Shown piece after piece: positions 1 through 64,000 of a stretch of DNA of 64,000 nucleotides. Under the pieces are notes generated by a model. The model ran no database searches, was not told where the DNA came from, and was given only the letters and a program-made list of their open reading frames with translations. This DNA is from Bacteroidales bacterium (GTDB lineage: Bacteria > Bacteroidota > Bacteroidia > Bacteroidales > Muribaculaceae). Within the stretch, counting starts at the first letter, position 1; each line of letters opens with the position of its first letter. The DNA is taken from contig JAWXTT010000001.1 of the NCBI GenBank assembly GCA_044433325.1, positions 1,470 through 65,469 on the forward strand, in the 5' to 3' direction. Made by a program: the position numbers and the translations under genes.

Positions 1-1170
1 TATTTAGTACTATTCTTTAGTTCAGATTTCATTTCAATATATTTTGAAAAACCTCAACTATCTATTCTTCTACAAGTTATAGGGATAATTGTTATATCTG
101 ACGCTTTTACGACAGTCCAAAACAATATTCTTATAAAAACCCTTAATTTCAAGAGAATAGCAAATATAAAGATTATTGTAGCTGTAATATCATCAATTGC
201 TAGTATTATAGCCGCATTTAATGGTTTAGGTATATGGTCATTAGTTATCCTATATTCCCTAAATAGTATAATCAAAACAATACTAATGTGGGTCTTATCT
301 GATTGGAAACCATCACTTATATTTTCTAAGGAATCTTTTCATAAACTATTTGGCTTTGGCTCTAAACTACTATTAGCATCACTACTAAGTGAAGGGTATA
401 GAGGTTTACAATCTATTATAATTGGCAGACACCTTTCAGTGAGAGAGTTAGGTTTCTTTACCCAAGCAAGACAACTAGAGAATGTTCCAGTCTCATCAAT
501 TATAGCGGTTGTTAATCAAGTAACATTCCCTATTTTTGCCCAACTTCAAGAAACTAAAGAGCAATTAAACAGCGCGTTAAAGAGATGTTTCCAACTTCTA
601 GGATTCATCAACTTCCCCGCAATGATACTATTATCAATAGTGGCAAAACCTCTATTTATGTTTCTATATGGAGAAGCATGGTTGGAGTCAGCCCCCTATT
701 TTCAAGGTTTATGCTTAGGATTTGGATTGCTATTAGTTATCCACAATACTAATCTTAGCATATTAAAAGCAGCTGGGAAAAGTGGAATAGTACTGAAGCT
801 AGAGATTATTAAAAAATTCATTGGCGTTATATTAATATTCTTGTTAATTCATTTAGGAGTAATGGGTTTAATAATAGCATTGGCAATAAACTCATTTATT
901 GAATTTTTCATTAATGGATACTGTACAGGCAAAGAAACAGGATTTGGCATAAAGGAACAAATAAAGGTACTTTTACCCATTTTTCTACACGCAACAATAA
1001 TTGGCGCAATAGTTTATTTCATTCCATCGGTAATAGATTTAAGTAATACACTAATACTACTAGTTCAAATAATAGCATATATAACTCTATATCTTATAGG
1101 TGCATATCTTGTAAAGATGCAGATATTCAACTATATAATAAATGAAGTTAGGGAGAAGATAAAACGATGA
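1..1170 (+). CDS. wzx: Polysaccharide flippase (MOP/Wzx family), 5' end outside the window
   Basis: Frame 1 has no stop from base 1 to the listed ORF start at 286 (YLVLFFSSDF...NSIIKTILMWVLSDW), so the gene enters from upstream. It is a multi-pass hydrophobic protein at the head of a glycan locus. Its stop overlaps the next start (ATGA at 1167-1170). Confidence 0.65.
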   Translation, partial: YLVLFFSSDFISIYFEKPQLSILLQVIGIIVISDAFTTVQNNILIKTLNFKRIANIKIIVAVISSIASIIAAFNGLGIWSLVILYSLNSIIKTILMWVLSDWKPSLIFSKESFHKLFGFGSKLLLASLLSEGYRGLQSIIIGRHLSVRELGFFTQARQLENVPVSSIIAVVNQVTFPIFAQLQETKEQLNSALKRCFQLLGFINFPAMILLSIVAKPLFMFLYGEAWLESAPYFQGLCLGFGLLLVIHNTNLSILKAAGKSGIVLKLEIIKKFIGVILIFLLIHLGVMGLIIALAINSFIEFFINGYCTGKETGFGIKEQIKVLLPIFLHATIIGAIVYFIPSVIDLSNTLILLVQIIAYITLYLIGAYLVKMQIFNYIINEVREKIKR

Positions 1171-2390
1171 AACGACTTATACGAAAAATATTTAGACCAC
1201 CATACGCATATCTTAGATACCTCTTACACAGATATTTTCTCAAAGGATATTTTAAGCCATATTACCTATATGACACACTTACCTTAGAGGAAATCTCATC
1301 AGATAAGATGTCATACTTCGGCTATTATAATGTTTCTCCTGAAAATAATAATGGGGCGGTTTTATTTGGCACACTTTCAGGTGAGGAGAAATCACTAGAG
1401 CTATATTCATCACTAAAAGATGATAATAATATACATATTGGGACTACACAGGCATTTAATATGCAGCAAGGATGCATGTTGCAATGGGGATATACTAATA
1501 AGAATATCTGCTATTATAATATATATAATAGTAAAACTACGAGATATGAATCAGTTGCTTATAACACTGATAAGAAAGCCATTATAGATAACTTTACGCA
1601 ACCTATATACTCACTATCTAAACAGGAGGATTACTTCTTAACTCTTGATTTTGAGAGATTGACTATTATGCGTCCTGATTATGGATACTTCTGTAATTCC
1701 AAGGATGATATAAAGCTACTCCCTTACGATTGTGATGGAATCTGGAGATATGATATTAAAAGCAAGCAGACCAAACTAATTATTAGTTTAGCCCAATTAA
1801 TCGACCTAAAATATGTTGACACAATGCAAGGGGCTACGCATAAAGTAAATCATATTGACATCTCACCTAATGGAAAGCGATTTATGTTTCTTCATAGATG
1901 GGTCGGAGAAAAGGGTCGATTTATGCGCCTGATAACAGCCCAAAATGATGGAACAGATATATATATATTAAATGGTGATATAATGACTTCACACTCATAT
2001 TGGAAGGATGATAACAAGATTATATCATTCTGTTACACCCCTGAATTTGGTGAAGCATATACTATATTTGAAGATAAAACGACTAAAATATCTAAGTTAT
2101 CTGACAAGCTACCTAAAACTGATGGACACCCCTCAGTAACTACTGATTGCAAATGGTTAGTAACAGACAGATACCCAAGAAGAAGCAGATTCTCTAGTTT
2201 ATATCTATATAATATAGAAACGGATAACCTATATAAATTAGGTGAATTCTACCAACCATTAAAATATGATGGAGAGAGGCGAATAGATCTTCATCCAAAA
2301 CTTAATATGAGTGGAGATAAAGTGTATTTTGAATCAGGTCATACAGGTAAGAGAAGGCTTTATTCTATTAATTTTTCTAAACTAAAATAG
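1167..2390 (+). CDS. Hypothetical protein of the glycan locus, possibly beta-propeller (TolB-like) fold; function unknown
   Basis: 407-aa ORF translationally coupled to the flippase. C-terminal segments such as DGHPSVTTDCKWLVTD and DLHPKLNMSGDKVYFESG resemble propeller blades. I recognise no catalytic motif. Confidence 0.4.
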   Translation: MKRLIRKIFRPPYAYLRYLLHRYFLKGYFKPYYLYDTLTLEEISSDKMSYFGYYNVSPENNNGAVLFGTLSGEEKSLELYSSLKDDNNIHIGTTQAFNMQQGCMLQWGYTNKNICYYNIYNSKTTRYESVAYNTDKKAIIDNFTQPIYSLSKQEDYFLTLDFERLTIMRPDYGYFCNSKDDIKLLPYDCDGIWRYDIKSKQTKLIISLAQLIDLKYVDTMQGATHKVNHIDISPNGKRFMFLHRWVGEKGRFMRLITAQNDGTDIYILNGDIMTSHSYWKDDNKIISFCYTPEFGEAYTIFEDKTTKISKLSDKLPKTDGHPSVTTDCKWLVTDRYPRRSRFSSLYLYNIETDNLYKLGEFYQPLKYDGERRIDLHPKLNMSGDKVYFESGHTGKRRLYSINFSKLK

Positions 2391-2393
2391 AGT

Positions 2394-3476
2394 ATGAAAG
2401 ATAATATTTTATTAATAAGCAGACCACACTTCGGCACATCAATAGGACCATATAAATGGACTCAATATTTACGCAAGAAGTATAATGTAACAACCATTAC
2501 TTATAACACTGAAACAGAAAATCCTACGAAATATAATTTTGATGATGTAAAGCATATATACATATCCAAGAGGGGTAATAAAATAGTTAGAGCACTTAGA
2601 TTTATCCTTTACACCATATTTTACATAGCCTTTTTTAAAGGGAGAGTAATAGTAACATTCTTTCCAGGATGCTCCATATATAAACGTATTTTATTTAGAA
2701 AACCGATGATATTAGATATTCGCACACTAGGGATATTTGATAGTGAAGATAAAAACATTAAACATGATAAGTCGGTAGCTGAATCGACTAAACTATATGA
2801 CCATACAATTTTCCTATCAGAGGGGATGCGCAATAAGATAACAGATGACACTGTAAACACTAGCATAGTCCCTTTAGGAGCAGATATATTGGATGAAACA
2901 GATAAACTGTTTGATGATTCATTAAGATTACTATATATAGGAAGATTCTATAACAGAGATATTCATAAAACCATTGAAGGGGTACATCTATTCCATACTA
3001 AATATCCTGAAGTTAAAATATCGTATGATATAATAGGATTCGCTATGTACAATGAAGATGAGTACCTTTATGAATTAGTCAATAAATATAATCTATCTGA
3101 AATAATCAATTTTAGAGGTGCAATCCACGAAGAATCTACAAAATTAAAATATATACAAAATGCCAATATCGGAGTATCCTTTGTCCCTATAACTCCATAT
3201 TATGATTTTCAACCTGTAACTAAAAGTTTTGAATATATATTATCAGGACTGTTTTGTATAGCAACAGATACATACTCAAATAGAGAGATTATTACTTCTA
3301 AAAATGGAATATTAATTAATGATACACCTGAGAGTTTTTCGGATGCACTAGAATATTTTATGACTAATAAAGATAGTTTAAACTCAACAATTATACGAGA
3401 TAGCTTACAGGAATATAACTGGGAGTCAATAGTTAATGATATTCTAATTCCTAGAATAGAGAATACAGATAAGTAG
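2394..3476 (+). CDS. Glycosyltransferase (GT-B, GT4-like), tentative
   Basis: 360-aa ORF packed tightly in the glycan locus. Size and C-terminal half are consistent with GT-B enzymes, but the motif match is weak. Confidence 0.5.
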   Translation: MKDNILLISRPHFGTSIGPYKWTQYLRKKYNVTTITYNTETENPTKYNFDDVKHIYISKRGNKIVRALRFILYTIFYIAFFKGRVIVTFFPGCSIYKRILFRKPMILDIRTLGIFDSEDKNIKHDKSVAESTKLYDHTIFLSEGMRNKITDDTVNTSIVPLGADILDETDKLFDDSLRLLYIGRFYNRDIHKTIEGVHLFHTKYPEVKISYDIIGFAMYNEDEYLYELVNKYNLSEIINFRGAIHEESTKLKYIQNANIGVSFVPITPYYDFQPVTKSFEYILSGLFCIATDTYSNREIITSKNGILINDTPESFSDALEYFMTNKDSLNSTIIRDSLQEYNWESIVNDILIPRIENTDK

Positions 3477-3614
3477 TGCTATTTCAGCAATATTCAACTA
3501 ATATTGTGAGGCTTTATAACATAATCTATCCTAAATGTTAACCGAGAGTTTTTAGACCTCTCCTTTGAATATTTGAGTAAAAAAATATATCTTTGTATGA
3601 TATTATAATTAGCT

Positions 3615-4895
3615 ATGAATCCAGCAATAGAGAAATATAAATTTTATTACTACATATTCATCACCTGCCTAACCATTCAATGCTATTGGGGCTTTATGCA
3701 GGAGGAGATACTCCCATTTATTGAGAGTATTAAATCCTACCTATTTCTACTTTCAGATATGGGTTTCTTGATGTTAGGGGTAGCGACGCTACGCAAACGT
3801 AGTGATAAAATTATGATTATATCATTTGTACTACTAATGATAGCATCAAAATATATTAATAATATTCCTATATCCTCTTCAATTAATGGATCTAGGGATT
3901 TCTGGTCACTAATATTTATTGTCCCATTTATACGCTATTATCTTGTTGATGAGGAGCGACGTAACTTCTTCATCAGTAAGTTAGATAAATTTATACTAAT
4001 ATTCTTAATAGTCCAGATACCAGTTGCCACATACCAATGCCTATTATATGGACCACATGACCGTGTTGGTGGAACTATGGGTGATGGATATTCAGGTATA
4101 TTATCAACTCTATTATATCTACTAACATTCTATCTATTACAAAAAAAGATAGCAGGACGTAATACACTTATAGCACTATCAGAAAATTGGTACTATTTTT
4201 TGTTTCTTATTCCATCTATGTTGAATGAGACTAAAGCATCGTTTATATTTCTGATATTAATGATTATTTCATTCTTAAAGATGGATCGCAGAATAGTATT
4301 GCGTGTTGTCATAGCTACACCCATAATAATTCTTATTGTACTTCCCATTATTACTACAGTATATTTTAGTGTAACAAATACAACAGACAATATCTTTTCA
4401 CTCGAATATTACACTGAAATGTATCTGCTTAATGATGAATCCGTTGCATGGGCACTGAGTGATGACGTTGACGCTGAGGGACAAGATATCCCTAGATTCA
4501 CTAAAGTAGTAGCTGGATGGGAGATTTTAGATGAAGATAATGCCTTTCTTTTAGGTAAGGGTGTTGGTTTATTCAAAGGTAAAACAATGGGTATAGTACC
4601 ACAAATACCATTTGCAGTAGAATATGAATGGTTATTAAGGGGGTCAGTAATAATGTTCTTTGCATTGATAATGCAGTTGGGATTTTTAGGCATAGCATGG
4701 TATATTGCACACTTTATAGTGAACTCCCCTAATATGCGCAAATTTGAGGATATAAATATTAATCTATACTTCTTCCTATTTGCAGTATTCCTATTTTTAA
4801 TGGTATATAATAATTCATTATTTTTACCCTGTTTTGCAGTATTCTTCCTTTATTTGCTATTAATATCTAACTACCCAGTTACAAAAACAGAGTAA
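3615..4895 (+). CDS. O-antigen/capsule polymerase-like membrane protein (Wzy-like)
   Basis: 426 aa with about 10 or more hydrophobic segments and one larger hydrophilic loop (LNDESVAWALSDDVDAEGQDIPRF). Sits in a Wzx-containing locus. Confidence 0.55.
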   Translation: MNPAIEKYKFYYYIFITCLTIQCYWGFMQEEILPFIESIKSYLFLLSDMGFLMLGVATLRKRSDKIMIISFVLLMIASKYINNIPISSSINGSRDFWSLIFIVPFIRYYLVDEERRNFFISKLDKFILIFLIVQIPVATYQCLLYGPHDRVGGTMGDGYSGILSTLLYLLTFYLLQKKIAGRNTLIALSENWYYFLFLIPSMLNETKASFIFLILMIISFLKMDRRIVLRVVIATPIIILIVLPIITTVYFSVTNTTDNIFSLEYYTEMYLLNDESVAWALSDDVDAEGQDIPRFTKVVAGWEILDEDNAFLLGKGVGLFKGKTMGIVPQIPFAVEYEWLLRGSVIMFFALIMQLGFLGIAWYIAHFIVNSPNMRKFEDININLYFFLFAVFLFLMVYNNSLFLPCFAVFFLYLLLISNYPVTKTE

Positions 4896-4942
4896 AGGAG
4901 AAATCTACATATACAGTTACTAAATAAAATATATAAAACAAG

Positions 4943-5503
4943 ATGAGTAATATAAGACCGAAGATAAAACAATTCCTAATCTCAGGAAGCTTTAAAACCC
5001 CTACTAATTATCTAAAAAGCAAAGGGGTTAAGATTGGTACAGGGTGTGCTATTGCACCATGTCATTTATCGGCTAAGGAGGGTTACTTGATAGAGATAGG
5101 TAACTATTGTCGTATCGCTAAAGATTGTGAATTTTTTACTCATGGCGGAATTTTTTCATTACAGATATTGAAGAATGATCCTAAGTTAGATTATTTCGGC
5201 AAGATTAAGATAGGTAATTATGTTTCGATTGGTGAAGGGTCTAAAATAATGGCAGGAGTAACTATCGGTGACAACGTTATTATTGGTGCAGGCTCAGTAG
5301 TTACTAAGAGTGTACCAGCAGGATATATGGTTGCTGGTAATCCTATTAAATGTATTGGCTACACTGAAGAGTGGTATAACACTCTTAAAGAGAAGTATGA
5401 TTTGGAATCTGGTCAAATGTCTGACTCAGAGAAGAAGGCTTTCCTGAAATCACTTCCAAATGATAGATTTGTACAAAAACCTAATGTAAAACCTAAAGAG
5501 TAA
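4943..5503 (+). CDS. Hexapeptide-repeat (LbH) acetyltransferase
   Basis: Left-handed beta-helix repeats are visible: IGNYVSIGEGSKIMAGVTIGDNVIIGAGSVVTKSV. Confidence 0.7.
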   Translation: MSNIRPKIKQFLISGSFKTPTNYLKSKGVKIGTGCAIAPCHLSAKEGYLIEIGNYCRIAKDCEFFTHGGIFSLQILKNDPKLDYFGKIKIGNYVSIGEGSKIMAGVTIGDNVIIGAGSVVTKSVPAGYMVAGNPIKCIGYTEEWYNTLKEKYDLESGQMSDSEKKAFLKSLPNDRFVQKPNVKPKE

Positions 5504-5536
5504 TATTAAAGGGGGAGTTCTAAACTAATAATTAAT

Positions 5537-6715
5537 ATGCGCATACTGTTATCAAATAAATTCTATTATCGTCGTGGTGGGGACTGCGTATGCACTATTA
5601 ATTTAGAGGAATTACTAAAGGAGCATGGTCACGAGGTAGCGATATTCTCGATGCAACATCCTGAGAATTTACCATCTAATTACTCTAAATATTTCCCATC
5701 AGAGGTTAGATTTAAATCCATTGGGGGGATATATAAAACCTTTACACGTCCATTTGGGAGCAAAGATGTCATCCAACGTTTCCAAGAACTTATTAATGAC
5801 TTTAAACCAGATATTATTCATCTACATAATATCCATACACAGCTATCCCCTATCATAGGTGAAGTTGCAGCAAAGAATGGTATTAAGGTAATATGGACAC
5901 TACATGACTATAAGCTGATATGCCCACGCTATGACTGCTTACGTAATGGAGAAGTGATATGTGAGGAGTGCTTCACAGATAAAAGCAAGGTACTTAAATA
6001 TAACTGTATGAAAAACTCTAAGATAGCTAGTAAGATAGCATATCGCGAAGCAATAACATGGAGCCGTGAACGACTTGAGGGTTTTACAACACATTTTATC
6101 GCTCCTAGCCAGTTTATGGCAGATAAGATGATACAAGCAGGTTTCTCGAAATCTAAGATAAATACTCTTTGTAACTTTATAGATATCGATAAAACCTTTA
6201 GAGAGGAATACGATAAGGGGGATTACTACTGTTTCATAGGTCGTCTTTCTCATGAAAAAGGGGTTAAAACATTGATTGAAGCGGCTAATCAACTACCATA
6301 CAAGCTAAAAGTAATAGGTGGTGGTGAGTTAATGGATGAGCTACGTGGGATTGCAAAAGCAAATATAGAGTTCGTTGGTTTCAAACAGTGGGACGAGATA
6401 AAAGAGATTGTAGGTAAAGCACGCTTTAGTGTAATTCCATCAGAGTGGTATGAAAATAACCCACTATCAGTTATTGAAGCTCAATGCTTAGGAACACCTG
6501 TACTAGGTGCTAAAATTGGAGGAATACCTGAACTTATTGAGAATAATATTAGCGGAATGATATTTGAAAGCCGCAACACAATAGATTTAAAACATGGTAT
6601 AGAAGCTATGTTTAAACAGAATTTTGATTATAGTGAATTAGCTAAAAACTCACAACATAGATATTCAGCATTAAATCACTATAATAATCTAATGAAGATA
6701 TACAATGAAGAGTAA
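5537..6715 (+). CDS. Glycosyltransferase family 4
   Basis: GRLSHEKGVKTLIEA, then an EX7E-type motif: EWYENNPLSVIEAQCLGTPVLGAKIGGIPELI. Confidence 0.8.
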   Translation: MRILLSNKFYYRRGGDCVCTINLEELLKEHGHEVAIFSMQHPENLPSNYSKYFPSEVRFKSIGGIYKTFTRPFGSKDVIQRFQELINDFKPDIIHLHNIHTQLSPIIGEVAAKNGIKVIWTLHDYKLICPRYDCLRNGEVICEECFTDKSKVLKYNCMKNSKIASKIAYREAITWSRERLEGFTTHFIAPSQFMADKMIQAGFSKSKINTLCNFIDIDKTFREEYDKGDYYCFIGRLSHEKGVKTLIEAANQLPYKLKVIGGGELMDELRGIAKANIEFVGFKQWDEIKEIVGKARFSVIPSEWYENNPLSVIEAQCLGTPVLGAKIGGIPELIENNISGMIFESRNTIDLKHGIEAMFKQNFDYSELAKNSQHRYSALNHYNNLMKIYNEE

Positions 6716-7790
6716 TATACCATCCCCAACAGATGCTAGTATTATACTAACATATCGCTGCCCTATGCGTTGTAAGATGTGTAATGTGTGGCAATTCCCT
6801 ACGGAGAAAAGTGCGGAGATTTCTGCCAAAGATTTAGAAACTCTACCTAAACTAAAGTTCATTAACTTAACAGGAGGAGAGCCATTTATCCGTGAGGATT
6901 TGGCTGATATTGTTGAAGAGTGCTACAAACACACTGAGCGTATTGTAATATCTACATCGGGTTGGTTTGAGGATAGAGTTATTGAGCTTGCTAAACGATT
7001 CCCTAATATAGGTATTCGCATATCTATCGAGGGGTTAAGCTGCAAGAATGATGAACTGCGTGGTCAAACAGGAGGCTTTGACAAGGGGTTACGCACCCTA
7101 TTAACACTAAAGAAGATGGGTTTAAAGGATATAGGTTTCGGTTGCACGGTTTCAAACAGCAACTCTAAGGATATGTTATCGTTATACCAACTAAGCCAAT
7201 CGCTAGGGATGGAGTTTGCGACAGCAGCTTTCCACAATTCATACTATTTCCATAAGAATGATAATGTAATCAGCAATAAGAGTGAGGTTACTCAAGATTT
7301 TGAGCAACTAATAGATTGGCAACTAAAGGAGAACTCACCTAAGAGCTGGTTCCGTGCATGGTTTAATATGGGATTAATCAACTATATCGAGGGGGGACGA
7401 CGTATGCTACCTTGTGAGGCTGGTTCTGCTAATTTCTTTATAGACCCATTTGGTGAAGTCTATCCATGTAACGGGTTGGAGGATAAATATTGGCAAAAGT
7501 CTATGGGCAATATTCATACAACACCTAACTTTATGGAGATTTGGGAGAGTGAACAAGCGCAAGAGGTGCGCGCCATGGTTCGCAAATGCCCTAAGAACTG
7601 TTGGATGGTAGGCACAGCTAGTCCAGTAATGCACAAATATATCAAATTTCCACTTAAATGGTCTATCCAGAATAAGCTACGTAGCATGCAGGGTAAATCA
7701 GCTTGCCTAGATAAAAAGTGGTGTGATGTTGGTCAAGACCCTACACAAGGAGATTTAAGGGAAGTTATAAAAACTGACCCTGGAAAATAA
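6705..7790 (+). CDS. Radical SAM enzyme with a twitch/SPASM-like C-terminal Cys motif, embedded in the glycan locus
   Basis: CxxxCxxC at YRCPMRCKMCNVW. C-terminal Cx12Gx4C (CEAGSANFFIDPFGEVYPC) followed by CPKNC. Overlaps the upstream GT gene by 11 nt. Confidence 0.8.
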   Translation: MKSNIPSPTDASIILTYRCPMRCKMCNVWQFPTEKSAEISAKDLETLPKLKFINLTGGEPFIREDLADIVEECYKHTERIVISTSGWFEDRVIELAKRFPNIGIRISIEGLSCKNDELRGQTGGFDKGLRTLLTLKKMGLKDIGFGCTVSNSNSKDMLSLYQLSQSLGMEFATAAFHNSYYFHKNDNVISNKSEVTQDFEQLIDWQLKENSPKSWFRAWFNMGLINYIEGGRRMLPCEAGSANFFIDPFGEVYPCNGLEDKYWQKSMGNIHTTPNFMEIWESEQAQEVRAMVRKCPKNCWMVGTASPVMHKYIKFPLKWSIQNKLRSMQGKSACLDKKWCDVGQDPTQGDLREVIKTDPGK

Positions 7791-7834
7791 CAACAAATTA
7801 CAAATTGGAGAATTTTTAAACAACCTAAAGTTAT

Positions 7835-8926
7835 ATGAAGATAGTTGTTACAGGTACACGCGGCATCCCCAATATTATGGGGGGAGTAGAAACTCACTGT
7901 GAGGAGCTATTCCCTCGCATTGCTAGTTCAGGTAAATACGATGTAACAGTTATTAGACGTACTAGTTATGCAAATGATAATCTTACATCTTATAAAGGTG
8001 TAAATCTTGTTGATATCAATACTCCAAGACAAAAATCATTTGAGGCAATTATACATACCTTTCGCGGTGTAGTCCGTGCTAAAAGATTAAAAGCTGATAT
8101 CGTGCATCTTCACGCCGTTGGTCCATCTATTGTAACTCCCATCGCTCGTTTATTAGGATTAAAGGTGGTATTTACACATCATGGGTTTGATTATGACAGA
8201 GATAAATGGGGTTTTGTAGCTAAATCAATAATAAAACTAGGGGAACGTTTCAGCGTTAAGTATGCTACTGAAGTAATAGTTATATCTGATGTTATCAAGA
8301 GTCATATTGAGAAGAAATATAACCGTACTGATAGCACATTAATATATAATGGTGGCTCTGATACCAATAAATGTGAAACTCCTGAATATTTTAAGGAGCT
8401 AGGTATTGAAAAGGGTAAATATATATTAGCTATGTGCCGCTTTGTTCCTGAGAAAAATTTACACCATTTGGTCGAGGCTTTTAGTCGCTTAAATCGCACT
8501 GATTGTAAATTAGTAATTGCAGGTGATTCAGACTTTGAGGATGAATACTCTACCAATCTAAAACAGTTAGCTAAAGATAATGGTGCAATATTAACAGGAT
8601 TCGTTCGTGGTGATAAACGTGATTCGCTACTTACCAATGCACGCTGTTTTGTACTTCCATCCTCACATGAGGGGTTGCCAATAGCTCTTTTGGAGGCTAT
8701 GAATTATGATTTACCTGTTATCGTAAGTGATATCCCTGCTAATTTAGAGGTGGGTTTAGAGCAATCTGTTTACTTTCAAATGGGAAATATTGATGAGCTT
8801 ACTAAAAAATTAGATATTGAGCTAAATCGAGATTTCAAAAACATCAAATATGATATGAGCAAATACAATTGGGATACAATTGCAGCACAAACAATGAATG
8901 TTTATTCAAAAATATTGAAAAAATAA
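7835..8926 (+). CDS. Glycosyltransferase family 4 (DUF1972-type N-terminus)
   Basis: N-terminus MKIVVTGTRGIPNIMGGVETHCEEL is typical of DUF1972 GTs. C-terminal part has CRFVPEKNLHHLVEAF and SSHEGLPIALLEAMNYDLPVIVSD. Confidence 0.8.
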   Translation: MKIVVTGTRGIPNIMGGVETHCEELFPRIASSGKYDVTVIRRTSYANDNLTSYKGVNLVDINTPRQKSFEAIIHTFRGVVRAKRLKADIVHLHAVGPSIVTPIARLLGLKVVFTHHGFDYDRDKWGFVAKSIIKLGERFSVKYATEVIVISDVIKSHIEKKYNRTDSTLIYNGGSDTNKCETPEYFKELGIEKGKYILAMCRFVPEKNLHHLVEAFSRLNRTDCKLVIAGDSDFEDEYSTNLKQLAKDNGAILTGFVRGDKRDSLLTNARCFVLPSSHEGLPIALLEAMNYDLPVIVSDIPANLEVGLEQSVYFQMGNIDELTKKLDIELNRDFKNIKYDMSKYNWDTIAAQTMNVYSKILKK

Positions 8927-8964
8927 ATTTATATCGAATTTTATTGTAATTATATACAAATAAA

Positions 8965-8996
8965 TTTGGTAGATAAAAATCTTAGCTTTATATTTG
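8965..8996 (+). promoter_or_regulatory. Bacteroides-type promoter of the trp operon
   Basis: TTTG at 8965-8968, a 20-nt spacer, then TATATTTG at 8989-8996 (TAnnTTTG). About 20 nt upstream of the leader peptide ATG. Confidence 0.6.
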
Positions 8997-9015
8997 TATC
9001 GTAAAAAAAGAGGAA

Positions 9016-9075
9016 ATGAATAACGTTAATATAAATATGAATTGGTGGCTATGCTTACAACTAAAATTGTCGTAA
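9016..9075 (+). CDS. trp operon leader peptide (19 aa, MNNVNINMNWWLCLQLKLS) with tandem Trp codons
   Basis: ATG at 9016, TGG TGG at 9043-9048, TAA at 9073-9075. Lies between the promoter and an intrinsic terminator directly upstream of trpB. Confidence 0.6.
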   Translation: MNNVNINMNWWLCLQLKLS

Positions 9076-9101
9076 GTACCTACTAACCATATCTAATTAT
9101 A

Positions 9102-9141
9102 AACGGTTTGTCGTACATACGGCAGACCGTTCCCATTTTTT
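9102..9141 (+). terminator. Attenuator terminator of the trp leader
   Basis: A 12-bp stem (9102-9113 AACGGTTTGTCG pairs with 9120-9131 CGGCAGACCGTT, 2 G-U pairs), a 6-nt loop, then CCCA and T6 at 9136-9141. Alternative pairing of 9067-9079 with 9113-9125 (12 pairs, one A-A mismatch) would sequester the 3' arm. Confidence 0.7.
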
Positions 9142-9177
9142 ATAAGAATGTAAGTAAATAATAAACCTAAAAATATA

Positions 9178-10359
9178 ATGAATAATTATACAGTTAACCC
9201 AAATGGATACTATGGGGATTTTGGCGGAGCATTTATCCCTGAAATTCTACATAAATGCGTAAGTGATTTAAAGGATAGCTATCTGGATATTATCAATAGT
9301 GAAGATTTCCAAAAGGAGTATCAACAGCTACTAACTGATTATGTTGGTCGCCCTTCACCACTATACCTAACTAAATCATTGAGCCGTAGATACAACGCTA
9401 AAGTTTATCTGAAACGCGAAGACCTTAACCATACAGGCGCACATAAAATCAATAATACTATTGGACAAATACTTATTGCTAAGCGGATGGGTAAGAGCAA
9501 AATTATTGCTGAGACAGGAGCAGGACAACATGGTGTAGCAACTGCAACAGTATGTGCATTGATGGATATGGAGTGTATCGTTTATATGGGTAAGACTGAT
9601 GTTGAGCGTCAATTGATGAATGTAAAGCGTATTGAGATGCTCGGAGCTAAAGTTATTCCCGTAACATCTGGAAATATGACATTAAAGGATGCAACTAACG
9701 AGGCTATCCGTCACTGGTGTTGTCACCCTACTGATACATTTTATATTATTGGCTCAACAGTAGGACCACACCCCTACCCTGATATGGTAGCTAAACTTCA
9801 ATCTGTTATTAGTTCTGAAATTAAGGAGCAATTAATGGTAAAGGAGGGTCGTGATTACCCTGATAAATTAATAGCGTGTGTTGGTGGTGGCAGTAATGCT
9901 GCTGGTACAATTTATCATTACTTAGATAGCAAAGAGGTTGATATATATCTAGCGGAAGCAGCTGGTAAAGGGGTTGATACTGATGAGAGTGCTGCAACTA
10001 TCCACTTAGGTTCAGAGGGTATTATACATGGTTCACGCACTCTACTTATGCAGGATGAGGATGGACAGATTATTGAGCCATACTCAATCTCGGCAGGGTT
10101 AGATTACCCAGGGGTAGGACCACTGCACGCATACCTATCAGCCGTTGGTCGCGCTAATGTATTGGCAGTAACTGACGATGAAGCGGTTAAGGCGGCTATG
10201 CAGCTTACTCGTGAGGAGGGAATTATCCCAGCCCTTGAGAGCGCGCATGCCTTAGGTGCATTAGAGAAGATAGATATTAAAGCTAATGAAGTGGTAGTAT
10301 TAACACTTTCAGGACGTGGAGATAAGGATATGGACACATACCTTAACTACAAACTTTAA
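9178..10359 (+). CDS. trpB: Tryptophan synthase beta chain
   Basis: Translation carries the PLP-lysine region LKREDLNHTGAHKINN and GGGSNAAG. Full length, 393 aa. Confidence 0.95.
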   Translation: MNNYTVNPNGYYGDFGGAFIPEILHKCVSDLKDSYLDIINSEDFQKEYQQLLTDYVGRPSPLYLTKSLSRRYNAKVYLKREDLNHTGAHKINNTIGQILIAKRMGKSKIIAETGAGQHGVATATVCALMDMECIVYMGKTDVERQLMNVKRIEMLGAKVIPVTSGNMTLKDATNEAIRHWCCHPTDTFYIIGSTVGPHPYPDMVAKLQSVISSEIKEQLMVKEGRDYPDKLIACVGGGSNAAGTIYHYLDSKEVDIYLAEAAGKGVDTDESAATIHLGSEGIIHGSRTLLMQDEDGQIIEPYSISAGLDYPGVGPLHAYLSAVGRANVLAVTDDEAVKAAMQLTREEGIIPALESAHALGALEKIDIKANEVVVLTLSGRGDKDMDTYLNYKL

Positions 10360-10370
10360 AATATACAGAT

Positions 10371-11774
10371 ATGGAAAAGAGAATTTACACAACCAATATC
10401 GAGGAGATACTAAGTGATATGCACACACCTGTTAGTATATATCTAAAGGTACGTGACTTATATCCACAATCAGCACTTCTTGAGAGTTCAGATTATCACA
10501 CAGCAGATAACAGTCGTTCATTTATTGCATTAGCACCGATTGCTAAGTTTTCGGTTAATCACGCTATATGCACTACTGAGATTATTGGTGAGTCTAAACA
10601 GGACACACCACTTAATGAGAGTAATAGCGTTGAGAGTGAAATGAACCTATTTATGGAGAAATTCCAAATCAAAGGTGATAAATCTGAATCAGTAGGAGTA
10701 TTTGGTTACACCGCCTTTGATGCTATCAGATATTTTGAGAACATTCCTGTTATGGAGGCTCATGACGAGGATAACGATGCTCCTGATATTATGTATATCT
10801 TATATAAATATATTATTGAGATAGACCATTTCAGAAATAAGCTAACCATTATTGAGCTATTGGAGGATGGTGAATCCTCTAAAATCAATGATATTAAGAG
10901 TGCGGTAGGTAATCGTAACTACTCATCATATCAATTCAGTTCAATAAATAGTGAGAAATCACCTATCACTGATGAACAATATATGGAGATGGTTAAGCAG
11001 GGGATTGCACATTGCCAACGTGGCAACACATTCCAGATAGTGTTAAGTCGCCGCTTTGAACAATCATACCAAGGGGATGACTTCCAAGTCTATCGCGCAT
11101 TACGTAGTATCAATCCATCACCCTATCTATTCTATTTTGATTTCGGTGGGTTCCGTATCTTCGGTTCATCACCTGAAACACATTGCAGAGTGGATAATGG
11201 CTACGCATATATCGATCCAATAGCAGGAACAGCTTTCCGTAGCGGAGATGCTGCAACAGATAAGAGATTAACTGAAGAGTTACTTAATGACCCTAAAGAG
11301 AATGCTGAACATGTAATGTTGGTTGACTTAGCGCGTAATGATTTAAGTCGCAACGCAACAGGTGTTGAGGTTGAATTTTATAAACAGGTACAGAGTTATA
11401 GTCATGTGATACACCTTGTTTCACGTGTTAGGGGTCGTGTTGATAGTGATAGTAATAGCATCAAAACCTATGTTGACACATTCCCAGCAGGTACTCTTAG
11501 TGGTGCGCCAAAGGTTAAAGCTATGCAACTTATTACTGAAATTGAAGCACATAATAGAGGTATCTATGGTGGTTGTATCGGTTTCGTAGGGTTTAATGGA
11601 GCATTGAATCAAGCTATTGTTATCCGTACTTTCGTTAGTCGCTCTAACACTCTTTACTATCAAGCAGGTGCTGGTATCGTTGTAAAGAGTAATCCTGAAC
11701 GAGAACTAGAAGAGGTTAACCGCAAATTGGGAGCATTAAAAAAAGCAGTCATTGAAGCAGAAAAAATACAATAA
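10371..11774 (+). CDS. trpE: Anthranilate synthase component I
   Basis: 467 aa with chorismate-binding signatures: NPSPYLFYFDFGGF, GTLSGAPKVKAMQLI, GIYGGCIGF. Confidence 0.93.
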   Translation: MEKRIYTTNIEEILSDMHTPVSIYLKVRDLYPQSALLESSDYHTADNSRSFIALAPIAKFSVNHAICTTEIIGESKQDTPLNESNSVESEMNLFMEKFQIKGDKSESVGVFGYTAFDAIRYFENIPVMEAHDEDNDAPDIMYILYKYIIEIDHFRNKLTIIELLEDGESSKINDIKSAVGNRNYSSYQFSSINSEKSPITDEQYMEMVKQGIAHCQRGNTFQIVLSRRFEQSYQGDDFQVYRALRSINPSPYLFYFDFGGFRIFGSSPETHCRVDNGYAYIDPIAGTAFRSGDAATDKRLTEELLNDPKENAEHVMLVDLARNDLSRNATGVEVEFYKQVQSYSHVIHLVSRVRGRVDSDSNSIKTYVDTFPAGTLSGAPKVKAMQLITEIEAHNRGIYGGCIGFVGFNGALNQAIVIRTFVSRSNTLYYQAGAGIVVKSNPERELEEVNRKLGALKKAVIEAEKIQ

Positions 11775-11775
11775 T

Positions 11776-12342
11776 ATGAAGGTATTAATTATAGATAACT
11801 ACGATTCATTTACATATAACCTATCTCACTTACTAAAGGAGCTAGGGGCTGAGGTAACTGTGGTACGTAACGATGTAGTGGATTTAGATAGTATTGAGAA
11901 TTTTGACAAGATAGTCCTTTCACCAGGACCTGGTATTCCTAGTGAAGCGGGCAAATTATTGGAGGTGATTGAACGTTTTGCCCCAACTAAAAGCATCTTA
12001 GGTGTGTGCCTAGGGATGCAGGCTATTGGTGAAGTATTTGGAGGTGAACTAGAGAATCTTTCAGAGGTATATCATGGGATAGCTAGCGAGATTGATATTA
12101 TTGCTGATGACAGCATCTATAATGGTATAGATAAAAGTATCACCGTGGGACGTTATCACTCATGGGTGGTAGCAGATAATAACTTTCCTGAATCACTGAT
12201 AGTAACTGCACGTGGCAAGGGGACAAATGATATTATGAGTGTTCGCCATCGTGAATATGATGTAACAGGAGTACAATATCACCCAGAATCGGTATTAACT
12301 CCAATGGGTAAAGAGATAATCAACAATTGGTTAAACAAATAA
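11776..12342 (+). CDS. trpG: Anthranilate synthase component II (glutamine amidotransferase)
   Basis: MKVLIIDNYDSFTYNL, GVCLGMQAIG (catalytic Cys) and YHPES. I chose the ATG at 11776, one base after the trpE stop, instead of the listed 11752, which overlaps trpE. Confidence 0.9.
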   Translation: MKVLIIDNYDSFTYNLSHLLKELGAEVTVVRNDVVDLDSIENFDKIVLSPGPGIPSEAGKLLEVIERFAPTKSILGVCLGMQAIGEVFGGELENLSEVYHGIASEIDIIADDSIYNGIDKSITVGRYHSWVVADNNFPESLIVTARGKGTNDIMSVRHREYDVTGVQYHPESVLTPMGKEIINNWLNK

Positions 12343-12354
12343 CAAGATACACTG

Positions 12355-13353
12355 ATGAATAAGATATTAAACAAACTATTTGACTACCAAGACTTGACTA
12401 AAGAGGAGTCAAATCAGTTATTACACAGAATAGCACAAGGGGAATTTAATGATGTTCAGATTTCTAGTTTAATCACAGTATATCTGATGCGTAATATCTC
12501 TATTGATGAGATTGTAGGTTTCCGCACTGCACTAATGGAGTTGCGCATCCCTATTGACTTATCAGATTATAAGACTATTGATATTGTAGGTACTGGTGGT
12601 GATGGCAAGGATACATTTAATGTAAGTACATGTTCAGGATTTGTCGTTGCAGGTGCTGGTCACCATGTCGTTAAGCATGGTAATTATGGTGCAACATCTA
12701 CTAGTGGTGCTAGTAATGTTATGGAGCAACATGGAGTAGTCTTTACACGTGACAATGACAAACTAAAGAAATCACTAGATAAGTCTAACTTTGCCTATCT
12801 GCATGCGCCACTATTCAACCCTGCATTGCGTGAAGTTGCTTCGGCTCGTAAAGCTTTGGCTGTACGTAGCTTCTTCAATATATTAGGTCCATTGGTTAAC
12901 CCTGCTGAACCTAACAGTCAACTGCTAGGGGTTTATAGCTTACCTATGCAACGTCTATATAGCTATATTTATCAGGAGTTCGGCACTGAATACTCGGTTG
13001 TACACTCATTAGATGGTTATGATGAGATTTCGTTAACCTCTGATTTCAAGGTAATGAAAGCTGATAACGAGAAGATATTTACTCCTGAAGAGCTAGGATT
13101 TAAACGTTGTCAAGAGTGTGACCTTTATGGTGGGGGTAGTGTTGAGGAGGCAGCTAAGATTTTTGATAATATCTTAAATAATCGTGCAACCGAAGCTCAA
13201 AAATCAGCAGTAATAGTAAATGCAGGATTTGCCATTAAAACTATTGCACCTGAAAAGCCTTTGGATGTAGCTATCAATGATGCTCGCTACTCATTAGAGA
13301 GAGGTAAGGCGTTAGAAGCATTTAATAAATTTATTGTAGCAAACAGAAAATAA
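12355..13353 (+). CDS. trpD: Anthranilate phosphoribosyltransferase
   Basis: DIVGTGGDGKDTFNVST and KHGNYGATSTSGASNV motifs. Confidence 0.93.
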   Translation: MNKILNKLFDYQDLTKEESNQLLHRIAQGEFNDVQISSLITVYLMRNISIDEIVGFRTALMELRIPIDLSDYKTIDIVGTGGDGKDTFNVSTCSGFVVAGAGHHVVKHGNYGATSTSGASNVMEQHGVVFTRDNDKLKKSLDKSNFAYLHAPLFNPALREVASARKALAVRSFFNILGPLVNPAEPNSQLLGVYSLPMQRLYSYIYQEFGTEYSVVHSLDGYDEISLTSDFKVMKADNEKIFTPEELGFKRCQECDLYGGGSVEEAAKIFDNILNNRATEAQKSAVIVNAGFAIKTIAPEKPLDVAINDARYSLERGKALEAFNKFIVANRK

Positions 13354-13354
13354 T

Positions 13355-14161
13355 ATGGAAAGAATACTTAGAGAGATAGTAGCTAATAAGCAGGAGGAGC
13401 TAAAGGTCGAGAAGGTTGACCAACCTATCGTTGACTTACTATTGAAACTTACCGATCATAAATACACACATTATTCAATGCGTGATGCACTACAATCATC
13501 ACCAACAGGGATAATTGCTGAGTTTAAACGTGCTAGCCCATCATGTGGTTGGATTAAGGAGGGTGCTAAGATTTCAGATATTATACCAGCTTATCAAGAG
13601 GCAGGAGCGGCAGCATGTTCAATATTAACAGATAACTACTACTTCGGTGGTTCATTAGATGATATTGTCGAGGCGCGTAAACTATGTACAATGCCTATCC
13701 TACGCAAAGAGTTTGTAGTTAATGAATATCAGATTTACCAAGCATACCTATCAGGGGCAAACGCGATTCTACTAATTGCCTCGTGTTTAGACAAATATAA
13801 ATGTATCGCACTAGGACAACTAGCTCAATCAATGGGCTTAGAGGTTCTACTTGAGGTACATAACGAGGGGGAACTTGACTATCTTAATGATTATGTTGAT
13901 ATCCTAGGTGTTAATAATCGTAACTTGAATAAGATGATTACAGATGTTCAAACATCTTTCCGCCTAGCTGAATTAATGCAGCAACGTAGTAAGGAGATGG
14001 AACGACCTCCAGTACTAATTTCAGAAAGCGGATTAAAGGATGCAGCAATAGTCAAGGAGCTTCGTTCCGCAGGCTTTGAAGGATTCCTTATGGGTGAAAC
14101 ATTTATGCGCACCGAAGACCCAGCAGCTACATTAGGCAAATTAATTAATCAACTAGTATGA
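13355..14161 (+). CDS. trpC: Indole-3-glycerol phosphate synthase
   Basis: IIAEFKRASPS, LRKEF, GVNNRNL. Overlaps trpF by 4 nt. Confidence 0.92.
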   Translation: MERILREIVANKQEELKVEKVDQPIVDLLLKLTDHKYTHYSMRDALQSSPTGIIAEFKRASPSCGWIKEGAKISDIIPAYQEAGAAACSILTDNYYFGGSLDDIVEARKLCTMPILRKEFVVNEYQIYQAYLSGANAILLIASCLDKYKCIALGQLAQSMGLEVLLEVHNEGELDYLNDYVDILGVNNRNLNKMITDVQTSFRLAELMQQRSKEMERPPVLISESGLKDAAIVKELRSAGFEGFLMGETFMRTEDPAATLGKLINQLV

Positions 14162-14766
14162 TAATTAAAGTATGCGGACTTCGCAATTCTGAAAATATCC
14201 AATCCATTGCCAATATGGATATAGATATGTTAGGGTTTATATTCTATCCACCATCTAAACGCTACGTTGGTGATAACATATTGCCCATAACTACTAATCG
14301 TGAACGAGTTGGAGTGTTTGTAAATCAGAGCATTGAGGATGTTACCCAAATGGTAAATAAGCACTCACTAACTGCTATACAGCTGCACGGGACAGAAACA
14401 GCAGAAGAGTGTATTGCTATTAAGCAACTAGGAGTTAAACTATTTAAAGCAATATCCATAGCTAACGCCTCAGACCTAGAGCTAACTGCTAAATATGAAT
14501 CAATAGCAGATTTATTTATCTTTGACACCAAATGTGAAGGTTATGGAGGTTCAGGAATAACTTTTGATTGGGAAATATTGTCAGAATATAAAGGAGAAAC
14601 ACCCTATCTGCTAAGTGGCGGAATTTCACCCGATGATGCAACCAGAATTAGCAAGATTAAAGATATACGCATGTTAGGCGTTGACCTAAATAGCCGCTTT
14701 GAAATAACAGCAGGAGAGAAAAACTTAGAAAAATTATCAAAATTCATAACTGAATTAAAATCATAA
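14158..14766 (+). CDS. trpF: Phosphoribosylanthranilate isomerase
   Basis: MIIKVCGLRN, QLHG and GGSGITFDW motifs, plus operon position. Confidence 0.9.
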   Translation: MIIKVCGLRNSENIQSIANMDIDMLGFIFYPPSKRYVGDNILPITTNRERVGVFVNQSIEDVTQMVNKHSLTAIQLHGTETAEECIAIKQLGVKLFKAISIANASDLELTAKYESIADLFIFDTKCEGYGGSGITFDWEILSEYKGETPYLLSGGISPDDATRISKIKDIRMLGVDLNSRFEITAGEKNLEKLSKFITELKS

Positions 14767-14770
14767 AACA

Positions 14771-15556
14771 ATGGAACTAAAAGATAACAATATAGATAAA
14801 CTATTTACAGAGATAGATAGCAATATCCTATCGGTATATTATCCAGCTGGATTTCCTAAGCTAGATAGCACAATGGAGGTACTTACTAAACTACAAAATG
14901 CAGGAGCTAACATGGTAGAGCTAGGGATTCCATTCTCAGACCCAATGGCTGATGGTGTTGTAATCCAAGAGGCTGCAAATAGAGCATTATGCAATGGTAT
15001 GTCGCTAAAATTACTATTTGAACAGATAGCTGATATGCGCGCTACCATTACCATCCCTGTAATTTTGATGGGATATATCAATCCAATTATGAAATTCGGA
15101 TTTGAGAACTTTTGCCGTAAATCAGCTGAAACAGGAGTAGATGGAGTAATTATCCCTGATATGCCATTTGAAGTTTATGAAACAGAGTATAAAGAGATAG
15201 CTAACAAATATGGTATCAAAGTAATAATGTTAATCACACCTGAAACATCTGATGCACGCATAGCTAAGATTGATGCAGCCACTAGCGGATTTATATATAT
15301 GGTATCAAGCGCATCAACAACAGGAGCAAAAAATGAGTTTGATCCTGCAACCATAGCATATTTCCAACGCATAGCAGCAATGAAACTGAGCAATAAACGC
15401 CTAATTGGGTTCGGTATATCTAACGTCAGCACATTCAATGCAGCATGCAACAACGCCAATGGAGCAATTATAGGTAGCCAATTCGTTAAACTACTAGCTA
15501 ACTCAGACACAATAGACACAGCAATCGCCACACTAAAGAGCAATATCGGAGTCTAA
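14771..15556 (+). CDS. trpA: Tryptophan synthase alpha chain
   Basis: VELGIPFSDPMADGVVIQ and GFGIS motifs. Last gene of the operon. Confidence 0.93.
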   Translation: MELKDNNIDKLFTEIDSNILSVYYPAGFPKLDSTMEVLTKLQNAGANMVELGIPFSDPMADGVVIQEAANRALCNGMSLKLLFEQIADMRATITIPVILMGYINPIMKFGFENFCRKSAETGVDGVIIPDMPFEVYETEYKEIANKYGIKVIMLITPETSDARIAKIDAATSGFIYMVSSASTTGAKNEFDPATIAYFQRIAAMKLSNKRLIGFGISNVSTFNAACNNANGAIIGSQFVKLLANSDTIDTAIATLKSNIGV

Positions 15557-15608
15557 ACACCCTTTGAAAGTTTAGAATACACTCTAAACTTTTAAATAAT
15601 CGCCTAAA

Positions 15609-15675
15609 GTTTTGGTTGTACTCTAAACTTCCACTCAAATTATGAAAAGTTTAGAGTACAACCAAAACATTTTTT
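15609..15675 (+). terminator. Intrinsic terminator after trpA (very long stem)
   Basis: A perfect 22-bp stem (15609-15630 pairs with 15647-15668), a 16-nt loop, then A and T6 at 15670-15675. Confidence 0.75.
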
Positions 15676-15687
15676 ATAAGTCAAAAT

Positions 15688-15960
15688 TTAATTCATCTCT
15701 GGATCTGAGCGACGAACACCAAAACCTGTATGCACATTAGCAATTTCGGTCTTCGTCACCTGCTAATTACCACTGAGGAGATTCCACCTCAGCCAGGCTG
15801 TACAAAATCACCCACATTAGCTTCAACTACATTCTTTGCAGTAGTCATCCATTCCAACGCATTGATGTGACAATAACTTGTGGAAACTCAATCATATTAT
15901 CCTCATCTATGCCTACTATATAGCTCTGACGATGATGAACTAACCAACCCTACAACATAT
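15688..15960 (-). pseudogene. Decayed coding remnant of unknown family
   Basis: Minus-strand translation gives protein-like stretches in shifting frames (VHHRQSYIVGIDEDNMIEFPQVIVTSMRWNG / TTAKNVVEANVGDFVQPG / QVTKTEIANVHTGFGVRRSDPEMN-stop at 15688-15690), broken by stops. The track has no ORF of 60 aa or more here. Confidence 0.3.
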
Positions 15961-16078
15961 CTTTTTACCTCAAATTTTACTTAAAACACAAATATAACAC
16001 ACAAAAACAAATCCTACAATTACCCAAAATTGTCATTTTAAGTATCAGATAAAATATAATAACTTTGATCAAAAAAAC

Positions 16079-17281
16079 ATGACAAGTTTAAAGGTGAAAT
16101 TTAGGCCATCTACAATAGAAGGGAAAGAGGGAATCATATACTATCAAATTATTCATAACAGAGTGATAAGACAACTTAGAACTACTTATAAAATTTTCTC
16201 AGAAGAGTGGGACGATCTCTTATCACAGGTTGTTTTATCAATATATCGAGAGGATAGAACTTCACATATCTTAACCATTAAAGAGAGTATCAAAATGGAT
16301 CTAAAAAGATTGTCTAAAATAATAGAATTATTGAATAATGCAGGTACATATACTTGTGAGGATGTTATTTCTGCATTTGAGATGTCAATAAAAGGAGAAA
16401 TGCTCTTTAATTATATGCAGAAAATGGTAAACCGATTGATACAACTTCGCAAATATAGGACATCAGAAACATATAAAACTACTCTTAATAGTTTTATTCG
16501 GTTTAGAAAAGGGGAAAATATTATGATTACAGATATTTCCTCAGATTTAATAATGGATTATGAAGCCTATCTAAAAGGAGAAGGATTAACTATGAACACA
16601 GTCTCATTCTATATGCGGATACTTAGAGCCGTATATAATCGAGCCGCGGAGGACGATTTAGTTGAACAAAAATTCCCTTTTAAAAAGGTATATACAGGGG
16701 TGGATAAGACTATTAAACGAGCGCTTCCTCTTAAAGATATAAAGCGGATTAAAGAATTAGATTTATCACTTGCACCAGAATTAATATTTGCACGTGACAT
16801 GTTTCTATTTAGTTTCTATACACGTGGCATGTCATTTGTTGATATGGCATATCTTCAAAAAAAGGACTTAGTAAATGGAGTTATAACATATCGTAGGCGG
16901 AAAACTGGACAACTTCTACATATCAAATGGGAATGTTGTATGCAAAAAATTTTAAATCTTTATCCTCCATTAGAAACCAAATACTTATTGCCAATAATCC
17001 GAGATAAGGATAAAAATGACCGAGCACAATATATAAACGCACTAAACAAGGTTAATAATAAACTAAAAAAGATTGGAGAAATGATAGGACTTACAATGCC
17101 ATTAACCCAATATGTTGCACGACATTCTTGGGCATCAGTTGCTAAGAGCAAACACATACCTATCGCTGTAATTTCAGAAGGGATGGGACACGATTCAGAG
17201 ACAACTACTCAAATATACTTAGCTTCACTTGACACATCAATTGTTGACAAAGCTAATAATTTAATCCTCAAGTCGCTCTAA
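16079..17281 (+). CDS. Tyrosine site-specific recombinase (Bacteroides-type integrase with N-terminal Arm DNA-binding domain)
   Basis: N-terminus KVKFRPSTIEGKEGIIYYQIIHNR is typical of Bacteroidetes integrases. The C-terminal catalytic region has ARHSWAS and GHDSETTTQIYL (nucleophile Tyr). Confidence 0.85.
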   Translation: MTSLKVKFRPSTIEGKEGIIYYQIIHNRVIRQLRTTYKIFSEEWDDLLSQVVLSIYREDRTSHILTIKESIKMDLKRLSKIIELLNNAGTYTCEDVISAFEMSIKGEMLFNYMQKMVNRLIQLRKYRTSETYKTTLNSFIRFRKGENIMITDISSDLIMDYEAYLKGEGLTMNTVSFYMRILRAVYNRAAEDDLVEQKFPFKKVYTGVDKTIKRALPLKDIKRIKELDLSLAPELIFARDMFLFSFYTRGMSFVDMAYLQKKDLVNGVITYRRRKTGQLLHIKWECCMQKILNLYPPLETKYLLPIIRDKDKNDRAQYINALNKVNNKLKKIGEMIGLTMPLTQYVARHSWASVAKSKHIPIAVISEGMGHDSETTTQIYLASLDTSIVDKANNLILKSL

Positions 17282-17305
17282 ATAGTCCTATTCTGTTTTT
17301 TTAAC

Positions 17306-17328
17306 ATCTCTATCCAAGAGATAATTTT
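17306..17328. repeat. Inverted repeat, left arm (ATCTCTATCCAAGAGATAATTTT)
   Basis: Exact reverse complement of 17472-17494. It contains an internal dyad, ATCTC...GAGAT. Confidence 0.9.
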
Positions 17329-17334
17329 ATAATA

Positions 17335-17366
17335 CAAAATTACGGAATATATTATAATATAACAAA
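17335..17366 (-). promoter_or_regulatory. Bacteroides-type promoter inside the invertible core, currently facing the recombinase gene (OFF for the operon)
   Basis: The minus strand reads TTTG-(20 nt)-TAATTTTG (plus-strand CAAA at 17363-17366, CAAAATTA at 17335-17342). After inversion it would map to about 17434-17465 on the plus strand, roughly 70 nt upstream of the ATG at 17537. Confidence 0.6.
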
Positions 17367-17471
17367 TAATCGTAAAAATTATTTTTACACTAACTCTACA
17401 TGTCACATTAAGTTTAGTAAAAAAAATATATAAAATGGCTTTTAACTGCATTTTAAGCGTGATTATTGTTG

Positions 17472-17494
17472 AAAATTATCTCTTGGATAGAGAT
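17472..17494. repeat. Inverted repeat, right arm (AAAATTATCTCTTGGATAGAGAT)
   Basis: Exact reverse complement of 17306-17328. Confidence 0.9.
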
Positions 17495-17536
17495 AATAAC
17501 ACATTTAAATAAATTTATTTAATAACCACAACTAAT

Positions 17537-18670
17537 ATGATACAAAAACCAAAGACAACACGAATTATAGCATTGATGCTAACATATTCTTGTAATCTAA
17601 ACTGTGTGTATTGTTTTGAAAAGCACAAATCAAATGATCCTTCGAAACGTATGACATTTGAAATTGCCAGAGAAATAATAGAAAAAGAGTTCTCGGCATT
17701 TCAAGAATCAGGAGATAAAGGGTCACTAAAAGTTGACTTCTTCGGAGGTGAACCACTTCTTAATTTTGGACTTATTAAAAGACTGGCAGAATGGATTTGG
17801 GAACAAGATTTTAAAATAAACTATGTACTATCAGTAACGACAAACGGCTCATTACTCAATGACAACATGAAAGAATGGTTCACTGAACATAAAGAACATT
17901 TTAGATTAATACTGTCAGTAGATGGAAATGAGCATATGCAAATGAACAATAGAGGGTGTAGCCAAGAAGCTCTTCCTATTGATTTCGTAAGACAAACTTG
18001 GCCAGACCTATATCTTAAGATGACAATGGGACGTGATTCCTTACCTACTTTTGCGGATGGTTTAATATACCTTTGTGAAAAGGGTTATAATGTATCTGGA
18101 AGTATTGCTATTGGTGAAAAATGGACACATGATGACGCTATGATATATAAGGAGCAACTTGAAAAAATAGCTGATTATTATCTATCACATCCAAATGTCA
18201 CACCAACTCACCTTTTTAACAGAATCTGGGGTGAGATGCTAAATCCTGTATATGAAACTGAGTTACCTCCAAAAAATTGTGGGACAGGGACTACAATGGC
18301 TGCATACGATGTTGATGGATATCCATATCCTTGCCACTTATTTCTTCCAATCGTACACGGTAAAGAGATTAGAGAAGACCTGAAAAAAATTGATTTTTTT
18401 GATAAGGAAAGGATGATTGATGAAGAATGTAGAAAATGTGGACTATTAAAAATATGTAGAACCTGCTATGGATATAACTACATTGAGAGGGGTGATGTGA
18501 ACAAGAGAGATAAATGCTTATGCGAAATGTTACTTGTAGAGGCAATTGTAATCAGCGCATTCCAAATTAATTACCTAATGCAAAGAAAAGATAGCTTGGA
18601 TTCAGAACAGTTGTTGGCACTTAAAGCAGCTATTCGCTGTTATGAGACATACAAAGATTTTAAATTCTAA
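17537..18670 (+). CDS. Radical SAM / SPASM-domain peptide maturase
   Basis: CxxxCxxC at residues 19-26 (YSCNLNCVYCFEK). The C-terminus has Cx12Gx4C (CGTGTTMAAYDVDGYPYPC), then CRKCGLLKICRTC and a later CLC, which is the SPASM auxiliary-cluster pattern. Immediately upstream of three small Cys-rich ORFs. Confidence 0.85.
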   Translation: MIQKPKTTRIIALMLTYSCNLNCVYCFEKHKSNDPSKRMTFEIAREIIEKEFSAFQESGDKGSLKVDFFGGEPLLNFGLIKRLAEWIWEQDFKINYVLSVTTNGSLLNDNMKEWFTEHKEHFRLILSVDGNEHMQMNNRGCSQEALPIDFVRQTWPDLYLKMTMGRDSLPTFADGLIYLCEKGYNVSGSIAIGEKWTHDDAMIYKEQLEKIADYYLSHPNVTPTHLFNRIWGEMLNPVYETELPPKNCGTGTTMAAYDVDGYPYPCHLFLPIVHGKEIREDLKKIDFFDKERMIDEECRKCGLLKICRTCYGYNYIERGDVNKRDKCLCEMLLVEAIVISAFQINYLMQRKDSLDSEQLLALKAAIRCYETYKDFKF

Positions 18671-18705
18671 GCTATATATTTATTAACTATTAAATTTTTA
18701 CAATT

Positions 18706-18849
18706 ATGAAATTAGAAAATTCATTACTTGAGCAAGCGAACGAGTTGCTAAATGTTAATCAAGAGAACATCTCAAAGACTGAGACTGAAACAGTTTCTGT
18801 AAGTTGCTCTGGATGTGGAGCAGGATGTTCTGGTATAGTCGGAGACTAG
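18706..18849 (+). CDS. RiPP precursor peptide 1 (47 aa): MKLENSLLEQANELLNVNQENISKTETETVSVSCSGCGAGCSGIVGD
   Basis: ATG at 18706, TAG at 18847-18849. Not in the ORF track because it is under 60 aa. First of three tandem paralogs with a helical leader-like N-terminus and an invariant Cys/Gly/Ser core. Confidence 0.8.
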   Translation: MKLENSLLEQANELLNVNQENISKTETETVSVSCSGCGAGCSGIVGD

Positions 18850-18875
18850 TTACTAACATTAAATTGACAACAATT

Positions 18876-19022
18876 ATGAAATTGGAAAATTCATTGCTTG
18901 AACAAGCTAATGATTTGCTTGATGCAAATCAAGAGAGTATTGCTAAAACAGAGATTCCAAGTAGCATTAGTTGGAGTTGCTCTGGGTGCGGAGCTGGTTG
19001 CTCTGGAATTGTGGGAGATTAA
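18876..19022 (+). CDS. RiPP precursor peptide 2 (48 aa): MKLENSLLEQANDLLDANQESIAKTEIPSSISWSCSGCGAGCSGIVGD
   Basis: This is the in-frame ATG at codon 25 of the listed 18804..19022 ORF. The core is identical in amino acids to copy 1 despite 9 synonymous codon changes. Confidence 0.8.
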   Translation: MKLENSLLEQANDLLDANQESIAKTEIPSSISWSCSGCGAGCSGIVGD

Positions 19023-19061
19023 GAGCTCCTTAGTTATTAACATTTAATAAACCTTTGAACT

Positions 19062-19205
19062 ATGAAACTTGAAAATTCATTACTTCAGCAGGCTACAGAA
19101 CTGCTAAATGCGAATCAAGAAAACATTTCAAAAACACTTACAGAAACAGTTTCAGTAAGTTGTTCTGGATGTGGAGCAGGATGCTCTGGTATAATCGGAG
19201 ACTAA
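19062..19205 (+). CDS. RiPP precursor peptide 3 (47 aa): MKLENSLLQQATELLNANQENISKTLTETVSVSCSGCGAGCSGIIGD
   Basis: ATG at 19062, TAA at 19203-19205. Not in the ORF track. The core differs from copy 1 only by V to I. Confidence 0.8.
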   Translation: MKLENSLLQQATELLNANQENISKTLTETVSVSCSGCGAGCSGIIGD

Positions 19206-19222
19206 TTCTGTAACTTCTCATC

Positions 19223-19288
19223 GTGAGTCCTCTAACCTTTGAATGTTACTACAATCAAAGTAGGGGACTCGCTTTATAATACTTTTTT
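19223..19288 (+). terminator. Imperfect hairpin plus U-rich tract between the precursor genes and ycaO (possible partial terminator or processing site)
   Basis: 19223-19242 pairs with 19255-19272 (18 pairs including 2 G-U, two 1-nt bulges, 12-nt loop). It is followed by TTTATAATACTTTTTT, which runs into the ATG at 19289. Confidence 0.4.
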
Positions 19289-21097
19289 ATGAAACCTTAT
19301 AAATCTAAATCTCCTCTTGAAACTATAAATAATATTAGAGGGATATTATCAGATATCGGTATTTTTACAACCGAAAATCACATATCATATAGCGATCTTT
19401 TTTGCTCTTGTCGAGTTATTATTGATGACAATATTCAGGGACTTGACATTGGAACAAATGGAAAAGGTATGAATACACAATATGCTTTAGCTAGTGCATA
19501 TGGTGAGATGATGGAACGACTTCAGAATAGAATGTTAGGTTTTGCTGTGATGAAGTTTACAACATCTAGCGTTTTGAAAGATAATCCAAATTTAGAACCT
19601 CTTTATAATATGCTTTCAGCTGAGGGTCTCGTTGGTGATTTCAGGTATTATCCAGACGAGAAGGAGTATTCAGTCTCAAAATCAGAGCTATTAAAACAAG
19701 TTGAAAAATTCTTACCCAATATTTATGGTGTAGATAATGAATCTATACTAAAAAGTAATAAGTATAAATTAATTGAAGCTCCATTTTTCAATGTAAATTC
19801 ACAAAAAGTGGAAAATGTACCTTTATTCTTATTTAGACTAGCAGCAAGTTCTACAGGACTTTGTGCTGGGAATACACCTCAAGAGGCTATACTGCAAGGC
19901 TTGAATGAAATATTTGAAAGATATGTTCTCCAAAGATTATATGTAGAAAAAGTAACACCTCCTACAATTCCCGCAACATATTTTAAAGGAACAAATATAG
20001 TAGCACGACTTGAAAAATTACGACTAACTAAGAACGTTTATTATGAAATAAAAGATTGTTCTCTTGATGGGAAATACCCTGTTATTGGATTACTCCTAAT
20101 TGACAGATCGAATAATACATATGCCTTTAGACTTGGGGCTGACGCTAGTCCTATCATTGCACTTGAAAGGTGCTATACCGAGGCTTTTCAAGGAGTTAAA
20201 GATATCAAGAACCATTTTAGACCAATTAACTTTAATGATTCTTTCGATATTAAACTTGAACACGACAATAATGTTGTAAATGGATCGGGAAAATTCCCTA
20301 ATGAACTATTTCTAAATAAACCATCATATGATTTTAAAGGTTTTGTCTTTAGTGGAAAAGAGTCTGATGAAGCTGAATTAAAATACTATATAAAACATAT
20401 AGAAAATTTAGGATACACTACGTATGTCCGAGATAATTCATTCTTAAACTTCCCTGCATATACTATATTTATACCTGGTCTTTCAGACATATCGGGAGAA
20501 TTGTTAGATTTCTACCAACATTTAGAAGATGCTAATTGCACTTATTCTGCGTTAAAACCTGCATATAATATAAAAAGCCTTAATGATGACGAATTAGTGA
20601 ATTATGCAGCAACTATTGAGAATAATAGTTCTAACAATATATCTCTATTCCCTTATTATATAGGACTACACAATAACATCAATAAGCATCTACTATTGAT
20701 GGGGATCTATTTCAAAACTGGGAATATTCACAAAGCATATAAAAACATGTCCATCTTTTTGACTCATAATGAAAGAACTGGCATATCACAATCAAATTAT
20801 TACTATGCAATTAGAGATTATCTATATTGGAAAAGCAAAGATAAACATGCTAATACTATCACGAGTATTTTATCCAGATTCTATGGTGAGAAAATAGCAG
20901 ATGAAGTAACAACAGATTTAGCAGATCCATCTAAAATATTAGATAATTTTAAGTTCCCTCAGTGTTTTGATTGTCAGAATTGCCCAGCTAGATCAGAGTG
21001 TAAATTCATTGAAATGGTACGAATGGAAAACCGTATCCAAAAAATATTTAAAAGTAATTTGAAAGATCAAATTAATCTAGAAGAGATATTTAAATAG
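19289..21097 (+). CDS. YcaO-domain protein, stand-alone E. coli-YcaO-like architecture (602 aa)
   Basis: N-terminal region ...DIGTNGKGMNTQYALASAYGEMMERLQNR matches the YcaO ATP/Mg-binding signature (compare E. coli NGKGATKKAALASALGEYFERL). It has a long helical TPR-like C-terminal half, and the C-terminus is ...LEEIFK with no PxPxP motif. Confidence 0.8.
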   Translation: MKPYKSKSPLETINNIRGILSDIGIFTTENHISYSDLFCSCRVIIDDNIQGLDIGTNGKGMNTQYALASAYGEMMERLQNRMLGFAVMKFTTSSVLKDNPNLEPLYNMLSAEGLVGDFRYYPDEKEYSVSKSELLKQVEKFLPNIYGVDNESILKSNKYKLIEAPFFNVNSQKVENVPLFLFRLAASSTGLCAGNTPQEAILQGLNEIFERYVLQRLYVEKVTPPTIPATYFKGTNIVARLEKLRLTKNVYYEIKDCSLDGKYPVIGLLLIDRSNNTYAFRLGADASPIIALERCYTEAFQGVKDIKNHFRPINFNDSFDIKLEHDNNVVNGSGKFPNELFLNKPSYDFKGFVFSGKESDEAELKYYIKHIENLGYTTYVRDNSFLNFPAYTIFIPGLSDISGELLDFYQHLEDANCTYSALKPAYNIKSLNDDELVNYAATIENNSSNNISLFPYYIGLHNNINKHLLLMGIYFKTGNIHKAYKNMSIFLTHNERTGISQSNYYYAIRDYLYWKSKDKHANTITSILSRFYGEKIADEVTTDLADPSKILDNFKFPQCFDCQNCPARSECKFIEMVRMENRIQKIFKSNLKDQINLEEIFK

Positions 21098-21099
21098 TA

Positions 21100-21822
21100 A
21101 TGAAAACAAATTACCATACACACACAAAGCGGTGCAAACATGCTTTTGGAGAGGATGAGGAATACGTAAAAAGTGCTATAAAGGGAGGATATAGCATATT
21201 GGGGTTTGCTGATCATACCCCATGGCCATATTTAAAGAAAAATAGTTCAAGTATTAGAATGGAGACAAATCAGCTACCTGAATATGTTTCATCGATAATA
21301 TTTCTAAAAGAACGATTTGAGAATCAGATTGATATTAAAATCGGTTTAGAATGCGAATTTATTGAGAGATATACAACTTGGTTATCAGAGGTAAAGGAGC
21401 AATACAAATTAGACTATCTTCTTTTTGGCAACCACTATCCGTTTGGGGAGAGAGGCCCTCTTTACACATCAAAAGACCATAGGCTATATACGCACAGAGC
21501 CATAAAGGCTATGCAAACAGGAATATATGACTGTATAGCACATCCAGAGATATTGTATAGAGGGTCAGAAATAAGCTCTGTAGATAAAGAGTATTTTAGA
21601 GAGCTATCTCGTGCTGCAAAATATTTGAATATTATTATGGAGTATAACACCTGTTATAAATTCAAGCGAGATCTCTGGGAGATTGTCGCACAAGAGGATT
21701 GTAAAGTGATTATTGGGTTAGATGCACACAAGCCTGAGACTCTTGAAGATGATTCAATATACACAATGGCATTAGCAAATATGAAATCTGTCGGTATTGT
21801 ACCTATAACAAATTTGAAGTAG
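21100..21822 (+). CDS. PHP-domain metal-dependent phosphoesterase (HisJ/histidinol-phosphatase family)
   Basis: N-terminal MKTNYHTHTKRCKHA (HxH metal motif), GFADHTP and GLDAHKP. Confidence 0.7.
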   Translation: MKTNYHTHTKRCKHAFGEDEEYVKSAIKGGYSILGFADHTPWPYLKKNSSSIRMETNQLPEYVSSIIFLKERFENQIDIKIGLECEFIERYTTWLSEVKEQYKLDYLLFGNHYPFGERGPLYTSKDHRLYTHRAIKAMQTGIYDCIAHPEILYRGSEISSVDKEYFRELSRAAKYLNIIMEYNTCYKFKRDLWEIVAQEDCKVIIGLDAHKPETLEDDSIYTMALANMKSVGIVPITNLK

Positions 21823-21827
21823 AGATT

Positions 21828-22565
21828 ATGGGAAATAAAGGGTATAAAAAAGAGATGTGCAATATTTATAGCAAAGAGGGTCAATTCAACTTTGAACAAA
21901 ATCTATTTGAAAATTTTACAAAATATAGCAATGAACATAATATAGTTTACCGAACACATACAGATTTGGGCTGTGGTCTAGGTTATTTTACAGAGTTGAT
22001 GAATAGTCGTGGCATTACTAGTCGTGGTATTGATTTGTCAGAGACTATGATTGAAATGGCAAAATCTAAATTTAGCAACAATTATTATGTTGGAGATATT
22101 TGCAACGTCAAATTACCTAATCCTGTTGATTTAATAACTTGTAATCACAATACAATAAATCATTTGAATACACTTGATAAATGGAAGGAATTTATGCTTA
22201 ATGCCTATTACAATTTATCACAAGAGGGGTATCTGTTGTTTGACTTCAATACGATAGATTATATAGAGACAGTAAGCCACTTTAGTTATAGTCAGTTAAA
22301 CCCCAATCTAGACATCATAAAAATTGTGATACCCAATAATAACTATCAATTACAATTTAGATATATTTTCTATAGTAAGCAGAAAAATGAGTATTACACT
22401 AAAAATATAGAGTCGATTTTAATAACATGTTTTAAAACAACAGATATATTTAAACTAATTACCGAATGTGGATTTAATATACATACCACATGGGATAATC
22501 AATTTAATGAATGCCAGATAGATACAAAAACAATTAGATTTTATATTTTGGCAAATAAACGATAA
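21828..22565 (+). CDS. Class I SAM-dependent methyltransferase
   Basis: Motif I DLGCGLGYFTELM, followed by GIDLSETMIEMA. 245 aa. Confidence 0.75.
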   Translation: MGNKGYKKEMCNIYSKEGQFNFEQNLFENFTKYSNEHNIVYRTHTDLGCGLGYFTELMNSRGITSRGIDLSETMIEMAKSKFSNNYYVGDICNVKLPNPVDLITCNHNTINHLNTLDKWKEFMLNAYYNLSQEGYLLFDFNTIDYIETVSHFSYSQLNPNLDIIKIVIPNNNYQLQFRYIFYSKQKNEYYTKNIESILITCFKTTDIFKLITECGFNIHTTWDNQFNECQIDTKTIRFYILANKR

Positions 22566-22668
22566 AACATTAATATTTTTAGAAAAGGGCTGAGATAGAA
22601 TTATTTTGAAAAAGGCTCTATTCTTTAGATTTTAAAATATCTACAACAATTTAAACACATCTTTTACA

Positions 22669-23541
22669 ATGAAAAACTACAAATTTAATTGGGGAATTAT
22701 CCCCAAAAACAAAGAAGATTTATCGATACTTGTTATAGGCAATAGCTTTTCTTATCAGGTTTTCGGTTTTTGGAATTCGGATATTTTTGTACCCGGAGGA
22801 ATGATTGAGAACTCTACTCATAAGGGTATATATCAGGATTATATTGCTGTTGGTGATCAAACCTATGATAGATGGCTGTCTGACATAGAGAATAAAACAA
22901 CTAATTATTATAATTTAAAAGATAAACTCAATGAGCGACACTGGGACATAATTTGTATGTTGAATACATCTGCTAATTGGGACCCACAACATAACTACCC
23001 ACTGATAGAAATGTTTGCGCAATGGATAAGAGATAATAATAGTAATAAAGATGTTGCCTTTTTTATTTATGCTTCGCCTTCAAGACCTGGAGCTTGTCCC
23101 AAAAATATATACTGTGATAGCACAAAAGAGTTTGAGTTAATAAATGAGGGGTTCCGTACTCTCTCAACAACATATAATATCCCAGAATCAAGAATAATTC
23201 CGGGATCTACTGCTATGCAATATTTACGAAAAACATATCCACAACCAGACGATAAAGAGCTAACAATAGACTATCTACATCCCCAATTCGGATTACCTAT
23301 TTTAGCGACAGGTATAACAAGCTTTATGACAATTATAGGACAAGTGTTCGATAATATTGATTTTGACTGTATCTCTAAAAATATAGTTAGTAACTACAAA
23401 GATAATGATGAATGCAATTTATCTAAGTCAACCCCAAAAGATTTACTTCTTGAAAGCACATTTTTCATAAATATTGATGATAGTAATAGAGCTTATGCTA
23501 TCTCTGCTGCAAAATATGCATTAGCAAATAAATTTAAGTAG
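22669..23541 (+). CDS. SGNH/GDSL-like hydrolase-fold protein (DUF4886-like), tentative
   Basis: The N-terminal block ILVIGNSFSYQ resembles the DUF4886/SGNH block I. Otherwise uncharacterised. Confidence 0.4.
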   Translation: MKNYKFNWGIIPKNKEDLSILVIGNSFSYQVFGFWNSDIFVPGGMIENSTHKGIYQDYIAVGDQTYDRWLSDIENKTTNYYNLKDKLNERHWDIICMLNTSANWDPQHNYPLIEMFAQWIRDNNSNKDVAFFIYASPSRPGACPKNIYCDSTKEFELINEGFRTLSTTYNIPESRIIPGSTAMQYLRKTYPQPDDKELTIDYLHPQFGLPILATGITSFMTIIGQVFDNIDFDCISKNIVSNYKDNDECNLSKSTPKDLLLESTFFINIDDSNRAYAISAAKYALANKFK

Positions 23542-23930
23542 GGAATGATGCATTTTCTTTATGCTCTAATTTACATTATATGTAGATAAAATACAATTAT
23601 GATAAAGAGAGGGCAGATCAAAAGAAATAATAATTTTACTTATTGCTGAGGATTGACCCAAAAGTCCTTAAACCAGAGAAACAACCCTTTCTACAATCTA
23701 TGTAGCAAGGGTTATTCATGTAAAACAGATAATTTGGGGGCTTCCTCATATTAGGGTAAAATATGCCATATTTTTCAGGACTATCGCGTAATACACTTAT
23801 AAGTAATTGGGCGTTAACCTAATAGATTAACGCCCAATCGAGTCAAATATTAATACCAATTAAATAACTAACTTCACAGCCAGTGCTTGCGTCTCATGTT
23901 AATTTAAAGTTTTATATCTTTAGTTTTATA

Positions 23931-25310
23931 CTATTTACTTTTTAGATATTCATTAATGCTCTTGGCTGCATCACGACCAGATGCGATAGCACGTACCACA
24001 AGCGAAGCTCCCGAGGTTGCATCACCTGCAACGAATACACCTTCAACAGATGTATGATTCTTAGCATCACGCTTAATGTTTTTACGTTCATCTAGCTCTA
24101 GTGATAATGTTTCAATGATACCTGCTTGCTCAGGATGTACAAAACCCATTGCCAACAATACCATATCAGCTTTTAATATTTCGGTTGATTCATCAATCAT
24201 TGATTTAACCTCGACCTCACAAACTTCACCTTGTGCATTACCAATAAATTTATTAGTACCCAATGACCAACGTCTTTCGCATCCCTCTTTATGAGAGCTA
24301 GATGTTTTTAGAATCATTGGATAGTTAGGCCATGGTGTAGCAGGATTAGTTCCTACTGGAGGCTTAGGCATAATCTCGATTTGAGTAACCGATGCTGCAC
24401 CTTGACGAATTGATGTACCAACACAGTCCGAGCCTGTATCACCACCACCAATTACCAATACATGCTTACCCTTAGCAGATAACGCATCACTCTCATCCAC
24501 AACCCAACGAGCTGCAATAGCTCTATTTTGGTTTTTCAAGAATTCAAGTGCGAAGTAAACACCCTTCAATTCACGACCCTCAGCCATTAAATTTCTAGGA
24601 GTACCTGATCCTATTGTTATACAGACTGCATCAAATTCCTTAACAATATCAGCAATATTTTCAGCTACATTACTATTACATTTGAACTCAACACCCTGCT
24701 GAGCCATAATATCCATACGTCTATCAATAACCTTTTTAGACAGTTTGAAATCTGGAATACCGAAACGTAACAGACCACCAGGTTGTTCATCACGTTCAAA
24801 TAGTGTTACACTATGACCAGCCATACTTAACTGATTAGCACAAGCTAACCCAGCAGGACCAGAACCGATTACAGCTACCTTTTTACCAGTTGATTCAGCA
24901 ATTACAGGTTTAACATAACCCATTGCGAATGCTTTCTCAATAATTGATTTTTCATTCTCACGTATAGTGATAGGCTCATCATACTGATTAAGTACACACC
25001 CCATTTCACACAATGCAGGACAAACCCTACCTGTAAATTCTGGGAAATCATCAGTTTTCTGAAGATTCTCATACGCCTTACGCCATTCACCTTTATATAC
25101 TAGGTCTTGCCACTCTGATTGGTGATTGCCCAATGGACAACTCCAATGACAGAAAGGAACACCACAATCCATACATCTTGATGCTTGAAGAACTCTATCC
25201 TCCTCACCTAGTGTTTGCTCCACTTCACCGAAGTCTAACACTCTCTCCTCAACTGGTCTATAACCAGCTACTTTTCTCTTTATATCTATAAATCCTCGTT
25301 TATTTCCCAT
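23931..25310 (-). CDS. gltD: Glutamate synthase (NADPH) small subunit
   Basis: N-terminal Fe-S Cys motifs (CMDCGVPFC, CPLGN) and FAD/NAD folds VAVIGSGPAGLACA and VLVIGGGDTGSDC. Confidence 0.93.
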   Translation of the reverse strand: MGNKRGFIDIKRKVAGYRPVEERVLDFGEVEQTLGEEDRVLQASRCMDCGVPFCHWSCPLGNHQSEWQDLVYKGEWRKAYENLQKTDDFPEFTGRVCPALCEMGCVLNQYDEPITIRENEKSIIEKAFAMGYVKPVIAESTGKKVAVIGSGPAGLACANQLSMAGHSVTLFERDEQPGGLLRFGIPDFKLSKKVIDRRMDIMAQQGVEFKCNSNVAENIADIVKEFDAVCITIGSGTPRNLMAEGRELKGVYFALEFLKNQNRAIAARWVVDESDALSAKGKHVLVIGGGDTGSDCVGTSIRQGAASVTQIEIMPKPPVGTNPATPWPNYPMILKTSSSHKEGCERRWSLGTNKFIGNAQGEVCEVEVKSMIDESTEILKADMVLLAMGFVHPEQAGIIETLSLELDERKNIKRDAKNHTSVEGVFVAGDATSGASLVVRAIASGRDAAKSINEYLKSK

Positions 25311-25321
25311 TGTCTCCTGAA

Positions 25322-28300
25322 TTAATAGTCGCGTTCAACTTGTGAAATCTTATCTTGTAAAGCCTTCATCTGCTCCTCTTGAAGCACACGTTTGTACTCA
25401 ATAGGCGTTACTTTGATAAAATTCTTTAATAATAACTCATCATCTAATACTTGTGCAGCAATCTTACTACCAGTATGTTTGTAATGTTTGCTAATTAGCG
25501 ATAGTAATTCAGCCTTATCAGCACTATTATCAACAAGTGATAATTCCACCATCTCCATATTACATTTAGCATCAAAGTTGCCATCCTTATTCCAGACATA
25601 AGCAACACCACCACTCATACCAGCACCGAAGTTACGACCAGTATAACCTAGTACAACCACACGACCACCAGTCATATACTCGCAACAGTGTTCACCTGCA
25701 CCCTCAACAACGGCATGCACACCACTGTTACGTACGCAGAAACGTTCACCTACGCGACCATTAATATAAACCTCGCCCGATGTAGCACCATATAACAATG
25801 TATTACCTGCAATCACATTTACATGTGGAGTAAACTCAGCTTTCTTATCAGGAACTACGGTAATTTTACCACCTGAAAGACCTTTTCCTAAATAGTCATT
25901 AGCCTCGCCATAAAGTTTGAATGAAACACCTTTTGAAAGGAAGGCACCGAAACTTTGACCAGCCGAACCTGTAAAGTTAACCTTGATACTATCCTCAGGT
26001 AATCCATCTTCACCATATTTAGCAACCACTTCACCTGCTAGGGTTGAACCCACAGCACGGTCAGTATTAGTGATATTTAAATCAAGTTCAACCTTTTCAC
26101 CAGTCTCAATAGCTGAGCTAGTAGCATCAGCTAATGCAGCTTTAATCTCAGTCACAGGATCTTTTATCTGAGTAGTTTCACGTCTTAGTGGCTCTTTACC
26201 AACAAATTCAGCTCCATGAACTATTTTTGAGAAATCAATCTTATCTATTTTACTATTACCAGTAGCCTCACGCTCTTGAATCAAGTCAACACGACCAATT
26301 ACATCATCCAATTTGGTGAATCCCATCTCAGCAAGTGCTTCACGCACATCCTCAGCTAAGAAATTAAAGAAATTCACTAGGTAATCAGCATCACCTCTAA
26401 AACGTTCACGCAATTTAGCATCCTGAGTAGCAACACCCACAGGGCAAGTATTTAAGTGACATTTACGCATCATCACACAACCAAGAACAATCAAAGCACT
26501 AGTTGCAAATCCAAACTCCTCAGCACCCAGTAATGCCTCAACTATTATATCATGACCAGTCTTAACCTGACCATCCACTTGAAGTGCGACACGTGAGCGC
26601 AATTTATTCAATACCAATGTTTGTTGAACCTCAGATAAACCTATTTCCGAAGAAACACCTGTATGGCGGATAGAACTCATAGGACTAGCACCAGTACCAC
26701 CCTCGCAACCACTAATGATGATAGCATCAGCCTTAGCTTTAGCCACACCTGCCGCGATAGTACCAATACCACTTTCAGATACTAACTTAACACTAATTCT
26801 AGCTTTAGGGTTAACATTCTTCAAGTCATAAATTAATTGAGCCAAATCCTCGATAGAGTAAATATCGTGGTGTGGAGGTGGAGAAATCAATGAGATACCA
26901 GGTATTGAGTGACGTGTTTTAGCTATCACCTCATCAACTTTAAAACCAGGTAACTGACCACCCTCACCAGGTTTAGCACCTTGAGCAATCTTAATCTGAA
27001 TTTCATCAGCATTAACCAGATAGTTAGCAGTAACACCGAAACGACCCGATGCAATCTGCTTAATAGCACTACGGGCTGAAGTTCCATCTTCACGAGGAGT
27101 GAAACGACGTACATCTTCACCACCTTCACCTGTGTTACTCTTACCACCTAAGCGATTCATAGCCACAGCTAGAGCCTCATGAGCCTCCTTACTAATTGAG
27201 CCGAAAGACATAGCACCTGTAACGAAACGTTTAGTGATAGCCTCAACTGGTTCAACTAATGAAATATCTATTGGGTTACTCTTATAAGTCAATCTATCAC
27301 GTAGGAAGATTGGCTTATGATTATTAACAATCTCAGTATATTCTTTAAACATCTTATAGCTACCTAAGCGTGTAGCAATTTGAAGTTTAGATATTGTTTC
27401 AGGATTCCAAGCATGTTGTTCACCTGTTTTTCTATAAGCATATTGTCCTAAATCACCTAGCTCCTCATTCTTATAAGCGGCACAATGGAAACGATAGATA
27501 TCATTATAGATATCCTCCAAATCTGCGCCACCTATTGCTGATGAGATTCCAGCAAAGTATTTATCAATAAGCTTTTGTGATAAGCCAACCGCTTCAAATA
27601 ATTGAGCACCACGGTAAGAACCGATAGTTGAGATACCCATCTTAGAGATAACCTTCAACAATCCTTTACCCACAGCCTTAATATATTTCTTTTCAGCAGT
27701 AGCATAATCAAGAGCTAATACTCGCTCCTTAACCATATCATTGATAACTGCAAAAGCCATATATGGATTAACAGCACTAGCACCATAACCTAATAGTAGT
27801 GCGAAATGCATAACCTCACGAGCCTCACCAGTTTCAACGATTAAGGCAGTTTGTACCCTCTTACGTTTTGAAATTAAGTGATGATGAACAGCAGATACCG
27901 CCAATACTGATGGGACAGCAGCCATATCTTCACTAACACTACGGTCTGAAAGGATAATATAATTAAACGTTTCATCAACCGCATTTTCAGCCTCAGCACA
28001 TAAACGAGAAACAGCAGCTTCTAATCCAGCAGCACCATCAACCACAGGGAAAGTCATATCCAACGTTTTAGTTCTAAAACCTTTATAGTCGATATTCCTA
28101 AGAATATCCATATCACGATTAGTCAACACTGGTTGTTTGATATGAACCATCTTACATAGCTCCTCAGTTGGAGTTAATAGATTCTTATCAATAGCACCGA
28201 TATACCCCTCTAATGACATCACCAATTGTTCACGAATTGGGTCAATAGGTGGATTAGTTACCTGAGCAAATTGTTGACGGAAATAGTTAAATAGCAATTG

Positions 28301-29806
28301 TGGTTTCTCTGAAAATAGAGCAATAGGAGTATCATTACCCATAGAACCGATAGCCTCAGCACCCGATTCAACCATAGGAATCATAATCTTATCAATCTCC
28401 TCCTGATAGTAACCAAAGGCAGTTCTAAGCGATTCATAATTCTCAACCTCGATTGATACTTTACGACCAGATGTAATCTCCTCAAGGTGGACACGGTTCT
28501 TTTTCAACCATTCACCATAAGGAAACTCTTCGGCTAACGCCTCCTTAATCTCGCCATCACGATATATAGTACCAGTCTTAGTATCAATTAAGATAATCTT
28601 ACCTGGTTGCAGACGACCCTTTTCAACGACACTTTCAGCATCTAATGGCAATACACCCGCTTCAGATGCAATAACCATCATACCATCCTTAGTAATAGTA
28701 TAACGTGTAGGACGTAAACCATTACGGTCTAACATACCACCTGCGTAACGACCATCTGAGAATAACAGTGCAGCTGGTCCATCCCAAGGCTCCATTAATA
28801 TACTATTATATTCATAGAATGCTTTCAGTTTACGTGAAATTGGGTTCTTCTCATTAAAACTTTGAGGCACTAACATAGCCAAAGCATGAGGAATAGACAT
28901 CCCAGACATCACAAAAAATTCTAGCACATTATCCAATGACGCACTATCACTCATATTTTTCTGAACGACAGGGTGAATCATACTTACATCACCTAATGAT
29001 GAGCCTGACTTCAACACTCCCTCGCGAGCAATACTCCACAATCTATTACCTCTAATGGTGTTAATCTCACCATTGTGACCTAACATTCTGAATGGTTGAG
29101 CCAATGGCCATGAAGGGAAAGTATTAGTACTGAAACGAGAGTGTACTAAAGCAATAGCACTAGTTAAAGATGGATTTTTAAGATCTACGAAATATTCGCG
29201 TAACTGATCCGAAGATAGCATACCCTTATAAATCATACTCTTTGACGAAAGACTTACGATGTAAGCGTCTTCGTTATCCTTCTCAACACGTTTACGTAAA
29301 CGATACAGGCGTATATCTAACGTCTGATCGCTATATCGATTCTCAGTTATGAAAATTTGTTTGATAGCTGGTTCAGCATCCAACGCTCCTTCTCCAAGCA
29401 TTGAATTATCCGTAGGGACATCACGTACCGTCAGTACCGTTAATCCCTCAGCTTCAGCAGATGATTTAATAGAATCCATGATTCTATCTTCAGCTGATTT
29501 ATCATTTTTGGGTATAAAGACTAAACCCGTACCATAGCTACCCTTTTCAGGGACAGCAATACCTTGTAGCAAAATAAATTCATGAGGAACTTGAATCATA
29601 ATACCAGCACCATCGCCCGTATTTTGATCAGCACCCTCTGCGCCACGGTGCATCATATTCTCCAAAACCTTCAATCCGTTATCAACAACGTCATGAGATT
29701 TCTTCCCGTGAATATTAAGGAGCAAACCCACTCCACATGCATCATGTTCATAGGCAGGATCATATAATCCCTGCTTATAATTCTTATTAAATATCTGACT
29801 TTTCAT
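25322..29806 (-). CDS. gltB: Glutamate synthase large subunit
   Basis: 1494 aa. Ntn amidotransferase start ...HDACGVG, an FMN/3Fe-4S central domain and the C-terminal GXGXG beta-helix domain. Confidence 0.96.
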   Translation of the reverse strand: MKSQIFNKNYKQGLYDPAYEHDACGVGLLLNIHGKKSHDVVDNGLKVLENMMHRGAEGADQNTGDGAGIMIQVPHEFILLQGIAVPEKGSYGTGLVFIPKNDKSAEDRIMDSIKSSAEAEGLTVLTVRDVPTDNSMLGEGALDAEPAIKQIFITENRYSDQTLDIRLYRLRKRVEKDNEDAYIVSLSSKSMIYKGMLSSDQLREYFVDLKNPSLTSAIALVHSRFSTNTFPSWPLAQPFRMLGHNGEINTIRGNRLWSIAREGVLKSGSSLGDVSMIHPVVQKNMSDSASLDNVLEFFVMSGMSIPHALAMLVPQSFNEKNPISRKLKAFYEYNSILMEPWDGPAALLFSDGRYAGGMLDRNGLRPTRYTITKDGMMVIASEAGVLPLDAESVVEKGRLQPGKIILIDTKTGTIYRDGEIKEALAEEFPYGEWLKKNRVHLEEITSGRKVSIEVENYESLRTAFGYYQEEIDKIMIPMVESGAEAIGSMGNDTPIALFSEKPQLLFNYFRQQFAQVTNPPIDPIREQLVMSLEGYIGAIDKNLLTPTEELCKMVHIKQPVLTNRDMDILRNIDYKGFRTKTLDMTFPVVDGAAGLEAAVSRLCAEAENAVDETFNYIILSDRSVSEDMAAVPSVLAVSAVHHHLISKRKRVQTALIVETGEAREVMHFALLLGYGASAVNPYMAFAVINDMVKERVLALDYATAEKKYIKAVGKGLLKVISKMGISTIGSYRGAQLFEAVGLSQKLIDKYFAGISSAIGGADLEDIYNDIYRFHCAAYKNEELGDLGQYAYRKTGEQHAWNPETISKLQIATRLGSYKMFKEYTEIVNNHKPIFLRDRLTYKSNPIDISLVEPVEAITKRFVTGAMSFGSISKEAHEALAVAMNRLGGKSNTGEGGEDVRRFTPREDGTSARSAIKQIASGRFGVTANYLVNADEIQIKIAQGAKPGEGGQLPGFKVDEVIAKTRHSIPGISLISPPPHHDIYSIEDLAQLIYDLKNVNPKARISVKLVSESGIGTIAAGVAKAKADAIIISGCEGGTGASPMSSIRHTGVSSEIGLSEVQQTLVLNKLRSRVALQVDGQVKTGHDIIVEALLGAEEFGFATSALIVLGCVMMRKCHLNTCPVGVATQDAKLRERFRGDADYLVNFFNFLAEDVREALAEMGFTKLDDVIGRVDLIQEREATGNSKIDKIDFSKIVHGAEFVGKEPLRRETTQIKDPVTEIKAALADATSSAIETGEKVELDLNITNTDRAVGSTLAGEVVAKYGEDGLPEDSIKVNFTGSAGQSFGAFLSKGVSFKLYGEANDYLGKGLSGGKITVVPDKKAEFTPHVNVIAGNTLLYGATSGEVYINGRVGERFCVRNSGVHAVVEGAGEHCCEYMTGGRVVVLGYTGRNFGAGMSGGVAYVWNKDGNFDAKCNMEMVELSLVDNSADKAELLSLISKHYKHTGSKIAAQVLDDELLLKNFIKVTPIEYKRVLQEEQMKALQDKISQVERDY

Positions 29807-29823
29807 ATCTGAATTGAGGATTT

Positions 29824-29865
29824 CTAAAAACTGATTTATCTATCATTAAGATGATAAACCAGTTT
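29824..29865 (-). terminator. Hairpin plus U-tract downstream of glnN, lying in the gltB 5' region
   Basis: Minus-strand RNA is AAAAACUGGUUUAUC-(12 nt)-GAUAAAUCAGUUUUU. The core is 10 bp with one G-U pair and ends in U5. It sits only 18 nt upstream of the gltB ATG. Confidence 0.5.
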
Positions 29866-29940
29866 TTATTCATCCATTTAAATTTAGTTAATCTAAGGAT
29901 CTGTACGTGTGTTTTACAAATCCCTTACACATTATATATC

Positions 29941-32127
29941 TTATCTAGTTAATAGCAATTCACGGTACTTAGGTAATGTCCACATACGGTCATCAACAAT
30001 AAGTTCCAATTTATCAATATGGTAACGGATACCATCCATTAATGGTACAATTACATCATGATAAGCGATTGCTTTTTCACGTTCAGTTTCAATAGCGTTA
30101 GCCTCTTTTCTTGCCTCAACCATCTCATTAGTTTTTGAGATTATATAATCTATGTGAGAAGCCATCTCCTTGATAATACGTTTATCTTGACGAGCCATTG
30201 ATTCATACTCCTCTTCCGAGAATAATTGTTTAATCTTAACTACATTATCCAATAGGATTGATTGGTAGCTAGATGCAACAGGGATAATATGATTCATAGC
30301 TAAGTCACCTAATACGCGAGATTCGATTTGGATTTTCTTAGTATAAGTTTCCAATTTCACTTCATGACGTGATTCAACCTCAGCGTGAGAAAGGATACCT
30401 GTTTTCTCAAATACCTCTAAAGTAGCAGCCTTAGTATAAGTATCAAAGATTAATGGAATACTAGTTTCGCAATCTAAGCCACGAACTTCAGCTTCAACTT
30501 TCCACTCATCACCATAACCATTACCATCAAAACAGATAGGTTTACAAGCAGCGATTGCTTTTTTAACCTCAGTAACGATAGCTTTCTCTTTAGTAGCACC
30601 CTCAGCAATTAATTTGTCAACAGCAGCTTTGAACTCAACTAATTGTTCAGTTACAGCAGCATTAAGTGTTAACATTGCATCAGCACAGTTAGCAGATGAA
30701 CCAACTGCACGGAACTCGAAACGGTTACCTGTAAATGCAAATGGAGATGTACGGTTACGGTCTGTATTATCAAGTAAAATCTCAGGAAGGTGAGCAACAC
30801 CCACTTCGATAGCTACTTTATCATCGAATGTGATAACGTCATCAGTATTTACTGACTCTAATTTAGCTAATACTTCGCTAATTTGTTTACCTAAGAAGAT
30901 TGAAACGATAGCAGGAGGAGCTTCATTAGCACCTAGACGGTGAGCATTAGTAGCAGAACTAATAGATGCTTTAAGTAGAGCGTTATGTTTGTAAACAGCC
31001 ATCATAGTATTCACAAAGAATGTGATGAACTGTAAGTTTTCCATACCATTCTTTCCTGGAGAGAATAGATTAATACCTGTATCGGTACCCATACTCCAGT
31101 TATTGTGTTTACCTGAACCATTTATACCTTTGAATGGTTTTTCATGAAGAAGTACGCGGAAGTTATGACGACGAGCAACCTTTTTCATTACTGACATCAA
31201 TAGGATATTGTGGTCATTAGCTAAGTTAATCTCTTCATAAACAGGAGCTAGCTCAAATTGGTTAGGAGCAACCTCGTTGTGACGAGTCTTAACAGGCATA
31301 CCTAGTTTTAGACATTCATTCTCTAAGTCTGTCATGAAAGATATAACACGACTAGGGATAGCACCAAAGTAGTGATCCTCTAATTGTTGATTCTTAGCAC
31401 TTTCGTGACCCATCAATGTACGACCTGTAGTTACAAGGTCAGGACGAGCAGCATAAAGAGCTTCATCAACTAAGAAATATTCTTGTTCCCAACCTAGGAA
31501 AGAAACAACTTTCTTAACATTTTCATCAAAATATTTACATACAGCAGTAGCCGCTTTATCTAAAGCATTAACTGAACGTAGTAGTGGAGTTTTGTAGTCT
31601 AAAGCCTCACCTGTATATGAGATAAAGATAGTAGGAATACATAATGTATCACCAACAACGAATGCAGGAGATGATGGATCCCAAGCTGAATAACCGCGAG
31701 CCTCAAATGTATTACGTAAACCACCATTAGGGAAAGATGAAGCATCTGGCTCTTGTTGAGCTAGAAGTTTACCTGAGAACTCCTCAATCACGCCACCTAA
31801 ACCATCTGGTTCAATAAATGCGTCATGTTTCTCAGCAGTACCACCTGTCAATGGTTGGAACCAGTGTGTATAGTGTGTAGCACCTAATTCAATAGCCCAT
31901 TGCTTAATACCAGTAGCTACGCCATCAGCAATAGCACGTGGTAATTGCTCGCCATTATCAATAGATGAAATCAACGCTTTATACGTAGATTTTGATAAAT
32001 AACGTTGCATTTTAGCACGATTAAATACATACTTGCCATACTCTTCAGCTGGTCTAACTTCTTTACTTACATCTACAGCCTTACGACCTAATGCTGCTTT
32101 TAATTGTTCAAATCTTAGTGAACTCAT
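29941..32127 (-). CDS. glnN: Glutamine synthetase type III
   Basis: 728 aa, the size and N-terminal pattern (…HYTHWFQPLTG…) characteristic of Bacteroides GSIII. Confidence 0.93.
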   Translation of the reverse strand: MSSLRFEQLKAALGRKAVDVSKEVRPAEEYGKYVFNRAKMQRYLSKSTYKALISSIDNGEQLPRAIADGVATGIKQWAIELGATHYTHWFQPLTGGTAEKHDAFIEPDGLGGVIEEFSGKLLAQQEPDASSFPNGGLRNTFEARGYSAWDPSSPAFVVGDTLCIPTIFISYTGEALDYKTPLLRSVNALDKAATAVCKYFDENVKKVVSFLGWEQEYFLVDEALYAARPDLVTTGRTLMGHESAKNQQLEDHYFGAIPSRVISFMTDLENECLKLGMPVKTRHNEVAPNQFELAPVYEEINLANDHNILLMSVMKKVARRHNFRVLLHEKPFKGINGSGKHNNWSMGTDTGINLFSPGKNGMENLQFITFFVNTMMAVYKHNALLKASISSATNAHRLGANEAPPAIVSIFLGKQISEVLAKLESVNTDDVITFDDKVAIEVGVAHLPEILLDNTDRNRTSPFAFTGNRFEFRAVGSSANCADAMLTLNAAVTEQLVEFKAAVDKLIAEGATKEKAIVTEVKKAIAACKPICFDGNGYGDEWKVEAEVRGLDCETSIPLIFDTYTKAATLEVFEKTGILSHAEVESRHEVKLETYTKKIQIESRVLGDLAMNHIIPVASSYQSILLDNVVKIKQLFSEEEYESMARQDKRIIKEMASHIDYIISKTNEMVEARKEANAIETEREKAIAYHDVIVPLMDGIRYHIDKLELIVDDRMWTLPKYRELLLTR

Positions 32128-32154
32128 AATGATTCTATTTTTTTGGTTAATAAT

Positions 32155-33189
32155 TTATTTTAATATTATGTTATGCTCTTTACATTTAGCAATCATCTCA
32201 TCTGACCAAAGTGAAGATTGTACTTCGCCAATATGAGCGCAACGTAGGAAGAACATACACAAGCGTGATTGACCAATACCACCACCTATTGACAATGGAA
32301 TCTCGTCGTTCAATAACGCCTTGTGGAACTCTAGCTCTTTACGTTCGGTGTTACCCTCAATCTCTAATTGTTTATTCAACGCTGTTTTATCAACACGGAT
32401 ACCCATTGAAGATATCTCAAACGAGTTTTCCAATATTGAGTTCCATAGCAGGATATCACCATTCAAACCCTTGTGACCCTCAGTAGTTTCAGTACTCCAA
32501 TCATCATAGTCAGCGGCACGTCCATCATGTTTTTGACCATTCTGCAACTTACCACCGATACCGATTAAGAATACAGCACCATATTTCTTAGCAGCTGCGA
32601 ACTCACGCTCCTTAGCAGTCATATCAGGGAACTCAGCTAATAAATCCTCAGAGTGTATAAATGTAATCTCTTTAGGCAAAATTGGAGTAATATGTGGATA
32701 AGCTTTATATACCTTATTCTCCATAGCCAATAGAGCTGCATAGATTTTATTTACAATAGATTTTAAGAAATCTAAGTTACGTTGTTCAGCAGACACTGTA
32801 CGTTCCCAGTCCCATTGATCAACATATAATGAATGAATATTACTTAATTCTTCATCCGCACGGATAGCATTCATATCAGTATATAAACCATATCCTACTG
32901 GGATACCATAAGCACCCAATTTCATACGTTTCCATTTAGCTAATGAGTGAACAACTTCAGCTTTAGCACCACCCATATCAGTCACGTTAAAGCTAACTGC
33001 ATGCTCTGTACCATTTAAATCATCATTGATACCTGTACCTGATAATACGAATAAAGGTGCAGTTACACGACGAAGATCTAGTTGCATTGATAGCTCCTCT
33101 TGGAAAGTATCTTTCACCATTTTAACAGCCTGTTCCATAGACTCAACAGCCAACATTGGACGATATGCTTTAGGAATAAATAATTTCAT
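32155..33189 (-). CDS. asnA: Aspartate--ammonia ligase (asparagine synthetase A)
   Basis: 344 aa. DLRRVTAPLFV and ...SIGGGIGQSRLCMFFL are typical AsnA motifs. Confidence 0.92.
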   Translation of the reverse strand: MKLFIPKAYRPMLAVESMEQAVKMVKDTFQEELSMQLDLRRVTAPLFVLSGTGINDDLNGTEHAVSFNVTDMGGAKAEVVHSLAKWKRMKLGAYGIPVGYGLYTDMNAIRADEELSNIHSLYVDQWDWERTVSAEQRNLDFLKSIVNKIYAALLAMENKVYKAYPHITPILPKEITFIHSEDLLAEFPDMTAKEREFAAAKKYGAVFLIGIGGKLQNGQKHDGRAADYDDWSTETTEGHKGLNGDILLWNSILENSFEISSMGIRVDKTALNKQLEIEGNTERKELEFHKALLNDEIPLSIGGGIGQSRLCMFFLRCAHIGEVQSSLWSDEMIAKCKEHNIILK

Positions 33190-33234
33190 AATTTTAATTT
33201 TAATTTTTTTGATATTTTATTTGACTAATTTCTA

Positions 33235-34467
33235 TTAATTATAAGCAGCTTCACCATGCTCGTAAATATCTAATCCCTCCTCTTCAACACGTGGGCTAAC
33301 TCTTAAACCGTGGAATTTATCTATTAATTTAAATAGGATATATCCAGTTATCAATGCCCAAGCCATAATAGACACAGCTCCTAATAGCTGAATTAGTAGA
33401 AAGGAGAAATCACCTGTATATAATAATCCCGTTTCAGTCGCAAACAGTCCAGTCAATATAGTACCTAATGTACCACATACACCATGAACTGAGATAGCAC
33501 CCACAGGGTCGTCTATTTTTACTATTCTATCTATGAAGTCAACTGCGAATACCATAGCAAAAGCACTAATGATACCTATTGCAGCAGCTCCCATTGGGGA
33601 TACCATATCACAACCAGCAGTTATACCTACTAGACCTGCAAGCACACCATTTAGTGTCAAACTCAATGTAGGTTTGCCATATTTAACCCAAACTATTATT
33701 AGTGTAGTTACACCACCCATAGCAGCTGCTAAATTAGTAGTCATAAATATATGAGCGATAGCGTCAGCTTGACCCACAGCACCTAAAGTAGAACCTGGAT
33801 TAAAACCGAACCAACCGAACCACAATAGGAACACCCCTAAAGCAGCCATACTTAAATTATGACCAGGGATAGGACACACCTTACCTTTGCGATATTTACC
33901 GATACGTGGACCAACCATCCATGCTCCAATCAAAGCACACCATCCACCCAAAGAGTGAACCACTGCTGAACCAGCGAAATCATGGAAACCTATCTGAGCT
34001 AACCACCCTTCAGAGTTCCATACCCAGTGACCAGACGTTGGATATATAAAAGCGAATATAAATACTGAATATATCAGATAAGCTGAGAATTTAGTTCTCT
34101 CAGCCACAGCACCTGACAATATAGTAACCGCAGTAGCACAAAACATAGTTTGGAAAATCATAAATGCCATCTCATTAGGAGCTGCATCAACATATACCGT
34201 TGTGCCGAAAAATTCAAATGCACCGAAATATTTACCTGCTCCAAACATTATGCCGTAACCAATTACCCAGAAAAGGATAGATCCAACTGCGAAATCTAAT
34301 AAATTCTTCATTAGAATATTTGCAGTATTTTTAGTTCTTGAAAAACCAGATTCAACCATTGCGAAACCAGCTTGCATGATAAAAACCAGCATAGAACCCA
34401 ATAGCACCCAGACAGTATCCACAGCCGAGACTATATCCATTATTGTATTTGCATTAGTAGTTTCCAT
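33235..34467 (-). CDS. amtB: Ammonium transporter
   Basis: 410 aa, 11-12 TM segments. FAGSAVVHSLGGWCALIGAWMVGPR and VHGVCGTLGTILTGLF are Amt signatures. Confidence 0.93.
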   Translation of the reverse strand: METTNANTIMDIVSAVDTVWVLLGSMLVFIMQAGFAMVESGFSRTKNTANILMKNLLDFAVGSILFWVIGYGIMFGAGKYFGAFEFFGTTVYVDAAPNEMAFMIFQTMFCATAVTILSGAVAERTKFSAYLIYSVFIFAFIYPTSGHWVWNSEGWLAQIGFHDFAGSAVVHSLGGWCALIGAWMVGPRIGKYRKGKVCPIPGHNLSMAALGVFLLWFGWFGFNPGSTLGAVGQADAIAHIFMTTNLAAAMGGVTTLIIVWVKYGKPTLSLTLNGVLAGLVGITAGCDMVSPMGAAAIGIISAFAMVFAVDFIDRIVKIDDPVGAISVHGVCGTLGTILTGLFATETGLLYTGDFSFLLIQLLGAVSIMAWALITGYILFKLIDKFHGLRVSPRVEEEGLDIYEHGEAAYN

Positions 34468-34472
34468 ATCAT

Positions 34473-34826
34473 CTAGTTTTCGTTATCATCATACAACATC
34501 TTATCACCTTGAAGCCCTGTACGAATACTATGTGATTCATCAATAGGACTGACGAATACACGTCCATCACCCACTTCACCTGTTCTAGCAGATTTAAGTA
34601 TCGCATCCACAGTAGGTCTTACGTTAATATCACGCACTACGATAGTTATCATGATACGCTCGATTGAACTAGTATCATAAACTGCTCCACGATAGATACG
34701 TTCCTCTGTATCTTGACCAACGCCACGCACATTCATATATGCGTACCAATCGATACCGACCTCCACTAGAGCCTCTTTTACATCCTCAAATTTGGTTTTG
34801 CGGATAATTGCTTGAATCTGTTTCAT
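34473..34826 (-). CDS. glnK: P-II nitrogen regulatory protein (GlnK-type, upstream of amtB)
   Basis: 117 aa with T-loop region GVGQDTEERIYRGAVY and TGEVGDGRVFV. Stop is 5 nt before the amtB start. Confidence 0.88.
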   Translation of the reverse strand: MKQIQAIIRKTKFEDVKEALVEVGIDWYAYMNVRGVGQDTEERIYRGAVYDTSSIERIMITIVVRDINVRPTVDAILKSARTGEVGDGRVFVSPIDESHSIRTGLQGDKMLYDDNEN

Positions 34827-34870
34827 AAAAATATACTTGAATTTTAGTTATGTTCTCTCGTTTTACGCTT

Positions 34871-36103
34871 TTATATCTTCCATGCTTTAATCCTCTCCAT
34901 CGCCTTTTCTACATTTTCAGCTGAGGCAAATGATGTTAATCTAAAATACCCCTCACCAGCAGGACCGAATCCTACACCTGGAGTACCTATAATCTGACAT
35001 TCTCGCAATAGCTTATCGAAGAAATTCCATGAAGTCATACCCTTAGGTACTTCTAGCCAAATATATGGTGCATTTACTCCACCATAAACTCTAAAACCTG
35101 CATATCGTAAAGCCTCCATGATGGTTTTAGCATTCTTCATATAGTAAGCAATATTATCTTTAATCTGTTTTTGTCCCTCTTCAGTGTAAACTGCCATTGC
35201 GGCACGTTGTACTACGTATGACACACCATTAGATGTTGTACTAATTAATCTGCGCCACAATGAATTTATTGACATTGGATTACCATCCTTATCATATCCC
35301 ATTAGCTCCTTAGGAACTATTGTGTAACCACATCTAACACCTGTAAAACCTGCTGTTTTAGAGAAACTACGGAACTCAATAGCAACCTCCTTAGCTCCCT
35401 CAATCTCATATATCGAATGTGGAACATCCTCATCAGTAATAAAACCTTGATAAGCACCATCAAATAAAATCAACGCACCTACGCTCTTAGCATATTTAAC
35501 CCACTCAGTCAATTGAGCACGATTAATTACTGAACCAGTAGGATTATTTGGTGAACATAGATAGATTACATCAACCTTACAATCTGGGATTGCAGGAGAG
35601 AAACCATTCTCTCTATTACACTCCATATATACTATTCTATTCCACTTAGATTCATTTATAAATTTACCTGCACGACCCTCCATCACATTAGTATCTATAT
35701 ATACTGGATATACAGGATCACTAATAGCAACGATATTGTCAACAGAAAAAATCTGTCCAATATGACCAATTGCGCTACTAATACCATCAGTAACAACAAT
35801 TTCTGTATCACTAAAATCTAATCCACGTGAAATATAATCATTCTTATTAATAGCCTCCTTTAGGAAATCATAACCCCATTCAGGAGCATAACCACGAAAA
35901 GTCTGAGCCACACTCATCTCATCGACAGCAGCATGCATCCCCTCAATTACCGCTTTGGATAATGGTTGAGTAACATCGCCGACCCCTAACGAGATAACTT
36001 CTGCCTCTGGGTACATACTCTTGTAGTTCGCAACCTTAGCAGCTATATCGCTAAATAGATAACTCTCATTTAAACCTTTATAAAATTCATTAATCTTAAC
36101 CAT
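34871..36103 (-). CDS. dapL: LL-diaminopimelate aminotransferase
   Basis: N-terminal NESYLFSDIAAKV, CSPNNPTG and PLP-lysine SFSKTAGFTGVRCGYTIVP. Adjacent to dapF. Confidence 0.88.
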   Translation of the reverse strand: MVKINEFYKGLNESYLFSDIAAKVANYKSMYPEAEVISLGVGDVTQPLSKAVIEGMHAAVDEMSVAQTFRGYAPEWGYDFLKEAINKNDYISRGLDFSDTEIVVTDGISSAIGHIGQIFSVDNIVAISDPVYPVYIDTNVMEGRAGKFINESKWNRIVYMECNRENGFSPAIPDCKVDVIYLCSPNNPTGSVINRAQLTEWVKYAKSVGALILFDGAYQGFITDEDVPHSIYEIEGAKEVAIEFRSFSKTAGFTGVRCGYTIVPKELMGYDKDGNPMSINSLWRRLISTTSNGVSYVVQRAAMAVYTEEGQKQIKDNIAYYMKNAKTIMEALRYAGFRVYGGVNAPYIWLEVPKGMTSWNFFDKLLRECQIIGTPGVGFGPAGEGYFRLTSFASAENVEKAMERIKAWKI

Positions 36104-36105
36104 AA

Positions 36106-36951
36106 TCAGTATATTAAATATTTTCCTCTAAACACCCACTGAGCATCCCCAGTAAGTATAACACTCTCTTTGACTCCACTCCATTTAACAACAACCTCTC
36201 CACCTAATAATTTTACGGTAACTTCATTAGCACCGACACTATTTATAACACCTGCAACAACCGATGCACACGCACCAGTACCACAAGCTAATGTTTCACC
36301 TGAGCCACGCTCCCATACGCGCATTTTTATTTTAGTTGGTGTGATAACCTGAATAAACTCTACATTAGTACGTTCTGGGAATAGTGGGTGATTCTCAATC
36401 ACACGACCTACACCCTCAACATCAAAATTATCCACATTCTGCACATAAGTAACAGCATGAGGATTACCCATTGATATGCAAGTGAAAAGATACTCTGTTC
36501 CATCTACCTCAATAGCAACTTTGCTACTATCCTCAGCAATGACAGGAATACTCATACTATCTAAAATAGGAGCACCCATATCTACACTTACCGATTCAAC
36601 TATACCATTAACGATAGAAAGACTTAAAATCTTAATTCCTGCCAAAGTTTCAATCGAAATTACTTGACTAGTTGACAACCCATTTTCATAGATGAATTTA
36701 CCTACACATCTTGAAGCGTTGCCACACATCTGAGCCTCTGAACCATCAGCGTTGAACATTCGCATCTTATAATCAGCAACCTGTGAGTCTAGTATCAAAA
36801 CTAAACCATCTGAGCCAACACCGAAATGCCTATCACTAATACCGATAGCTAGCTTAGAAATATCCCCTAAGTCTAACCCACGAGCATCAACATAAACATA
36901 GTCGTTACCAGCAGCTTGCATTTTATAAAATTCCAATTCTCTCATCTTCAC
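36106..36951 (-). CDS. dapF: Diaminopimelate epimerase
   Basis: GNDYVYVD, with catalytic Cys motifs MCGNASRC and ACGTGACAS. Confidence 0.93.
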   Translation of the reverse strand: MKMRELEFYKMQAAGNDYVYVDARGLDLGDISKLAIGISDRHFGVGSDGLVLILDSQVADYKMRMFNADGSEAQMCGNASRCVGKFIYENGLSTSQVISIETLAGIKILSLSIVNGIVESVSVDMGAPILDSMSIPVIAEDSSKVAIEVDGTEYLFTCISMGNPHAVTYVQNVDNFDVEGVGRVIENHPLFPERTNVEFIQVITPTKIKMRVWERGSGETLACGTGACASVVAGVINSVGANEVTVKLLGGEVVVKWSGVKESVILTGDAQWVFRGKYLIY

Positions 36952-36987
36952 CTTAAAGTCTTGACTCTTTTATCTTTCTTTTTTACC

Positions 36988-38217
36988 TTATATTCTCAAT
37001 TCTGATATTCTGTTAGCTGCTAAAATCACTTTCGTTTGATTAGCAAAAGCACTTAATCTAACATACCCACGCCCCAATGGACCAAATCGCTCACCTGGCG
37101 AGGATAATATATGGCACTCCTCTAACAGTTTATCAAATAGTTTCCATGAACTACCATATGGAGATTCAACCCAAAGGTATGGTGAATTAACTCCACCCCA
37201 ATATTTAAACCCAGCACTCTTCAATGCTTTAGCTAAAATATTGGCATTGCTCATATAATAAGCTACATTTTTATCAACAAATTCTAATCCATCCTTCGCA
37301 AATAGAGCTTCAGCTCCTCGTTGTATAACGTATGAAGGGGAATAATTCTTTATTTGCAACCTTCTACGCCATAGCATATTTAACGAAGCTGTTGAATCTG
37401 CACTATATGAATACCCCTCAATATCTTTAGGGATAACTGTATATCCGCAATGCAATCCAGTGAAACCAGCATTTTTAGAAAAACTTCTAAACTCGATAGC
37501 TACCTTTTTAGCTCCTCTTATCTCATAAATACTTTGTGGCACATCCGCATCAGTAATAAATGATTTATAGGTAGCATCAAAAAGTATAAGTACATTATTA
37601 TCAACCGCATATTTTACCCATTTTTTCAGCACATCCCTAGTCATTACACAACCAGTAGGATCATTTGGGTAGCTTAGATAAATAACATCTGGTCTAATCT
37701 TTGGAAACTCAGGCATAAAGTTATTATCCTTAGTACATTCCAGATAGATAATATGACTCCATCTATTATCCATCAATTCACCAGCGCGATTACCAATAAC
37801 ATTAGATTCAACGAAAGTTTGAAAGACAGGATCTATAACAGCAATTCTATTATCTTTACATAGAATATCACCAATCCCAGCCAAATCCTCTTTAGTGCCA
37901 TGATTAACAAAGATTTCATCCTCACTAATCTTAATCTTATAGTTATTGTAATTATACTTCACTATAGCTTTTTTCAGAAAATGGTAACCTTCGGCAGGTC
38001 CACGACCTTGGAACGTATCTTCATCCCCCATTTCAGCTATGCTTTTAGCTACTGCATCAACAACACATTTAGGCAACGGGCGAACTACATCACCACTATC
38101 CAACTTTAACAAGTTAACATCACGATTAATAGCATGAAACAGATTAATTCGTTTATCAATCGTTTCTTGAACCTCATCTTTTACCAATTTCAAAAACTGT
38201 GAATTTATCAGAGTCAT
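36988..38217 (-). CDS. Class I/II PLP aminotransferase, divergent paralog of dapL
   Basis: Collinear with DapL (SFSKNAGFTGLHCGYTVIP, YPNDPTG) but lacks the N-terminal YLF motif. I moved the start to ATG 38217 (MTLINSQ) because a TACATTTG -7 box (plus-strand 38243-38250) lies inside the longer listed ORF. Confidence 0.7.
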   Translation of the reverse strand: MTLINSQFLKLVKDEVQETIDKRINLFHAINRDVNLLKLDSGDVVRPLPKCVVDAVAKSIAEMGDEDTFQGRGPAEGYHFLKKAIVKYNYNNYKIKISEDEIFVNHGTKEDLAGIGDILCKDNRIAVIDPVFQTFVESNVIGNRAGELMDNRWSHIIYLECTKDNNFMPEFPKIRPDVIYLSYPNDPTGCVMTRDVLKKWVKYAVDNNVLILFDATYKSFITDADVPQSIYEIRGAKKVAIEFRSFSKNAGFTGLHCGYTVIPKDIEGYSYSADSTASLNMLWRRRLQIKNYSPSYVIQRGAEALFAKDGLEFVDKNVAYYMSNANILAKALKSAGFKYWGGVNSPYLWVESPYGSSWKLFDKLLEECHILSSPGERFGPLGRGYVRLSAFANQTKVILAANRISELRI

Positions 38218-38405
38218 TACTACGTTCGTTATGTTTATATTGCAAATGTATAATTCATTTTCCAATAAATAGTAGTTATAAAACATCTTTTTTTGCAAGA
38301 AAATCACCCAACTTACGATTTGTTACAATTTGCTTGCTTTTAAAATAAATTTTATTCAAAAGTCTAGTTTTTATTGACAATTCATTTATTTTTGTTATTT
38401 TTGCA

Positions 38406-38891
38406 ATGGAATTAATACCAAATATCAAAATGGAAGAAGCTATACTAGATAATTTAGACTATCAGATACTACAATTAGTAGCTAATAACGCCCGAATATC
38501 CTTTCTGGAGGTAGCCAGAATATGCAATGTATCAGGGGCATCCATCCATCAACGCATCCAAAAGATGACCAACAGTGGAATAATTACAGGTTCAGAGTTC
38601 TCACTTAACCTGCATAGATTAGGGTATGGTACATGCGCATATCTAAGACTATATTTTAATGATAGCATTAAGATAGACAACGTTATTGAACGTGTTAAGA
38701 ATATCCACCAAATAGTAGAATGTCACCAAACAACCGATATTTCTGAACTATTTGTCAAAATTTACGCCCAAAACAATACAGAACTGCTAGATATAATCCA
38801 AAACCGCATAAAACCACTAGGACTAATCCGCAGTGAGGCAATAATGACCTGCAACGAATCATTCCGCCGACAACTAACCTTCTCGTTATAA
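38406..38891 (+). CDS. Lrp/AsnC family transcriptional regulator
   Basis: N-terminal HTH (ISFLEVARICNVSGASIHQRIQKM) plus a C-terminal RAM-like domain. Divergent from the dapL paralog. Confidence 0.75.
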   Translation: MELIPNIKMEEAILDNLDYQILQLVANNARISFLEVARICNVSGASIHQRIQKMTNSGIITGSEFSLNLHRLGYGTCAYLRLYFNDSIKIDNVIERVKNIHQIVECHQTTDISELFVKIYAQNNTELLDIIQNRIKPLGLIRSEAIMTCNESFRRQLTFSL

Positions 38892-38902
38892 TTAGATTGA
38901 GA

Positions 38903-39229
38903 TTACTCAATAGCAATCACCTCAAGTAGCAACTTATGGTGACGCTCAAAGAAACGTCTGAATTTATATAGGGTTAAATTATTAGGGTTATCCTCTACCA
39001 TTTGACCAGCTAAAGTAGTAAATCGTTTTAAATCGGCTGACAATTTATCAAGAGCTGACTGCTCATTAAAATTAGGATGTCGTAAATGTGTATAATGAAC
39101 TAGTGCAAAAGTAGTATAGAATCTACGCAACTCATCATCAGTTAGGTTAAACATCGAAACCTCCTTCATCTCAATCATACATTTGTCATGCTGAACTTGA
39201 TTCAGCACCTTTTCAGTTCCCTCTTCCAT
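38903..39229 (-). CDS. Hypothetical small protein; true start may be M18 (39178), M21 or M26 (39154)
   Basis: 108-aa ORF with no motif I recognise. Its similarity to the upstream mini-ORF begins at MFNLTD (M26), which suggests a shorter product. Confidence 0.45.
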   Translation of the reverse strand: MEEGTEKVLNQVQHDKCMIEMKEVSMFNLTDDELRRFYTTFALVHYTHLRHPNFNEQSALDKLSADLKRFTTLAGQMVEDNPNNLTLYKFRRFFERHHKLLLEVIAIE

Positions 39230-39299
39230 CTCCCATTAGTTTAAGTGTTAATAATAATAACAGGTCTTTAGGAATAAAAAAAGCGATTCCGTCTAACCC

Positions 39300-39445
39300 G
39301 TTGAACTACACCATAACAGCAGTGGGTACATTAATACTCCACACGGAGACGAAACCGCCGTATGGAATGAGCTAGGTACAAAATTAAAATTGCACCTAAA
39401 TCGAATAATAGCAGGTTTCCCAGCTGTTATGGTATGTAGTTCAAC
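39300..39445 (-). ncRNA. Candidate structured RNA of unknown class (sRNA or cis-leader)
   Basis: A 21-bp closing helix (39300-39320 pairs with 39423-39445, with a 2-nt bulge) encloses UGGG/CCCA pairing and at least two hairpins (UAGGUGC-N12-GUACCUA; CCAUAC...GUGUGG). A full-consensus promoter ends 2 nt upstream on the minus strand, and a U7 tract follows at 39276-39282. Confidence 0.5.
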
Positions 39446-39446
39446 A

Positions 39447-39478
39447 CAAAAGTAATTAAAGAAACCGAGACCACCAAA
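39447..39478 (-). promoter_or_regulatory. Bacteroides-type promoter driving the structured RNA
   Basis: The minus strand reads TTTG-(20 nt)-TACTTTTG (plus-strand CAAA at 39475-39478, CAAAAGTA at 39447-39454). Confidence 0.6.
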
Positions 39479-39515
39479 AGAATACAAGATTCATATCACA
39501 AATTATAGAGAAAGT

Positions 39516-39599
39516 CTAATTAGCATTAATCAACTCAAGCGATTGCTTATGGCGATACTCAAAGAAACCTCTGTCATACCAATCAGTAATATTTACCAT
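39516..39599 (-). pseudogene. 27-codon internally deleted paralog of the 38903..39229 gene (MVNITDWYDRGFFEYRHKQSLELINAN)
   Basis: Its N-terminus MVNITD matches MFNLTD. Its C-terminus FFEYRHKQSLELINAN-stop matches FFERHHKLLLEVIAIE-stop of the downstream gene. It is preceded by a copy of the same 19-nt motif. Confidence 0.4.
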
Positions 39600-39608
39600 G
39601 CTAAGTAT

Positions 39609-39654
39609 ATCCACATTTGTCATTCTGAATAAGTTCAGAATGACAAATGTGGAT
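39609..39654. repeat. Perfect 21-bp-stem palindrome built from two inverted copies of the 19-nt motif
   Basis: 39609-39629 pairs with 39634-39654 around a 4-nt loop. The arms CCACATTTGTCATTCTGAA / TTCAGAATGACAAATGTGG resemble 39177-39195 and 39661-39679. It may also terminate the 39697..40254 gene. Confidence 0.8.
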
Positions 39655-39696
39655 TGTTAATTCAGCATGACAAATGTATATATTTTTGACATGACA

Positions 39697-40254
39697 TTAG
39701 CGGGTGTGGAAGTGTAACACCTCTTCTCCTGCTATCTTGGCTGTGATTGTTTGGTTGATTTGTAGTTCGGCTAGGTTATCTGCTTTGTAGCCTGTGTATA
39801 TAATATCTCCTATCTTTAGGGTGAAGTATTTACTGATATGTTCGATAATTGCATCTATATCATTACACATTGTGCTAGTATCTAAACTATGTATTAGCTT
39901 ATCATCAATGTAAGTTTCAATCACACCACTATCCGCCGCCTCTTTAGCGATAAAATCTCCCATAATAGCTGAGCTATCAAAGGCATTAACCATTGCGCCC
40001 GACAACTCCTCACCATGTGCAGTTACTGTTAATCCTACCGAGTATTGAGAATAGTAACGGCTGGCGAATCGCTTAGATATATTTTTACCTAATCTATCAA
40101 TCTTGACTATTAGATGGGTATTGAATTGAAATTGTTCAGCAAATGATGGCACAAAAAATGGTTTTCCATCCTTTAAAATTGCTGAATCTGGTACTATATA
40201 TACTTCGGGAAAAGTGAGAGTATTGTAATTCTCCTTTAAGACTATAATCTTCAC
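39697..40254 (-). CDS. Fumarylacetoacetate hydrolase (FAH) family protein, tentative
   Basis: 185 aa. The pattern ...KPFFVPSF...HLIVKIDRLGKNI...IGDIIYTG resembles short bacterial FAH-fold proteins. Confidence 0.5.
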   Translation of the reverse strand: MKIIVLKENYNTLTFPEVYIVPDSAILKDGKPFFVPSFAEQFQFNTHLIVKIDRLGKNISKRFASRYYSQYSVGLTVTAHGEELSGAMVNAFDSSAIMGDFIAKEAADSGVIETYIDDKLIHSLDTSTMCNDIDAIIEHISKYFTLKIGDIIYTGYKADNLAELQINQTITAKIAGEEVLHFHTR

Positions 40255-40262
40255 GACTTAAA

Positions 40263-40910
40263 CTATTTATTATTCATTCTATTATACAACACTGCAAGGT
40301 GTGCATATATCGATGTATTCTGTATAACTATATCATCCTCAGCAATTATCCTAATTGGCGAGAAATTCCAGATTGCTTTAATATTAACTTTGACCATCAG
40401 GTTGGTTACCTCTTGCGCATACTCAATAGGCACAGCTACTATCCCTATTTGAGCATTAAATTGCTCTTGTCGCTGCTCTAACTCACTAATATCATAGATT
40501 GGTACACCACACTTGATACTGCCTACCAATTCAGGATTAACATCAAACCCTGCAACGATATTTAATCCAAACTGTGACAATCCTGAATCTTGCACTAAAG
40601 CTCCACCTAGACTACCAACACCGAAGATAAATGCGCGATGATCTTTTTTAAATCCTAAGAACTCTTCAAGCTTCACAACCAATGGCTTTACCTCATAACC
40701 CAATCTGGTTTTTCCACGAATATTCAGAAATGATAGATCTTTAGCAATAATCGAAGAATCAACATGTATAGCCTTAGATATCTGAGTAGATGAAACATAC
40801 TCAACACTCTGCGTAGCTAATAAATTAACATACGCAAGATACCACGGAAGCCTTCTTAATGTAGGTTCAGGGAGTAGTTGTAATATATTATTCTCTTTAT
40901 CGTTTGCCAT
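40263..40910 (-). CDS. rex: Redox-sensing transcriptional repressor Rex
   Basis: N-terminal winged helix (PEPTLRRLPWYLAYVNLL) and a Rossmann motif IFGVGSLGGAL. Confidence 0.85.
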   Translation of the reverse strand: MANDKENNILQLLPEPTLRRLPWYLAYVNLLATQSVEYVSSTQISKAIHVDSSIIAKDLSFLNIRGKTRLGYEVKPLVVKLEEFLGFKKDHRAFIFGVGSLGGALVQDSGLSQFGLNIVAGFDVNPELVGSIKCGVPIYDISELEQRQEQFNAQIGIVAVPIEYAQEVTNLMVKVNIKAIWNFSPIRIIAEDDIVIQNTSIYAHLAVLYNRMNNK

Positions 40911-41020
40911 ATCCCAAATTGTGAATTACAAAGATAACTATAAAACTAATACACTACAAATAAATAACCCTAAATAACATATTTATAGATATTTAGGGTT
41001 ATTATTATATGGTGTGGATA

Positions 41021-44000
41021 TTATTGTGATATTACCATTATTTTCTTAGATGCTGTTGCTGAACTACTATCATCTGTGGATATTTCAGCTCGATATATAT
41101 ATATACCCTGCGGCACTCTTCTACCTGAGGTATCAGTCAAATCCCACTCTATTGGGAAGGATGTAAACATATCACTCTTACCTGTTTCTGTTGCACTCCA
41201 AACCATTCTACCCATAAGATTATAGATAGTTAGCGTCACATCCAAAATTGCATCAGGTCTATTATGCTCAACGTAAAACTCCGCCAAATCACTTACTGGA
41301 TTAGTGGTGGTATATACGCTAGCTATATCTGGAGTTAACCCTTTAATAACTGTAAATGTTATTGTCTGCTCTGATGAATTATTTGCAATATCCCATACCT
41401 TAAATCTCAGTGTATGCTCTCCATCCTCTAGCTCATCAATAGGGTAATTAACCGTACCGCCATTATCATACATTGATGGAGTATAATATTGCGAAACATC
41501 TGTGTATAATGTCTTACCATCTATCAATATTGTCATTTGGTGACCTATCCCACTAGTTGAGATATTAATACCACTCTCATCGGTAAATGCTGCCATTAGC
41601 ATAGGGGTCTCATTAACTGTATCGCCATCCTTAAAGTCTGTGCTATTTAGCACTACATACTCAATAGTTGGACCTATAGTATCTAATTCAGCACTCTCAT
41701 CATAACCATAAACATATAAGTCATATGATGCGCCGTTCCCCTCAATTGAATTATCATCGCATGAATAGAAGCTGAACATTGCAGGTGAATAGTTATTGTT
41801 TATCTCAGTTGGCATTGAGAATGTTACCTCAAATTCACCATTACGAATTGAGTCTGCACCTACATACAACTTATTAGATCTATCATAATAGACATATTGC
41901 ACACCACCATCACCATTTCCGTATGTTTCGATTGAAATTTCTGAATCATACAACGTCGGTGTTAATACTCCATTATAGTCTGTTGCTTTATCTCCATTAA
42001 CGTCATACACAGTACCTGTAATCGTAACTGTTTCACGCGCCTTTATTGTTTGCATATTATCCTCACTTAACTGCTGACCATTAATTTTATCTAATGTTAT
42101 GTTATAAGTAGGATATGCTAATCTCAGTGATGGATCTCCACAAACTGCATATCTTAATTTATTTGAGCTACTTGAGATTGAATTTTTAGCATCCTTCAAG
42201 ATATCACCAATACGTTTATACTCACCATTATCATCTTTACTAAATATCTCATTCCCAACCTTGGCACTTATAGTTCCATTATCTGAAACATAAGCTAGAC
42301 GCGTTGTTGAAATTAGGGCAATTGCTCCACCACGTGAATTTAGGAATAATAACTCACCAGCTGAAACACTCGCGCCATCCCAACGTGTAAACTCACAAGT
42401 AGCTGTGTAAAACAGTGGCAAATGACTTAAATACATATCCTCGATATCTGTAATATTAAGCAATCCCTCATGTGTCCACCCTACGGTATTAGCGTGCCCT
42501 ATATAGTTTACCCATAGTTGCCCTTCATCCAATTTCTGAAACATCTGTTTACGAGCATCTGGATATGATCGACCTGAACCTGAACTTACCGATGCATAAG
42601 CATCTGTATATAGATAATTGTAAAGATACTTATCACCACCATTGCTTTTCATATTAGCAATCTGTGCATCTGTCTGTATCATATGTGCAGCTGAATCTTC
42701 ATCATCAGCTATCATTAACAGATTATTTTTCCACGCGCCTGAATCTTTATTCTCAACATAGCTGTATAGCTTATCGACTGTTTCATCTGCCTCGGTACTG
42801 CTTTTAATAGGCATACGCCCTACCGCTATCGATAACTTATCTGAACTAAGTGATGAGCCTGAATTATCATCAAGGAATCCATAAAAATCATCAGTGGTAT
42901 ATGAGCTATTCTCATTATCACCTGCTTCACTTTGCCATGTTGGCAATAGTGGATAGCCATAACTCTTGACTGTTTCAGTAATAGCTCTATTATCATAACT
43001 TCCACGACCAAATAGTAATAGGTATTTTAGACCGTCACCATCCGCTGAACCACGATCATACCACATCTTTAGCATTTTACGTATTGCCATTATATCAGGT
43101 GTTCCTGAGGAAAACTCATTATAAATCTGATCTGGAGTTAATACTACCACATCCATATTATCATTACTACGACGTAACTCAGCTAAACGTTCAGCATCAG
43201 TAAGGTATTCTGTTGGCGAAACGATAACCATATTAGGGGTTGAGCGCGCATGTATATTCTGTGTAACTACATCACTGACATATTCAGGTGTTGGAAATGT
43301 TCCATCACTATTAAAAGCAATATAACTATTTAATCCTGAGATAGTAGGAGTAAACAGGATATCACTACCACTAAGTGTATATTTAATATTCTTAGGTGCG
43401 TAACTACTACTGATATCCCATATATAACTATTACTGTCACCACCACTCACCTTTAATATATCACTTGTTGATGTTATTATATTATTGAATACTAGTTGTG
43501 AATCATCTAATTTTAATTCTCGCCAATAATTGATAGTAATATAATTTAATCTAGCAGCTACCAATGTGCCACTATAACTAAACTCAACATTATAGCTTAA
43601 ATCTGACTTGGTTGGTGTAAAGGTACGAGTTGCGCTTACCAGTTTGTAATGTTCATAATCTGATGAAGATGCTGAAATAGCTGTTGAGCTAGAAATACTA
43701 GTGTCATTCTGTTTAAAACTTAATAACCCTGTTCCTCCTGTTATTTTAGCTCCAAAGGATGTTGTCACAACCACTTCACTATCATCAACTAAGTTATCTA
43801 ATGTGAAGTTAAAGGTCTGCGATGTACTATACTTAAAATCCTCTCCTAACAAAGCACGACCAGTTGAGCCTACCGAGTATAGCTCCTGCTCATGATATTT
43901 ACGCTCAATAAAGGATGTTATATAATTGTTATCAGTACCGCTTACAACACTTTGAGTAATATCTTCTGGTGAGATATCAGCATAATCCCCCTCTACAACA

Positions 44001-44443
44001 AAGTAATATCCCGCTTGGGCGTATGGATGTTGTACTTGGGTGAATTTTAAGCTAGATGATGAGCTATAACTCCATGATTCATGAGATTGTGCATAAAATA
44101 GAATATCCCCACTATCTGTTCTTAAAATTGGAACTTGTGGCAAGTCATCTATAAAATCGGCAGTCAACACCTCTGATATTGGAGCTCCTCCATAGCCAAA
44201 TATCTGTACTTTACTAATATCCGAAAAGCCCCATTTGGTTATATCGCTCTTAGTGATTGAATGAATACCTGTCTCTGTCACCTTAATTTTAACCCAACTT
44301 CCACTACCTAACACCGACTCGGTTGCATATATATCACTACTTAACGCATTAGCACGTAAAGGAATCATACATATAAGTATGATTAATAGTGATATACGTA
44401 TAATCAATCTCTCTATTCTATATATATATTGCATTAATGTCAT
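41021..44443 (-). CDS. Peptidase C25 (gingipain-like) family protein with a T9SS C-terminal sorting domain; PorU-like
   Basis: 1140 aa with a signal-like N-terminus. The central region has candidate His (IGHANTVGW) and Cys (FYTATCEFTRWD) sites. The C-terminal roughly 80 aa (…GIYIYRAEIS…KKIMVISQ) are typical of a type A CTD. Size matches PorU. Confidence 0.6.
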   Translation of the reverse strand: MTLMQYIYRIERLIIRISLLIILICMIPLRANALSSDIYATESVLGSGSWVKIKVTETGIHSITKSDITKWGFSDISKVQIFGYGGAPISEVLTADFIDDLPQVPILRTDSGDILFYAQSHESWSYSSSSSLKFTQVQHPYAQAGYYFVVEGDYADISPEDITQSVVSGTDNNYITSFIERKYHEQELYSVGSTGRALLGEDFKYSTSQTFNFTLDNLVDDSEVVVTTSFGAKITGGTGLLSFKQNDTSISSSTAISASSSDYEHYKLVSATRTFTPTKSDLSYNVEFSYSGTLVAARLNYITINYWRELKLDDSQLVFNNIITSTSDILKVSGGDSNSYIWDISSSYAPKNIKYTLSGSDILFTPTISGLNSYIAFNSDGTFPTPEYVSDVVTQNIHARSTPNMVIVSPTEYLTDAERLAELRRSNDNMDVVVLTPDQIYNEFSSGTPDIMAIRKMLKMWYDRGSADGDGLKYLLLFGRGSYDNRAITETVKSYGYPLLPTWQSEAGDNENSSYTTDDFYGFLDDNSGSSLSSDKLSIAVGRMPIKSSTEADETVDKLYSYVENKDSGAWKNNLLMIADDEDSAAHMIQTDAQIANMKSNGGDKYLYNYLYTDAYASVSSGSGRSYPDARKQMFQKLDEGQLWVNYIGHANTVGWTHEGLLNITDIEDMYLSHLPLFYTATCEFTRWDGASVSAGELLFLNSRGGAIALISTTRLAYVSDNGTISAKVGNEIFSKDDNGEYKRIGDILKDAKNSISSSSNKLRYAVCGDPSLRLAYPTYNITLDKINGQQLSEDNMQTIKARETVTITGTVYDVNGDKATDYNGVLTPTLYDSEISIETYGNGDGGVQYVYYDRSNKLYVGADSIRNGEFEVTFSMPTEINNNYSPAMFSFYSCDDNSIEGNGASYDLYVYGYDESAELDTIGPTIEYVVLNSTDFKDGDTVNETPMLMAAFTDESGINISTSGIGHQMTILIDGKTLYTDVSQYYTPSMYDNGGTVNYPIDELEDGEHTLRFKVWDIANNSSEQTITFTVIKGLTPDIASVYTTTNPVSDLAEFYVEHNRPDAILDVTLTIYNLMGRMVWSATETGKSDMFTSFPIEWDLTDTSGRRVPQGIYIYRAEISTDDSSSATASKKIMVISQ

Positions 44444-44485
44444 GTTTACCTAATTGATTAACGTATAAATTTCATATATATTATA

Positions 44486-44531
44486 GGGGGAGCTTCTAAA
44501 AATTGGTTTTATTCGATTATTAGAAGTCCTC
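44486..44531. repeat. Dispersed palindromic repeat, degenerate copy
   Basis: GGGGGAGCTTCTAAAAATTGGTTTTATTCGATTATTAGAAGTCCTC. It shares the exact 23-mer TTTTATTCGATTATTAGAAGTCC with 63745-63767. Lies between yidC and the C25 gene. Confidence 0.75.
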
Positions 44532-44612
44532 TATGTAACAATAGAGGTTACCAAATAATTTTTAACTATTAGGTAACCTCTACTGCTATGATGATAATTT
44601 AGTTTCTCTTAA

Positions 44613-46727
44613 TTATCTTTTCCCACCCTTCTTTTGTTGTTCACGAACGGCTGCTTGTTGTTGGCGTTGTGCCTCCTCAAGACGTGCCATAAAACCACTT
44701 TTCTTTTTAGGCTTCTTAGCGTTTTCTGCCATCTTAGCGCGCATCTTATCCTCTGAGACATAGTAACGAGTTACATATGTTTGGATTATCGATATCAACA
44801 ATGAAATAAAGTAATAATAACTTAAACCTGCTGCATAGTTATTGAAGAATACTAAGAACATTACAGGCATCATATACATCATCATCTTCATACCAGGCAT
44901 TTGGTTATTAGATGCTTGGCTCTGCATATTGATACGTGTATATAGTATGTTAGTAACTGTCATTAATATACAGAATAAGCTTAAATGGTTACCAAAGTAG
45001 TCTGAGACAAATGGGATATGCGTAGTCCATGTTACTATTGCATCAGGAGCCGATAAATCTTTAGCCCATAGGAATGACTCTCCGCGTAGCTCGATACATG
45101 ATGGGAAAAATGCAAACATTGCAATCAAGATAGGCATCTGTAACAGTAGTGGTAAACATCCACTAAATGGACTTGCTCCAGCTTGACTGTAAAGTGCCAT
45201 TGTCTTTTGCTGACGAATCATTGCATTCTCTTGCCCTGGATATTTATCGTTGATAGCTTGAATATCTGGAGCTAGGAAGCGCATCTTCACTTGTGAGATT
45301 GTACTCTTATATGTAAGTGGGAATAGGATTAATTTAATAAATAGTGTAAGGATTAAGATTATCACACCATAGTTAGAAATCCAATTACCTAAAATATCAA
45401 ATACTGGAATTACAATTAATGTATTAACCCAACGGAATAAGCTCCATCCTAATGGAATTAGGTTAGTAAGTTCTAAATCCTCGTCAGGTGAAACTCTTTC
45501 ACCCTCTGTATCTAAAAGATGATATTTATTAGGACCTAAATAGAAATAGAATGTAGCAGGATAACTTTCAGTTGAGTTGTATTCAACTGAAGCTGTTGCT
45601 GTCATATCCTTTAAATATTTGCTATGATCTGCCGCACCCTTCTCTATTATTTTGCTATTGAACTTGCCATATGTGAAGTTATTTTCAGCTATTAATACAG
45701 CTGAGAAGAATTGGTTTTTAAATCCAATCCATTTGATTTTGTCCATCACATTCTCAGTGTCATCACTTGATGCACTTAAATCTTCAACATCACCACCTGC
45801 ATATTTATAATAGATCGCGCTATTACGCTCTTCAAACATTTCTCCCTTTTCATGACGAGCCATCTTTTGGTGCCATGTGAAATCCATAGATGTTATATTG
45901 GTTGGGATAGTTCTATTCATATCCATCTGCACAACCTCCATCTTAACCATATAGCTATCTGATGGCAATGTATATTGAATTCCGAACTTACTACCATTAA
46001 CCATATTCAGTGCCATTAACACTGTTGAGTCATTTACTTGTGTAGCCTCGAAATATAAATCTTTAGTATCAAAACGTTGTGAGTTACTATTTAAGATAAA
46101 GCTATAATCATTATCCTTACCATCGAATAGAACTAGTTGATCCTCTTGGAACGAGTCATATTCCTTTAGAGTTGCTGTTTCTATTACACCACCCTTGGTT
46201 GATAACTCTAGCTTGATAAACTGATTTTCAAGGTTAATAATCTGCTCCTTACCATTAACGAATGGTGCGAAGTTTTCATATTTACCTATCGTACGTAACA
46301 TATTCTTTAGGATAGTTGCAGCAATTAAATCATTTTTAGTTGTAGGATTTAATGCATCAGCAACTGTTACACTCCCCTTATCATCTGCTAAGGTTACTGT
46401 TCCTGAAAGATCACCTTTGTATAAAGTAATATTTACATCACCATTAGTTATATTATATGACTTACTACCGTCATTGTTATATGTAGTTGTCCCAAACTCC
46501 TCAACTGTTGATTTTAATATTATAATATCAGTTTTAGATAATGTGTCTGCTGTACTAGTTTCAGAAATAGTAATTGTTGAGGTACGGGCTGCTGCCGCCT
46601 CAGTTCTAGCTAATTCTTTAGCTTTGCGTTGTGCTTCCAACTCTTCAGCTGAAGGTTGGTTCATCCACATAAATCCAAATATTACCGCTCCCATTAGGAG
46701 CATTCCGACAATTGTATTTTTATCCAT
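44613..46727 (-). CDS. yidC: Membrane protein insertase YidC
   Basis: 704 aa with an N-terminal TM segment, a large periplasmic domain, a C-terminal 5-TM core (…PLLLQMPILIAMF…) and a basic tail. Shows the pyrG-yidC synteny typical of Bacteroidetes. Confidence 0.9.
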   Translation of the reverse strand: MDKNTIVGMLLMGAVIFGFMWMNQPSAEELEAQRKAKELARTEAAAARTSTITISETSTADTLSKTDIIILKSTVEEFGTTTYNNDGSKSYNITNGDVNITLYKGDLSGTVTLADDKGSVTVADALNPTTKNDLIAATILKNMLRTIGKYENFAPFVNGKEQIINLENQFIKLELSTKGGVIETATLKEYDSFQEDQLVLFDGKDNDYSFILNSNSQRFDTKDLYFEATQVNDSTVLMALNMVNGSKFGIQYTLPSDSYMVKMEVVQMDMNRTIPTNITSMDFTWHQKMARHEKGEMFEERNSAIYYKYAGGDVEDLSASSDDTENVMDKIKWIGFKNQFFSAVLIAENNFTYGKFNSKIIEKGAADHSKYLKDMTATASVEYNSTESYPATFYFYLGPNKYHLLDTEGERVSPDEDLELTNLIPLGWSLFRWVNTLIVIPVFDILGNWISNYGVIILILTLFIKLILFPLTYKSTISQVKMRFLAPDIQAINDKYPGQENAMIRQQKTMALYSQAGASPFSGCLPLLLQMPILIAMFAFFPSCIELRGESFLWAKDLSAPDAIVTWTTHIPFVSDYFGNHLSLFCILMTVTNILYTRINMQSQASNNQMPGMKMMMYMMPVMFLVFFNNYAAGLSYYYFISLLISIIQTYVTRYYVSEDKMRAKMAENAKKPKKKSGFMARLEEAQRQQQAAVREQQKKGGKR

Positions 46728-46729
46728 TG

Positions 46730-48361
<1,632 letters not shown>

Positions 48362-48535
48362 TTAAGCTACAAAATTAGTAATAATTATTAAGCATATCTA
48401 CTAAATAGAATTAAAAAATAGTGAAAAGCTAAACTCAACTAAATTATTATCAACTTACTTTATTTATTAGATGTATTTTTTAGTGTAAAATAATATCTAT
48501 TTATTAATTTTGTAACCAAAATAACTTTTTTAAGT

Positions 48536-50056
48536 ATGGGATACAAGGATTTCTTCAGATTAATATTATCAGTAATATTTTTTTCTTCATTTAGTCAACT
48601 AAATGCAGTCGAAACAACTTCAATAGAGAATATTGATTCTTTATACGCTAATCAACTTGAAGCTGACTCTTTGCTTTTAGAAATGTTACATAATGAATCT
48701 AAAGCAATGGATGCAATGGATGCAAACTTATCAACAGTGGAAACTAAAGCTGTTGATGAATTTGATATTAAAATAGAAAAAATAGACACTCTACAACTAG
48801 ATCCACTATGTATAGGTGTTGTTGATAATATAATCCTTATCAATCGTGTAGAGCTACCTGACTCTACCACACTATATGCTGATGATTATAAAATCAACCC
48901 AAACTACCTGTTTATCCCAATAATTTTCGAGAAACAGAAGATAATCGAAAATAACGTTCCGCAATATAAGCCTAAACACAACCCTTTACATTCTGATAAA
49001 GAAGTGAGATTAGAAAAACGAGATAAATGGTTACAGGATAACATCGAGAAACAAGATTTCGCAAACTATCATATTAATAAGATTATATACAGCAATCCTG
49101 AAATTGTAAAATACAATCTCAAAATGCTACCAGAGCCTCCTAAAGAGTATGTGATAATTAACGACCCTACTAATATGATTCTATCTATTGGAGAGATACA
49201 AGTAGAATTAGAGTCAGATGCTGTTACAGGTGGTTTAAATATAAAGCCTAAAAAGTGGGTAACAGGTTTTGAAAGCACATTACAATTCTCACAAGCGTAC
49301 CTATCCGATAACTGGTATCAAGGTGGTGAAGGCAACTTAAATGTCATAGGAAATTTCTTATATTCATTTAACTTAAACCCTAACGTTTATACTAAAGTAC
49401 TCTTTGAAAACTCAATACAGTATAATATAGCTATGAATTCAGCACCACAAGATTCGTTACGTGGTTATGCTATCAGTGCGGATCTGTTACAAATAAATTC
49501 AAAATTCGGTCTAAAAGCGATTGAGAAATGGTATTATAGTGCAACATTATTATTCAAAACTCAGATATTCCAGAACTATACAGCCAACACTAATGACCTG
49601 ACCGCTGCATTCTTAACTCCTGGTGAATTAAATATCGGTCTCGGTATGACCTACGACCTATCTGAAAGCGATAAGAAATATACCTTTAGTGCTTCTATAT
49701 CACCATTATCATATAACTTAAAAACATGTATTGATACCAATAAAAGTGACTTTGCCGATTTAGGATACTCCATTGACAAGCGTGTACAGAACTCGTTCGG
49801 TTCTAGTGCCGAGGGTAACTTTGTCTGGAATATAAATGCAGTATTCACATATACATCACGCCTATATATGTTCACCGACTATGGCTCTATACAGGGAGAT
49901 TGGGAAAATACATTAAGCATTATTGCTAGTAAATATCTATCAACTAACCTATATGTACATCTACGTTATGATGATAGTGCTACCCCATCCACCGAAGGAT
50001 GGAAATATTGGCAATTAAAGGAGATACTAAGTTTCGGATTTAACTATAAATTCTAA
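48536..50056 (+). CDS. Putative outer-membrane beta-barrel protein (DUF3078-like), function unknown
   Basis: Signal peptide (…FSSFSQLNA), alternating beta-strand pattern in the C-terminal 250 aa, and a terminal aromatic residue (…FGFNYKF). Confidence 0.45.
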   Translation: MGYKDFFRLILSVIFFSSFSQLNAVETTSIENIDSLYANQLEADSLLLEMLHNESKAMDAMDANLSTVETKAVDEFDIKIEKIDTLQLDPLCIGVVDNIILINRVELPDSTTLYADDYKINPNYLFIPIIFEKQKIIENNVPQYKPKHNPLHSDKEVRLEKRDKWLQDNIEKQDFANYHINKIIYSNPEIVKYNLKMLPEPPKEYVIINDPTNMILSIGEIQVELESDAVTGGLNIKPKKWVTGFESTLQFSQAYLSDNWYQGGEGNLNVIGNFLYSFNLNPNVYTKVLFENSIQYNIAMNSAPQDSLRGYAISADLLQINSKFGLKAIEKWYYSATLLFKTQIFQNYTANTNDLTAAFLTPGELNIGLGMTYDLSESDKKYTFSASISPLSYNLKTCIDTNKSDFADLGYSIDKRVQNSFGSSAEGNFVWNINAVFTYTSRLYMFTDYGSIQGDWENTLSIIASKYLSTNLYVHLRYDDSATPSTEGWKYWQLKEILSFGFNYKF

Positions 50057-50057
50057 A

Positions 50058-50080
50058 GGGGACTTCTAAAAGAATAGATA
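50058..50080. repeat. Short 'solo' version of the dispersed repeat
   Basis: GGGGACTTCTAAAAGAATAGATA. It shares GGGGACTTCTAA with 63726-63737 and AATAGATA with 63770-63777 but lacks the internal hairpin part. It starts 2 nt after the preceding stop codon. Confidence 0.5.
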
Positions 50081-50097
50081 ACTAACAACAACAGCGT

Positions 50098-50871
50098 CTA
50101 TCCCTCGGGAATTATCTCGGGGGATTTTCGTTTTGTGTTAGCTTTACTGAATTTATAGCTGGCTACTTTATATAGCAGTGAGTGGAAATTCCGAGCCTTT
50201 TGGCTACATACCACTATGCAACGTCCACAGTGGATACATATCTCAGCATCTGTTTTTCGTGGATTCGCTTTATCAATAGCTCCCACTGGGCATAACTCAG
50301 CGCATACTCCACAGTTTTTACAACGTCTGTTTCCTGTTGGAGTAATAGGGATTGAACCAGGTGTTTTATATGGTCTATTACCAATGACCTCTATCTCAGT
50401 AATAGCATCCTTATCCGCTAATAACTCTTTACACTTGTTGATATAATTGTCAATAACACACCAATCATCCGCATCTGGGCGATTAGCCGCTACCTTTGGG
50501 AATATTGAGTGTTGCGCTACGAATGCTGCCGCTGAGATTACACGAAAGCCATTACCCTTAACAATATCCCACATCTCGATTAATGCATCATCATATTCAC
50601 GATTACCATATACACATAAGATAATAGCAGGGGTATTAGTAGTGGTTTTAAACCTATTTAGTGACTTAACTGCCTGCGGTGGTATGCGACCTGCATACAC
50701 TGGCATTGCTACTATTAATAAATCCTCAGTATCATTTAGTTCAATATCTGATTTTATTGAGGTGTTAGTCACATCGTGAGATTGCACAGCGGAGCATACT
50801 CCATTAGCAATATATTCTGAGATTCGTTTAGTAGTATATGTGGCACTAAAATATATAAGATTTACTTTCAT
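50098..50871 (-). CDS. Flavodoxin-like / 2x[4Fe-4S] ferredoxin fusion (EFR1-family-like)
   Basis: Start moved to MKVNLIYFSATYTTKR (ATG at 50871). The C-terminus carries CKNCGVCAELCP and CIHCGRCIVVCS. Confidence 0.7.
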   Translation of the reverse strand: MKVNLIYFSATYTTKRISEYIANGVCSAVQSHDVTNTSIKSDIELNDTEDLLIVAMPVYAGRIPPQAVKSLNRFKTTTNTPAIILCVYGNREYDDALIEMWDIVKGNGFRVISAAAFVAQHSIFPKVAANRPDADDWCVIDNYINKCKELLADKDAITEIEVIGNRPYKTPGSIPITPTGNRRCKNCGVCAELCPVGAIDKANPRKTDAEICIHCGRCIVVCSQKARNFHSLLYKVASYKFSKANTKRKSPEIIPEG

Positions 50872-50971
50872 GGTTAATAAGTATTTTGTTGTGGTAAGAG
50901 AGAAAAAAAGCCAGTCTAACAACTATTATACTGTTTAGACTGGCTTTGATATTTTATTGCTTAGCTACTCT

Positions 50972-52504
50972 TTACTTAGCTACACGCTCTAGCCATTTTA
51001 ACATTGCTAGCATAGTGAACATTGAACATAGACAAGCTACTACGAATACTACCCATGTTGCCCATATTGGAATATTTTCATAAAGGATAGCACCAATAAA
51101 TAGTAGTTGGTTACCTAGTGCTGTTGCACCTAACCATGCGCCTTGCATAATACCTTGGTATTGTGGAGGAGCTACCTTAGATACAAATGAAAGTCCTAGT
51201 GGAGAAATAAACAGTTCCGCAACTGTTAGGATTAGATATGTCCATATTAATAACCATGGAGTAACACGCGCCGCGTTATCTAGTCCTCCCATAGCAGTTA
51301 CCTCTTCTGATGTAGGTAAACCCACTGAACCGAAAGACATTACAGCAAAACCGATAGCTGCAATACCCATACCGATAGCAATCTTACGTGGTGTAGATAT
51401 CTCAATATTCTTAGCCTTTAACCAGCTGAATAAACCAATTACTACTGGAGTTAAGAATACTACGAAGAATGGGTTAAAGAATTGGAATACCTCAGCACCC
51501 TCAAATGATGTAAATCCTAAGTCAACACGTAATGCGCTAAGGTTAGTATAGTCATTTGCAAAGAATGTAAGTGTCACACCATTTTGGTGGAATGAGAACC
51601 AGAAGAATATTACAATAGCGAATACTGTAAACAATGCATAGATACGTTGGCGCACCTCAGTTGCAGACATCTCAATTACAGCTTTACCATCAGCAGCTAC
51701 TTGTTTCTTAGCTGGATCTGGAAGAGATTTCTTATTAACAACGAATATTACTACTGAAATTAACATAGCTACTACCGCTGCAAAGAATGCATATTGGAAA
51801 CCGTGGTTAAAAACATTTAGATATTCATTAACGAATGTACCCATATCAGCAGGAACTACACCACCATTAACAGTTGTAGCTAGCTCATTAAGACGAGCAG
51901 TAGATTCAGCAGTGTGAGTACCTTCTAAAAATTGGTGACATAGACGTGAAAGGTCTGAGTTAAATGCAAAACCATTAGCTTTTAACCACCAGTTACGGAT
52001 AGCTACCGCAATAAGTGGAGCAAACATTGCACCAATATTGATAAACATGTAGAAGATTTGGAAACCAGTATCACGTTGTGCTGAGTATTTAGGATTGTCA
52101 TATAACTGACCTACTACAGCTTGTAGATTACCTTTAAATAAACCATTACCAAATGCAATAACAAACAATCCTGCACAAGTCATAGTCAAGTAAAGTTTCA
52201 AGTTAGGCACTGGTGTTGGTGTTGGAATTGCTATCAATAGATAACCAATAGTCATAAGTACAAGACCTGCAAGGATTGTACCTTTATACTTTTTAGTTTT
52301 ATCAGCTACGAAACCACCAATTAATGAAAGTAGATAAATCAGTGCGTAGAATACTGAATAGATAATTGATGACTCACTCTTCTCCAAACCGAACTTAGAT
52401 GTCAGGAATAGTGAAAGAATTGCCATCATAATGTAGAATCCGAAGCGTTCACCCATGTTAGATAGGGCGGCTGGGATTAATCCTTTAGGATGATTCTTTA
52501 ACAT
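50972..52504 (-). CDS. Proton-dependent oligopeptide transporter (POT/PTR2 family)
   Basis: 510 aa, about 14 TM segments, with the N-terminal GERFGFYIMM (ExxERFxYY-like) motif. Confidence 0.8.
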   Translation of the reverse strand: MLKNHPKGLIPAALSNMGERFGFYIMMAILSLFLTSKFGLEKSESSIIYSVFYALIYLLSLIGGFVADKTKKYKGTILAGLVLMTIGYLLIAIPTPTPVPNLKLYLTMTCAGLFVIAFGNGLFKGNLQAVVGQLYDNPKYSAQRDTGFQIFYMFINIGAMFAPLIAVAIRNWWLKANGFAFNSDLSRLCHQFLEGTHTAESTARLNELATTVNGGVVPADMGTFVNEYLNVFNHGFQYAFFAAVVAMLISVVIFVVNKKSLPDPAKKQVAADGKAVIEMSATEVRQRIYALFTVFAIVIFFWFSFHQNGVTLTFFANDYTNLSALRVDLGFTSFEGAEVFQFFNPFFVVFLTPVVIGLFSWLKAKNIEISTPRKIAIGMGIAAIGFAVMSFGSVGLPTSEEVTAMGGLDNAARVTPWLLIWTYLILTVAELFISPLGLSFVSKVAPPQYQGIMQGAWLGATALGNQLLFIGAILYENIPIWATWVVFVVACLCSMFTMLAMLKWLERVAK

Positions 52505-52564
52505 AGTAGATTAGTTTTTTAGGGGCGGTCTGCGCATATCACACTCCTTGCCCAGTTATTATAT

Positions 52565-52999
52565 TTATAGTTGCTTATTCTCTTTAGCTTTGTAGACTAA
52601 GGCATACATTTTCATCTGCTTCACCATTGCTACTAAACCGTTACTTCGGGTAGGTGACAGATGCTCTTGAAGTCCTATCTCACTGATTACGTATAAATCG
52701 CTATCTAGTATCTCTTGTGGAGTATGTCCTGAGAGGATACGAATTAGTATGGTGATAATCCCCTTTACTATTATTGCATCTGAATCAGCCTCAAACATCA
52801 CCTTACCATCCTCTAACTCAGCATTCAGCCAAACGCGACTTTGACACCCTTCGATTATATTGCTAGGGGTCTTATGTGATTCATCAATTGCTGGCAGTGA
52901 GTTTCCTAACTCAATGATATAGGCATACTTATCCATCCAATCATCAAAATCTCCAAACTCCTCAATTATCTCGTTCTGTATATCGTTTATACTATTCAT
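52565..52999 (-). CDS. sufE: SufE-family sulfur acceptor protein
   Basis: 144 aa with the conserved Cys loop IIEGCQSRVWL. Confidence 0.8.
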   Translation of the reverse strand: MNSINDIQNEIIEEFGDFDDWMDKYAYIIELGNSLPAIDESHKTPSNIIEGCQSRVWLNAELEDGKVMFEADSDAIIVKGIITILIRILSGHTPQEILDSDLYVISEIGLQEHLSPTRSNGLVAMVKQMKMYALVYKAKENKQL

Positions 53000-53065
53000 T
53001 ATATATAATCATCAATAAACACCAAAGTTACATATTTTTTTAATAATTGAGTAAATTTTGGTCAT

Positions 53066-53101
53066 AAAAAAAGGGATTAGCTATGTAACTAATCCCTTTT
53101 T
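53066..53101 (-). terminator. Intrinsic terminator after ppiD (bidirectional shape)
   Basis: A 9-bp stem AGGGATTAG / CTAATCCCT (53072-53080 and 53089-53097), flanked by A6 on one side and T4-5 on the other. On the minus strand it is followed by a U-run. Confidence 0.65.
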
Positions 53102-53123
53102 AATACCGTTAGTGGTTATTTCA

Positions 53124-55193
53124 TTAGAAGTTAATCATATTATTTACAACCTCAGTATTACCTTTTAGTATCTCAACAACTTTGTTTAATACAGCTTGGT
53201 TACCTTTAGCTGAACCAAATTCAATTGCTGCCTCGTCAGCATTGAATGTTCTACTTGCGTTATCAATTGATTTTACTTCAAAAACATATATTGCATTATT
53301 TCCTTGTATAGGACCTACAACCGTGTTTAATTCACTAGCCGCAATTGTACCTTGTAGTTTAGCCTCATTCATACCGATTAGAGGTATAAACATTTGACCG
53401 AAGTTAACACCTACTGCCTCGTCAACTTTAGCATCCATTAAATCAGCATACGCCTCAACAGTGCTAGCTTTACCTGCATACTTAGCCATTAAGTCGGCCG
53501 CTTTTTTGTCGTTACGGATTTTAACAGTTAACATTTGACGTAAATCAGGATCAGATACTGGAGTATATTGTTGGTCATAAACATCTTCAACTGCTACTGC
53601 AATAATTTTATCGTTACCTTGATCATCAAATAATGGAGATACAGAACCTGTTTTAGCCTCGTGAATCCATTTGATAATATCACGTGTGCTTTCAATTCTA
53701 GCCATTTGTGCATCTTGCTCTGAAACTACTGTTGATAGCGCGTTATAACCAGCTTTAGTAGCCTCAGCAATAAATTTGTCCGCAGTGTTATTAGCATAGA
53801 TAAACTCTTGTAACTTATTACGTAATCCATCAATAGTTTCTTGACTTGGATATAGTTTATAGCTTGTAGTTGCTATTTTGTACATCTGTTTAGGTGCATT
53901 CTTCTTAGTTACTTGGTAGAATGCAGCACTACTCTCAGTACTATTTATAGGGAAGTAATCTTTTCCTGCTTTGATTAACTTATTAACAATCTCTTCATTG
54001 TTGCTAAGTTGTTTCAAAGGTATCCATGCATCAGCTTGTGCTCCTGCTACTGTACTAATCTTTTGGATATCTGCAATAGATGTACCTGAGTTAAGTAGAT
54101 TTAATACTGAATCTTGTTGGCTTTTAGTTCCTTGAACAATTACCATATTAGCCATAACTGAGTCAGTCTGAACCATCTTACCTAATACTTTAGTCATTGA
54201 GTAAACATCTGACATTAATTCAGGTTGAGTAGTTGCACCAACTTTAGAGCTTGTAACAAAACTACGTAACTTAGTATTAGGAATATCTGTTGCTGTTACT
54301 GTTGCATTTACTATTGTTAGCTCGCTATTGTTAATGATAGCTTCAACATCACTAGCATCTTTGATTTTAGCATAAGCATCCTCCATAATCTTAGCACCTT
54401 CAGCTTTATCTGCTGCTGATGGTTTAATATCAACTGAGATATATCTTACTTTACTAAATGCGTTAGGAGTTTTATATTTATTTTTGTTCTTCTCATATTC
54501 TGCTTGGATTTCAGCATCAGATACAGTGTAATCACTGTTGCTTAATGATGAATAGCTCTTTTTGACGATATTTACAACTGGAGTTTCAGCCATTTCTGCA
54601 TAAATAGCAGCTTTATCCAAATCATTAGCTTGGATTGCACCTGTTAATAAGGCTGCATATTTAGCAAATTTAAGTTGTTGCTCAGTAAATTTCTCTTGTC
54701 TTAACCACTCTTGACGGTAAGGTTCAACCTGTTCTACAGTCATACCATAATTCATTGGGTTAAAGATTAGGTCATACAGTTGCGCTGGTGTTTGCATTCC
54801 CATTTGTTGTGCAAATTGCATAATAGATTGTGTTACCATGCTACCAGTCATATATTCAGTTAACTCTTTTGAAGTTACATAAATATCGTTTTCTTCAATC
54901 TCACCATTAATTAATGATTCTTGAATCATTTGGTTAATAACTTGATTTTGGATTAATGCACCATCCACTTGTTGTCCTTGTTGTTGTACTTGGTATGAAG
55001 CTTCTTCATAGCGGCGTTGGAAATCCATGATATCAATTTTCTCTCCGCCTACTTTTACAGCTGTTGTTCTATCACTGAACAATACTGAGTTCTTTGATGA
55101 GAACAAGTCCCCAATTACGAATGAAAGCAGTGCTATACCAATTACTGCTACTAATAATCCCGACTTGTTTCTAATTTTCTCTAATGTTGCCAT
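53124..55193 (-). CDS. ppiD: Periplasmic chaperone / peptidyl-prolyl isomerase PpiD-like
   Basis: 689 aa with an N-terminal membrane anchor (GLLVAVIGIALLSFVIGDLF) and long SurA-like chaperone regions. Confidence 0.7.
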   Translation of the reverse strand: MATLEKIRNKSGLLVAVIGIALLSFVIGDLFSSKNSVLFSDRTTAVKVGGEKIDIMDFQRRYEEASYQVQQQGQQVDGALIQNQVINQMIQESLINGEIEENDIYVTSKELTEYMTGSMVTQSIMQFAQQMGMQTPAQLYDLIFNPMNYGMTVEQVEPYRQEWLRQEKFTEQQLKFAKYAALLTGAIQANDLDKAAIYAEMAETPVVNIVKKSYSSLSNSDYTVSDAEIQAEYEKNKNKYKTPNAFSKVRYISVDIKPSAADKAEGAKIMEDAYAKIKDASDVEAIINNSELTIVNATVTATDIPNTKLRSFVTSSKVGATTQPELMSDVYSMTKVLGKMVQTDSVMANMVIVQGTKSQQDSVLNLLNSGTSIADIQKISTVAGAQADAWIPLKQLSNNEEIVNKLIKAGKDYFPINSTESSAAFYQVTKKNAPKQMYKIATTSYKLYPSQETIDGLRNKLQEFIYANNTADKFIAEATKAGYNALSTVVSEQDAQMARIESTRDIIKWIHEAKTGSVSPLFDDQGNDKIIAVAVEDVYDQQYTPVSDPDLRQMLTVKIRNDKKAADLMAKYAGKASTVEAYADLMDAKVDEAVGVNFGQMFIPLIGMNEAKLQGTIAASELNTVVGPIQGNNAIYVFEVKSIDNASRTFNADEAAIEFGSAKGNQAVLNKVVEILKGNTEVVNNMINF

Positions 55194-55235
55194 TTATTTA
55201 TAAGGTTCGTTAATTTTAATTCACTATTTAATTCG

Positions 55236-55266
55236 CAAAGTTATCAATTTTGGTAGAACTCCCAAA
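55236..55266 (-). promoter_or_regulatory. Bacteroides-type promoter for ppiD
   Basis: The minus strand reads TTTG-(19 nt)-TAACTTTG. About 40 nt upstream of the ATG at 55193. Confidence 0.5.
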
Positions 55267-55331
55267 AAATGTTAGCACTTTTTCCACTAAAAGATAACTG
55301 ATAAATTGCTTTGTGTGTTTATTTTCTCTTT

Positions 55332-56654
55332 TTATATATTAAAAGCAGACTTAATTTGGTCAACGTAATCTAGTTTCTCCCATGTGAATAGTTCAACATT
55401 CATTAGTTTTTCCCCTTCATATTTTGATTTGAAATGTTTTTCAACCACTTGAGGAGTACGACCCATATGTCCGTATGATGCTGTTTCTTCATATATAGGG
55501 TTACGAAGTTTTAAACGAGTTTCGATAGCATTAGGGCGCATATCAAAAATCGCCGCCAACTTTTCAGCAATCTCAGAGTCATTACACTCTACATTAGCAG
55601 AACCATAACTATTTACATATAAGCTAACAGGTTCAGCAACACCTATGGCGTAAGCAACCTGAACCAATATCTCATCAACAACACCTGCCGCAACAGCATT
55701 TTTAGCAATATGACGAGCCGCATAAGCCGCTGAACGGTCAACCTTAGATGGATCTTTACCAGAGAAAGCACCACCACCATGCGCACCCTTACCACCGTAA
55801 GTGTCAACAATAATCTTACGACCTGTCAAGCCAGTATCACCATGAGGACCTCCAATAACGAATTTACCTGTTGGGTTAACATGCAGTATCACTTCATCAT
55901 CAAATAACGCCTGCAATTGTGCCGAGAGTTTCGCTTTAACACGTGGGATAAGAACACTCTTAACATCATCATAGATACATTGTAACATCTTAGTATCAGC
56001 CTCAGCGATAGCCTCAGCAGATTCATCCGCTGGTTTCACAAAGTCATCATGTTGTGTACTAATAACTATTGTGTGAATACGCTCAGGCTTATTACTGCCA
56101 TCAGCATACTCAATAGTTACTTGGCTCTTCGCATCAGGACGAAGGTATGAGCGTGTTTCGCCACTCTCTGTGGTGTAAACCATCTCCCTCTCTTCACGTC
56201 TAATCGCTGCAAGTTCTATTAATAGTTGATGTGATAAATCCAATGATAGAGGCATATAGTTAGCAGTTTCATTACTAGCATAACCGAACATCATACCTTG
56301 GTCACCAGCACCTTGTTCCATTTTAGACTCACGATCTACACCGCGGTTAATATCTGCTGATTGCTCATGAATGGCTGATAGCACACCACACGAGTCAGCA
56401 TCAAATTTATATTCGCTACGATTATATCCAATACGATTAATTACACGGCGCGTCACCTCCATTAGGTCAACATAGGCGTTAGATTTCACCTCACCAGCCA
56501 CAATTACCTGTCCAGTTGTTACTAAAGTTTCGCAAGCCACCTTTGATTCAGTATCAAAAGCAATAAATTCATCTAATAGAGCATCACTAATTTGGTCAGC
56601 AACCTTATCAGGATGTCCCTCAGACACAGATTCAGATGTAAATAAATAACTCAT
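55332..56654 (-). CDS. metK: S-adenosylmethionine synthetase
   Basis: [30 protein letters not shown] and [16 protein letters not shown]. Confidence 0.97.
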
Positions 56655-56800
56655 TCTTCTACAATTTATTTAAATTGTGGAATTAATATTAAACTGCTCA
56701 GAAAAATTCTTAGAAAAATGTGTATTTGATTATCTCAGTTTTAGCATTTTTTCAAGTGGTTGCAAGCAGTCAAATTTCTCCACTAATATTTTAACTAGCG

Positions 56801-56832
56801 CAAAGTTAACCCATTTCCCCATCACCATCAAA
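56801..56832 (-). promoter_or_regulatory. Bacteroides-type promoter for metK, implying a leader of about 140 nt
   Basis: The minus strand reads TTTG-(20 nt)-TAACTTTG (plus-strand CAAA at 56829-56832, CAAAGTTA at 56801-56808). Confidence 0.5.
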
Positions 56833-56878
56833 TTTTTCCACAAAAAAATGCTTAACTATGTGTATAAGTGGGTATTTG

Positions 56879-57466
56879 TTAGAATCTAAATGCTGTGCCT
56901 ACGCTAATATAACTAATATCATATCCACCCTCTGCATATAAAGACCAAATATCGGTAATTTCATATCTTGCGCCTATGGTTATACCATATACAAAGTTAC
57001 ACCAGTTTGCTGAAAAATCATGGCGACCTCTTTTAACTCCTTGGGTACCATCAGTATTGAAATATGTATGATATCCTCCCCTGAAATCTTCTGTGCGGCT
57101 TGCAAAATCGCAGCCAACTGAACCGCCTGCATATAAATCCCATCTACCAAAGCCTGTATAATGCCAGTTAGCTAATGCTGAGACTATGTAATGAGAGGAG
57201 CTAGTGGAGTCATACGTTACGCCATCTTCATTAACATCTTCATCCCAAGAAGCAGTGAATCTACCCCCTACACCTATTGACATATCTGAATTATCAAAAG
57301 TTATAATACCACGTTCATATCCCAGTGATATAGGAAGGTTATATTGTTTATTAGCAAAACCAACGCCTACTTTAATTAGATTTGTCCCTTTCTCAAAGGT
57401 TTGAGATGTTAGTGTTAGTGCAGATGATGTCAGCAACAGAGCTGTCATAATAATTAGCTTTCTCAT
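56879..57466 (-). CDS. Small outer-membrane beta-barrel protein (OmpA-like/porin-family)
   Basis: 195 aa with a signal peptide (MRKLIIMTALLLTSSALTLTS), alternating amphipathic strands and a C-terminal ...VGTAFRF. Confidence 0.55.
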   Translation of the reverse strand: MRKLIIMTALLLTSSALTLTSQTFEKGTNLIKVGVGFANKQYNLPISLGYERGIITFDNSDMSIGVGGRFTASWDEDVNEDGVTYDSTSSSHYIVSALANWHYTGFGRWDLYAGGSVGCDFASRTEDFRGGYHTYFNTDGTQGVKRGRHDFSANWCNFVYGITIGARYEITDIWSLYAEGGYDISYISVGTAFRF

Positions 57467-57619
57467 GTCTTTTAAATTTATTGTTAATAACTGTGTTTTT
57501 AAATTCTAATTTTTACCCCAAAATTTAGGACAAGAACTCGTAACATCCTAAATTGAAGCATCTATCTGGCTATAAAGTTAAATCATAAAATCCTGAATTA
57601 CAAACTTTTTTTTGAATAA

Positions 57620-57724
<105 letters not shown>

Positions 57725-57825
57725 ATCAGAGTGTTATTGTAAAATAATTTTCACTCTTATTATCTACTTTGTTTTAAGAGTGCATTACTATCTTTTGACG
57801 TTAAGACAGTCTGTATGAATAGATA

Positions 57826-58272
57826 TTATTTGTGATGGCTTAGGAGTAGGATTTCTTCATAGAGGATGGGCGTGGCTAGTTGTTTTAGAGGGAGATAGAC
57901 GAATGGGCGGTGACTTAGCTCGGGGTGTGGAATTTTTAGCTGTGGGGTGTTTATCACCATGTTGTCTATGGCTATTATATCTATATCTATTAGGCGATCT
58001 ATATATTCACCACTTTCGTTGCGGTGCGTGGTGCTACCCATATGCTGCTCTATCTGATGTATCTTATCTAACAGCTCTTCTGGGGTGATATTGGCGTTTA
58101 GTGCTACCCCTATATTCAGGAATGTGTTGGTGGACTCGTACCCCCATGGCTCACTCTCGATAGTGTCGGATAGTGTACATTCACATTGTAAACTATGCTC
58201 TATCAACATTATTGCCTTATAAAGGTTGGTTGCTTTATCCCCTAAGTTTGTTCCTATATTTAAGTATATCAT
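57826..58272 (-). CDS. folK: 2-amino-4-hydroxy-6-hydroxymethyldihydropteridine pyrophosphokinase
   Basis: 148 aa with SEPWGY, RLIDIDII and IPHPELSHRPFVYLPL. Confidence 0.85.
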   Translation of the reverse strand: MIYLNIGTNLGDKATNLYKAIMLIEHSLQCECTLSDTIESEPWGYESTNTFLNIGVALNANITPEELLDKIHQIEQHMGSTTHRNESGEYIDRLIDIDIIAIDNMVINTPQLKIPHPELSHRPFVYLPLKQLATPILYEEILLLSHHK

Positions 58273-58283
58273 AACATCCCTAT

Positions 58284-58330
58284 AAAAAAGTATCGTTATT
58301 CAGTCCTTGTAAAACTAAATAACGATACTT
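58284..58330 (-). terminator. Intrinsic terminator after infB
   Basis: A perfect 13-bp stem (58288-58300 pairs with 58318-58330) with a 17-nt loop. On the minus strand it is followed by U6 (plus-strand A-run at 58284-58289). Confidence 0.7.
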
Positions 58331-58353
58331 GATATTTGACTTTATTTTAAAGA

Positions 58354-61272
58354 CTAAAGTGTTTTCTTTACCTCTACCTCTTCGTAACATTCTATCATGT
58401 CACCCTCAATAATATCGTTGTAGTTGGTGATACTTAGACCGCAATCGTAACCTGAAGTAACCTCTTTAACATCATCTTTGAAACGTTTCAATGAATCTAA
58501 TACACCTGTGTATTTAACGATACCGTCACGGATAAGTCTAATCTTACAGTTACGTTTAACCTTACCATCACGAACGATAGCACCTGCAATAGTACCAACC
58601 TTTGAGATATGGTATGTTTGAAGCACCTCAACTGTACCGATAGTTTCCTCCTTGATTTCTGGAGATAACATACCTGACATTGCATCCTTAACCTCTTCGA
58701 TAGCTTTGTAGATTACTGAGTATAGACGTATCTCAACCCCTTCACGCTCAGCTGAACGTTTAGCGGCTAATGATGGACGGACTTGGAAACCGATGATAAT
58801 TGCATTAGATGCTGCCGCTAGTGTGATATCTGATTCTGAGATAGCACCAACTGCTTTATGTAATACATTAACTTGAATCTCTTCAGTTGAAAGTTTGATA
58901 AGTGAGTCACTTAACGCCTCGATAGAACCATCCACGTCACCCTTAACGATAATATTAAGCTCTTGGAAGTTACCGATTGCACGACGACGACCTATATCAT
59001 CCAATGTTAATATTTTCTTAGTACGTAATCCTAATTCACGTTGTAATTGCTCACGTTTGTTTGCAATCTCACGTGCCTCTTGCTCTGTTTCCATCACATT
59101 AAATGTATCACCTGCGGTAGGTGCGCCATTTAAGCCTAAGATTAGTGCTGGTTCAGATGGTCCAACCTCCTTGATACGTTGGTTACGTTCATTGAACATA
59201 GCCTTAATCTTACCATGATGTGTACCTGCTAACATTACGTCACCTATTTTAAGTGTTCCGCTCTGTACTAGGATTGTAGCGATATAACCACGACCCTTAT
59301 CTAGTGATGATTCTATGATTGAACCTGTTGCATTCTTGTTAGGATTAGCTTTTAGCTCAAGCATTTCAGCCTCAAGCAATACCTTCTCCATTAGTTGCTC
59401 AACGCCTGTACCCTTTTTAGCTGAAATCTCTTGTGATTGGTATTTACCACCCCAATCCTCAACTAAGTAGTTCATATTGGCTAGCTCCTCTTTAATCTTT
59501 TCTGGATTAGAGGTTGGTTTATCTATCTTATTAATTGCAAATATGATAGGTACACCTGCCGCCGCCGCATGGTTGATAGCCTCGATAGTTTGAGGCATGA
59601 CATTATCATCAGCTGCAACTATGATAATTACAATATCTGTTACCTTAGCACCACGAGCACGCATAGCTGTAAAGGCTTCGTGACCTGGAGTATCTAAGAA
59701 TGTAATCTTACGACCATCTGCCAGTTTCACATTATATGCACCGATATGCTGAGTAATACCACCAGCCTCACCAGCGATTACATTAGCACTACGGATATAG
59801 TCAAGTAGTGATGTTTTACCGTGGTCAACGTGTCCCATCACAGTTACGATGGGTGGACGAGGCATTAAGTCCTCTTCACGATCTTCAACCTCGTTGATAG
59901 CTTCAACAACCTCAGCACTTACATATTCTGTTTTGAAACCAAATTCTTCAGCAACGATGTTGATAGTTTCTGCATCTAGTCGTTGATTGATAGATACCAT
60001 AACACCAATACTCATACATGTAGCAATTACATTGTTGATAGATACATCCATCATAGATGCTAAGTCATTAGCAGTTACGAATTCAGTTAACTTCAATGTC
60101 TTGCTTTCTGCTGCTACCAATTCAGCTGCTTCACGTTCACGTTCACTAAATGCGTCGCGTTTCTCTTTACGCCACTTGTTACCTTTGTTCTTATTAGTTT
60201 TGCTAGTTAAGCGCGCTAATGTTTCCTTAACTTGTTTTTGTACATCTACTTCACTAACCTCCGCTTTTACAGGACGTTGTTTAGAATTGTTATTGTAGTT
60301 ATTTCCACCACGTTTACCAGCATTAGCGTTGTTTCCACCGCCACCGTTGTTATTTCGTTTAAAACCACCGCCATTATTACTATTGTTATTGTTGTGATGG
60401 TTATTATTATTATTCGGATGGTTACCTCTTTGGTGAGGATTATTATTACCTGCTGGTTGGTTAGCTCGGTTATCAACATCAACCTTTTCTGTTCCTATGC
60501 GTTTGCGTTTTCTCTTATCCGCATTATCTCCACCTGCTGTATTATTAGCTGGTTTAGCATCGTTACGAGCCTTCTCCTTAGCGATACGTTCAGTTTTACG
60601 CTCCTCCTTAGTTTTCTTCTTAGGTCTAGTCTGTTGATTTATTGTTGATAGGTCAATCTTACCTACAATATTAATCGTTGAGTTAATAGCAGGACGACTC
60701 ATTGAGATAAATTGGCTATCACTCTCAGGCTTAACAACCTCTTTAGCCTCAACCTTAGCAACAGGGTTAACAACCTCCTTAACTACTGGTTTTACTTCAA
60801 CTGTCTTAACTGCTGGAGCTGGTTTTGCAACCTCTACCCTTTTAGGCTCAACCTTTTTAGGTTCAGGTTTAACTGGTTCAACCTTTTTAGGCTCAACTTT
60901 AGGTGTTGGTTTAGCCACTACTGACTTCTCCCCCTTTTTAGGTTGTGGTTTACCGATAGAGTTGATATCTATTTTACCTACAATCTTAGGCTTCTGCACT
61001 GTTTGAATCACAGTTTTGATATCTTTAGGCTCCTGTGGTGTAGCTGCCGCAGGTTTGCTCTTCTCTTTCTGACGACCAGATGAGTATTTATCAGACTCCT
61101 GTTTAATATCCTTATCAGACTTAAACTCATTAATCAACATTTTATAATGCTCATCTTCAATCCTAGCGTTAGGGCTAGAATCAACTGTTATATTCTTTTT
61201 CTTTAGAAATTCGATTAGTGTCGAAGTCCCAACATTTAAATCTTTTGCTACTTTACTTATCTTTATCGGCAT
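58354..61272 (-). CDS. infB: Translation initiation factor IF-2
   Basis: 972 aa. G-domain [12 protein letters not shown] / DTPGHEAF / NKID, with a long low-complexity N-terminal region. Confidence 0.97.
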
Positions 61273-61336
61273 GTTAAATATGTTGTTGTTAATTCAGGAG
61301 TTTTTAATACATTTAATCTCGTTACAGTTTCTGTTA

Positions 61337-62599
61337 TTATTCAAATTCTGCACGTAGAATGCTAATAACATTATCAATAGTATCCTCCTCTAAGTCTGTT
61401 TTCTCTAATAGGAATTCACGTGAGATATTTAATACACTCTTAGCTGTATCACAACCAATCGCTTTAAATTCCTCAATAATCCATGATTCTATTTCATCAC
61501 TAAATTCATCTAGGTAGATATCCTCCTCACCAGCTTCCTCTAAGTCACGATATACATCAATATTATAACCAGTAAGCATAGATGCAAGTTTAATATTCAA
61601 GCCATTCTTACCAATAGCTAATGAAACCTCCTCAGGGCGTAGGAAAACCTCAGCCTTCTTCTCCTCCTCGTTTAGGCGAATAGATGATATCTTAGCAGGA
61701 GATAACGCACGTTGGATAAATAGTTGAGGATTACTAGTGTAGTTAATCACATCAATATTCTCGTTACGTAGTTCACGAACTATACCATGAATACGAGCAC
61801 CCTTAACACCTACACAAGCACCTACTGGGTCAATACGTTCATCATACGATTCTACGGCTATCTTAGCACGCTCTCCAGGGATACGAGCAACGGCACGTAT
61901 AAGTATTAATCCATCATTAATTTCAGGTACTTCAATCTCAAACAATCGACGTAAGAACGCCTCATTAGTACGTGAAACGGTAATACGTGGATTACCATTC
62001 TTATTATCAACATTACTAATCACGGCACGTACAGTGTCTCCCTTGCGGAAGAAATCTGATGGTATCTGCTCCTCTTTAGGTAGAAGTAGTTCATTCTTGT
62101 CATCATCCAGAAGCAACATCTCCTTTTTCCAAAGTTGATAAACCTCACCGACAACTAATTCACCCTCCATATCCTTAAACTTAGTATAGATAGCATCCTT
62201 TTGAAGATCTAATATTTTAGATGCAAGAGTTTGGCGTAATATAAGAATAGCACGACGACCAAATTTAGCAAATTCAATCTTTTTGATATGCTCCTCACCA
62301 ACTTCACAATCTGGATCTGGATCTTCAGGATCATTATGTGCATCACTAAGACTAATCTGTTTAATAGGATCAGTAACTTCACCATCAGGCACGACTATTA
62401 AATTTTGATAAATCTCACAATCCCCTTTGTCAGGATTCATGATAACATCAAAATTTTCATCCGAACCAAACATTTTAGCCAACACGCTACGGAAAGACTC
62501 CTCAAGCACGCTAATCATCGTGGTTTTGTCAATATTTTTCAGTTCTTTAAATTCTGAAAAGCTATCGACCATGTCAATGTGTTCCTCTTTTTTTGCCAT
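61337..62599 (-). CDS. nusA: Transcription termination/antitermination factor NusA
   Basis: S1 and KH domains (…GACVGVKGARI…, …AIGKNGLNIKLAS…). Shows rimP-nusA-infB synteny. Confidence 0.95.
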   Translation of the reverse strand: MAKKEEHIDMVDSFSEFKELKNIDKTTMISVLEESFRSVLAKMFGSDENFDVIMNPDKGDCEIYQNLIVVPDGEVTDPIKQISLSDAHNDPEDPDPDCEVGEEHIKKIEFAKFGRRAILILRQTLASKILDLQKDAIYTKFKDMEGELVVGEVYQLWKKEMLLLDDDKNELLLPKEEQIPSDFFRKGDTVRAVISNVDNKNGNPRITVSRTNEAFLRRLFEIEVPEINDGLILIRAVARIPGERAKIAVESYDERIDPVGACVGVKGARIHGIVRELRNENIDVINYTSNPQLFIQRALSPAKISSIRLNEEEKKAEVFLRPEEVSLAIGKNGLNIKLASMLTGYNIDVYRDLEEAGEEDIYLDEFSDEIESWIIEEFKAIGCDTAKSVLNISREFLLEKTDLEEDTIDNVISILRAEFE

Positions 62600-62600
62600 A

Positions 62601-63071
62601 TTATTTAAATTGCATTAAATATTTAGTATATTTTATTTCGCTATATTTTAGTGTTAGGGGCTCTTCAACATCAACGGGGCGTTTTTTGCCCTCAACTTTC
62701 ATACGTTTACTAATAGTAATCGTGAAATCGTCATCATTAACCTCAGTTAAAAGACCCTTTAGTTTCTTTCCGTCATTAGTCAGAACCTCAACATCGTTAT
62801 CAATATTTTTAAGATATTGCTCCTTAATCTTAAAGGGAGAAGTTAATCCTGCCGAACCTACCTCAAAGTCATAATCATCTAAAGTTTCACCAAACTCCTC
62901 ACTTAGAGCCTTAGACAATTCAATACACTTATCAATGCTAACACTGCTCATACTATCAATTTCAACTACGATACTATTACCAGAGTTAAAGATAACATCC
63001 ACTAAGAATGCATCCTCATCCCCCTGTAATTTCGCATTTATGAAATCTATTAATTTGCTTTTCTCAACCAT
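62601..63071 (-). CDS. rimP: Ribosome maturation factor RimP
   Basis: 156 aa, directly upstream of nusA with a 1-nt gap. Typical size and acidic N-terminal domain. Confidence 0.85.
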   Translation of the reverse strand: MVEKSKLIDFINAKLQGDEDAFLVDVIFNSGNSIVVEIDSMSSVSIDKCIELSKALSEEFGETLDDYDFEVGSAGLTSPFKIKEQYLKNIDNDVEVLTNDGKKLKGLLTEVNDDDFTITISKRMKVEGKKRPVDVEEPLTLKYSEIKYTKYLMQFK

Positions 63072-63392
63072 CCTAAATCAAATAAGTAAAAAAATGAGGG
63101 AGCACCTGCCCCCTCTCCTTTACTTAATTACAATGCAAATATAAGATTTTTTTACTGAACTCCCAACTATTTACCTATATAATAGATAATATCAGAATTA
63201 AATTATATTTATTTAATTATTTTTAGTGTTTCATAACCTAATTTATCCACATACCCTAATACCGTAAATCATAAATACATAGCAAATCTAAAATAAACAG
63301 CCCAAATAAAATAATCTATAACAAATATAACATTAAAATTAGTTATTGTCGTAAAAGTTTGCTGTTTTTTACGACGAATTAGACAAAGTAAT

Positions 63393-63737
63393 ATGAGCCA
63401 AAGCATTGACAGTAATATACTAAGCAAAATACAAAAACGCGGAAGAGGAAAGATTCTGTTCTCAACAGATTTTATTCATTATGGCGAACCTAAATCTATT
63501 GCAAAAGCATTAGAGCGGTTAACTAATGCAAATAAAATCATCCGCGTTGCAAGAGGAATATACTGCTACCCTAAAATTGATAAAATATTAGGATTAGGCA
63601 CTATATATCCATCACTAGAAGAGATCGCTAAAAGTATAGCTAGGCGTGATAAAGCAAAGATTGCACCTACTGGAGATTATGCAATAAACAGATTAGGTTT
63701 ATCAACTCAAATACCAACTAATATAGGGGACTTCTAA
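63393..63737 (+). pseudogene. AbiEi/DUF6088-like antitoxin-family gene, 3'-truncated by a palindromic repeat
   Basis: The N-terminal roughly 110 aa (…IIRVARGIYCYPK…IAPTGDYAINRLGLSTQIPTN) resemble AbiEi_4/DUF6088 proteins, which are usually about 200 aa. The last codons and the stop (IGDF-TAA) lie inside the repeat at 63726-63769. Confidence 0.4.
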
Positions 63738-63769
63738 TAATTGATTTTATTCGATTATTAGAAGTCCCC
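63726..63769. repeat. Dispersed palindromic repeat, perfect copy
   Basis: Perfect 16-bp arms GGGGACTTCTAATAAT / ATTATTAGAAGTCCCC around a 12-nt loop TGATTTTATTCG. Confidence 0.85.
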
Positions 63770-63894
63770 AATAGATAGTTGGCGTTCTGACTATAATAGT
63801 ATGCAACTATCTATGATTTATGGTGAAAAGCTAACTTTTGATGAATTAATCAATCGAATACAGGAGTTACAAATTAGATTTAGAAACAGAGTCA

Positions 63895-64000
63895 ATGGTT
63901 AATAGCCATGATTCTAAGCACAATCTAACAATACATTATTCTACGGCACGTGAATTGCGTGCAGGGGTCATTCTTTTCAGTATTGAATATGATGGTAACA
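63895..64000 (+). CDS. Partial ORF of unknown function running off the window end
   Basis: ATG at 63895, open to 64000 (MVNSHDSKHNLTIHYSTARELRAGVILFSIEYDGN...). Only 35 codons are visible. Confidence 0.25.
   Translation, partial: MVNSHDSKHNLTIHYSTARELRAGVILFSIEYDGN

Follow-up and report, generated by a model that had tools for sequence, protein, structure and literature searches.

Tsr-type invertons of Bacteroidales (Jiang et al. 2019, cited in PMC8748976) comprise a local tyrosine recombinase, an inverted-repeat (IR) element of approximately 185–190 bp, a TAnnTTTG promoter and a same-strand operon; mobile elements often carry them, and the cargo that comes next is variable. Yan, Hall & Jiang (2022; PMC8748976) describe invertases on Bacteroidales mobile elements whose variable cargo directly follows the invertible region. 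The locus analysed here resembles these systems in each respect and differs in its cargo. Described cargos are capsule/glycan loci, fimbriae, SusC/D-like systems, S-layer, resistance genes and T6SS; no published link between invertons and biosynthetic gene clusters was found, and PMC11602134 mentions none.

The cargo itself recalls several peptide-modification systems. In the ranthipeptides/SCIFF (CteB, Tte1186) and freyrasin (PapB), a SPASM radical SAM (rSAM) maturase lies beside short Cys-rich precursors, as it does here, and SCIFF likewise has a highly conserved core and no linked transporter. E. coli YcaO is the uL16 backbone thioamide synthase, and thioamidation is the sole established reaction of its architecture (PMC13063428). 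The itf cluster of Bacteroides (ItfA/ItfB/ItfD; Clark & Seyedsayamdost 2022, via PMC10352776) is, as summarised there, a Bacteroidales RiPP cluster that also pairs a YcaO with a SPASM rSAM. It is set apart, by that same description, by GG-leader precursors, a PCAT exporter, an outer-membrane protein and a YcaO-made C-terminal amidine at Thr-Phe, none of which is seen here. The CXXX-repeat system (TIGR04115, PF27846) provides the second-best model for our rSAM and, in a P. distasonis-type genome, is located behind a homologous recombinase and inverton, but our peptides have neither CXXX repeats nor a signal peptide.

The locus is a cassette between trpA and gltD of a gut Bacteroidales genome, within a window of 64 kb (the whole stretch of DNA analysed). 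The first-pass annotation had described a recombinase, an IR element, an rSAM gene, three precursors, YcaO, a PHP protein, a methyltransferase and an SGNH-like protein, and open reading frames and domain searches place all of them as follows:

16079..17281, + strand: tyrosine site-specific recombinase, 400 aa (Pfam Phage_int_SAM_5, Phage_integrase, Arm-DNA-bind_5)
17306..17494, no strand: 189-bp invertible element (IR-L 17306-17328, interior 143 bp, IR-R 17472-17494)
17335..17366, − strand: Bacteroides-type promoter TTTG-N20-TAATTTTG from a regex scan (−33 at 17363-17366, −7 at 17335-17342)
17537..18670, + strand: rSAM/SPASM peptide maturase, 377 aa, CteB/PapB-like (Pfam Radical_SAM)
18706..18849, + strand: precursor A, 47-aa ORF, core SCSGCGAGCSGIVGD
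18876..19022, + strand: precursor B, ORF of 48 aa from ATG, core SCSGCGAGCSGIVGD
19062..19205, + strand: precursor C, 47-aa ORF, core SCSGCGAGCSGIIGD
19223..19272, + strand: RNA hairpin then U-rich tract, after precursor C and ahead of ycaO
19289..21097, + strand: YcaO, 602 aa, E. coli-type two-domain (PF02624, 1.4e-40)
21100..21822, + strand: PHP-domain phosphoesterase, HisJ-like, 240 aa (PF02811; histidinol phosphatase 2YXO)
21828..22565, + strand: class I SAM-dependent methyltransferase, 245 aa (Methyltransf_11 and _25)
22669..23541, + strand: DUF4886 protein, SGNH-like, 290 aa (PF16227, 34.3 bits)

Taken as a whole, the locus is best explained as a compact, horizontally acquired, mobile cassette whose genes form a switch and a peptide-modification operon, that is, a phase-switched operon making a modified three-cysteine peptide; we give this reading a probability of about 0.68. 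The arrangement, with an inverton beside a recombinase gene and ahead of a same-strand operon, is supported, and a Rikenellaceae contig (L086) carries the whole stretch from the recombinase through YcaO in collinear order, at 75% nucleotide identity. The precursor family is undescribed; the inverton switch and the rSAM/YcaO peptide-modification parts are each of a known kind.

Each precursor consists of a leader of approximately 32 aa and a 15-aa core with three invariant cysteines, the family core being CxxCGxGCSG[IT]VG[DG]. The peptides are real genes with a core under purifying selection, because the 15-codon cores of A and B differ by nine synonymous and no non-synonymous nucleotide changes. 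The family comprises at least 154 clusters at 90% identity, all named hypothetical or left without a name; it matched no curated model and we found no description of it, which bears out the earlier impression that it does not belong to a described RiPP class. In Rikenellaceae, Bacteroidaceae, Tannerellaceae and Odoribacteraceae alike, its core hardly varies. Such strong conservation between families is not typical of antimicrobial RiPPs and counts against the explanation that we prefer.

The precursor family pairs one-to-one with an orthologous rSAM, and precursor, rSAM and YcaO occur together with their genes in any of three orders. Of 80 YcaO loci, 12 have the peptide. Eleven of these are the complete set of loci with an orthologous rSAM and sufficient sequence to show it, and the twelfth, L015, is a short contig that ends where the rSAM would lie; the peptide is found at none of the 67 YcaO loci that lack an orthologous rSAM. 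Relatives consistently carry the small Cys-rich ORF, so the first of the refuting observations named in the first-pass annotation, homologous YcaO/rSAM pairs without it, was not borne out. This pattern supports a conserved, co-evolving RiPP-type unit of rSAM, precursor and YcaO. The Alistipes communis homologues consist of rSAM and peptide with no adjacent YcaO, which means that not every such system needs the YcaO step.

No transporter, protease/leader peptidase or immunity gene was found among the cassette ORFs, and a ‘secreted natural product’ is for that reason an assumption. It is possible, though on balance unlikely, that the switch is real and the product stays inside or attached to the cell, for example as a SCIFF-like regulatory, redox or metal-binding peptide or a cofactor precursor, in which case the CxxCxxxC cysteines might be ligands and not crosslink donors. 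Besides the missing export and immunity genes, such a role would suit the near-invariant core in four Bacteroidales families, the fixed chromosomal context of the Alistipes communis pair beside SufE and Fe-S assembly genes, and the kinship of the rSAM with the SCIFF maturase, one of its nearest relatives, which acts on a peptide not known to have an antibiotic role. It sits less easily with phase variation and carriage on a mobile element, which tend to accompany traits that are costly or visible from outside, with the high-level production suggested by three tandem precursor copies and a hairpin after them, or with the M42 peptidase, or holin-like and YtxH membrane proteins, that some relatives also carry.

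The identification of a SPASM rSAM gene at the head of the operon was upheld. The enzyme has CX3CX2C at residues 18-25 and matches the PapB (139.8 bits) and CXXX-repeat (121.4 bits) NCBIfam models at full length, both under cut-off (350 for the latter). PapB is its best NCBIfam match and CteB its best solved structure (5WGG, residues 94-437); the Pfam SPASM model gave no report, but the SPASM cysteines nonetheless align to those of CteB. It differs from the ranthipeptide, SCIFF and freyrasin enzymes in scoring far under their cut-offs (139.8 against 340 and 95.7 against 425) and in lacking an N-terminal RRE domain, and those systems have six cysteines or Cys-X3-Asp repeats in place of the three cysteines in CxxCGxGC; YcaO, moreover, is an integral partner in most of our loci. 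Our best guess is that the rSAM makes thioether crosslinks from the core cysteines.

YcaO, like its E. coli counterpart, is stand-alone, with no TfuA or E1-like partner, and keeps the ATP/Mg motifs of 4Q84. Its AF2 model (pLDDT 92) superposes on EcYcaO over the full-length two-domain fold with a predicted TM of 0.74–0.77. The two proteins differ in sequence (approximately 21% identity; 165.6 bits against a cut-off of 700 for NF040716), in an additional C-terminal CxxCxxCx5C motif in ours (C559/C562/C565/C571, invariant in 28 homologues), in the operonic linkage of ours to a peptide substrate, and in pI, 6.1 as against 4.4, the former being associated with RiPP and not ribosomal substrates (PMC13063428). 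The first-pass annotation had allowed for azol(in)e, thioamide or amidine chemistry; the E. coli-type fold fits the thioamide, while a TOMM-type azoline former was rejected on fold and model scores. Our best guess is a backbone modification by YcaO, probably a thioamide.

Formation of thiazolines or thiazoles on the three cysteines by a TOMM-like YcaO, with non-thioether chemistry by the rSAM, is improbable. The Cys/Ser/Gly-rich core does contain GCSG, as microcin B17 does, and the BerA model for thiazolyl peptides gives weak matches (E = 0.0028 and 0.11). Against these, YcaO scores 42 bits with the SagD family (cut-off 219), the cassette ORFs and domain search yielded no E1-like/Ocin-ThiF partner or FMN dehydrogenase, the C-terminal PxPxP motif that marks azoline-forming YcaOs is absent, and the modelled fold is much nearer to EcYcaO (TM 0.75) than to the heterocyclases LynD, TruD and McbD (0.34–0.45).

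The PHP, methyltransferase and DUF4886 genes we read as accessory, because the closest inverton-bearing relative, L086, has none of them. In L093 the PHP gene is present but broken beside an orthologous YcaO, and a methyltransferase orthologue was also found. The DUF4886 protein has a GNSFS block near its N-terminus and belongs to a family that we take to be a member of the SGNH clan; a 103-bp gap precedes its gene, the related loci yielded no homologue, and its membership of the operon is uncertain. The hairpin (free energy −27.5 kcal/mol, z = −6.15, a value reached by 0 of 200 shuffles) is likely to be an attenuator or stabiliser, and L088 has a hairpin-like stretch, different in sequence, in the same place (seen by eye, not folded).

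The recombinase, a putative local invertase, belongs to a family that is very large in Bacteroidales; its catalytic-region motifs TRGMSFVDMAYL, YRRRKTGQ, ARHSWAS and GMGHDSETTTQIY are identical in a 60%-identical homologue (L117) whose adjoining element is seen in both orientations. The 189-bp element was located where first described. Its arms, each with an internal dyad (ATCTCT-ATCCA-AGAGAT), match perfectly across 23 bp and no further, and the repeat occurs at only two sites in 64 kb (0 of 100 shuffled controls had any match), forming the sole IR pair of ≥20 nt with a spacer of >100 bp in the window that gene duplication does not explain. The consensus promoter reported within it is present; its orientation, previously unstated, is on the minus strand, just inside the recombinase-proximal repeat, towards the recombinase and away from the operon. 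The window shows the operon in its OFF state, since this promoter faces the recombinase. Inversion in silico moves the promoter to 17434-17465 (+), 71 nt ahead of the rSAM ATG. L086, L057, L112 and L117 have homologous −7 boxes in the same place and orientation, and L093 has a minus-strand TATGTTTG just inside the recombinase-proximal repeat (read by eye).

All seven sequences of the locus read from this species (the window and six independent contigs) are OFF, and none is flipped. For the proposed phase-variation switch, the locus itself supports the architecture, and the support for inversion comes from relatives. In the Rikenellaceae orthologue L086, five of 23 arm positions have changed, all compensated in the opposite arm so that the arms remain perfectly complementary, as expected of ongoing recombination and not of a relic. 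Logan contig L124 of this orthologue, from a sister species, begins with the exact flipped junction, matching the ON model at 110/110 positions, with an ON-specific 31-mer absent from every OFF contig. The junction extends only 7 nt past the repeat, the overhang (31−23−1) given by the Logan graph (k = 31, singleton k-mers discarded), and L123 begins precisely at the repeat boundary. A 185-bp homologous element beside the 60%-identical recombinase was assembled both ways, L117 and L118 being identical over 4268 nt and thereafter reverse complements. Switching may be rare, as the majority orientation in each family member examined has the promoter towards the recombinase.

Alternatively, the recombinase may serve chiefly as integrase for a small mobilisable island, with the IR segment a relic or a recombinase-binding region that never switches the operon or no longer does, and with the operon using another, non-consensus promoter or being unexpressed. 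This reading would suit the low GC content of the cassette (31–33%, 38–40% in the flanks), the MobC and relaxase genes after which the same recombinase comes in relatives, the NCBI name ‘site-specific integrase’ for homologues, the single orientation in 7/7 same-species sequences and a conserved TAAnTTTAG block within the element, which could be a weak plus-strand −7 box, but it is the least probable alternative given that a search of the island flanks gave no att-like direct repeats, that the two arms match perfectly, changes from one species to the other being compensated, that flipped junctions exist in an orthologue and in a homologue, and that such invertases are published on mobile elements without being the element's integrase (PMC8748976).

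In the phase-switched operon that we favour, the local tyrosine invertase would flip the 189-bp promoter-bearing segment via its 23-bp repeats. As assembled, transcription from the promoter would enter the recombinase gene from its 3′ end, leaving the operon silent; once flipped, the promoter would lie approximately 71 nt upstream of the rSAM gene and drive the operon. Three near-identical precursors would be made, the hairpin 3′ of the third precursor gene probably keeping transcript of the precursors at a high level relative to that of the enzymes. The rSAM/SPASM enzyme would most likely turn core cysteines into thioether crosslinks, and the E. coli-type YcaO would next activate a backbone amide using ATP, most likely giving a thioamide and less likely an azoline or amidine, while the methyltransferase, PHP and DUF4886 proteins may be lineage-specific tailoring or processing enzymes. 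The peptide could be a toxin, a signal or a metal/redox peptide and, if this reading is true, would be made by only a subpopulation of cells.

The candidate RiPP system lies between trpA and gltD, and every gene proposed for it from the sequence alone was recovered in place by an ORF map and domain scans (the three precursor-sized ORFs by the ORF map). The features of the cassette, in window coordinates, are as follows.

16079–17281: tyrosine recombinase, 400 aa
17306–17328: inverted repeat IR-L, recombinase-proximal
17335–17366, minus strand: promoter TTTG-N20-TAATTTTG
17472–17494: inverted repeat IR-R, rSAM-proximal
17537–18670: radical SAM/SPASM enzyme (rSAM), 377 aa
18706–18849, 18876–19022 and 19062–19205: three precursor-sized ORFs (A, B and C)
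19289–21097: YcaO, 602 aa
21100–21822: PHP phosphoesterase
21828–22565: class I methyltransferase
22669–23541: DUF4886 protein

Across 15500–23900, the GC content of the cassette is 29–35% versus 37–41% in the trp and glt flanks; in narrower terms, the cassette is at 31–33% and the flanks at 38–40%. Such values fit horizontal acquisition of the whole module, and so does a MobC-relaxase pair found 5′ of the recombinase in three relatives. Within the window, no MobC or relaxase remnant was found 5′ of the cassette. A search for direct repeats of 13 bp or longer joining both island borders returned none and revealed no att-like sites, so integrase att sites at the island were rejected. Directly 3′ of trpA and 5′ of the cassette, three copies of a 27-nt palindromic unit (type AAAGTTTAGA..TCTAAACTTT) lie 39–40 nt apart at 15563–15672; one possibility is a stack of terminators, another a REP-like repeat that marks the border of the island. 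A role in anti-phage defence was also rejected, since the PADLOC matches were all generic overlaps between domains, of the rSAM core with viperin and of the methyltransferase with mad2. An Rfam scan returned no match within the cassette. The hairpin 3′ of the third precursor gene has a free energy of −27.5 kcal/mol (z = −6.15); hairpins in this position are common in operons that need more transcript of the precursor than of the enzymes.

The 189-bp element starts 25 bp past the recombinase stop codon, and its repeats are identical across exactly 23 bp and separated by 143 bp. As is typical of invertons, inverted repeats thus surround a short (about 100–300 bp) segment adjoining a site-specific recombinase gene. 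None of 100 shuffles matched the repeat, and a scan of the whole window showed it to be the only long-spacer inverted repeat of such quality that is unexplained by the tandem peptide genes. The 23-bp sequence has no further site in the 64 kb and there is no evident target-site duplication; the idea of a MITE or repeated element was rejected. The region holds a single full Bacteroides consensus, this promoter, which lies just inside the recombinase-proximal repeat and is aimed at the 3′ end of the recombinase gene. Inversion in silico moves it to 17434–17465 on the plus strand, 71 nt 5′ of the rSAM ATG; it is therefore aimed at the operon in one orientation only, again as in an inverton. Transcription in the ON state is predicted to begin near 17472, within IR-R. 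As assembled, no consensus promoter precedes the operon, so the window represents the OFF state. The perfect 23-bp repeats and consensus promoter described in the first-pass annotation hold up, but the promoter faces the recombinase and the operon is OFF. A scan for sigma-70-type promoters and terminators, whose model excludes Bacteroides promoters, gave counts no higher than those in shuffles.

Two further features of the window deserve mention. A perfect 19-bp inverted-repeat pair (39177–39195 and 39661–39679, 465 bp apart) and a perfect 21-bp hairpin with the same motif, ACATTTGTCAT[GT]CTGAA (39609–39654), were assigned to the intergenic region 39230–39696, between two minus-strand ORFs. 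This region, for which an Rfam search gave no match, may represent another invertible segment or else a structured RNA. A SAM-II riboswitch (RF01726) was detected at 56731–56789 on the minus strand (66.2 bits, gathering score 44).

All seven sequences read for the species, namely the window and six independent Logan contigs, have the OFF orientation, and no flipped copy of this exact locus was seen among them. A degenerate pattern for the repeat, run over JGI metagenome contigs, gave a single chance match in an unrelated, coding-looking region. A MAG of a sister species from the Rikenellaceae carries a recombinase-to-YcaO block collinear with window 16053–21020 at 75% nucleotide identity, in which the element is likewise 189 bp long with perfect 23-bp repeats. 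Its repeat differs from that of the window at five positions, each mirrored in the opposite arm, which we read as the signature of sites held identical by recombination or selection. One of the 21 contigs with this orthologue, L124 (Logan, SRR27046595), opens with CAGCCGA followed by IR-R and the rSAM flank, which is the exact flipped junction: 110 of 110 positions agree with the ON model, six of the seven interior bases disagree with the OFF arrangement, and the ON-specific 31-mer is missing from every OFF contig. The evidence beyond the repeat is a 7-nt overhang, a length (31−23−1) that follows from the k = 31 de Bruijn graph from which Logan contigs come, in which k-mers seen once are dropped (PMC12424806). 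A further contig with the same orthologue, L123, begins at the first base of IR-R and so breaks at the repeat boundary.

The recombinase family is very large in Bacteroidales, and both orientations were recovered for a homologous element in P. distasonis-type contigs (L117 and L118; 60%-identical recombinase). The two public assemblies share 4268 identical nt, through IR-L; from there on, each continues with the exact reverse complement of the interior end of the other. This element is 185 bp long, its −7 box occupies the same position as in the window element, and the catalytic-region motifs of its recombinase are identical to those of the window enzyme. The element of L055, another relative, was not used for orientation, as its best −7 box is on the plus strand and its minus-strand box is degenerate. 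Four lines of evidence, all from relatives, thus make it very likely that the switch is real. The phase variation originally proposed for this locus finds support in the flipped junctions of the orthologue and homologue but not in the window species, where seven of seven sequences are OFF; flipping is demonstrated in relatives only.

The small ORFs are genuine genes with a core under purifying selection: in the 15-codon cores, paralogues A and B show nine synonymous and no non-synonymous differences, and orthologues show a like pattern. Family members combine a leader of MKV-E-LL-EA type with a core CxxCGxGCSG[IT]VG[DG], or the variant HCSxCTNCSGIVGD, and adjoin the orthologous rSAM/YcaO pair in three gene orders. 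Co-occurrence was scored across 80 genome loci retrieved via YcaO, an orthologous rSAM being defined by at least 47% identity. A motif-bearing ORF was present in 12 of the 80, namely all 11 loci with an orthologous rSAM and sufficient sequence, plus L015, a short contig severed where the rSAM would be; in L017 the rSAM is present and the contig stops short of where the peptide would be. An orthologous rSAM is lacking in 67 loci, and the peptide ORF is found in none of these. Among these loci the peptide therefore tracks the orthologous rSAM, as is generically expected of a RiPP-type unit, and the first-pass proposal to that effect stands. From these sequence comparisons, we consider the RiPP-type assignment sound and count the co-evolution of peptide, rSAM and YcaO as shown.

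A profile search recovered at least 154 precursor clusters at 90% identity, and every name given by the sources is ‘hypothetical protein’. Several of these clusters occur on hundreds of gut metagenome contigs, including those of Alistipes communis and Odoribacter. Six diverse members yielded only noise against NCBIfam and Pfam, even at E = 10, and no trace of the core motif strings was found in the literature open to search (a body without the RODEO sacti/ranthipeptide supplement), in agreement with the initial impression that the precursor family was not a recognized one. The precursor/rSAM/YcaO trio defines a large family, unnamed or annotated as hypothetical, that has no curated model. In A. 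communis from human gut metagenomes (L100–L109, around 5816–7141), the rSAM accompanies a peptide with the core GCFGCGLGCSDTVGG and no YcaO adjoins them, which makes rSAM plus peptide the minimal unit. The pair has a fixed chromosomal context, 3′ of SufE, an Fe-S assembly protein and a ferredoxin/nitroreductase and 5′ of secA.

Close YcaO orthologues (72–74% identity) sit in richer clusters. One of these (L091 1194–9809; 74% identity) has the same precursor type with two SPASM-type rSAM genes, a B12-binding rSAM, an M42 peptidase and, directly 5′ of ycaO, a MiaB/RimO-like methylthiotransferase, a notable neighbour, given that E. coli YcaO has long been linked to RimO. Another contains a (broken) PHP gene and a methyltransferase as in the window; these two are thus recurrent yet accessory. 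DUF4886 is confined to the window species among the related loci. A YcaO homologue in Bacteroides ovatus was uninformative, having no recombinase and a degraded rSAM gene.

The rSAM possesses the CX3CX2C motif of the radical SAM core (C18-X3-C22-X2-C25) and SPASM auxiliary-cluster cysteines that align to CteB (PDB 5WGG). CteB, a SCIFF thioether synthase, is its nearest solved structure. The alignment begins at CteB residue 94 (query residue 6), so the enzyme lacks a CteB-type N-terminal RRE leader-binding domain. Alignments with SPASM maturase models were full-length, with every score far under the cut-off (139.8 bits against 340 for PapB NF047865, 95.7 against 425 for SCIFF maturase TIGR03974 and 121.4 against 350 for CXXX-repeat TIGR04115).

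For YcaO, azol(in)e, thioamide and amidine chemistry had all been suggested at first. The protein scores 42.1 bits against the TOMM SagD model TIGR03604 (cut-off 219.25), and the cassette genes and domains include no E1-like/Ocin-ThiF partner or fusion and no FMN dehydrogenase. No TfuA domain was found when the nine proteins were scanned against Pfam with an E limit of 0.01. The AlphaFold model (pLDDT 92) superposes full length on E. coli YcaO (TM 0.74–0.77 over about 620 columns) and only at TM 0.34–0.45 on the heterocyclases LynD, TruD and McbD; query-normalized superpositions on LynD, McbD, MusD and methanogen thioamide synthases are far worse. With this two-domain fold and intact ATP/Mg motifs (SxxxExxER and ExxER-type), the first suggestion narrows to an E. 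coli-type enzyme without the model match or partners of a TOMM system. It scores 165.6 bits against NF040716, the model for E. coli-type uL16 thioamide synthases (cut-off 700), and is not strongly acidic, with a pI of 6.1 versus 4.4 for EcYcaO. Thioamidation of ribosomal protein uL16 by E. coli YcaO was reported in 2026, together with non-acidic members of the E. coli YcaO group in RiPP contexts (PMC13063428). A CxxCxxCx5C motif (C559, C562, C565 and C571; 20963–21001) is invariant in 28 of 28 aligned homologues; it is C-terminal, past the region covered by the E. coli-type models, and may be a Zn or Fe-S site.

For each named family tested, the operon stays below the curated threshold for membership. 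Functionally it resembles a ranthipeptide/SCIFF system to which an E. coli-type YcaO has been added, and it differs from CXXX-repeat systems in that its precursors have no Pfam match (PF27846 included). A mining study of Bacteroidales reported rSAM plus YcaO areas and the itf cluster (PMC10352776); the GG leader, PCAT exporter and C-terminal amidine of the latter are all absent from the window cassette. The switch itself belongs to the known Bacteroidales inverton/invertase kind, in which invertases are carried on conjugative or mobilizable elements with highly variable cargo directly 3′ of the invertible region (PMC8748976). Our literature search found no paper tying invertons to biosynthetic gene clusters. 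The same recombinase/inverton module precedes a CXXX-repeat peptide/rSAM cluster in L117, an rSAM/B12-rSAM/rSAM/YcaO cluster in L055 and a UpxY-JAB-ThiF-rSAM-YcaO locus in L057; the theme therefore recurs.

Some of these loci have additional features. L117 (4251–4435) and L118 (4251–4305), with orientations assembled from different metagenomes, share the order DUF3408-MobC-relaxase-X-recombinase-185-bp inverton-CXXX-repeat peptide-rSAM, and the peptide has a twin-arginine-like signal. In L057, from the Muribaculaceae, a 59%-identical recombinase and a 188-bp inverted-repeat element (1831–2018) are followed by UpxY/NusG-like, JAB, ThiF, SH3 and truncated rSAM genes, and a second such element of 181 bp (7419–7599) lies just 5′ of a Cys-rich 109-aa ORF, YcaO and a methyltransferase. 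Five Alistipes contigs (L112–L116) have a MobC-relaxase-X-recombinase string (59% identity) with a 185-bp inverted-repeat element (around 4251–4435 in L112). Their cargo is a DUF3575/DUF5119/Mfa-like fimbrial operon, and the promoter points towards the recombinase in all five. A TTTGTTTAGCAAAA-like block just outside IR-L, and again within the element, may be an arm-type or accessory binding site.

We propose that the local recombinase would flip the element and so turn the operon on in a minority of the population. The CteB-like rSAM would form thioether crosslinks from the three invariant cysteines, to the α-carbon (sacti) or a non-α carbon (ranthi), YcaO would activate a backbone amide, and the methyltransferase, PHP and DUF4886 proteins may tailor or process the peptide. 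We estimate the YcaO product to be a thioamide at about 45% and an azoline at about 15–30%, with an amidine or another product making up the rest. Of the phase-variable natural product envisaged in the first-pass annotation, the switch and RiPP-type assignment are retained, but the operon is OFF here and the chemistry and natural-product role are putative.

A SCIFF-like signal or a metal/redox peptide is a serious alternative role. A classical bacteriocin is argued against by the near-invariant core and the absence of transporter, protease and immunity genes. A more far-reaching reading, to which we assign a probability of about 0.35, is that a minority of cells would make a new class of modified peptide, a three-Cys core bearing rSAM-derived thioethers and a backbone thioamide from an E. 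coli-type YcaO, gated by a mobile recombinase-switch-operon cassette, and that phase-variable peptide production would be a general strategy of the gut microbiota that has so far escaped notice. It includes the propositions that the precursor family occurs widely among gut Bacteroidales, common human Alistipes included, and that other rSAM/YcaO and CXXX-repeat clusters have independently come under the control of the same switch family.

In gut Bacteroidales, invertible promoters have an established role in diversifying surface structures, to which resistance genes have more recently been added. If the switch gates a peptide-modification operon, phase variation would reach into secondary metabolism, and a possibly toxic, signalling or costly peptide would become a bet-hedged trait of a subpopulation. 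This would help to explain clusters that look silent in culture and in bulk transcriptomes, and would offer a practical route to activation by locking the promoter ON. With its E. coli-type YcaO, the family offers a tractable system in which to learn how stand-alone E. coli-like YcaOs act beyond the ribosome.

Follow-up and report, generated by a model that had tools for sequence, protein, structure and literature searches.

A probable invertible promoter, assembled in the OFF orientation, between a tyrosine recombinase gene and a radical SAM/SPASM-YcaO RiPP operon in a Muribaculaceae genome

RESULTS

A recombinase gene and an adjoining pair of inverted repeats

The window analysed here, a 64 kb stretch of a Muribaculaceae contig with a GC content of 36 %, contains a trp operon followed on its downstream side by a gene for a 400-aa tyrosine site-specific recombinase (16079-17281, plus strand), which we presume to be the invertase of the element described below and which was recognized from its Pfam matches, its alignment with XerA and its homologues. 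The protein matches PF13102 (71 bits), PF17293 and PF00589, the last of these barely over its cutoff (28.4 bits, cutoff 27.1), and has the domains Arm-DNA-bind_5, Phage_int_SAM_5 and Phage_integrase. Its RH and GH...TTQIY motifs align with those of the archaeal XerA (4a8e); in this alignment the position of the first catalytic Arg is taken by a Ser (GMS), which an Arg precedes by two residues, an arrangement that presumably resembles that of IntDOT. Homologues that are 56-70 % identical number in the thousands in the Bacteroidales, and the closest carry source names of uncultured Rikenellaceae. A perfect -7 box, TAACTTTG, lies on the plus strand at 16060-16067, 12 nt before the recombinase ATG, and from its agreement with the consensus is the probable promoter of the recombinase gene itself. 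Two contigs from different sequencing runs (L003 and L004) both start at window position 15464, which falls in the 3' end of trpA. Another (L008) starts at 15642, and this recurrent assembly break might mark a strain-variable boundary of an inserted recombinase-RiPP block.

An element of 189 bp begins 24 nt past the end of the recombinase gene and consists of two 23 nt arms, IR-L (ATCTCTATCCAAGAGATAATTTT, 17306-17328) and its exact reverse complement IR-R (17472-17494), on either side of a core of 143 nt (17329-17471). Both the exact repeat and the extent of the core had been given in a preliminary description of this DNA, and both hold. When up to three mismatches are allowed ATCTCTATCCAAGAGATAATTTT has two copies in the 64 kb window, and these are the arms themselves; moreover, no such repeat arose by chance in 100 dinucleotide-preserving shuffles. 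The dyad that had been proposed within each repeat is also present, as ATCTCT and AGAGAT around a 5 nt spacer: each arm opens with a 17 nt imperfect palindrome, ATCTCT-ATCCA-AGAGAT, in which the spacer is asymmetric, and in IR-L this palindrome (17306-17322) is the presumed core recombination site. The pattern TCTCT-N5-AGAGA occurs in the window in the two arms only, against 0.04 occurrences expected, and the window arm CATCTCTATCCAAGAGAT fits a consensus, aaTCTCTTnntAAGAGA, drawn from the arms of 52 related cassettes.

A minus-strand ORF of 57 codons (17278-17451) starts in the core, exits through IR-L, and appears as a gene call on two Logan contigs. We rejected it as a real gene since it spans the recombination site, is of low complexity and is called on those two contigs only; it is almost certainly spurious, its C-terminus would be altered by inversion, and it serves only as an orientation marker.

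A single predicted promoter within the core

The core carries a perfect match to the Bacteroidetes promoter consensus, TTTG-N20-TAATTTTG, on the minus strand (17366..17335), just as the preliminary description had stated. The -33 box TTTG (17363-17366) is part of a AACAAATAAT block that is conserved in the sister element considered below, and the -7 box TAATTTTG (17335-17342) lies 6 nt from the core end. As assembled, this promoter is aimed at the 3' end of the recombinase gene, which also agrees with the earlier account, and is OFF with respect to the downstream operon. Taken by itself the motif is only moderately informative, in that TTTG-N18-22-TAnnTTTG is matched nine times in the window against 2.4 expected, an approximately fourfold enrichment.

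No second -33/-7 match was found on either strand between 17282 and 17540 when one mismatch was allowed, and the earlier statement that no equivalent plus-strand promoter precedes the ATG of the first operon gene is thus upheld. Degenerate TAnnTTTA boxes that lack a -33 element are present on the plus strand, for example TAAATTTA at 17510-17517, between IR-R and the ATG, and boxes of this type occur at about 2.6 per kb in the window. A scan for sigma-70-type promoters, with 54 found against 47.6 expected, is uninformative in AT-rich Bacteroidetes DNA. No terminator-like site was found between the recombinase stop codon and IR-L, so read-through could give a basal level of expression that is independent of orientation. 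If the core is mirrored, the -7 box occupies 17458-17465 and the operon ATG (17537) follows 72 nt further on, which matches the earlier placement of this box at roughly 70 nt from the operon.

The downstream RiPP operon

The first gene of the operon (17537-18670, plus strand; PF04055, PF13353) encodes a radical SAM (rSAM)/SPASM peptide maturase. Its best NCBIfam match is to the PapB-type ranthipeptide maturase NF047865, with 139.8 bits against a cutoff of 340, and no named rSAM maturase equivalog is matched, all 62 NCBIfam matches falling below their respective cutoffs; the maturase is an rSAM/SPASM enzyme outside any named family. Three tandem precursor peptide genes follow on the plus strand, encoding products of 47 aa (18706-18849; C-terminus SCSGCGAGCSGIVGD), 48 aa (18876-19022) and 47 aa (19062-19205). 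The first is a gene call in all related contigs. The leaders of the three peptides are near-identical, and each is followed by a Cys/Gly-rich core ending in SCSGCGAGCSGI[VI]GD, which is identical in the sister lineage. The second precursor is represented in the mechanical ORF list by a 72-aa ORF with a TTG start (18804-19022); starting instead from the ATG at 18876 yields 48 aa, in agreement with the gene calls on related contigs.

The precursor genes are followed by a gene for a 602-aa YcaO-domain protein (19289-21097, plus strand; PF02624, E=1.4e-40), which is the last gene common to the window and the sister module. The placement of the precursors between rSAM/SPASM and YcaO genes, a placement conserved at the sister loci as well as at more distant ones, identifies the operon as a RiPP cluster; no transporter or leader peptidase gene was found within it. 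Genes for a PHP-domain protein (21100-21822), a methyltransferase (21828-22565) and a DUF4886 protein (22669-23541) lie behind YcaO, all on the plus strand and thus co-directional, and tightly spaced. They have no counterpart in the sister loci, and may be either the tail of the operon, as a lineage-specific extension, or unrelated neighbours.

Orientation of the element in the window strain

The window element is assembled OFF. All 14 OFF-specific 31-mers, and none of the ON-specific ones, are present in each of the ten locus views of this element, which come from six Logan runs, with the caveat that consensus assemblies hide minority orientations. These contigs were fetched through the rSAM, recombinase and precursor proteins, and since they are identical across the element they effectively represent one strain. 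Inversion would create the junctions ATCTCTATCCAAGAGATAATTTT joined to CAACAATAATCACGC and CCGTAATTTTGTATTAT joined to AAAATTATCTCTTGGATAGAGAT. The exact ON-junction 30-mer was not found in JGI metagenome contigs, which is uninformative because the repeat itself is absent from them; the exact repeat is likewise absent from GTDB representative genomes. As a weak test, the ORFs predicted at the ON-state junctions have no exact matches in the protein collection, and the OFF-state ORF is found on two contigs only.

One of the Logan runs, SRR26879384, derives from the same strain and contains a G-to-T change at window position 17198 (L002:2299) that replaces Glu374 of the recombinase by a stop, shortly ahead of the catalytic Tyr (GMGHDS*TTTQIY). 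The switch is OFF in this run, and the population is presumably a natural invertase-null in which the phase is locked; the presence of a nonsense allele in one run indicates that the switch can decay.

A sister copy of the module

The closest homologue of the rSAM maturase (P0121, 93 % amino acid identity) is found in Rikenellaceae MAGs and Logan contigs, where the gene order is the same as in the window: recombinase, switch, rSAM, three precursors and YcaO. The arms of the sister switch, ATCTCTACCAAAGAGACGATGTT, match exactly over 23 nt with 142-143 nt between them, and differ from those of the window by five substitutions, every one of which is mirrored in the other arm, as expected if identity of the two sites is required for recombination. 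The two recombinases share 69 % amino acid identity. At the nucleotide level, identity between window and sister is 68 % in the recombinase gene, 78 % in the repeat arms, 58 % in the core, 82 % in the rSAM gene, 83-86 % in the precursor genes and 76 % in the YcaO gene, and falls to about 49-50 %, the level of unrelated sequence, in the outer flanks on both sides. Because the block from recombinase to YcaO is common to both and the outer flanks are unrelated, the switch and the operon are inherited together. The block is found in two genomic contexts, next to the trp operon in the window and next to MobC/relaxase genes in the sister. On one contig (L012:329-1988) MobC/NikA-like and relaxase genes immediately precede the sister block, which suggests that the block is carried on a mobilisable element.

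A promoter-like site, TTTG-N21-TAACTTTA, is found at the corresponding place in the sister core, and its strand in the majority orientation matches that of the window promoter. Five sister contigs contain all 14 OFF-specific 31-mers. In a further contig, L017 (SRR27046595), there is an ON-state junction: the seven ON-specific 31-mers possible at the right junction are all present, and OFF-specific 31-mers are absent. The contig starts with CAGCCGA followed by AACATCGTC, which is the reverse complement of the other end of the core, and since an arm of 23 nt and a k of 31 leave exactly seven ON k-mers at each junction, L017 has precisely the start that de Bruijn assembly of the ON form must give. 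In another sister contig, L016 (SRR26879390), the break falls precisely on the boundary of the arm.

A family of recombinase-switch cassettes

A survey with the recombinase against one genome per GTDB species yielded 80 loci encoding proteins that are 56-69 % identical, from the Rikenellaceae, Bacteroidaceae, Muribaculaceae, Tannerellaceae, Prevotellaceae, Dysgonomonas and others. Sufficient downstream sequence was available at 73 loci, and with a cassette defined by an inverted repeat that is exact over 14 nt or more, 59 of these have one just past the recombinase stop codon. The cassette starts 22-60 nt beyond the stop in nearly all of them, and the distance between the arms is 132-195 nt. 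Among the cassettes used for the arm consensus, core lengths run from 136 to 195 nt, with a median of 154 nt. The same search in the 650 nt upstream of the same recombinase genes gave no inverted repeat at any of the 73 loci, and none was found in shuffled downstream sequence of the family. Almost every family locus has a co-directional ORF beginning 4-80 nt beyond the right arm.

Of 57 cassettes, 56 have a perfect TAnnTTTG box near one end of the core, and none has one at each end; the box is 6-15 nt from the core end in 55 cassettes and 37 nt from it in one. Given a rate of about 0.7 boxes per kb per strand, as measured in the window, only about 0.014 chance boxes would be expected at such positions per cassette. 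The box faces the recombinase in 48 of the 56 cassettes and downstream in the remaining eight, and the window box, 6 nt from the core end and recombinase-facing, is thus typical for the family. The strict pattern TTTG-N18-22-TAnnTTTG, which matches five of 57 cassettes, is too stringent for this purpose, and the -7 box alone is the clearer signal.

Both orientations occur within the family, and the clearest case is provided by a Porphyromonadaceae MAG (L045) and Parabacteroides distasonis NM39_I3 (L046), in which the flanks are 99.7 and 99.8 % identical over 1.2 kb on each side, and the 164 nt cores are 100 % identical only when one is reverse-complemented (45.6 % in direct alignment). The core has inverted between these two genomes within flanks that are otherwise unchanged. 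More generally, each of the eight '+' cores gives a better alignment with '-' cores when it is reverse-complemented (for example 90 against 25, 66 against 25 and 57 against 18), and control comparisons of '-' cores with one another show the opposite.

The first cargo genes, catalogued at 51 loci, include ResIII/helicase, Type ISP and Mrr restriction enzymes, SNF2 and PLD proteins, UpxY/NusG, DUF3575, FHA and Hsp70 proteins and sugar transferases. No copy of the window's RiPP operon was found behind the other switches of the family, among which there is one distant rSAM gene (L035:5246-6289). In this Bacteroidaceae MAG a family switch is followed by a 243-aa ORF and then by an rSAM/SPASM-like gene with 25 % identity to that of the window, and the locus may represent a second, unrelated peptide-maturase system behind an inverton.

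Two further features of the survey concern the distribution of these modules. Recombinases of about 60 % identity with typical cassettes are present in bins assigned to Bacilli, Oscillospiraceae, Lachnospiraceae and Eggerthellaceae MAGs (L048, L059, L088 and L097), which are probably mis-binned Bacteroidales contigs, or else reflect horizontal transfer. In addition, an identical arm, TCTCTATGTAAGAGATACT, together with a core of 153 nt is shared by seven loci from different families (L047, L055, L059, L073, L086, L091 and L092), including Bacteroides xylanisolvens XB1A and an Alistipes MAG; the identity of arm and core length across families points to recent horizontal spread of one switch module.

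DISCUSSION

The element between the recombinase gene and the rSAM operon is, very probably, an invertase-adjacent inverton of the Bacteroidales that was assembled in its OFF orientation. The preliminary description had proposed an inverton with its promoter captured OFF, and this proposal is supported by the family cassettes, by the occurrence of both orientations in the family, and by the mirrored arms and the ON junction of the sister copy. The capacity of the window element to turn ON is suggested by its intact recombinase gene, its perfect arms and promoter and the behaviour of its sister and family, and we infer that it has kept its ability to invert, that it is acted on by the recombinase encoded beside it, and that the operon is under the control of its promoter. 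The switch itself is an ordinary member of a known family and is mechanistically nothing new. Within the literature that we searched, the novelty lies in the cargo, an rSAM/SPASM-YcaO RiPP operon that encodes three precursors and has been co-inherited with the switch in at least two lineages, from which phase-variable RiPP production can reasonably be inferred.

In the mechanism that we envisage, the recombinase (16079-17281) would bind the 17 nt imperfect palindromes in both 23 nt repeats, and strand exchange within the asymmetric central spacers (ATCCA and TGGAT) would flip the 143 nt core with its one outward-facing Bacteroidetes promoter, which lies 6 nt from one end. In the OFF state transcription from this promoter would enter the recombinase gene at its 3' end, in the antisense direction. 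In the ON state, with the -7 box at 17458-17465, transcripts would be expected to start near 17470-17475, at about the inner edge of IR-R, and to run about 65-70 nt into the rSAM/SPASM-precursors-YcaO (-PHP-methyltransferase-DUF4886) operon, with the result that the modified peptide would be produced in part of the population. A more inclusive reading, which we offer as a tentative one that is somewhat less likely than not, combines four propositions: that this is the first described RiPP pathway under DNA-inversion phase variation, that it forms a self-contained portable module, that cost or self-toxicity falls on a fraction of the cells, and that antisense transcription in the OFF state biases the switch towards OFF. 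A bias of the last kind would fit the 48:8 ratio of orientations in the family.

Several other explanations of the locus have to be weighed against an active switch. The element could be a fossil, inverton-derived and locked, with no meaningful flipping in this strain and with a RiPP operon that is silent or driven otherwise; every contig of the strain is indeed OFF, and the Glu374 nonsense allele in run SRR26879384 shows a recombinase-null population with the switch in that same state. We nevertheless regard this as unlikely, given that the recombinase ORF in the window is intact and keeps its RH and GH...Y motifs, that the arms are still perfect over 23 nt and the promoter still matches the consensus, both of which decay would be expected to erode, and that a predominance of OFF is normal for active switches of the family (48:8; PMC8748976). 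It is also conceivable that the main job of the promoter is to produce antisense RNA on the recombinase gene as a form of feedback, and that the operon is transcribed by read-through or from a weak fixed promoter at TAAATTTA. The 48 of 56 family cassettes that face the recombinase, the lack of a terminator-like site separating the recombinase gene from the operon, and the degenerate -7-like box between IR-R and the ATG would all suit such an arrangement, the geometry of which resembles the orientational control of fimE in Escherichia coli. As a replacement for control of the operon this is very unlikely, because a co-directional gene within 4-80 nt of the right arm in nearly every family member is what a switch serving downstream genes predicts, because published members show orientation-dependent downstream expression (10.1101/521070), and because the TAAATTTA box has no -33 element and is of a type that is common in the window; as an extra layer, antisense transcription is compatible with the inverton that we favour.

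That there is no switch at all, the repeats being a chance occurrence in AT-rich DNA, the remnant of a MITE or IS, or the attachment site of a mobile-element integrase, is extremely improbable. The base composition of the window, the arm-binding-type N-terminal domain of the recombinase, which is also found in the integrases of conjugative transposons, and the MobC and relaxase genes adjoining the sister copy would each be in keeping with one of these possibilities. Against them, the chance expectation for the repeats is zero, and their presence as a single pair in the window, with none in the genome and metagenome collections, is not that of a multicopy MITE. The fixed position of the cassette past the recombinase stop at 59 of 73 homologous loci, the mirroring of substitutions between the sister arms and the flipping of cores between unchanged flanks are likewise not accounted for, and inverted sites would lead to inversion and not to excision. 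The family cassettes and the flipped cores effectively refute this explanation.

The inverton described here has close counterparts among published systems. The Bacteroides thetaiotaomicron BT4014 switch comprises a recombinase, 18 bp repeats and a near-consensus promoter that was assembled 'off' upstream of its cargo and validated by PCR (Porter et al., 10.1101/521070), and eight S-layer loci have tyrosine recombinases together with imperfect 17 nt palindromic repeats (10.1101/521070). Invertible promoters identified in metagenomes lie immediately downstream of the invertase and have -33 TTTG and -7 TANNTTTGY boxes (Yan, Hall & Jiang 2022, PMC8748976); the OFF orientation predominates in most samples, and these promoters are often on conjugative elements and have had their cargo replaced by insertion (PMC8748976). 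Judged from the published architectures, the window element is like the BT4014 restriction-enzyme switch, the BT1927-type S-layer switches and the IP-ARG classes in having a tyrosine recombinase immediately upstream that reads toward the switch, repeats of about 17-23 nt with an imperfect 17 nt palindrome, a core of about 150 nt with a single -33/-7 promoter, an assembly that is usually OFF, a co-directional cargo operon, and a module that is often on mobile elements and has exchangeable cargo. It is unlike them in that its cargo is a RiPP operon and in its host, which from the names of the closest homologues is of an uncultured Rikenellaceae-like lineage; the known cargoes of such switches are capsule/glycan, S-layer/lipoprotein, fimbrial, restriction/defence and antibiotic-resistance genes.

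Two classical systems offer a more general likeness. The fimS element of E. coli is also a short invertible promoter with tyrosine recombinase genes (those of FimB and FimE) just upstream that read toward the switch, and its promoter faces the recombinase gene in the OFF state. It differs in being 314 bp long with 9 bp repeats, in its use of two recombinases together with IHF and Lrp, and in its sigma-70 promoter and fimbrial cargo, and it has no sequence relationship to the window switch. The Mpi system of Bacteroides fragilis is similar in that invertible promoters control Bacteroides operons, in this case for capsule, but Mpi is a serine recombinase of global reach, whose many and distant target promoters have another repeat motif, whereas the window enzyme belongs to the tyrosine recombinases, acts locally and has a single cognate pair of sites in 64 kb.

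Four other rSAM/SPASM and YcaO cassettes (P0124, P0128, P0129 and P0136) have the same order of rSAM, short Cys/Gly-rich precursor and YcaO genes, with 63-67 % identity in the rSAM protein, and neither a recombinase nor a TCTCT..AGAGA site was found upstream of these homologues; among the RiPP cassettes compared, those bearing a switch are the window lineage and its sister only. The literature that we searched contained no relevant paper that connects invertons or invertible promoters with RiPPs, biosynthetic gene clusters, radical SAM enzymes or bacteriocins, or ribosomally synthesized peptides with phase variation, and a large inverton survey (PMC11602134) is without mention of peptides, bacteriocins or radical SAM enzymes.

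In summary, the family survey confirms how stereotyped this common Bacteroidales module is, and cargo capture has a clear natural instance in the window locus, the same rSAM-precursor-YcaO cassette being present without a switch in other Bacteroidales. Surface structures, defence systems and resistance genes are established targets of inverton control, and a RiPP operon is a different kind of cargo. For genome mining, clusters of this type would look silent in culture because their promoter is physically OFF, and locking the switch ON could activate them. If the proposed control is correct, production of the modified peptide, possibly an antimicrobial or a signal, would be bet-hedged at the level of the population, and only a fraction of the cells would bear the cost or self-toxicity of a Cys-rich peptide modified by rSAM and YcaO enzymes.

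Follow-up and report, generated by a model that had tools for sequence, protein, structure and literature searches.

The locus described here raises the question of whether three very short ORFs, arranged in tandem in a gut-type Bacteroidales genome, are genuine genes, and if so, what is done to their products and by which enzymes. The ORFs lie within a stretch of 64,000 nucleotides, the whole of which is referred to below as the window. An earlier note on this DNA had proposed that they encode translated, selected peptides with a conserved, modified core, and had likened certain dipeptides of that core to the heterocyclization sites of microcin B17. The note made no use of gene context (the radical SAM gene, the YcaO gene, the RNA hairpin and the integrase island considered below).

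Three tandem precursor genes

The three ORFs reported in the note are all present on the forward strand:

18706–18849, + strand, precursor copy 1 (c1), 47 aa, MKLENSLLEQANELLNVNQENISKTETETVSVSCSGCGAGCSGIVGD
18876–19022, + strand, precursor copy 2 (c2), 48 aa, MKLENSLLEQANDLLDANQESIAKTEIPSSISWSCSGCGAGCSGIVGD
19062–19205, + strand, precursor copy 3 (c3), 47 aa, MKLENSLLQQATELLNANQENISKTLTETVSVSCSGCGAGCSGIIGD

It had been remarked that c1 and c3 are missing from the mechanical ORF list and that c2 appears there with a wrong start. Both points fit a 60-aa cut-off, with which only an over-extended c2 would be listed among the three, stretched to an upstream TTG at 18804 to give 72 aa. The start of c2 is the ATG at 18876, and its orthologue in a Rikenellaceae MAG (L211) begins at the same ATG.

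Each peptide consists of a leader of approximately 25 residues, a short, freely evolving linker and a C-terminal core of 14–17 residues. The leader pattern is as previously described, as are the divergent linkers (TETETVSV, TEIPSSISW and TLTETVSV in c1, c2 and c3, respectively) and the core SCSGCGAGCSGI(V/I)GD at the peptide ends. The core is rich in Cys, Ser and Thr (SCSGCGAGCSG), and its terminus in c1–c3 reads C-x2-C-x3-C-S-G-I-V/I-G-D. The leader is probably helical, with the conserved residues L7, A11, L15, N18 and I22 on one face; the close set of peptides shows no variation at M1, K2, L7, A11, E20 or I22. In agreement with the note, no GG leader-cleavage motif was found in c1–c3.

Selection on the core

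The nine codon differences between the cores of c1 and c2 were exactly those listed in the note, and all are synonymous. Over the 15 core codons, the Nei–Gojobori method gave 9.0 synonymous differences per 11.3 synonymous sites and no non-synonymous differences per 33.7 sites; for the linker, the corresponding pN (0.55) and pS (0.52) were nearly equal. Arithmetic on the Nei–Gojobori site counts, with changes assumed to be placed randomly over sites, puts the chance that nine of nine would be synonymous at approximately (11.3/45)^9 = 4e–6. A recognizable leader, a linker in which pN approximates pS and an invariant core are the two-part conservation pattern of a RiPP precursor.

Comparisons with other genomes gave the same picture. 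The three-copy array is matched one-to-one in L211, with pS of 0.51–0.60 and pN of 0.02–0.06. Between c1 and a single-copy homologue in another locus (L001), 14 synonymous and no non-synonymous differences were observed over 17 core codons; the enzymes of that homologue are just 45–69 % identical to those of the window, and the amino acids of the core are unchanged. Among nine sequences, all 17 core third positions vary, and Ser codons swap between the AGY and TCN families while the residue stays Ser. The note had suggested a codon-level test on the copies and their orthologues, and had named frameshifts or stops in relatives, or conservation of nucleotides rather than amino acids, as observations that would count against translation. 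No frameshift or stop was found in any homologue, and it is apparent from the third positions and the Ser codons that conservation tracks the amino acids. These codon-level comparisons establish strong purifying selection on c1–c3 at the protein level, and they and the family comparison support the proposal of translated, selected peptides with a conserved and putatively modified core.

The peptide family and its partner enzymes

The features that surround the precursor genes, all on the forward strand, are as follows:

16079–17281, + strand, tyrosine integrase (Pfam Phage_int_SAM_5, Phage_integrase and Arm-DNA-bind_5), at the left edge of the island
17537–18670, + strand, radical SAM/SPASM peptide maturase (rSAM), 377 aa (Pfam Radical_SAM and Fer4_12)
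19223–19288, + strand, RNA hairpin (19223–19272) and U-rich tract, ending at the YcaO start codon
19289–21097, + strand, Escherichia coli-type YcaO, 602 aa (Pfam YcaO, 1.4e–40)
21100–21822, + strand, PHP-family phosphoesterase, HisJ-like (Pfam PHP, 1.5e–13), 2 nt past the YcaO gene
21828–22565, + strand, class I SAM-dependent methyltransferase (Pfam Methyltransf_11/25), 5 nt past the PHP gene

The precursor genes are thus flanked by the rSAM gene on the 5′ side and the YcaO gene on the 3′ side. The family to which they belong comprises 35 distinct homologous peptides of 44–48 aa, with intact ORFs throughout, and all 35 end in C-x2-C-x2-3-C-[SAD]-[GD]-[ITK]-[VI]-G-x0-2. Every family peptide for which the context is known adjoins an rSAM at least 46 % identical to that of the window. 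Conversely, every sampled rSAM at this level of identity has a neighbouring family peptide (the near-identical rSAM P0140 being left out of the count), with the single exception of a decayed Bacteroides ovatus locus in which the rSAM is broken. The rSAM is, in every locus sampled, the obligate partner of the peptides. Short ORFs are therefore found beside a modifying enzyme in pairings kept across genomes, as is typical of RiPP precursors, in the gene orders rSAM–peptide–YcaO, YcaO–rSAM–peptide and rSAM–YcaO–peptide. A YcaO gene is present in most lineages. In three distinct lineages (four loci) the rSAM and peptide occur with no YcaO gene inside 5 kb. The YcaO step is therefore not shared by all members; the Cys pattern of the peptides in these lineages is the same as in the rest of the family.

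The rSAM search alone listed 120 clusters at no less than 45 % identity. A word-indexed peptide search recovered only the closest nine clusters, and a full profile search with HMMER over 1.84 billion representatives gave 13 matches, few of them new and two of them low-complexity false positives in proteins of approximately 1,900 aa. Most of the new peptides came from DNA adjoining YcaO or rSAM homologues. A degenerate DNA pattern encoding CSGCGAGCSG was run against genome contigs; the matches listed were GC-rich chance matches from Actinomycetota and Pseudomonadota, with no true family member among them. The peptides are covered by no Pfam or NCBIfam model; against the BerA thiazolyl-peptide model (NF033401), c3 scored 17.9 bits (cut-off 37.5) and c1 and c2 gave no match. 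A literature search with the core motifs as text retrieved no relevant paper. The C-terminal Asp had been considered as an essential target, an idea derived from RimO/YcaO and Asp88 of S12, or from the Cys–Asp links made by PapB. It was dropped since the residue is not conserved, 11 of the 35 peptides ending without it.

The radical SAM maturase

The best NCBIfam matches of the rSAM are the PapB ranthipeptide maturase, CXXX-repeat maturase and SCIFF maturase models, with 139.8 bits for PapB against a cut-off of 340. All 64 matches to named maturase families in NCBIfam fall below their cut-offs, and the reaction could accordingly differ from thioether formation. The best PDB match is CteB (5wgg, E value 2e–26), over CteB residues 94–437. 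Because the alignment begins at residue 94, the N-terminal RRE of CteB is missing from the rSAM; the SCIFF model likewise aligned from position 94, and no RRE (PqqD-like) was found either fused to the rSAM or as an ORF in the island. The CX3CX2C motif (C19, C23 and C26) and seven SPASM Cys residues (C248, C266, C298, C301, C307, C310 and C329) are invariant in 22 homologues, and both the radical SAM motif and a SPASM domain with auxiliary Fe–S ligands are thereby represented.

The cluster resembles those of the ranthipeptides and SCIFF peptides (CteB and PapB) in its short precursor, Cys-rich C-terminal core and seven-Cys SPASM rSAM, for which CteB is the best solved-structure match and PapB the best NCBIfam match. 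However, the rSAM of the window scores just 140 versus 340 bits and 96 versus 425 bits in these comparisons, and, unlike CteB, it has no RRE. Neither the freyrasin (CX3D) nor the SCIFF pattern fits the core C-x2-C-x2-3-C-S-G-I-V-G, and clusters of the window type, unlike the ranthipeptide and SCIFF clusters, usually include a YcaO.

The YcaO protein

By homology, the product of 19289–21097 is an ATP-dependent, backbone-amide-activating enzyme. Its best NCBIfam match is YcaO_for_S12 (166 bits, cut-off 700), and the TOMM/SagD model TIGR03604 gave 42.1 bits against a cut-off of 219. The PDB match by sequence is EcYcaO (4q84). An AF2 model (pLDDT 91) was compared using Foldseek, and the TM scores were 0.74–0.77 for EcYcaO (4q86), 0.44 for LynD (0.34–0.45 for LynD and TruD) and 0.35 for McbD. 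The ATP/Mg motifs ALASAYGEMMERL and GLCAGNTPQEAILQGLNEIFERYV align with those of EcYcaO, and the full-length EcYcaO architecture is present, including a TPR-like C-terminal domain. A clade-specific Cys4 tail (C559, C562, C565 and C571) is invariant in alignment A2 and was found in 54 of the 69 clade members scanned, a set to which the YcaO of locus L187 does not belong.

EcYcaO itself is described as making a thioamide at Met82–Gly83 of the ribosomal protein uL16 (Rice et al. 2026, PMC13063428). According to the same account, the uL16-modifying enzyme is strongly acidic (pI 4.4), and those members of the EcYcaO group that are not acidic are found in putative RiPP clusters. The YcaO of the window shares the two-domain fold and ATP-binding motifs but is only 21–22 % identical to EcYcaO and carries the additional Cys4 tail. 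Its pI of 6.14 (5.0–8.6 among clade members) and the flanking of its gene by precursor and rSAM genes differ from the strongly acidic uL16 group, with a pI of about 4.4 and no RiPP-like context. Its putative substrate is not a ribosomal protein but a 47-aa peptide encoded alongside it.

A SPASM rSAM and a YcaO-like enzyme also occur together in another Bacteroidales RiPP cluster, itf of Bacteroides thetaiotaomicron (ItfA is the precursor, ItfB the YcaO and ItfD the rSAM), work that PMC11002830 and PMC10352776 credit to Clark & Seyedsayamdost 2022. In those two accounts, ItfB makes an amidine and ItfD a Trp–Ile C–C bond, and a precursor with a GG leader and I-T-F at its C-terminus is accompanied by a PCAT exporter and a TonB transporter. 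As is proposed for the window, the YcaO-like enzyme acts on the backbone near the peptide C-terminus. Compared with the itf system as so described, the window has no GG motif, PCAT exporter, TonB transporter or I-T-F, and its peptides terminate in IVGD. Locus L187 encodes a YcaO 36 % identical to that of the window, preceded by a gene for a GG-leader peptide with QTF at its C-terminus. This is presumably an itf-like locus, and it suggests that itf-like systems are a sister group of the present family.

The hairpin, the island and neighbouring genes

The hairpin upstream of the YcaO gene has a minimum free energy of –29.7 kcal/mol (z = –5.95), and none of 200 shuffled sequences was equally stable. 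It was not listed by a simple terminator scan because its loop exceeds the limits of that scan. In six other loci as well, an equivalent hairpin and U-run, of unrelated sequence, come after the precursor gene or the last of several; the hairpin is kept in position, not in sequence. Lying between the structural genes and the enzyme genes that come after them, it is a probable partial terminator or attenuator. A sigma-70-type promoter scan gave nothing above shuffle expectation, and no exact Bacteroidetes –7 motif (TAnnTTTG) was found on the + strand upstream of the rSAM gene or c1.

The cluster resides in an island of low G+C content, from approximately 15.9 to 23.7 kb of the window (0.27–0.35, compared with 0.37–0.41 in the flanks). 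The integrase at its left edge is 43 % identical to that of another locus (L130) and 69 % identical to its counterpart in L211, where MobC and a relaxase precede the integrase gene and the orthologous cluster lies downstream of it. The whole cluster thus rides on an integrase-bearing mobile island. No convincing direct repeats flanking the island, as expected of att sites, were detected, and there are no tRNA genes within the window.

The PHP gene is probably co-transcribed with the YcaO gene. It fell below the cut-off of all NCBIfam histidinol-phosphatase models, and its role in the pathway is putative. The methyltransferase gave weak NCBIfam matches, below cut-off, to BioC and to a daptide methyltransferase, and is possibly a tailoring enzyme particular to this version of the cluster. 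Since the other sampled family loci hold no homologues of the PHP, methyltransferase or DUF4886 genes, these were rejected as family-defining pathway genes; the first two may be unrelated cargo. Pfam and NCBIfam searches of the ORFs in the island revealed no protease, transporter or immunity gene. An M42 aminopeptidase gene is linked in some relatives, and genes for ferritin, rubredoxin and a Fur-like protein lie downstream in one lineage.

Proposed maturation pathway

Taken together, these observations make it very likely that c1–c3 are paralogous RiPP precursor peptides, matured by the rSAM and then by the YcaO. Each chemical step of the pathway is drawn here from homology. The rSAM, which is nearest to the thioether-forming maturases CteB and PapB though without their RRE, would join the three invariant Cys thiols to carbons of acceptor residues via 5′-deoxyadenosyl radical chemistry. 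The cross-links would probably be thioethers, giving up to three S–C bridges of the sactionine or ranthionine type, plausibly onto the invariant C-terminal I/T-V-G. The YcaO would phosphorylate a backbone amide oxygen with ATP, to be displaced by sulfide (yielding a thioamide), ammonia (an amidine) or a neighbouring Cys thiol (a thiazoline); the favoured site is the invariant Val–Gly amide near the C-terminus. In the window cluster only, the PHP phosphoesterase and methyltransferase may add further tailoring. Leader removal and export would be carried out by unlinked functions.

Alternative interpretations

One alternative, that the region is a tandem regulatory or RNA element, or holds chance ORFs in repeated DNA, draws on the fact that the three units are tandem direct repeats, 67–83 % identical, and that two of the three ORFs are under the usual gene-calling length limits. 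Against this, the substitutions follow the reading frame, as the third positions and Ser codons attest; the ORFs are intact in all 35 distinct homologues; no Rfam family matches the region; and the nucleotides of an internal palindrome in c1 and c3, considered as an RNA element, are not conserved in the L211 orthologues. The codon-level comparison refutes this explanation, which is assigned a negligible probability. It was also considered that the peptides are canonical linear azole (TOMM) precursors of the microcin B17 type, in which a YcaO cyclodehydratase makes thiazol(in)es at SC, GC and CS. A YcaO-superfamily gene does adjoin the precursors, the core is rich in Gly, Ser and Cys, c3 has its weak, sub-threshold match to BerA, and other RiPP classes include YcaOs that form azolines on their own. 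However, the enzyme is of the wrong clade, far below the TIGR03604 cut-off and with the fold and domain layout of EcYcaO rather than of LynD, TruD or McbD. The island has no E1-like or Ocin-ThiF partner (the counterpart of McbB) and no FMN dehydrogenase (that of McbC), nor were the same partners seen in Pfam listings of related loci, and loci with an rSAM and peptide but no nearby YcaO retain the Cys pattern. Since it is an rSAM that lies beside every peptide of known context, and the YcaO is non-TOMM and not universal, the Cys residues more probably serve as donors of thioethers than as precursors of thiazoles. The YcaO may still form azolines, but a canonical TOMM pathway is very improbable. 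The interpretation in the earlier note thus stands with respect to selected peptides with a leader, linker, modified core and no GG motif, and is not supported with respect to the microcin B17-type analogy.

A further possibility concerns function: the peptide may be an intracellular, cofactor-like or metal-binding product, following the logic of PQQ, mycofactocin or bufferin, and not a secreted antimicrobial. In that case a redox- or metal-active centre would be assembled by the two enzymes, rSAM and YcaO, on the CxxCxxxC...VG core, and the product would work inside the producer. The core has remained nearly invariant while the enzymes diverged to 45–69 % identity, a pattern characteristic of cofactor precursors but not usual among antibiotics; related loci show no consistent linkage to an exporter, protease or immunity gene; and the CxxCx2-3C spacing is similar to that of metal-binding motifs. 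The ferritin, rubredoxin and Fur-like genes also accord with this idea but are confined to one lineage. Moreover, the cluster travels with an integrase/relaxase element and has a patchy distribution, dedicated redox partner enzymes do not accompany it, and three copies followed by a hairpin attenuator suggest a high-output product. A cofactor-like role is therefore regarded as unlikely, though less so than a TOMM pathway.

Significance

On the preferred reading, of c1–c3 as RiPP precursors matured by the rSAM and then the YcaO, the cluster is a good lead for genome mining. A broader proposal is that c1–c3 are the first members of a hitherto undescribed class of RiPPs from Bacteroidales of the gut and rumen, with 44–48-aa precursors ending in C-x2-C-x2-3-C-S-G-I/T-V-G; with all its parts taken jointly, it is tentative and rather doubtful. 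If true, an RRE-less SPASM rSAM would need a mode of leader recognition not yet described, and a Cys4-tailed YcaO of the E. coli type would introduce either a thioamide or an amidine into a scaffold bridged by thioethers. A core so nearly invariant, with no exporter, would then mean a conserved, possibly intracellular metal or redox function, and not a diversifying antibiotic.

The locus provides a candidate substrate–enzyme set for a role of E. coli-type YcaO proteins beyond ribosome modification, and the same set bears on leader recognition by RRE-less SPASM radical SAM maturases. With its saturated synonymous signal, the three-copy array also makes a clean example for teaching how unannotated small genes are found. 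In metagenomes of gut and rumen Bacteroidales the family is common, as the 120 clusters listed by the rSAM search show. Gene callers mostly overlook its structural genes, and so its clusters are labelled just 'radical SAM protein' and 'YcaO-like protein'. As the cluster moves on integrative mobilizable elements, it may play a part in competition between gut strains or in their fitness.

Three tandem ORFs encode conserved peptides

Three + strand ORFs were confirmed within positions 18706–19205, as an earlier note had described. They have in common a leader, MKLENSLL(E/Q)QA..LL..NQE.I.K, and a core, SCSGCGAGCSGI(V/I)GD, which is preceded in each case by a divergent linker.

18706–18849, + strand: c1, ORF of 47 aa
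18876–19022, + strand: c2, ORF of 48 aa, start ATG
19062–19205, + strand: c3, ORF of 47 aa

The note had also remarked that c1 and c3 are absent from the ORF track and that c2 is wrongly started there. This holds, because c1 and c3 fall under the usual 60-aa limit; c2 is extended in the mechanical ORF list to 72 aa, from an upstream TTG at 18804, and its orthologue in a related genome begins at the ATG.

A Nei-Gojobori count reproduced exactly the codon differences noted earlier between c1 and c2. Nine of the last 15 codons differ, none of them with a change of amino acid: the 11.3 synonymous sites carry 9.0 differences and the 33.7 non-synonymous sites carry 0. We calculate a chance probability of ~4e-6 for nine synonymous changes out of nine. 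In the linker, pN (0.55) is equal to pS (0.52). A Rikenellaceae metagenome-assembled genome (GCA_047171925; locus L211) also carries three copies in unchanged order, each orthologous to its counterpart in the window, with pS of 0.51–0.60 and pN of 0.02–0.06. In two distant single-copy loci, L001 and L006, the leader is only ~55% identical and the 18 C-terminal residues are identical; across 17 codons, c1 and the L001 peptide differ by 14 synonymous and 0 non-synonymous changes. Among nine sequences, all 17 core third positions are variable and the core Ser codons alternate between AGY and TCN.

It is apparent from this pattern in relatives that conservation tracks the protein and not the DNA. 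The alternative that the repeats are non-coding is thereby refuted: the third-position and Ser-codon changes leave the protein fixed, all homologues seen were free of frameshifts and interruptions, and an Rfam search of the peptide region gave no match. The purifying selection proposed in the note is thus upheld by comparison with orthologues, and, on these codon-level grounds, c1–c3 are shown to be translated and selected peptides.

The island and its gene content

The ORFs are situated in a compact, + strand gene set flanked by the trp operon and gltBD. The G+C content of this island is 0.27–0.35, versus 0.37–0.41 for the flanks.

16079–17281, + strand: tyrosine integrase
17537–18670, + strand: radical SAM/SPASM protein (rSAM)
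19289–21097, + strand: YcaO
21100–21822, + strand: PHP phosphoesterase, 2-nt gap after YcaO
21828–22565, + strand: SAM methyltransferase, 5-nt gap after the PHP gene
22669–23541, + strand: DUF4886 protein

MobC and a relaxase precede the orthologous integrase in L211 and also in L130, from Parabacteroides; the cluster therefore rides on an integrative mobilisable element. The last three genes are present in the window only, with no homologue in the other sampled family loci; they could serve tailoring steps particular to this lineage or be island cargo unconnected with the pathway. Across the sampled loci, the cluster has no consistent link to a transporter, a dedicated protease or an immunity gene.

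c3 and the YcaO start are separated by a hairpin (−29.7 kcal/mol, z = −5.95) with a U-run after it; six other loci have a hairpin and U-run equally placed after the last precursor gene, of unrelated sequence. An attenuator in a RiPP operon is expected to hold precursor mRNA above enzyme mRNA, and the arrangement is as would be expected for such an attenuator. No consensus promoter was found in the integrase–rSAM intergenic region, where the cluster promoter should lie. That region is spanned by a 50-nt imperfect inverted repeat (17279–17328/17472–17521, 76% complementary). The interval separating the trpA end from the integrase contains a 27-nt palindromic unit in triplicate (AAAGTTTAGA..TCTAAACTTT; 15567–15672), which could represent stacked terminators or the island attachment region. 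Elsewhere in the window, a SAM-II riboswitch (RF01726; 56731–56789, − strand; 66 bits, gathering score 44) is situated upstream of a 440-aa ORF (55332–56654, − strand).

The peptide family and its linked genes

Family peptides were gathered by word-indexed search (nine peptide clusters), by profile search of 1.84 billion representatives (13 matches, of which 11 were real) and by mining the DNA beside YcaO and rSAM homologues, which yielded many more, several of them uncalled as genes. The total is 35 distinct peptides of 44–48 aa, all ending in C-x2-C-x2-3-C-[SAD]-[GD]-[ITK]-[VI]-G plus 0–2 residues, often D. Neither the final Gly nor any of the three Cys varies, and Val gives way only to Ile, in c3. 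Source annotations list the peptides as 'hypothetical protein' or omit them, as for one between rSAM and YcaO in L217 (~6175–6315; MKVTDALMAEVNEMLAGNACAIAGAKRVVSIGCSGCGLGCDGIVGG); the family is therefore under-annotated. No Pfam or NCBIfam model matches the peptides.

Among the sampled rSAMs with 46% identity or more to that of the window, all those of known context adjoin a family peptide (the 93%-identical homologue P0140 is outside this count), with the exception of a decayed Bacteroides ovatus system (GCA_024789005; L129 5685–8903) with an HTH gene, an intact YcaO and the rSAM broken into three ORFs, where no precursor was found. Gene order varies (rSAM–peptide–YcaO, YcaO–rSAM–peptide and rSAM–YcaO–peptide), and such reshuffling with the members kept together argues strongly for a functional unit. 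In three lineages anchored on the rSAM (L215/L216, L218 and L219), the peptide is retained with no YcaO within 5 kb; the rSAM is thus the obligate partner and YcaO a frequent second enzyme.

L215 5001–6311: rSAM and family peptide, no YcaO within 5 kb
L218 5001–6337: the same
L219 4595–6319: the same; the pair adjoins ribosomal protein genes L21/L27

Taken together, the peptides and rSAM, usually with YcaO, are shown to be one genetic unit. Recurring accessory genes encode a 70-aa HTH protein, an M42 aminopeptidase and a small membrane protein (91–126 aa) with TM helices and, at its C terminus, a CxxC…CxxC zinc ribbon; this last protein has no family match and is not present in the window.

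L001 12025–12300: small zinc-ribbon protein
L130 4080–4457: the same
L217 3294–3674: the same
L219 4595–4957: the same

A larger cluster, L213 (832–9809), has a YcaO 74% identical to that of the window, a membrane protein, two SPASM rSAMs, a precursor (…SVSCSMCGAGCSGIVGD), a B12-rSAM and an M42 peptidase. A MiaB/RimO-like methylthiotransferase lies directly upstream of its YcaO, echoing the old link between YcaO and RimO in E. coli. In L187, a 49-aa ORF (1461–1610) with a GG motif and C-terminal …QTF, just 5′ of a 36%-identical YcaO, probably represents a sister system resembling itf, the Bacteroides RiPP cluster of the YcaO ItfB.

The two probable maturases

The rSAM has CX3CX2C and seven further invariant Cys, a complete SPASM domain. 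Its top curated matches are thioether-forming maturases (PapB, 140 bits; CXXX-repeat, 121; SCIFF, 96), all far under their cut-offs, and its best match among solved structures is CteB. Alignments start at residue 94 of both CteB and the SCIFF model, and no PqqD-like ORF was found near the rSAM, which therefore is without the usual RiPP recognition element (RRE). Its clade comprises 284 matches, the best-scoring 120 clusters of these being at least 45% identical; members bear generic names only.

By sequence, the YcaO is a full-length E. coli-type enzyme, not an azoline-forming TOMM type. A confident AlphaFold model (pLDDT 91) agrees, with TM-scores of 0.74–0.77 to 4q86, 0.44 to LynD and 0.35 to McbD. 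The ATP/Mg-binding motifs are intact. At pI 6.1 it differs from the strongly acidic, uL16-thioamidating EcYcaO group; non-acidic members of that group are noted in putative RiPP clusters (Rice et al., PMC13063428). A C-terminal tail, P-x-C-F-x-C-x2-C-x5-C (residues 557–571, ~20957–21001), outside the segment matching EcYcaO by sequence, does not vary among 22 aligned homologues. Of 69 members of the wider Bacteroidota YcaO clade, 54 have it; one sub-clade has lost two of the Cys. Zn and Fe-S are candidate ligands.

Proposed maturation and alternatives

The products of c1–c3 are very probably RiPP precursors of the adjacent rSAM, with YcaO. Conserved leader residues L7, A11 and L15 are spaced i, i+4, i+8, consistent with a helix, and the leader would serve as the docking element for the enzymes. 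Bonds from the three Cys thiols to carbons in acceptor residues would be made by the rSAM, in keeping with the chemistry of its closest characterised relatives; thioether formation has somewhat less than an even chance. YcaO and ATP would activate one backbone amide, and a nucleophile would take the place of the oxygen: sulfide, plausible in the sulfide-rich gut, giving a thioamide as with EcYcaO; ammonia, giving an amidine as reported for Bacteroides ItfB (PMC11002830, PMC10352776); or a Cys thiol, giving a thiazoline. EcYcaO acts at Met-Gly (PMC13063428), the target of ItfB is the final peptide bond, and Val-Gly is the sole non-Cys invariant; on these grounds the Val-Gly amide is favoured, as a hypothesis only. 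A thioamide or amidine there is possible, if rather unlikely.

The earlier note had likened the core to those of microcin B17 type. This likeness is not borne out: the YcaO scores 42 bits against TOMM model TIGR03604 (cut-off 219) and three of the four defining features fail, so that a canonical microcin B17/TOMM pathway is very improbable. An intracellular cofactor-like or metal-binding peptide, a matter of function and not of biosynthesis, would suit a core that does not vary and a cluster without an exporter, but is a poor match for a gene set carried by a mobile element and seems unlikely.

As probable RiPPs with rSAM and YcaO maturases, the family represents a combination already known; such areas in Bacteroidales have been counted in bulk (PMC10352776). 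One characterised system, itf, differs in its GG leader, PCAT exporter and chemistry. No paper with the core motif was found, and the 2022 rSAM atlas and Fig. S33 of Rice et al., both outside the search, may depict the family. It is a well-supported genome-mining lead, known from genes alone, with two unusual enzymological features: its SPASM maturase is without an RRE, and its EcYcaO-type enzyme bears a Cys4 tail.

Follow-up and report, generated by a model that had tools for sequence, protein, structure and literature searches.

A stand-alone YcaO protein clustered with a PapB-like radical SAM enzyme and three cysteine-rich peptide genes on a Bacteroidales genomic island

The locus described here raises the question of what a stand-alone YcaO protein of E. 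coli shape does next to a radical SAM (rSAM) gene and three short peptide genes: does it modify the ribosome as a housekeeping enzyme, or is it dedicated to its neighbours, and which chemistry could it then perform? Proteins of this type have long been enigmatic, and two chemistries are now assigned to them, thioamide formation on the ribosomal protein uL16 and amidine formation on the peptide ItfA. We analysed the whole 64,000-nt stretch of DNA that carries the gene, hereafter the window; the features of the cluster are listed in Table 1. The genome contains a single YcaO copy. Because this gene is clustered with an rSAM gene and three near-identical Cys-rich peptide genes, its product most likely helps to make an undescribed modified peptide.

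Table 1. Features of the YcaO cluster and its surroundings (positions in the window)
Feature	Position	Strand	Basis and remarks
Tyrosine recombinase/integrase, left edge of low-GC island	16079..17281	+	Phage_int_SAM_5 (71.4 bits), Phage_integrase, Arm-DNA-bind_5
Radical SAM/SPASM peptide maturase, PapB-like, without N-terminal RRE	17537..18670	+	NCBIfam, PDB 5wgg
Precursor peptide 1, 47 aa, VSVSCSGCGAGCSGIVGD	18706..18849	+	First of three tandem copies; family alignment
Precursor peptide 2, 48 aa, ISWSCSGCGAGCSGIVGD	18876..19022	+	ATG within the listed TTG ORF 18804-19022; family alignment
Precursor peptide 3, 47 aa, VSVSCSGCGAGCSGIIGD	19062..19205	+	Family alignment
YcaO, 602 aa (ORF under study)	19289..21097	+	Pfam, NCBIfam and PDB matches; profile alignment with E. 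coli YcaO
YcaO ATP/Mg2+-binding domain, aa 57-399	19457..20485	+	PF02624
C-terminal helical domain (TPR-like, YcaO_C-like), aa 400-548	20486..20932	+	hhalign to E. coli YcaO up to its residue 548
CxxCxxCx5C motif (Cys559, 562, 565, 571)	20963..21001	+	Invariant among homologs; probable metal/Fe-S site
PHP-domain (HisJ-like) phosphoesterase	21100..21822	+	PF02811 51.8 bits; NF005596 107.8 bits (cut-off 202); 2 nt past YcaO
Class I SAM methyltransferase	21828..22565	+	Methyltransf_11/25; 5 nt past PHP gene
DUF4886 protein	22669..23541	+	PF16227 34.3 bits; final gene ahead of convergent gltD

The protein translated from the ORF contains GTNGKGMNTQYALASAYGEMMERLQN. Its catalytic domain passed the Pfam cut-off for PF02624 (140.1 bits, E = 1.4e-40, cut-off 25.7) and that of the model TIGR00702 (110.9 bits, cut-off 75.65), and the best-matching solved structure was that of E. 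coli YcaO (EcYcaO; 4q84, E = 2.2e-28). A profile of 116 homologs was aligned by hhalign with residues 4–548 of the 586 residues of EcYcaO (probability 99.95, E = 1.7e-38, 24% identity), the alignment ending just ahead of the Cys motif. The positions of EcYcaO with Ser/Glu/Glu, Asn, Glu/Glu/Arg and Arg/Glu, which are reported to bind ATP and Mg2+ in its structure, align with nine identical residues in the window protein. Across the 174 aligned sequences, E. coli included, seven of these (S69, E73, E76, E207, E210, R211 and E298) do not vary at all, and the other two (N195 and R294) are shared by 170. In the C-terminal part, YcaO_C (PF18381) was matched weakly, with E = 0.0083 for the full protein and E = 0.0011 for the C-terminal half alone, and its score alone, 19.4, is below the Pfam cut-off of 26.1. 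The nearest neighbours of aa 400–602 in the protein atlas were YcaO_C clusters (0.92), while TPR-like models, with TM values of at most 0.42, are a lead only. The structure of TruD (4bs9) was matched with E = 0.002 only, and methan_mark_1 with 33.5 against a cut-off of 365.

Judged by these alignments, the protein has the E. coli build, a YcaO domain followed by a helical C-terminal domain, as proposed in the initial annotation of this DNA. The annotation was equally right in noting a C-terminus without PxPxP, since the protein ends with KDQINLEEIFK, and in describing a stand-alone YcaO with no E1/ThiF partner, dehydrogenase or TfuA nearby: Pfam and NCBIfam searches of the eight cluster proteins and 38 other window ORFs detected no ThiF/E1, RRE/PqqD, nitroreductase or TfuA. 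Nor did TfuA (PF07812) have any match across the full assembly of 2.2 Mb, whose completeness is 96.8%.

The E. coli build brings in the possibility of a housekeeping modifier of the E. coli kind, performing uL16 thioamidation or helping RimO on S12 and lying merely beside a peptide cluster, and the fact that EcYcaO provides both the top family model and the top solved structure would fit it, as would the presence of RimO-like fragments in the assembly. However, with YcaO_for_S12 (NF040716, aa 11–546), the top NCBIfam model, the protein scored only 165.6 bits where 700 are required, and its isoelectric point is 6.14, compared with 4.38 for EcYcaO (median 5.69 and minimum 4.79 among 173 clade members); an acidic protein complementary to the basic uL16 is described as the mark of uL16 modifiers in PMC13063428. 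Nor does the distribution resemble that of a housekeeping gene present in all relatives, the finding that the initial annotation had named as contrary to its view: homologs were absent from all 60 relatives and were found in only 8 of 400 genomes of the family and 1 of 400 of the order, while no protein above the NF040716 cut-off was detected in about 300 genomes sampled from the phylum. Taken together, the model score, the isoelectric point and the rarity among relatives indicate that the window YcaO is not an ortholog of EcYcaO. In addition, the last of three precursor genes ends 83 nt upstream of the YcaO start, and the trio is repeated in another locus, L063, with identities of 65% for the rSAM protein, 44% for the peptide and 45% for the YcaO. 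A housekeeping role is close to refuted by these data, and we give it hardly any credence; the suggestion that the enzyme is dedicated to the neighbouring rSAM and peptide genes has held.

More than 2,000 proteins matched the window YcaO at E ≤0.001, and YcaOs with 72–78% identity to it (P0002–P0004) occur on other contigs. On a FastTree phylogeny of 174 rows, it falls into a four-row group (support 100) inside a group of 102 rows, every member of which carries the four-Cys motif. The tree has one long outgroup branch as its only root, and the branch to E. coli measures 2.83. The window YcaO and EcYcaO share a deep lineage, within which the former belongs to a separate, sporadically distributed clade. 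Our own rSAM HMM located a same-strand rSAM gene within 5 kb in 36 of the 44 large-clade loci versus 1 of 13 basal loci. Many of the loci are near-duplicates, so that these counts overstate independence; clustering at 90% identity gave 32 of 41. In a Pfam analysis, rSAM genes adjoin YcaO in 10 of 14 loci. The remaining 12 of the 13 basal loci, from Negativicutes and Clostridia, encode four-Cys YcaOs with no rSAM gene nearby, and the motif is therefore not bound to the rSAM partnership as such. What emerges is a large, mostly metagenomic sister clade of EcYcaO, characterised by an invariant four-Cys site and habitually linked to radical SAM maturases.

The conserved core of the cluster consists of the PapB-like rSAM gene, the precursor genes, the first of which begins 35 nt past the rSAM gene, and YcaO. 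The top NCBIfam model for the rSAM protein was rSAM_PapB (NF047865), with 139.8 bits against a cut-off of 340, followed by maturases of the CXXX-repeat, nif11 and SCIFF types. In the top PDB match, 5wgg, residues 94–437 are aligned with aa 6–331 of the window protein, which lacks the N-terminal domain of about 90 residues present in 5wgg. We regard the enzyme as PapB-like in its working and as not assignable to the PapB family. Neither a protease nor an exporter was found by Pfam in the cluster and window ORFs; therefore, the cluster may be incomplete, or its product may stay intracellular.

Whether the three genes downstream of YcaO belong to the pathway is uncertain. They cannot be taken as conserved pathway genes, since the PHP, methyltransferase and DUF4886 proteins have no homologs in the 57 homolog loci; nevertheless, the very short gaps that separate YcaO, the PHP gene and the methyltransferase gene still permit membership of the latter two. 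No homolog with more than 51% identity to the PHP protein was found among 5.8 billion proteins, and the methyltransferase weakly matched the daptide_MTase model (E = 0.00099, 18.6 bits, cut-off 175). An unrelated methyltransferase gene lies 3' of YcaO in another locus, L068. Scans for promoters and terminators performed at the level of chance (54 found versus 48.2 expected and 5 versus 3.0, respectively). Contigs from an RNA library (run X4) match the YcaO gene region exactly at positions 19240–19395, 19410–19552 and 20016–20322, which is a weak hint of transcription, as DNA can occur in such a library; the parts of the cluster that they leave uncovered are uninformative on expression.

The cluster is horizontally acquired and located on an integrase-flanked island of low GC content, 0.31–0.34 across 16–24 kb compared to 0.37–0.40 in the flanks. 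In a genome of the same genus, the trp operon is present, while the island genes and gltD are absent downstream of it; this comparison shows the cluster missing, yet it defines no island borders. A search for such borders found no tRNA gene and no convincing flanking direct repeat. An integrase 60% identical to that of the window was found near the YcaO cluster of L068.

The three precursor genes are tandem copies, spaced by 170 and 186 nt, that encode near-identical, Cys-rich peptides. Nine close peptides retain VSVSCSGCGAGCSGIVGD, with identity in the leader falling to about 55%. A precursor profile searched against 1.84 billion proteins gave 14 matches, comprising 13 precursor-like proteins, either short or N-terminally extended, and one protein of 1950 aa. 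The motif CxxCGxGCxG[IT]VG is common to the 13 precursor-like matches, with P0153 as the sole exception, and each of the three Cys in its CxxCGxGCxG part is preceded by Gly or Ser. Not all members of the family have the terminal Asp, and a Cys-X3-Asp link in the style of PapB is therefore not implied. One of the precursors weakly matched the thiazolyl-peptide model NF033401 (E = 0.0028, 17.9 bits, cut-off 37.5). No GG leader was found in the precursors and no PCAT in the window. The family was not found by its core motif in the literature, nor in the data set of PMC13063428.

Complex prediction lends weak support to binding of the precursor by YcaO: the predicted complex scored 0.55 against 0.00 for the best control. 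Of 157 solved complexes, 116 attain this mark, as do 2 of 215 mismatched pairs; values of at most 0.60 were obtained for only 18 of the 157 and for both mismatches. Partner pLDDT values were 38 or higher, and agreement between runs covered 29% or more of the contacts.

We consider it probable that the window YcaO, as an enzyme in need of ATP but of no partner, tailors a ribosomal peptide by activating backbone amides. Since neither enzyme has an RRE, the YcaO itself would bind the precursor, probably via its helical C-terminal domain. Using ATP and Mg2+, it would phosphorylate a backbone carbonyl of the core CxxCGxGCxG[IT]VG, the presumed site of modification, and a nucleophile would then displace the carbonyl oxygen. 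Because the two enzymes of known chemistry that are connected with the EcYcaO group use a small exogenous nucleophile, we lean, by analogy, slightly towards HS-, which would yield a thioamide, or NH3, which would yield an amidine, the two being taken together. With a nucleophile of this kind, the PapB-like rSAM enzyme would turn the three Cys thiols into thioether cross-links.

Alternatively, the protein could be a stand-alone azoline cyclodehydratase, in which the three invariant Cys residues of the core, and perhaps Ser, form thiazolines or oxazolines by attack on the amides that precede them, leaving other chemistry to the rSAM enzyme. There is a precedent, since the bottromycin YcaO is a stand-alone azoline former; the Gly-Cys and Ser-Cys pairs in which the core is rich have the classic look of substrates of azoline-forming YcaOs, the thiazolyl-peptide model, if weakly, recognised a precursor, and the ATP/Mg2+ residues are all intact. 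On the other hand, the C-terminus lacks PxPxP, the score with the SagD model TIGR03604 is 42.1 bits (cut-off 219.25), neither an E1/RRE partner nor a dehydrogenase was found in the cluster and window ORFs, and the nearest characterised lineage takes exogenous sulfur or nitrogen nucleophiles. Moreover, the top models of the rSAM protein describe enzymes that form Cys thioethers and would be rivals for these thiols. Azoline formation is thus the main alternative, though a rather doubtful one.

A different proposal would make the YcaO mainly non-catalytic, serving as a scaffold, leader-binding or with an Fe-S site, that would bring the peptide to the RRE-less rSAM enzyme or support the clusters of that enzyme, while leaving the peptide itself unmodified. 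The lack of an RRE in both enzymes, the invariant four-Cys tail, the rSAM linkage across the clade and the weakly supported precursor binding in the complex prediction are in line with such a function. However, the strict identity of seven ATP/Mg2+ residues in 174 of 174 sequences, and of two more in 170 of 174, argues for kept catalysis, and the characterised relative ItfB is catalytic; a scaffold of this kind is therefore quite improbable, and we retain an amide-activating YcaO as the preferred reading.

The four-Cys site at the C-terminus is the most distinctive feature of the clade. The tail, with the letters FPQCFDCQNCPARSEC, carries the motif in every one of the top 120 homologs and is invariant in its four Cys across the 116-row alignment, while EcYcaO has no such tail in the alignment. 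The initial annotation had correctly recorded this Cys cluster (Cys559, 562, 565 and 571), but its treatment as an aside does not do justice to a hallmark of the whole clade. Two further residues, Cys192 and Cys295, occur in the four-Cys clade where EcYcaO has Ser and Thr. Cys295, an extra Cys of the clade, lies beside the catalytic Arg. The CxxCxxCx5C site probably binds a metal or an Fe-S cluster, the latter being favoured. A Pfam search with the tail alone returned nothing significant (DDE_Tnp_1_6, E = 0.018; Fe-hydrogenase Fe-S domain, E = 0.31). Its structural neighbours in the atlas were Fe-S loops of the endonuclease III/MutY type and hydrogenase or ferredoxin fragments, which at TM values of 0.38–0.44 are leads only.

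One could hypothesise that an Fe-S cluster in this motif, together with the clade-specific active-site residues Cys192 and Cys295, takes part in the chemistry, by sulfide delivery or rSAM coupling, although we regard this as unlikely. In one version, the tail cluster may capture sulfide and hand it to the ATP-activated backbone amide, which would represent a built-in, TfuA-independent thioamide route analogous to [4Fe-4S]-dependent tRNA thiolation. In the other, the cluster may provide a physical or electronic link between the YcaO and the rSAM enzyme, which lacks an RRE, and the two enzymes would form a single machine acting on a new family of three-Cys peptides. The compact three-gene system, with its almost invariant 14-residue core, offers a test bed for the role of the Cys site; the locus could also reveal by what means a YcaO finds its substrate when there is no RRE, and how the sulfur or nitrogen is supplied in the absence of TfuA.

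Among known systems, the cyclodehydratases of TOMM/LAP, cyanobactin and thiopeptide pathways, which are of the SagD or TruD/LynD type, share the YcaO domain, and the core described here resembles their Cys/Gly-rich substrates, whereas the window YcaO has neither PxPxP nor an E1-like/RRE partner, be it fused or separate, and no FMN dehydrogenase accompanies it. In YcaO-TfuA systems, such as those for McrA Gly thioamidation and the thioamitides, exogenous sulfur replaces the backbone oxygen. This swap is one of the two chemistries favoured for the window YcaO, but TfuA was found neither in the window nor in the genome. Thioether-forming rSAM enzymes of the PapB/CteB type match the window rSAM protein best in both family and structure searches and likewise have Cys-rich substrates; the window enzyme differs in its score, which is below the family cut-off (139.8 vs 340), and in having no N-terminal RRE such as that seen in the 5wgg protein.

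EcYcaO is similar in its two-domain build, its ATP/Mg2+ residues and its independence of a partner protein and of TfuA. The initial annotation gave assistance to RimO on S12 as its only known role, a view that has become outdated: in Rice et al. (2026, PMC13063428), EcYcaO is assigned TfuA-independent thioamidation of uL16 Met82, RimO alone suffices in vitro, and sulfur delivery without TfuA is named an open question. The same paper describes EcYcaO as recognising a folded ribosomal protein, with no small ORF nearby, whereas the window YcaO is accessory and peptide-linked. A few non-acidic YcaOs in a RiPP context that group with EcYcaO are referred there to Supporting Data Set 3, in which the accession of ItfB is among the queries (PMC13063428).

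The ItfB/ItfD pair was reportedly characterised by Clark and Seyedsayamdost in 2022. As presented in PMC11002830 and PMC10352776, these proteins of the Bacteroides itf cluster are a characterised rSAM-YcaO pair whose substrate is a small peptide, so that such a pair is no longer the mere parallel with the E. coli enzyme that the initial annotation had seen in it. ItfB, with the accessions WP_004319383.1 and A0A173ZJC6, forms, beside an rSAM enzyme, an amidine on ItfA from NH4Cl (PMC11002830, PMC10352776), and it is described as a fusion with an [Fe-S]-recognition domain (PMC11002830). A B. ovatus protein (P0045, 580 aa, 41% identity) was considered as ItfB and rejected because of an accession mismatch and because the ItfB gene span implies about 619 aa. 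Compared by description only, as given in these sources, both ItfB and the window protein are Bacteroidales YcaOs without an E1/RRE partner, dehydrogenase or TfuA, and both adjoin an rSAM/SPASM gene and a short precursor gene. The ItfB system is described with a GG-type leader and a PCAT exporter, in contrast to the Cys/Gly-rich core without a GG leader or transporter in the window cluster, and ItfD is reported to make a Trp-Ile C-C link, whereas the window rSAM enzyme is PapB-like. Both loci have a mobile-element setting, with Tra genes described at the ItfB locus and an integrase at the window cluster.

The YcaO product contains a Pfam YcaO domain (PF02624) at residues 57–399 (140.1 bits), and a YcaO_C match in its C-terminal half fell below the threshold. 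The motifs quoted in the initial annotation, namely GKG...ASAYGEMMERL, FPQCFDCQNCPARSEC and the terminal ...LEEIFK without PxPxP, were all found in it. Its description as an "E. coli type" protein is true of the build: the top NCBIfam model was YcaO_for_S12 (NF040716), aligned over residues 11–546, the top solved structure was E. coli YcaO (EcYcaO, PDB 4q84; E 2.2e-28), and a profile of 116 homologous sequences aligned to residues 4–548 of the 586 in EcYcaO, across the catalytic and helical C-terminal domains, with a probability of 99.95 and 24% identity. The C-terminal region of EcYcaO has been described as a 150-residue TPR domain (Rice et al. 2026, PMC13063428). Residues 400–602 of the window protein were closest to YcaO_C clusters (0.92) in the protein atlas; their TM of 0.42 or less to TPR-like models makes that similarity a lead only.

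The protein is not an ortholog of EcYcaO. It scored 165.6 bits with NF040716 against an equivalog cut-off of 700, and its pI is 6.14 versus 4.38 for EcYcaO; in Rice et al. (2026, PMC13063428), low pI is the signature of uL16-modifying YcaOs, and the non-acidic members of the EcYcaO sequence-network group, few in number, occur in RiPP-like contexts. It is the only YcaO in the whole genome. With this protein as the query, none of 60 relatives had a homolog; among sampled genomes, homologs were detected in 8 of 400 others from the family (32–46% identity) and in 1 of 400 from the order. NF040716 gave any match in 5 of 300 others from the phylum and exceeded its cut-off in 0 of 301, all these counts being samples that include incomplete assemblies. 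Such a sparse distribution is that of an accessory gene moving horizontally, and therefore not that of a housekeeping ortholog present in all relatives, a placement that, by the initial annotation, would have refuted its reading.

Of the 7999 candidates scored in the homolog search, 2250 had E values of 0.001 or less, and all of the best 120 of these 2250 carry a C-x2-C-x2-C-x5-C motif (Cys559, Cys562, Cys565 and Cys571 in the window protein) about 40 residues before the C-terminus. In the alignment of 116 sequences, which includes the window protein and excludes its database copy P0001 and the truncated P0034, P0046, P0062 and P0065, the four cysteines are as invariant as the ATP/Mg2+ residues. 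The motif was not found in EcYcaO, with which the alignment ends just ahead of it. Most simply, this would be a metal site; the spacing, with three near cysteines and one farther, and the wording of a review, which describes ItfB, the YcaO of the Bacteroides itf RiPP cluster, as 'fused to an [Fe-S]-recognition domain' (PMC11002830), would favour Fe–S rather than zinc. Two further cysteines, Cys192 (164 of 174 aligned sequences; Ser in E. coli) and Cys295 (154 of 174; Thr in E. coli), the latter adjoining the catalytic Arg294, are near-invariant inside the otherwise universal active-site motifs STGLCAGNT and ALERCYTE, and the alignment points to them as features of the clade.

For a FastTree phylogeny (174 rows), the 116 sequences were combined with full-length, non-duplicate YcaOs from the fetched loci, and EcYcaO served as the only outgroup; ORFs shorter than 500 aa and exact duplicates were dropped. 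The window protein and its homologs P0002–P0004 formed a 4-row group (support 100) nested in a 102-row group whose members all carry the four-Cys motif. The branch leading to E. coli measures 2.83 substitutions per site; because of this single long outgroup and the fast method, the tree is taken to separate the window protein from EcYcaO and not to give the order of YcaO clades.

The genes from the integrase to the DUF4886 gene form a tight row on one strand, flanked by the trp operon and by convergent gltD/gltB, with a GC content of 0.31–0.34 across 16–24 kb versus 0.37–0.40 on both sides.

Features of the YcaO gene cluster (window coordinates)
Feature	Position	Strand	Remark
Integrase	16079-17281	+	
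Radical SAM/SPASM enzyme	17537-18670	+	
Precursor genes	18706-18849, 18876-19022, 19062-19205	+	three in tandem
YcaO	19289-21097	+	602 aa
PHP-domain protein		+	starts 2 nt after YcaO
Class I methyltransferase		+	5 nt past PHP gene
DUF4886 protein		+	after methyltransferase; closes row

The YcaO was also called stand-alone in the initial annotation, and this was upheld: the 8 cluster proteins and 38 further window ORFs included no ThiF/E1, PqqD/RRE, nitroreductase, TfuA or PCAT, TfuA had no match in the whole assembly, and the cluster contains no recognition partner. The radical SAM enzyme (rSAM) lacks an RRE as well, since its residues 6–331 align with residues 94–437 of 5wgg, its top PDB match. 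Between trpA and the integrase gene (15567-15672) are three copies, 39–40 nt apart, of a repeat of 27 nt with an internal palindrome (AAAGTTTAGA...TCTAAACTTT); these may represent a REP-like element or belong to the island attachment region. A second radical SAM/SPASM gene (6705-7790), within a glycosyltransferase/polysaccharide cluster (286-8926), has no neighbouring peptide genes and appears to have no connection with the YcaO cluster. Directly adjoining the island is a long nitrogen-assimilation block (23931-38307, minus strand) of gltD, gltB, type III glutamine synthetase, asnA, ammonium transporter and P-II genes, followed by aminotransferases and DAP epimerase.

The gaps of only 2 nt and 5 nt argue for co-transcription of the YcaO, PHP and methyltransferase genes. 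Sequencing runs carrying the window DNA are labelled fish gut metagenome and belong to one study throughout, possibly the source of the assembly. RNA-library contigs of that study match the YcaO gene exactly at three places (156, 143 and 307 nt), a weak hint of transcription, because such libraries can contain DNA.

The closest genomic relative, locus L063, has the same trio of rSAM (65% identical), one precursor (44%) and YcaO (45%), and no homologs of the PHP, methyltransferase or DUF4886 proteins. The best relative of the PHP protein anywhere does not exceed 51% identity, whereas YcaO relatives reach 72–78%, so that the PHP protein is unlikely to be a conserved part of the pathway. Nine precursors found by a word-based search keep VSVSCSGCGAGCSGIVGD unaltered, while leader identity falls to about 55%. 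A precursor profile search of 1.84 billion representatives gave 14 matches: a 1950-aa protein and 13 precursor-like peptides, which are either short or extended at the N-terminus. The cores of the 13 peptides, except P0153, share CxxCGxGCxG[I/T]VG, but not all of them have the final Asp. The three core motifs of the family were found in no published paper in the literature searched and in no row of Supporting Data Set 3 of PMC13063428; as far as this literature extends, the Cys-rich family is new.

Pfam analysis of 124 ORFs revealed one to five rSAM genes beside YcaO in 10 of 14 homolog loci; of the other four, one is a short contig, one is a PCAT/GG-leader locus and two are from Firmicutes. 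With our own HMM, built from Pfam rSAM matches, a same-strand rSAM gene was detected within 5 kb of YcaO in 36 of 44 large-clade loci (three of the eight misses have less than 150 nt of flank on one side) and in 1 of 13 loci of a basal Negativicutes/Clostridia group; many loci are near-copies, and counting clusters at 90% identity gives 32 of 41. Basal four-Cys YcaOs without rSAM within 5 kb are those of L008, L010, L012–L014, L016, L017, L019, L036, L041, L043 and L044; loci of this group are labelled Sporomusa, Pelosinus and Propionispora, among others, and their YcaOs are non-acidic (pI 5.1–8.4), with position 295 mostly Thr, as in E. coli, and Ser in two.

Other arrangements were also observed. 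In Clostridia MAG loci L003, L004, L009, L011 and L025–L028, three rSAM genes and a Nif11-type precursor are followed by a tandem pair of full-length four-Cys YcaO genes; the Cys motif is missing from the first YcaO of the pair in L015, L034 and L035. In L068 (G682:C9, 3174-14283), from a same-family genome, a methyltransferase comes directly after YcaO; the same strand also carries four or five rSAM genes and genes for one ThiF-family and one JAB-domain protein, and at the locus end is an integrase 60% identical to that of the window. In L072 (G378:C8, 3232-9673), a YcaO with the first tail Cys replaced (YCCC) neighbours a GG-leader peptide, a PCAT exporter and a beta-barrel protein of the outer membrane, without rSAM, a layout similar to part of the itf cluster.

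The catalytic residues of the window YcaO are intact, and its gene is tied to an rSAM gene and to precursors whose core hardly varies. We infer that YcaO itself binds the precursor. A complex prediction lends this weak support, with a score of 0.55 versus 0.00 for the best control; 116 of 157 solved complexes and 2 of 215 mismatched pairs attain this mark, but only 18 of the 157, and both mismatches, do so with a score of 0.60 or under. The prediction reported no interface; its partner pLDDT was 38 or higher, and the runs had at least 29% of contacts in common.

The enzyme would then activate a core backbone carbonyl with ATP. We lean towards attack by a small exogenous nucleophile, giving a thioamide or amidine, since this is the chemistry of the two characterised enzymes linked with the EcYcaO group and since PxPxP and a partner are absent. 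A serious rival is thiazoline formation, for which the Gly/Ser-Cys look of the core speaks; however, the nearest models of the rSAM (PapB, CXXX-repeat, SCIFF and QhpD maturases, every one below the cut-off) are Cys-thioether formers, and such an enzyme would use the three core Cys thiols for thioethers, which again favours the exogenous nucleophile.

The initial annotation gave assistance to RimO on S12 as the only known role of EcYcaO. This has been superseded: according to Rice et al. (Biochemistry 2026, PMC13063428), EcYcaO installs a thioamide at Met82 of uL16, both in vivo and in vitro, with TfuA not required; the S12/RimO link rested on a drop in modification from 99% to 84%, and RimO works alone in vitro. 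RimO/MiaB-type methylthiotransferase matches in the window's own assembly lie on contigs C179, C98 and C67 (L075, L077 and L078), cut by contig ends, the top one scoring 305.9 bits over model positions 1–290.

The initial observation is thus confirmed and its interpretation partly supported. The proposed pairing of YcaO with rSAM and peptides is borne out by the large-clade loci and the L063 trio, but as a parallel it is not novel. Two articles on Clark & Seyedsayamdost, JACS 2022 (PMC11002830, PMC10352776) report that ItfB installs a backbone amidine from NH4Cl and that the adjoining rSAM, ItfD, makes a Trp-Ile C-C link. The ItfB accession is also one query in Supporting Data Set 3 of Rice et al. 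(PMC13063428), which the main text cites for non-acidic, RiPP-context YcaOs grouping with EcYcaO, and which lists precursor, PCAT, rSAM and outer-membrane protein neighbours beside conjugative-transposon genes. An E. coli-type YcaO serving an rSAM-modified peptide is therefore, on these sources, an already known kind of system. As judged from sequence, the window gene encodes an rSAM-coupled, EcYcaO-like RiPP YcaO, and it extends the known rSAM-YcaO systems by a new family of Cys-rich precursors and by an invariant, as yet unexplained four-Cys site.
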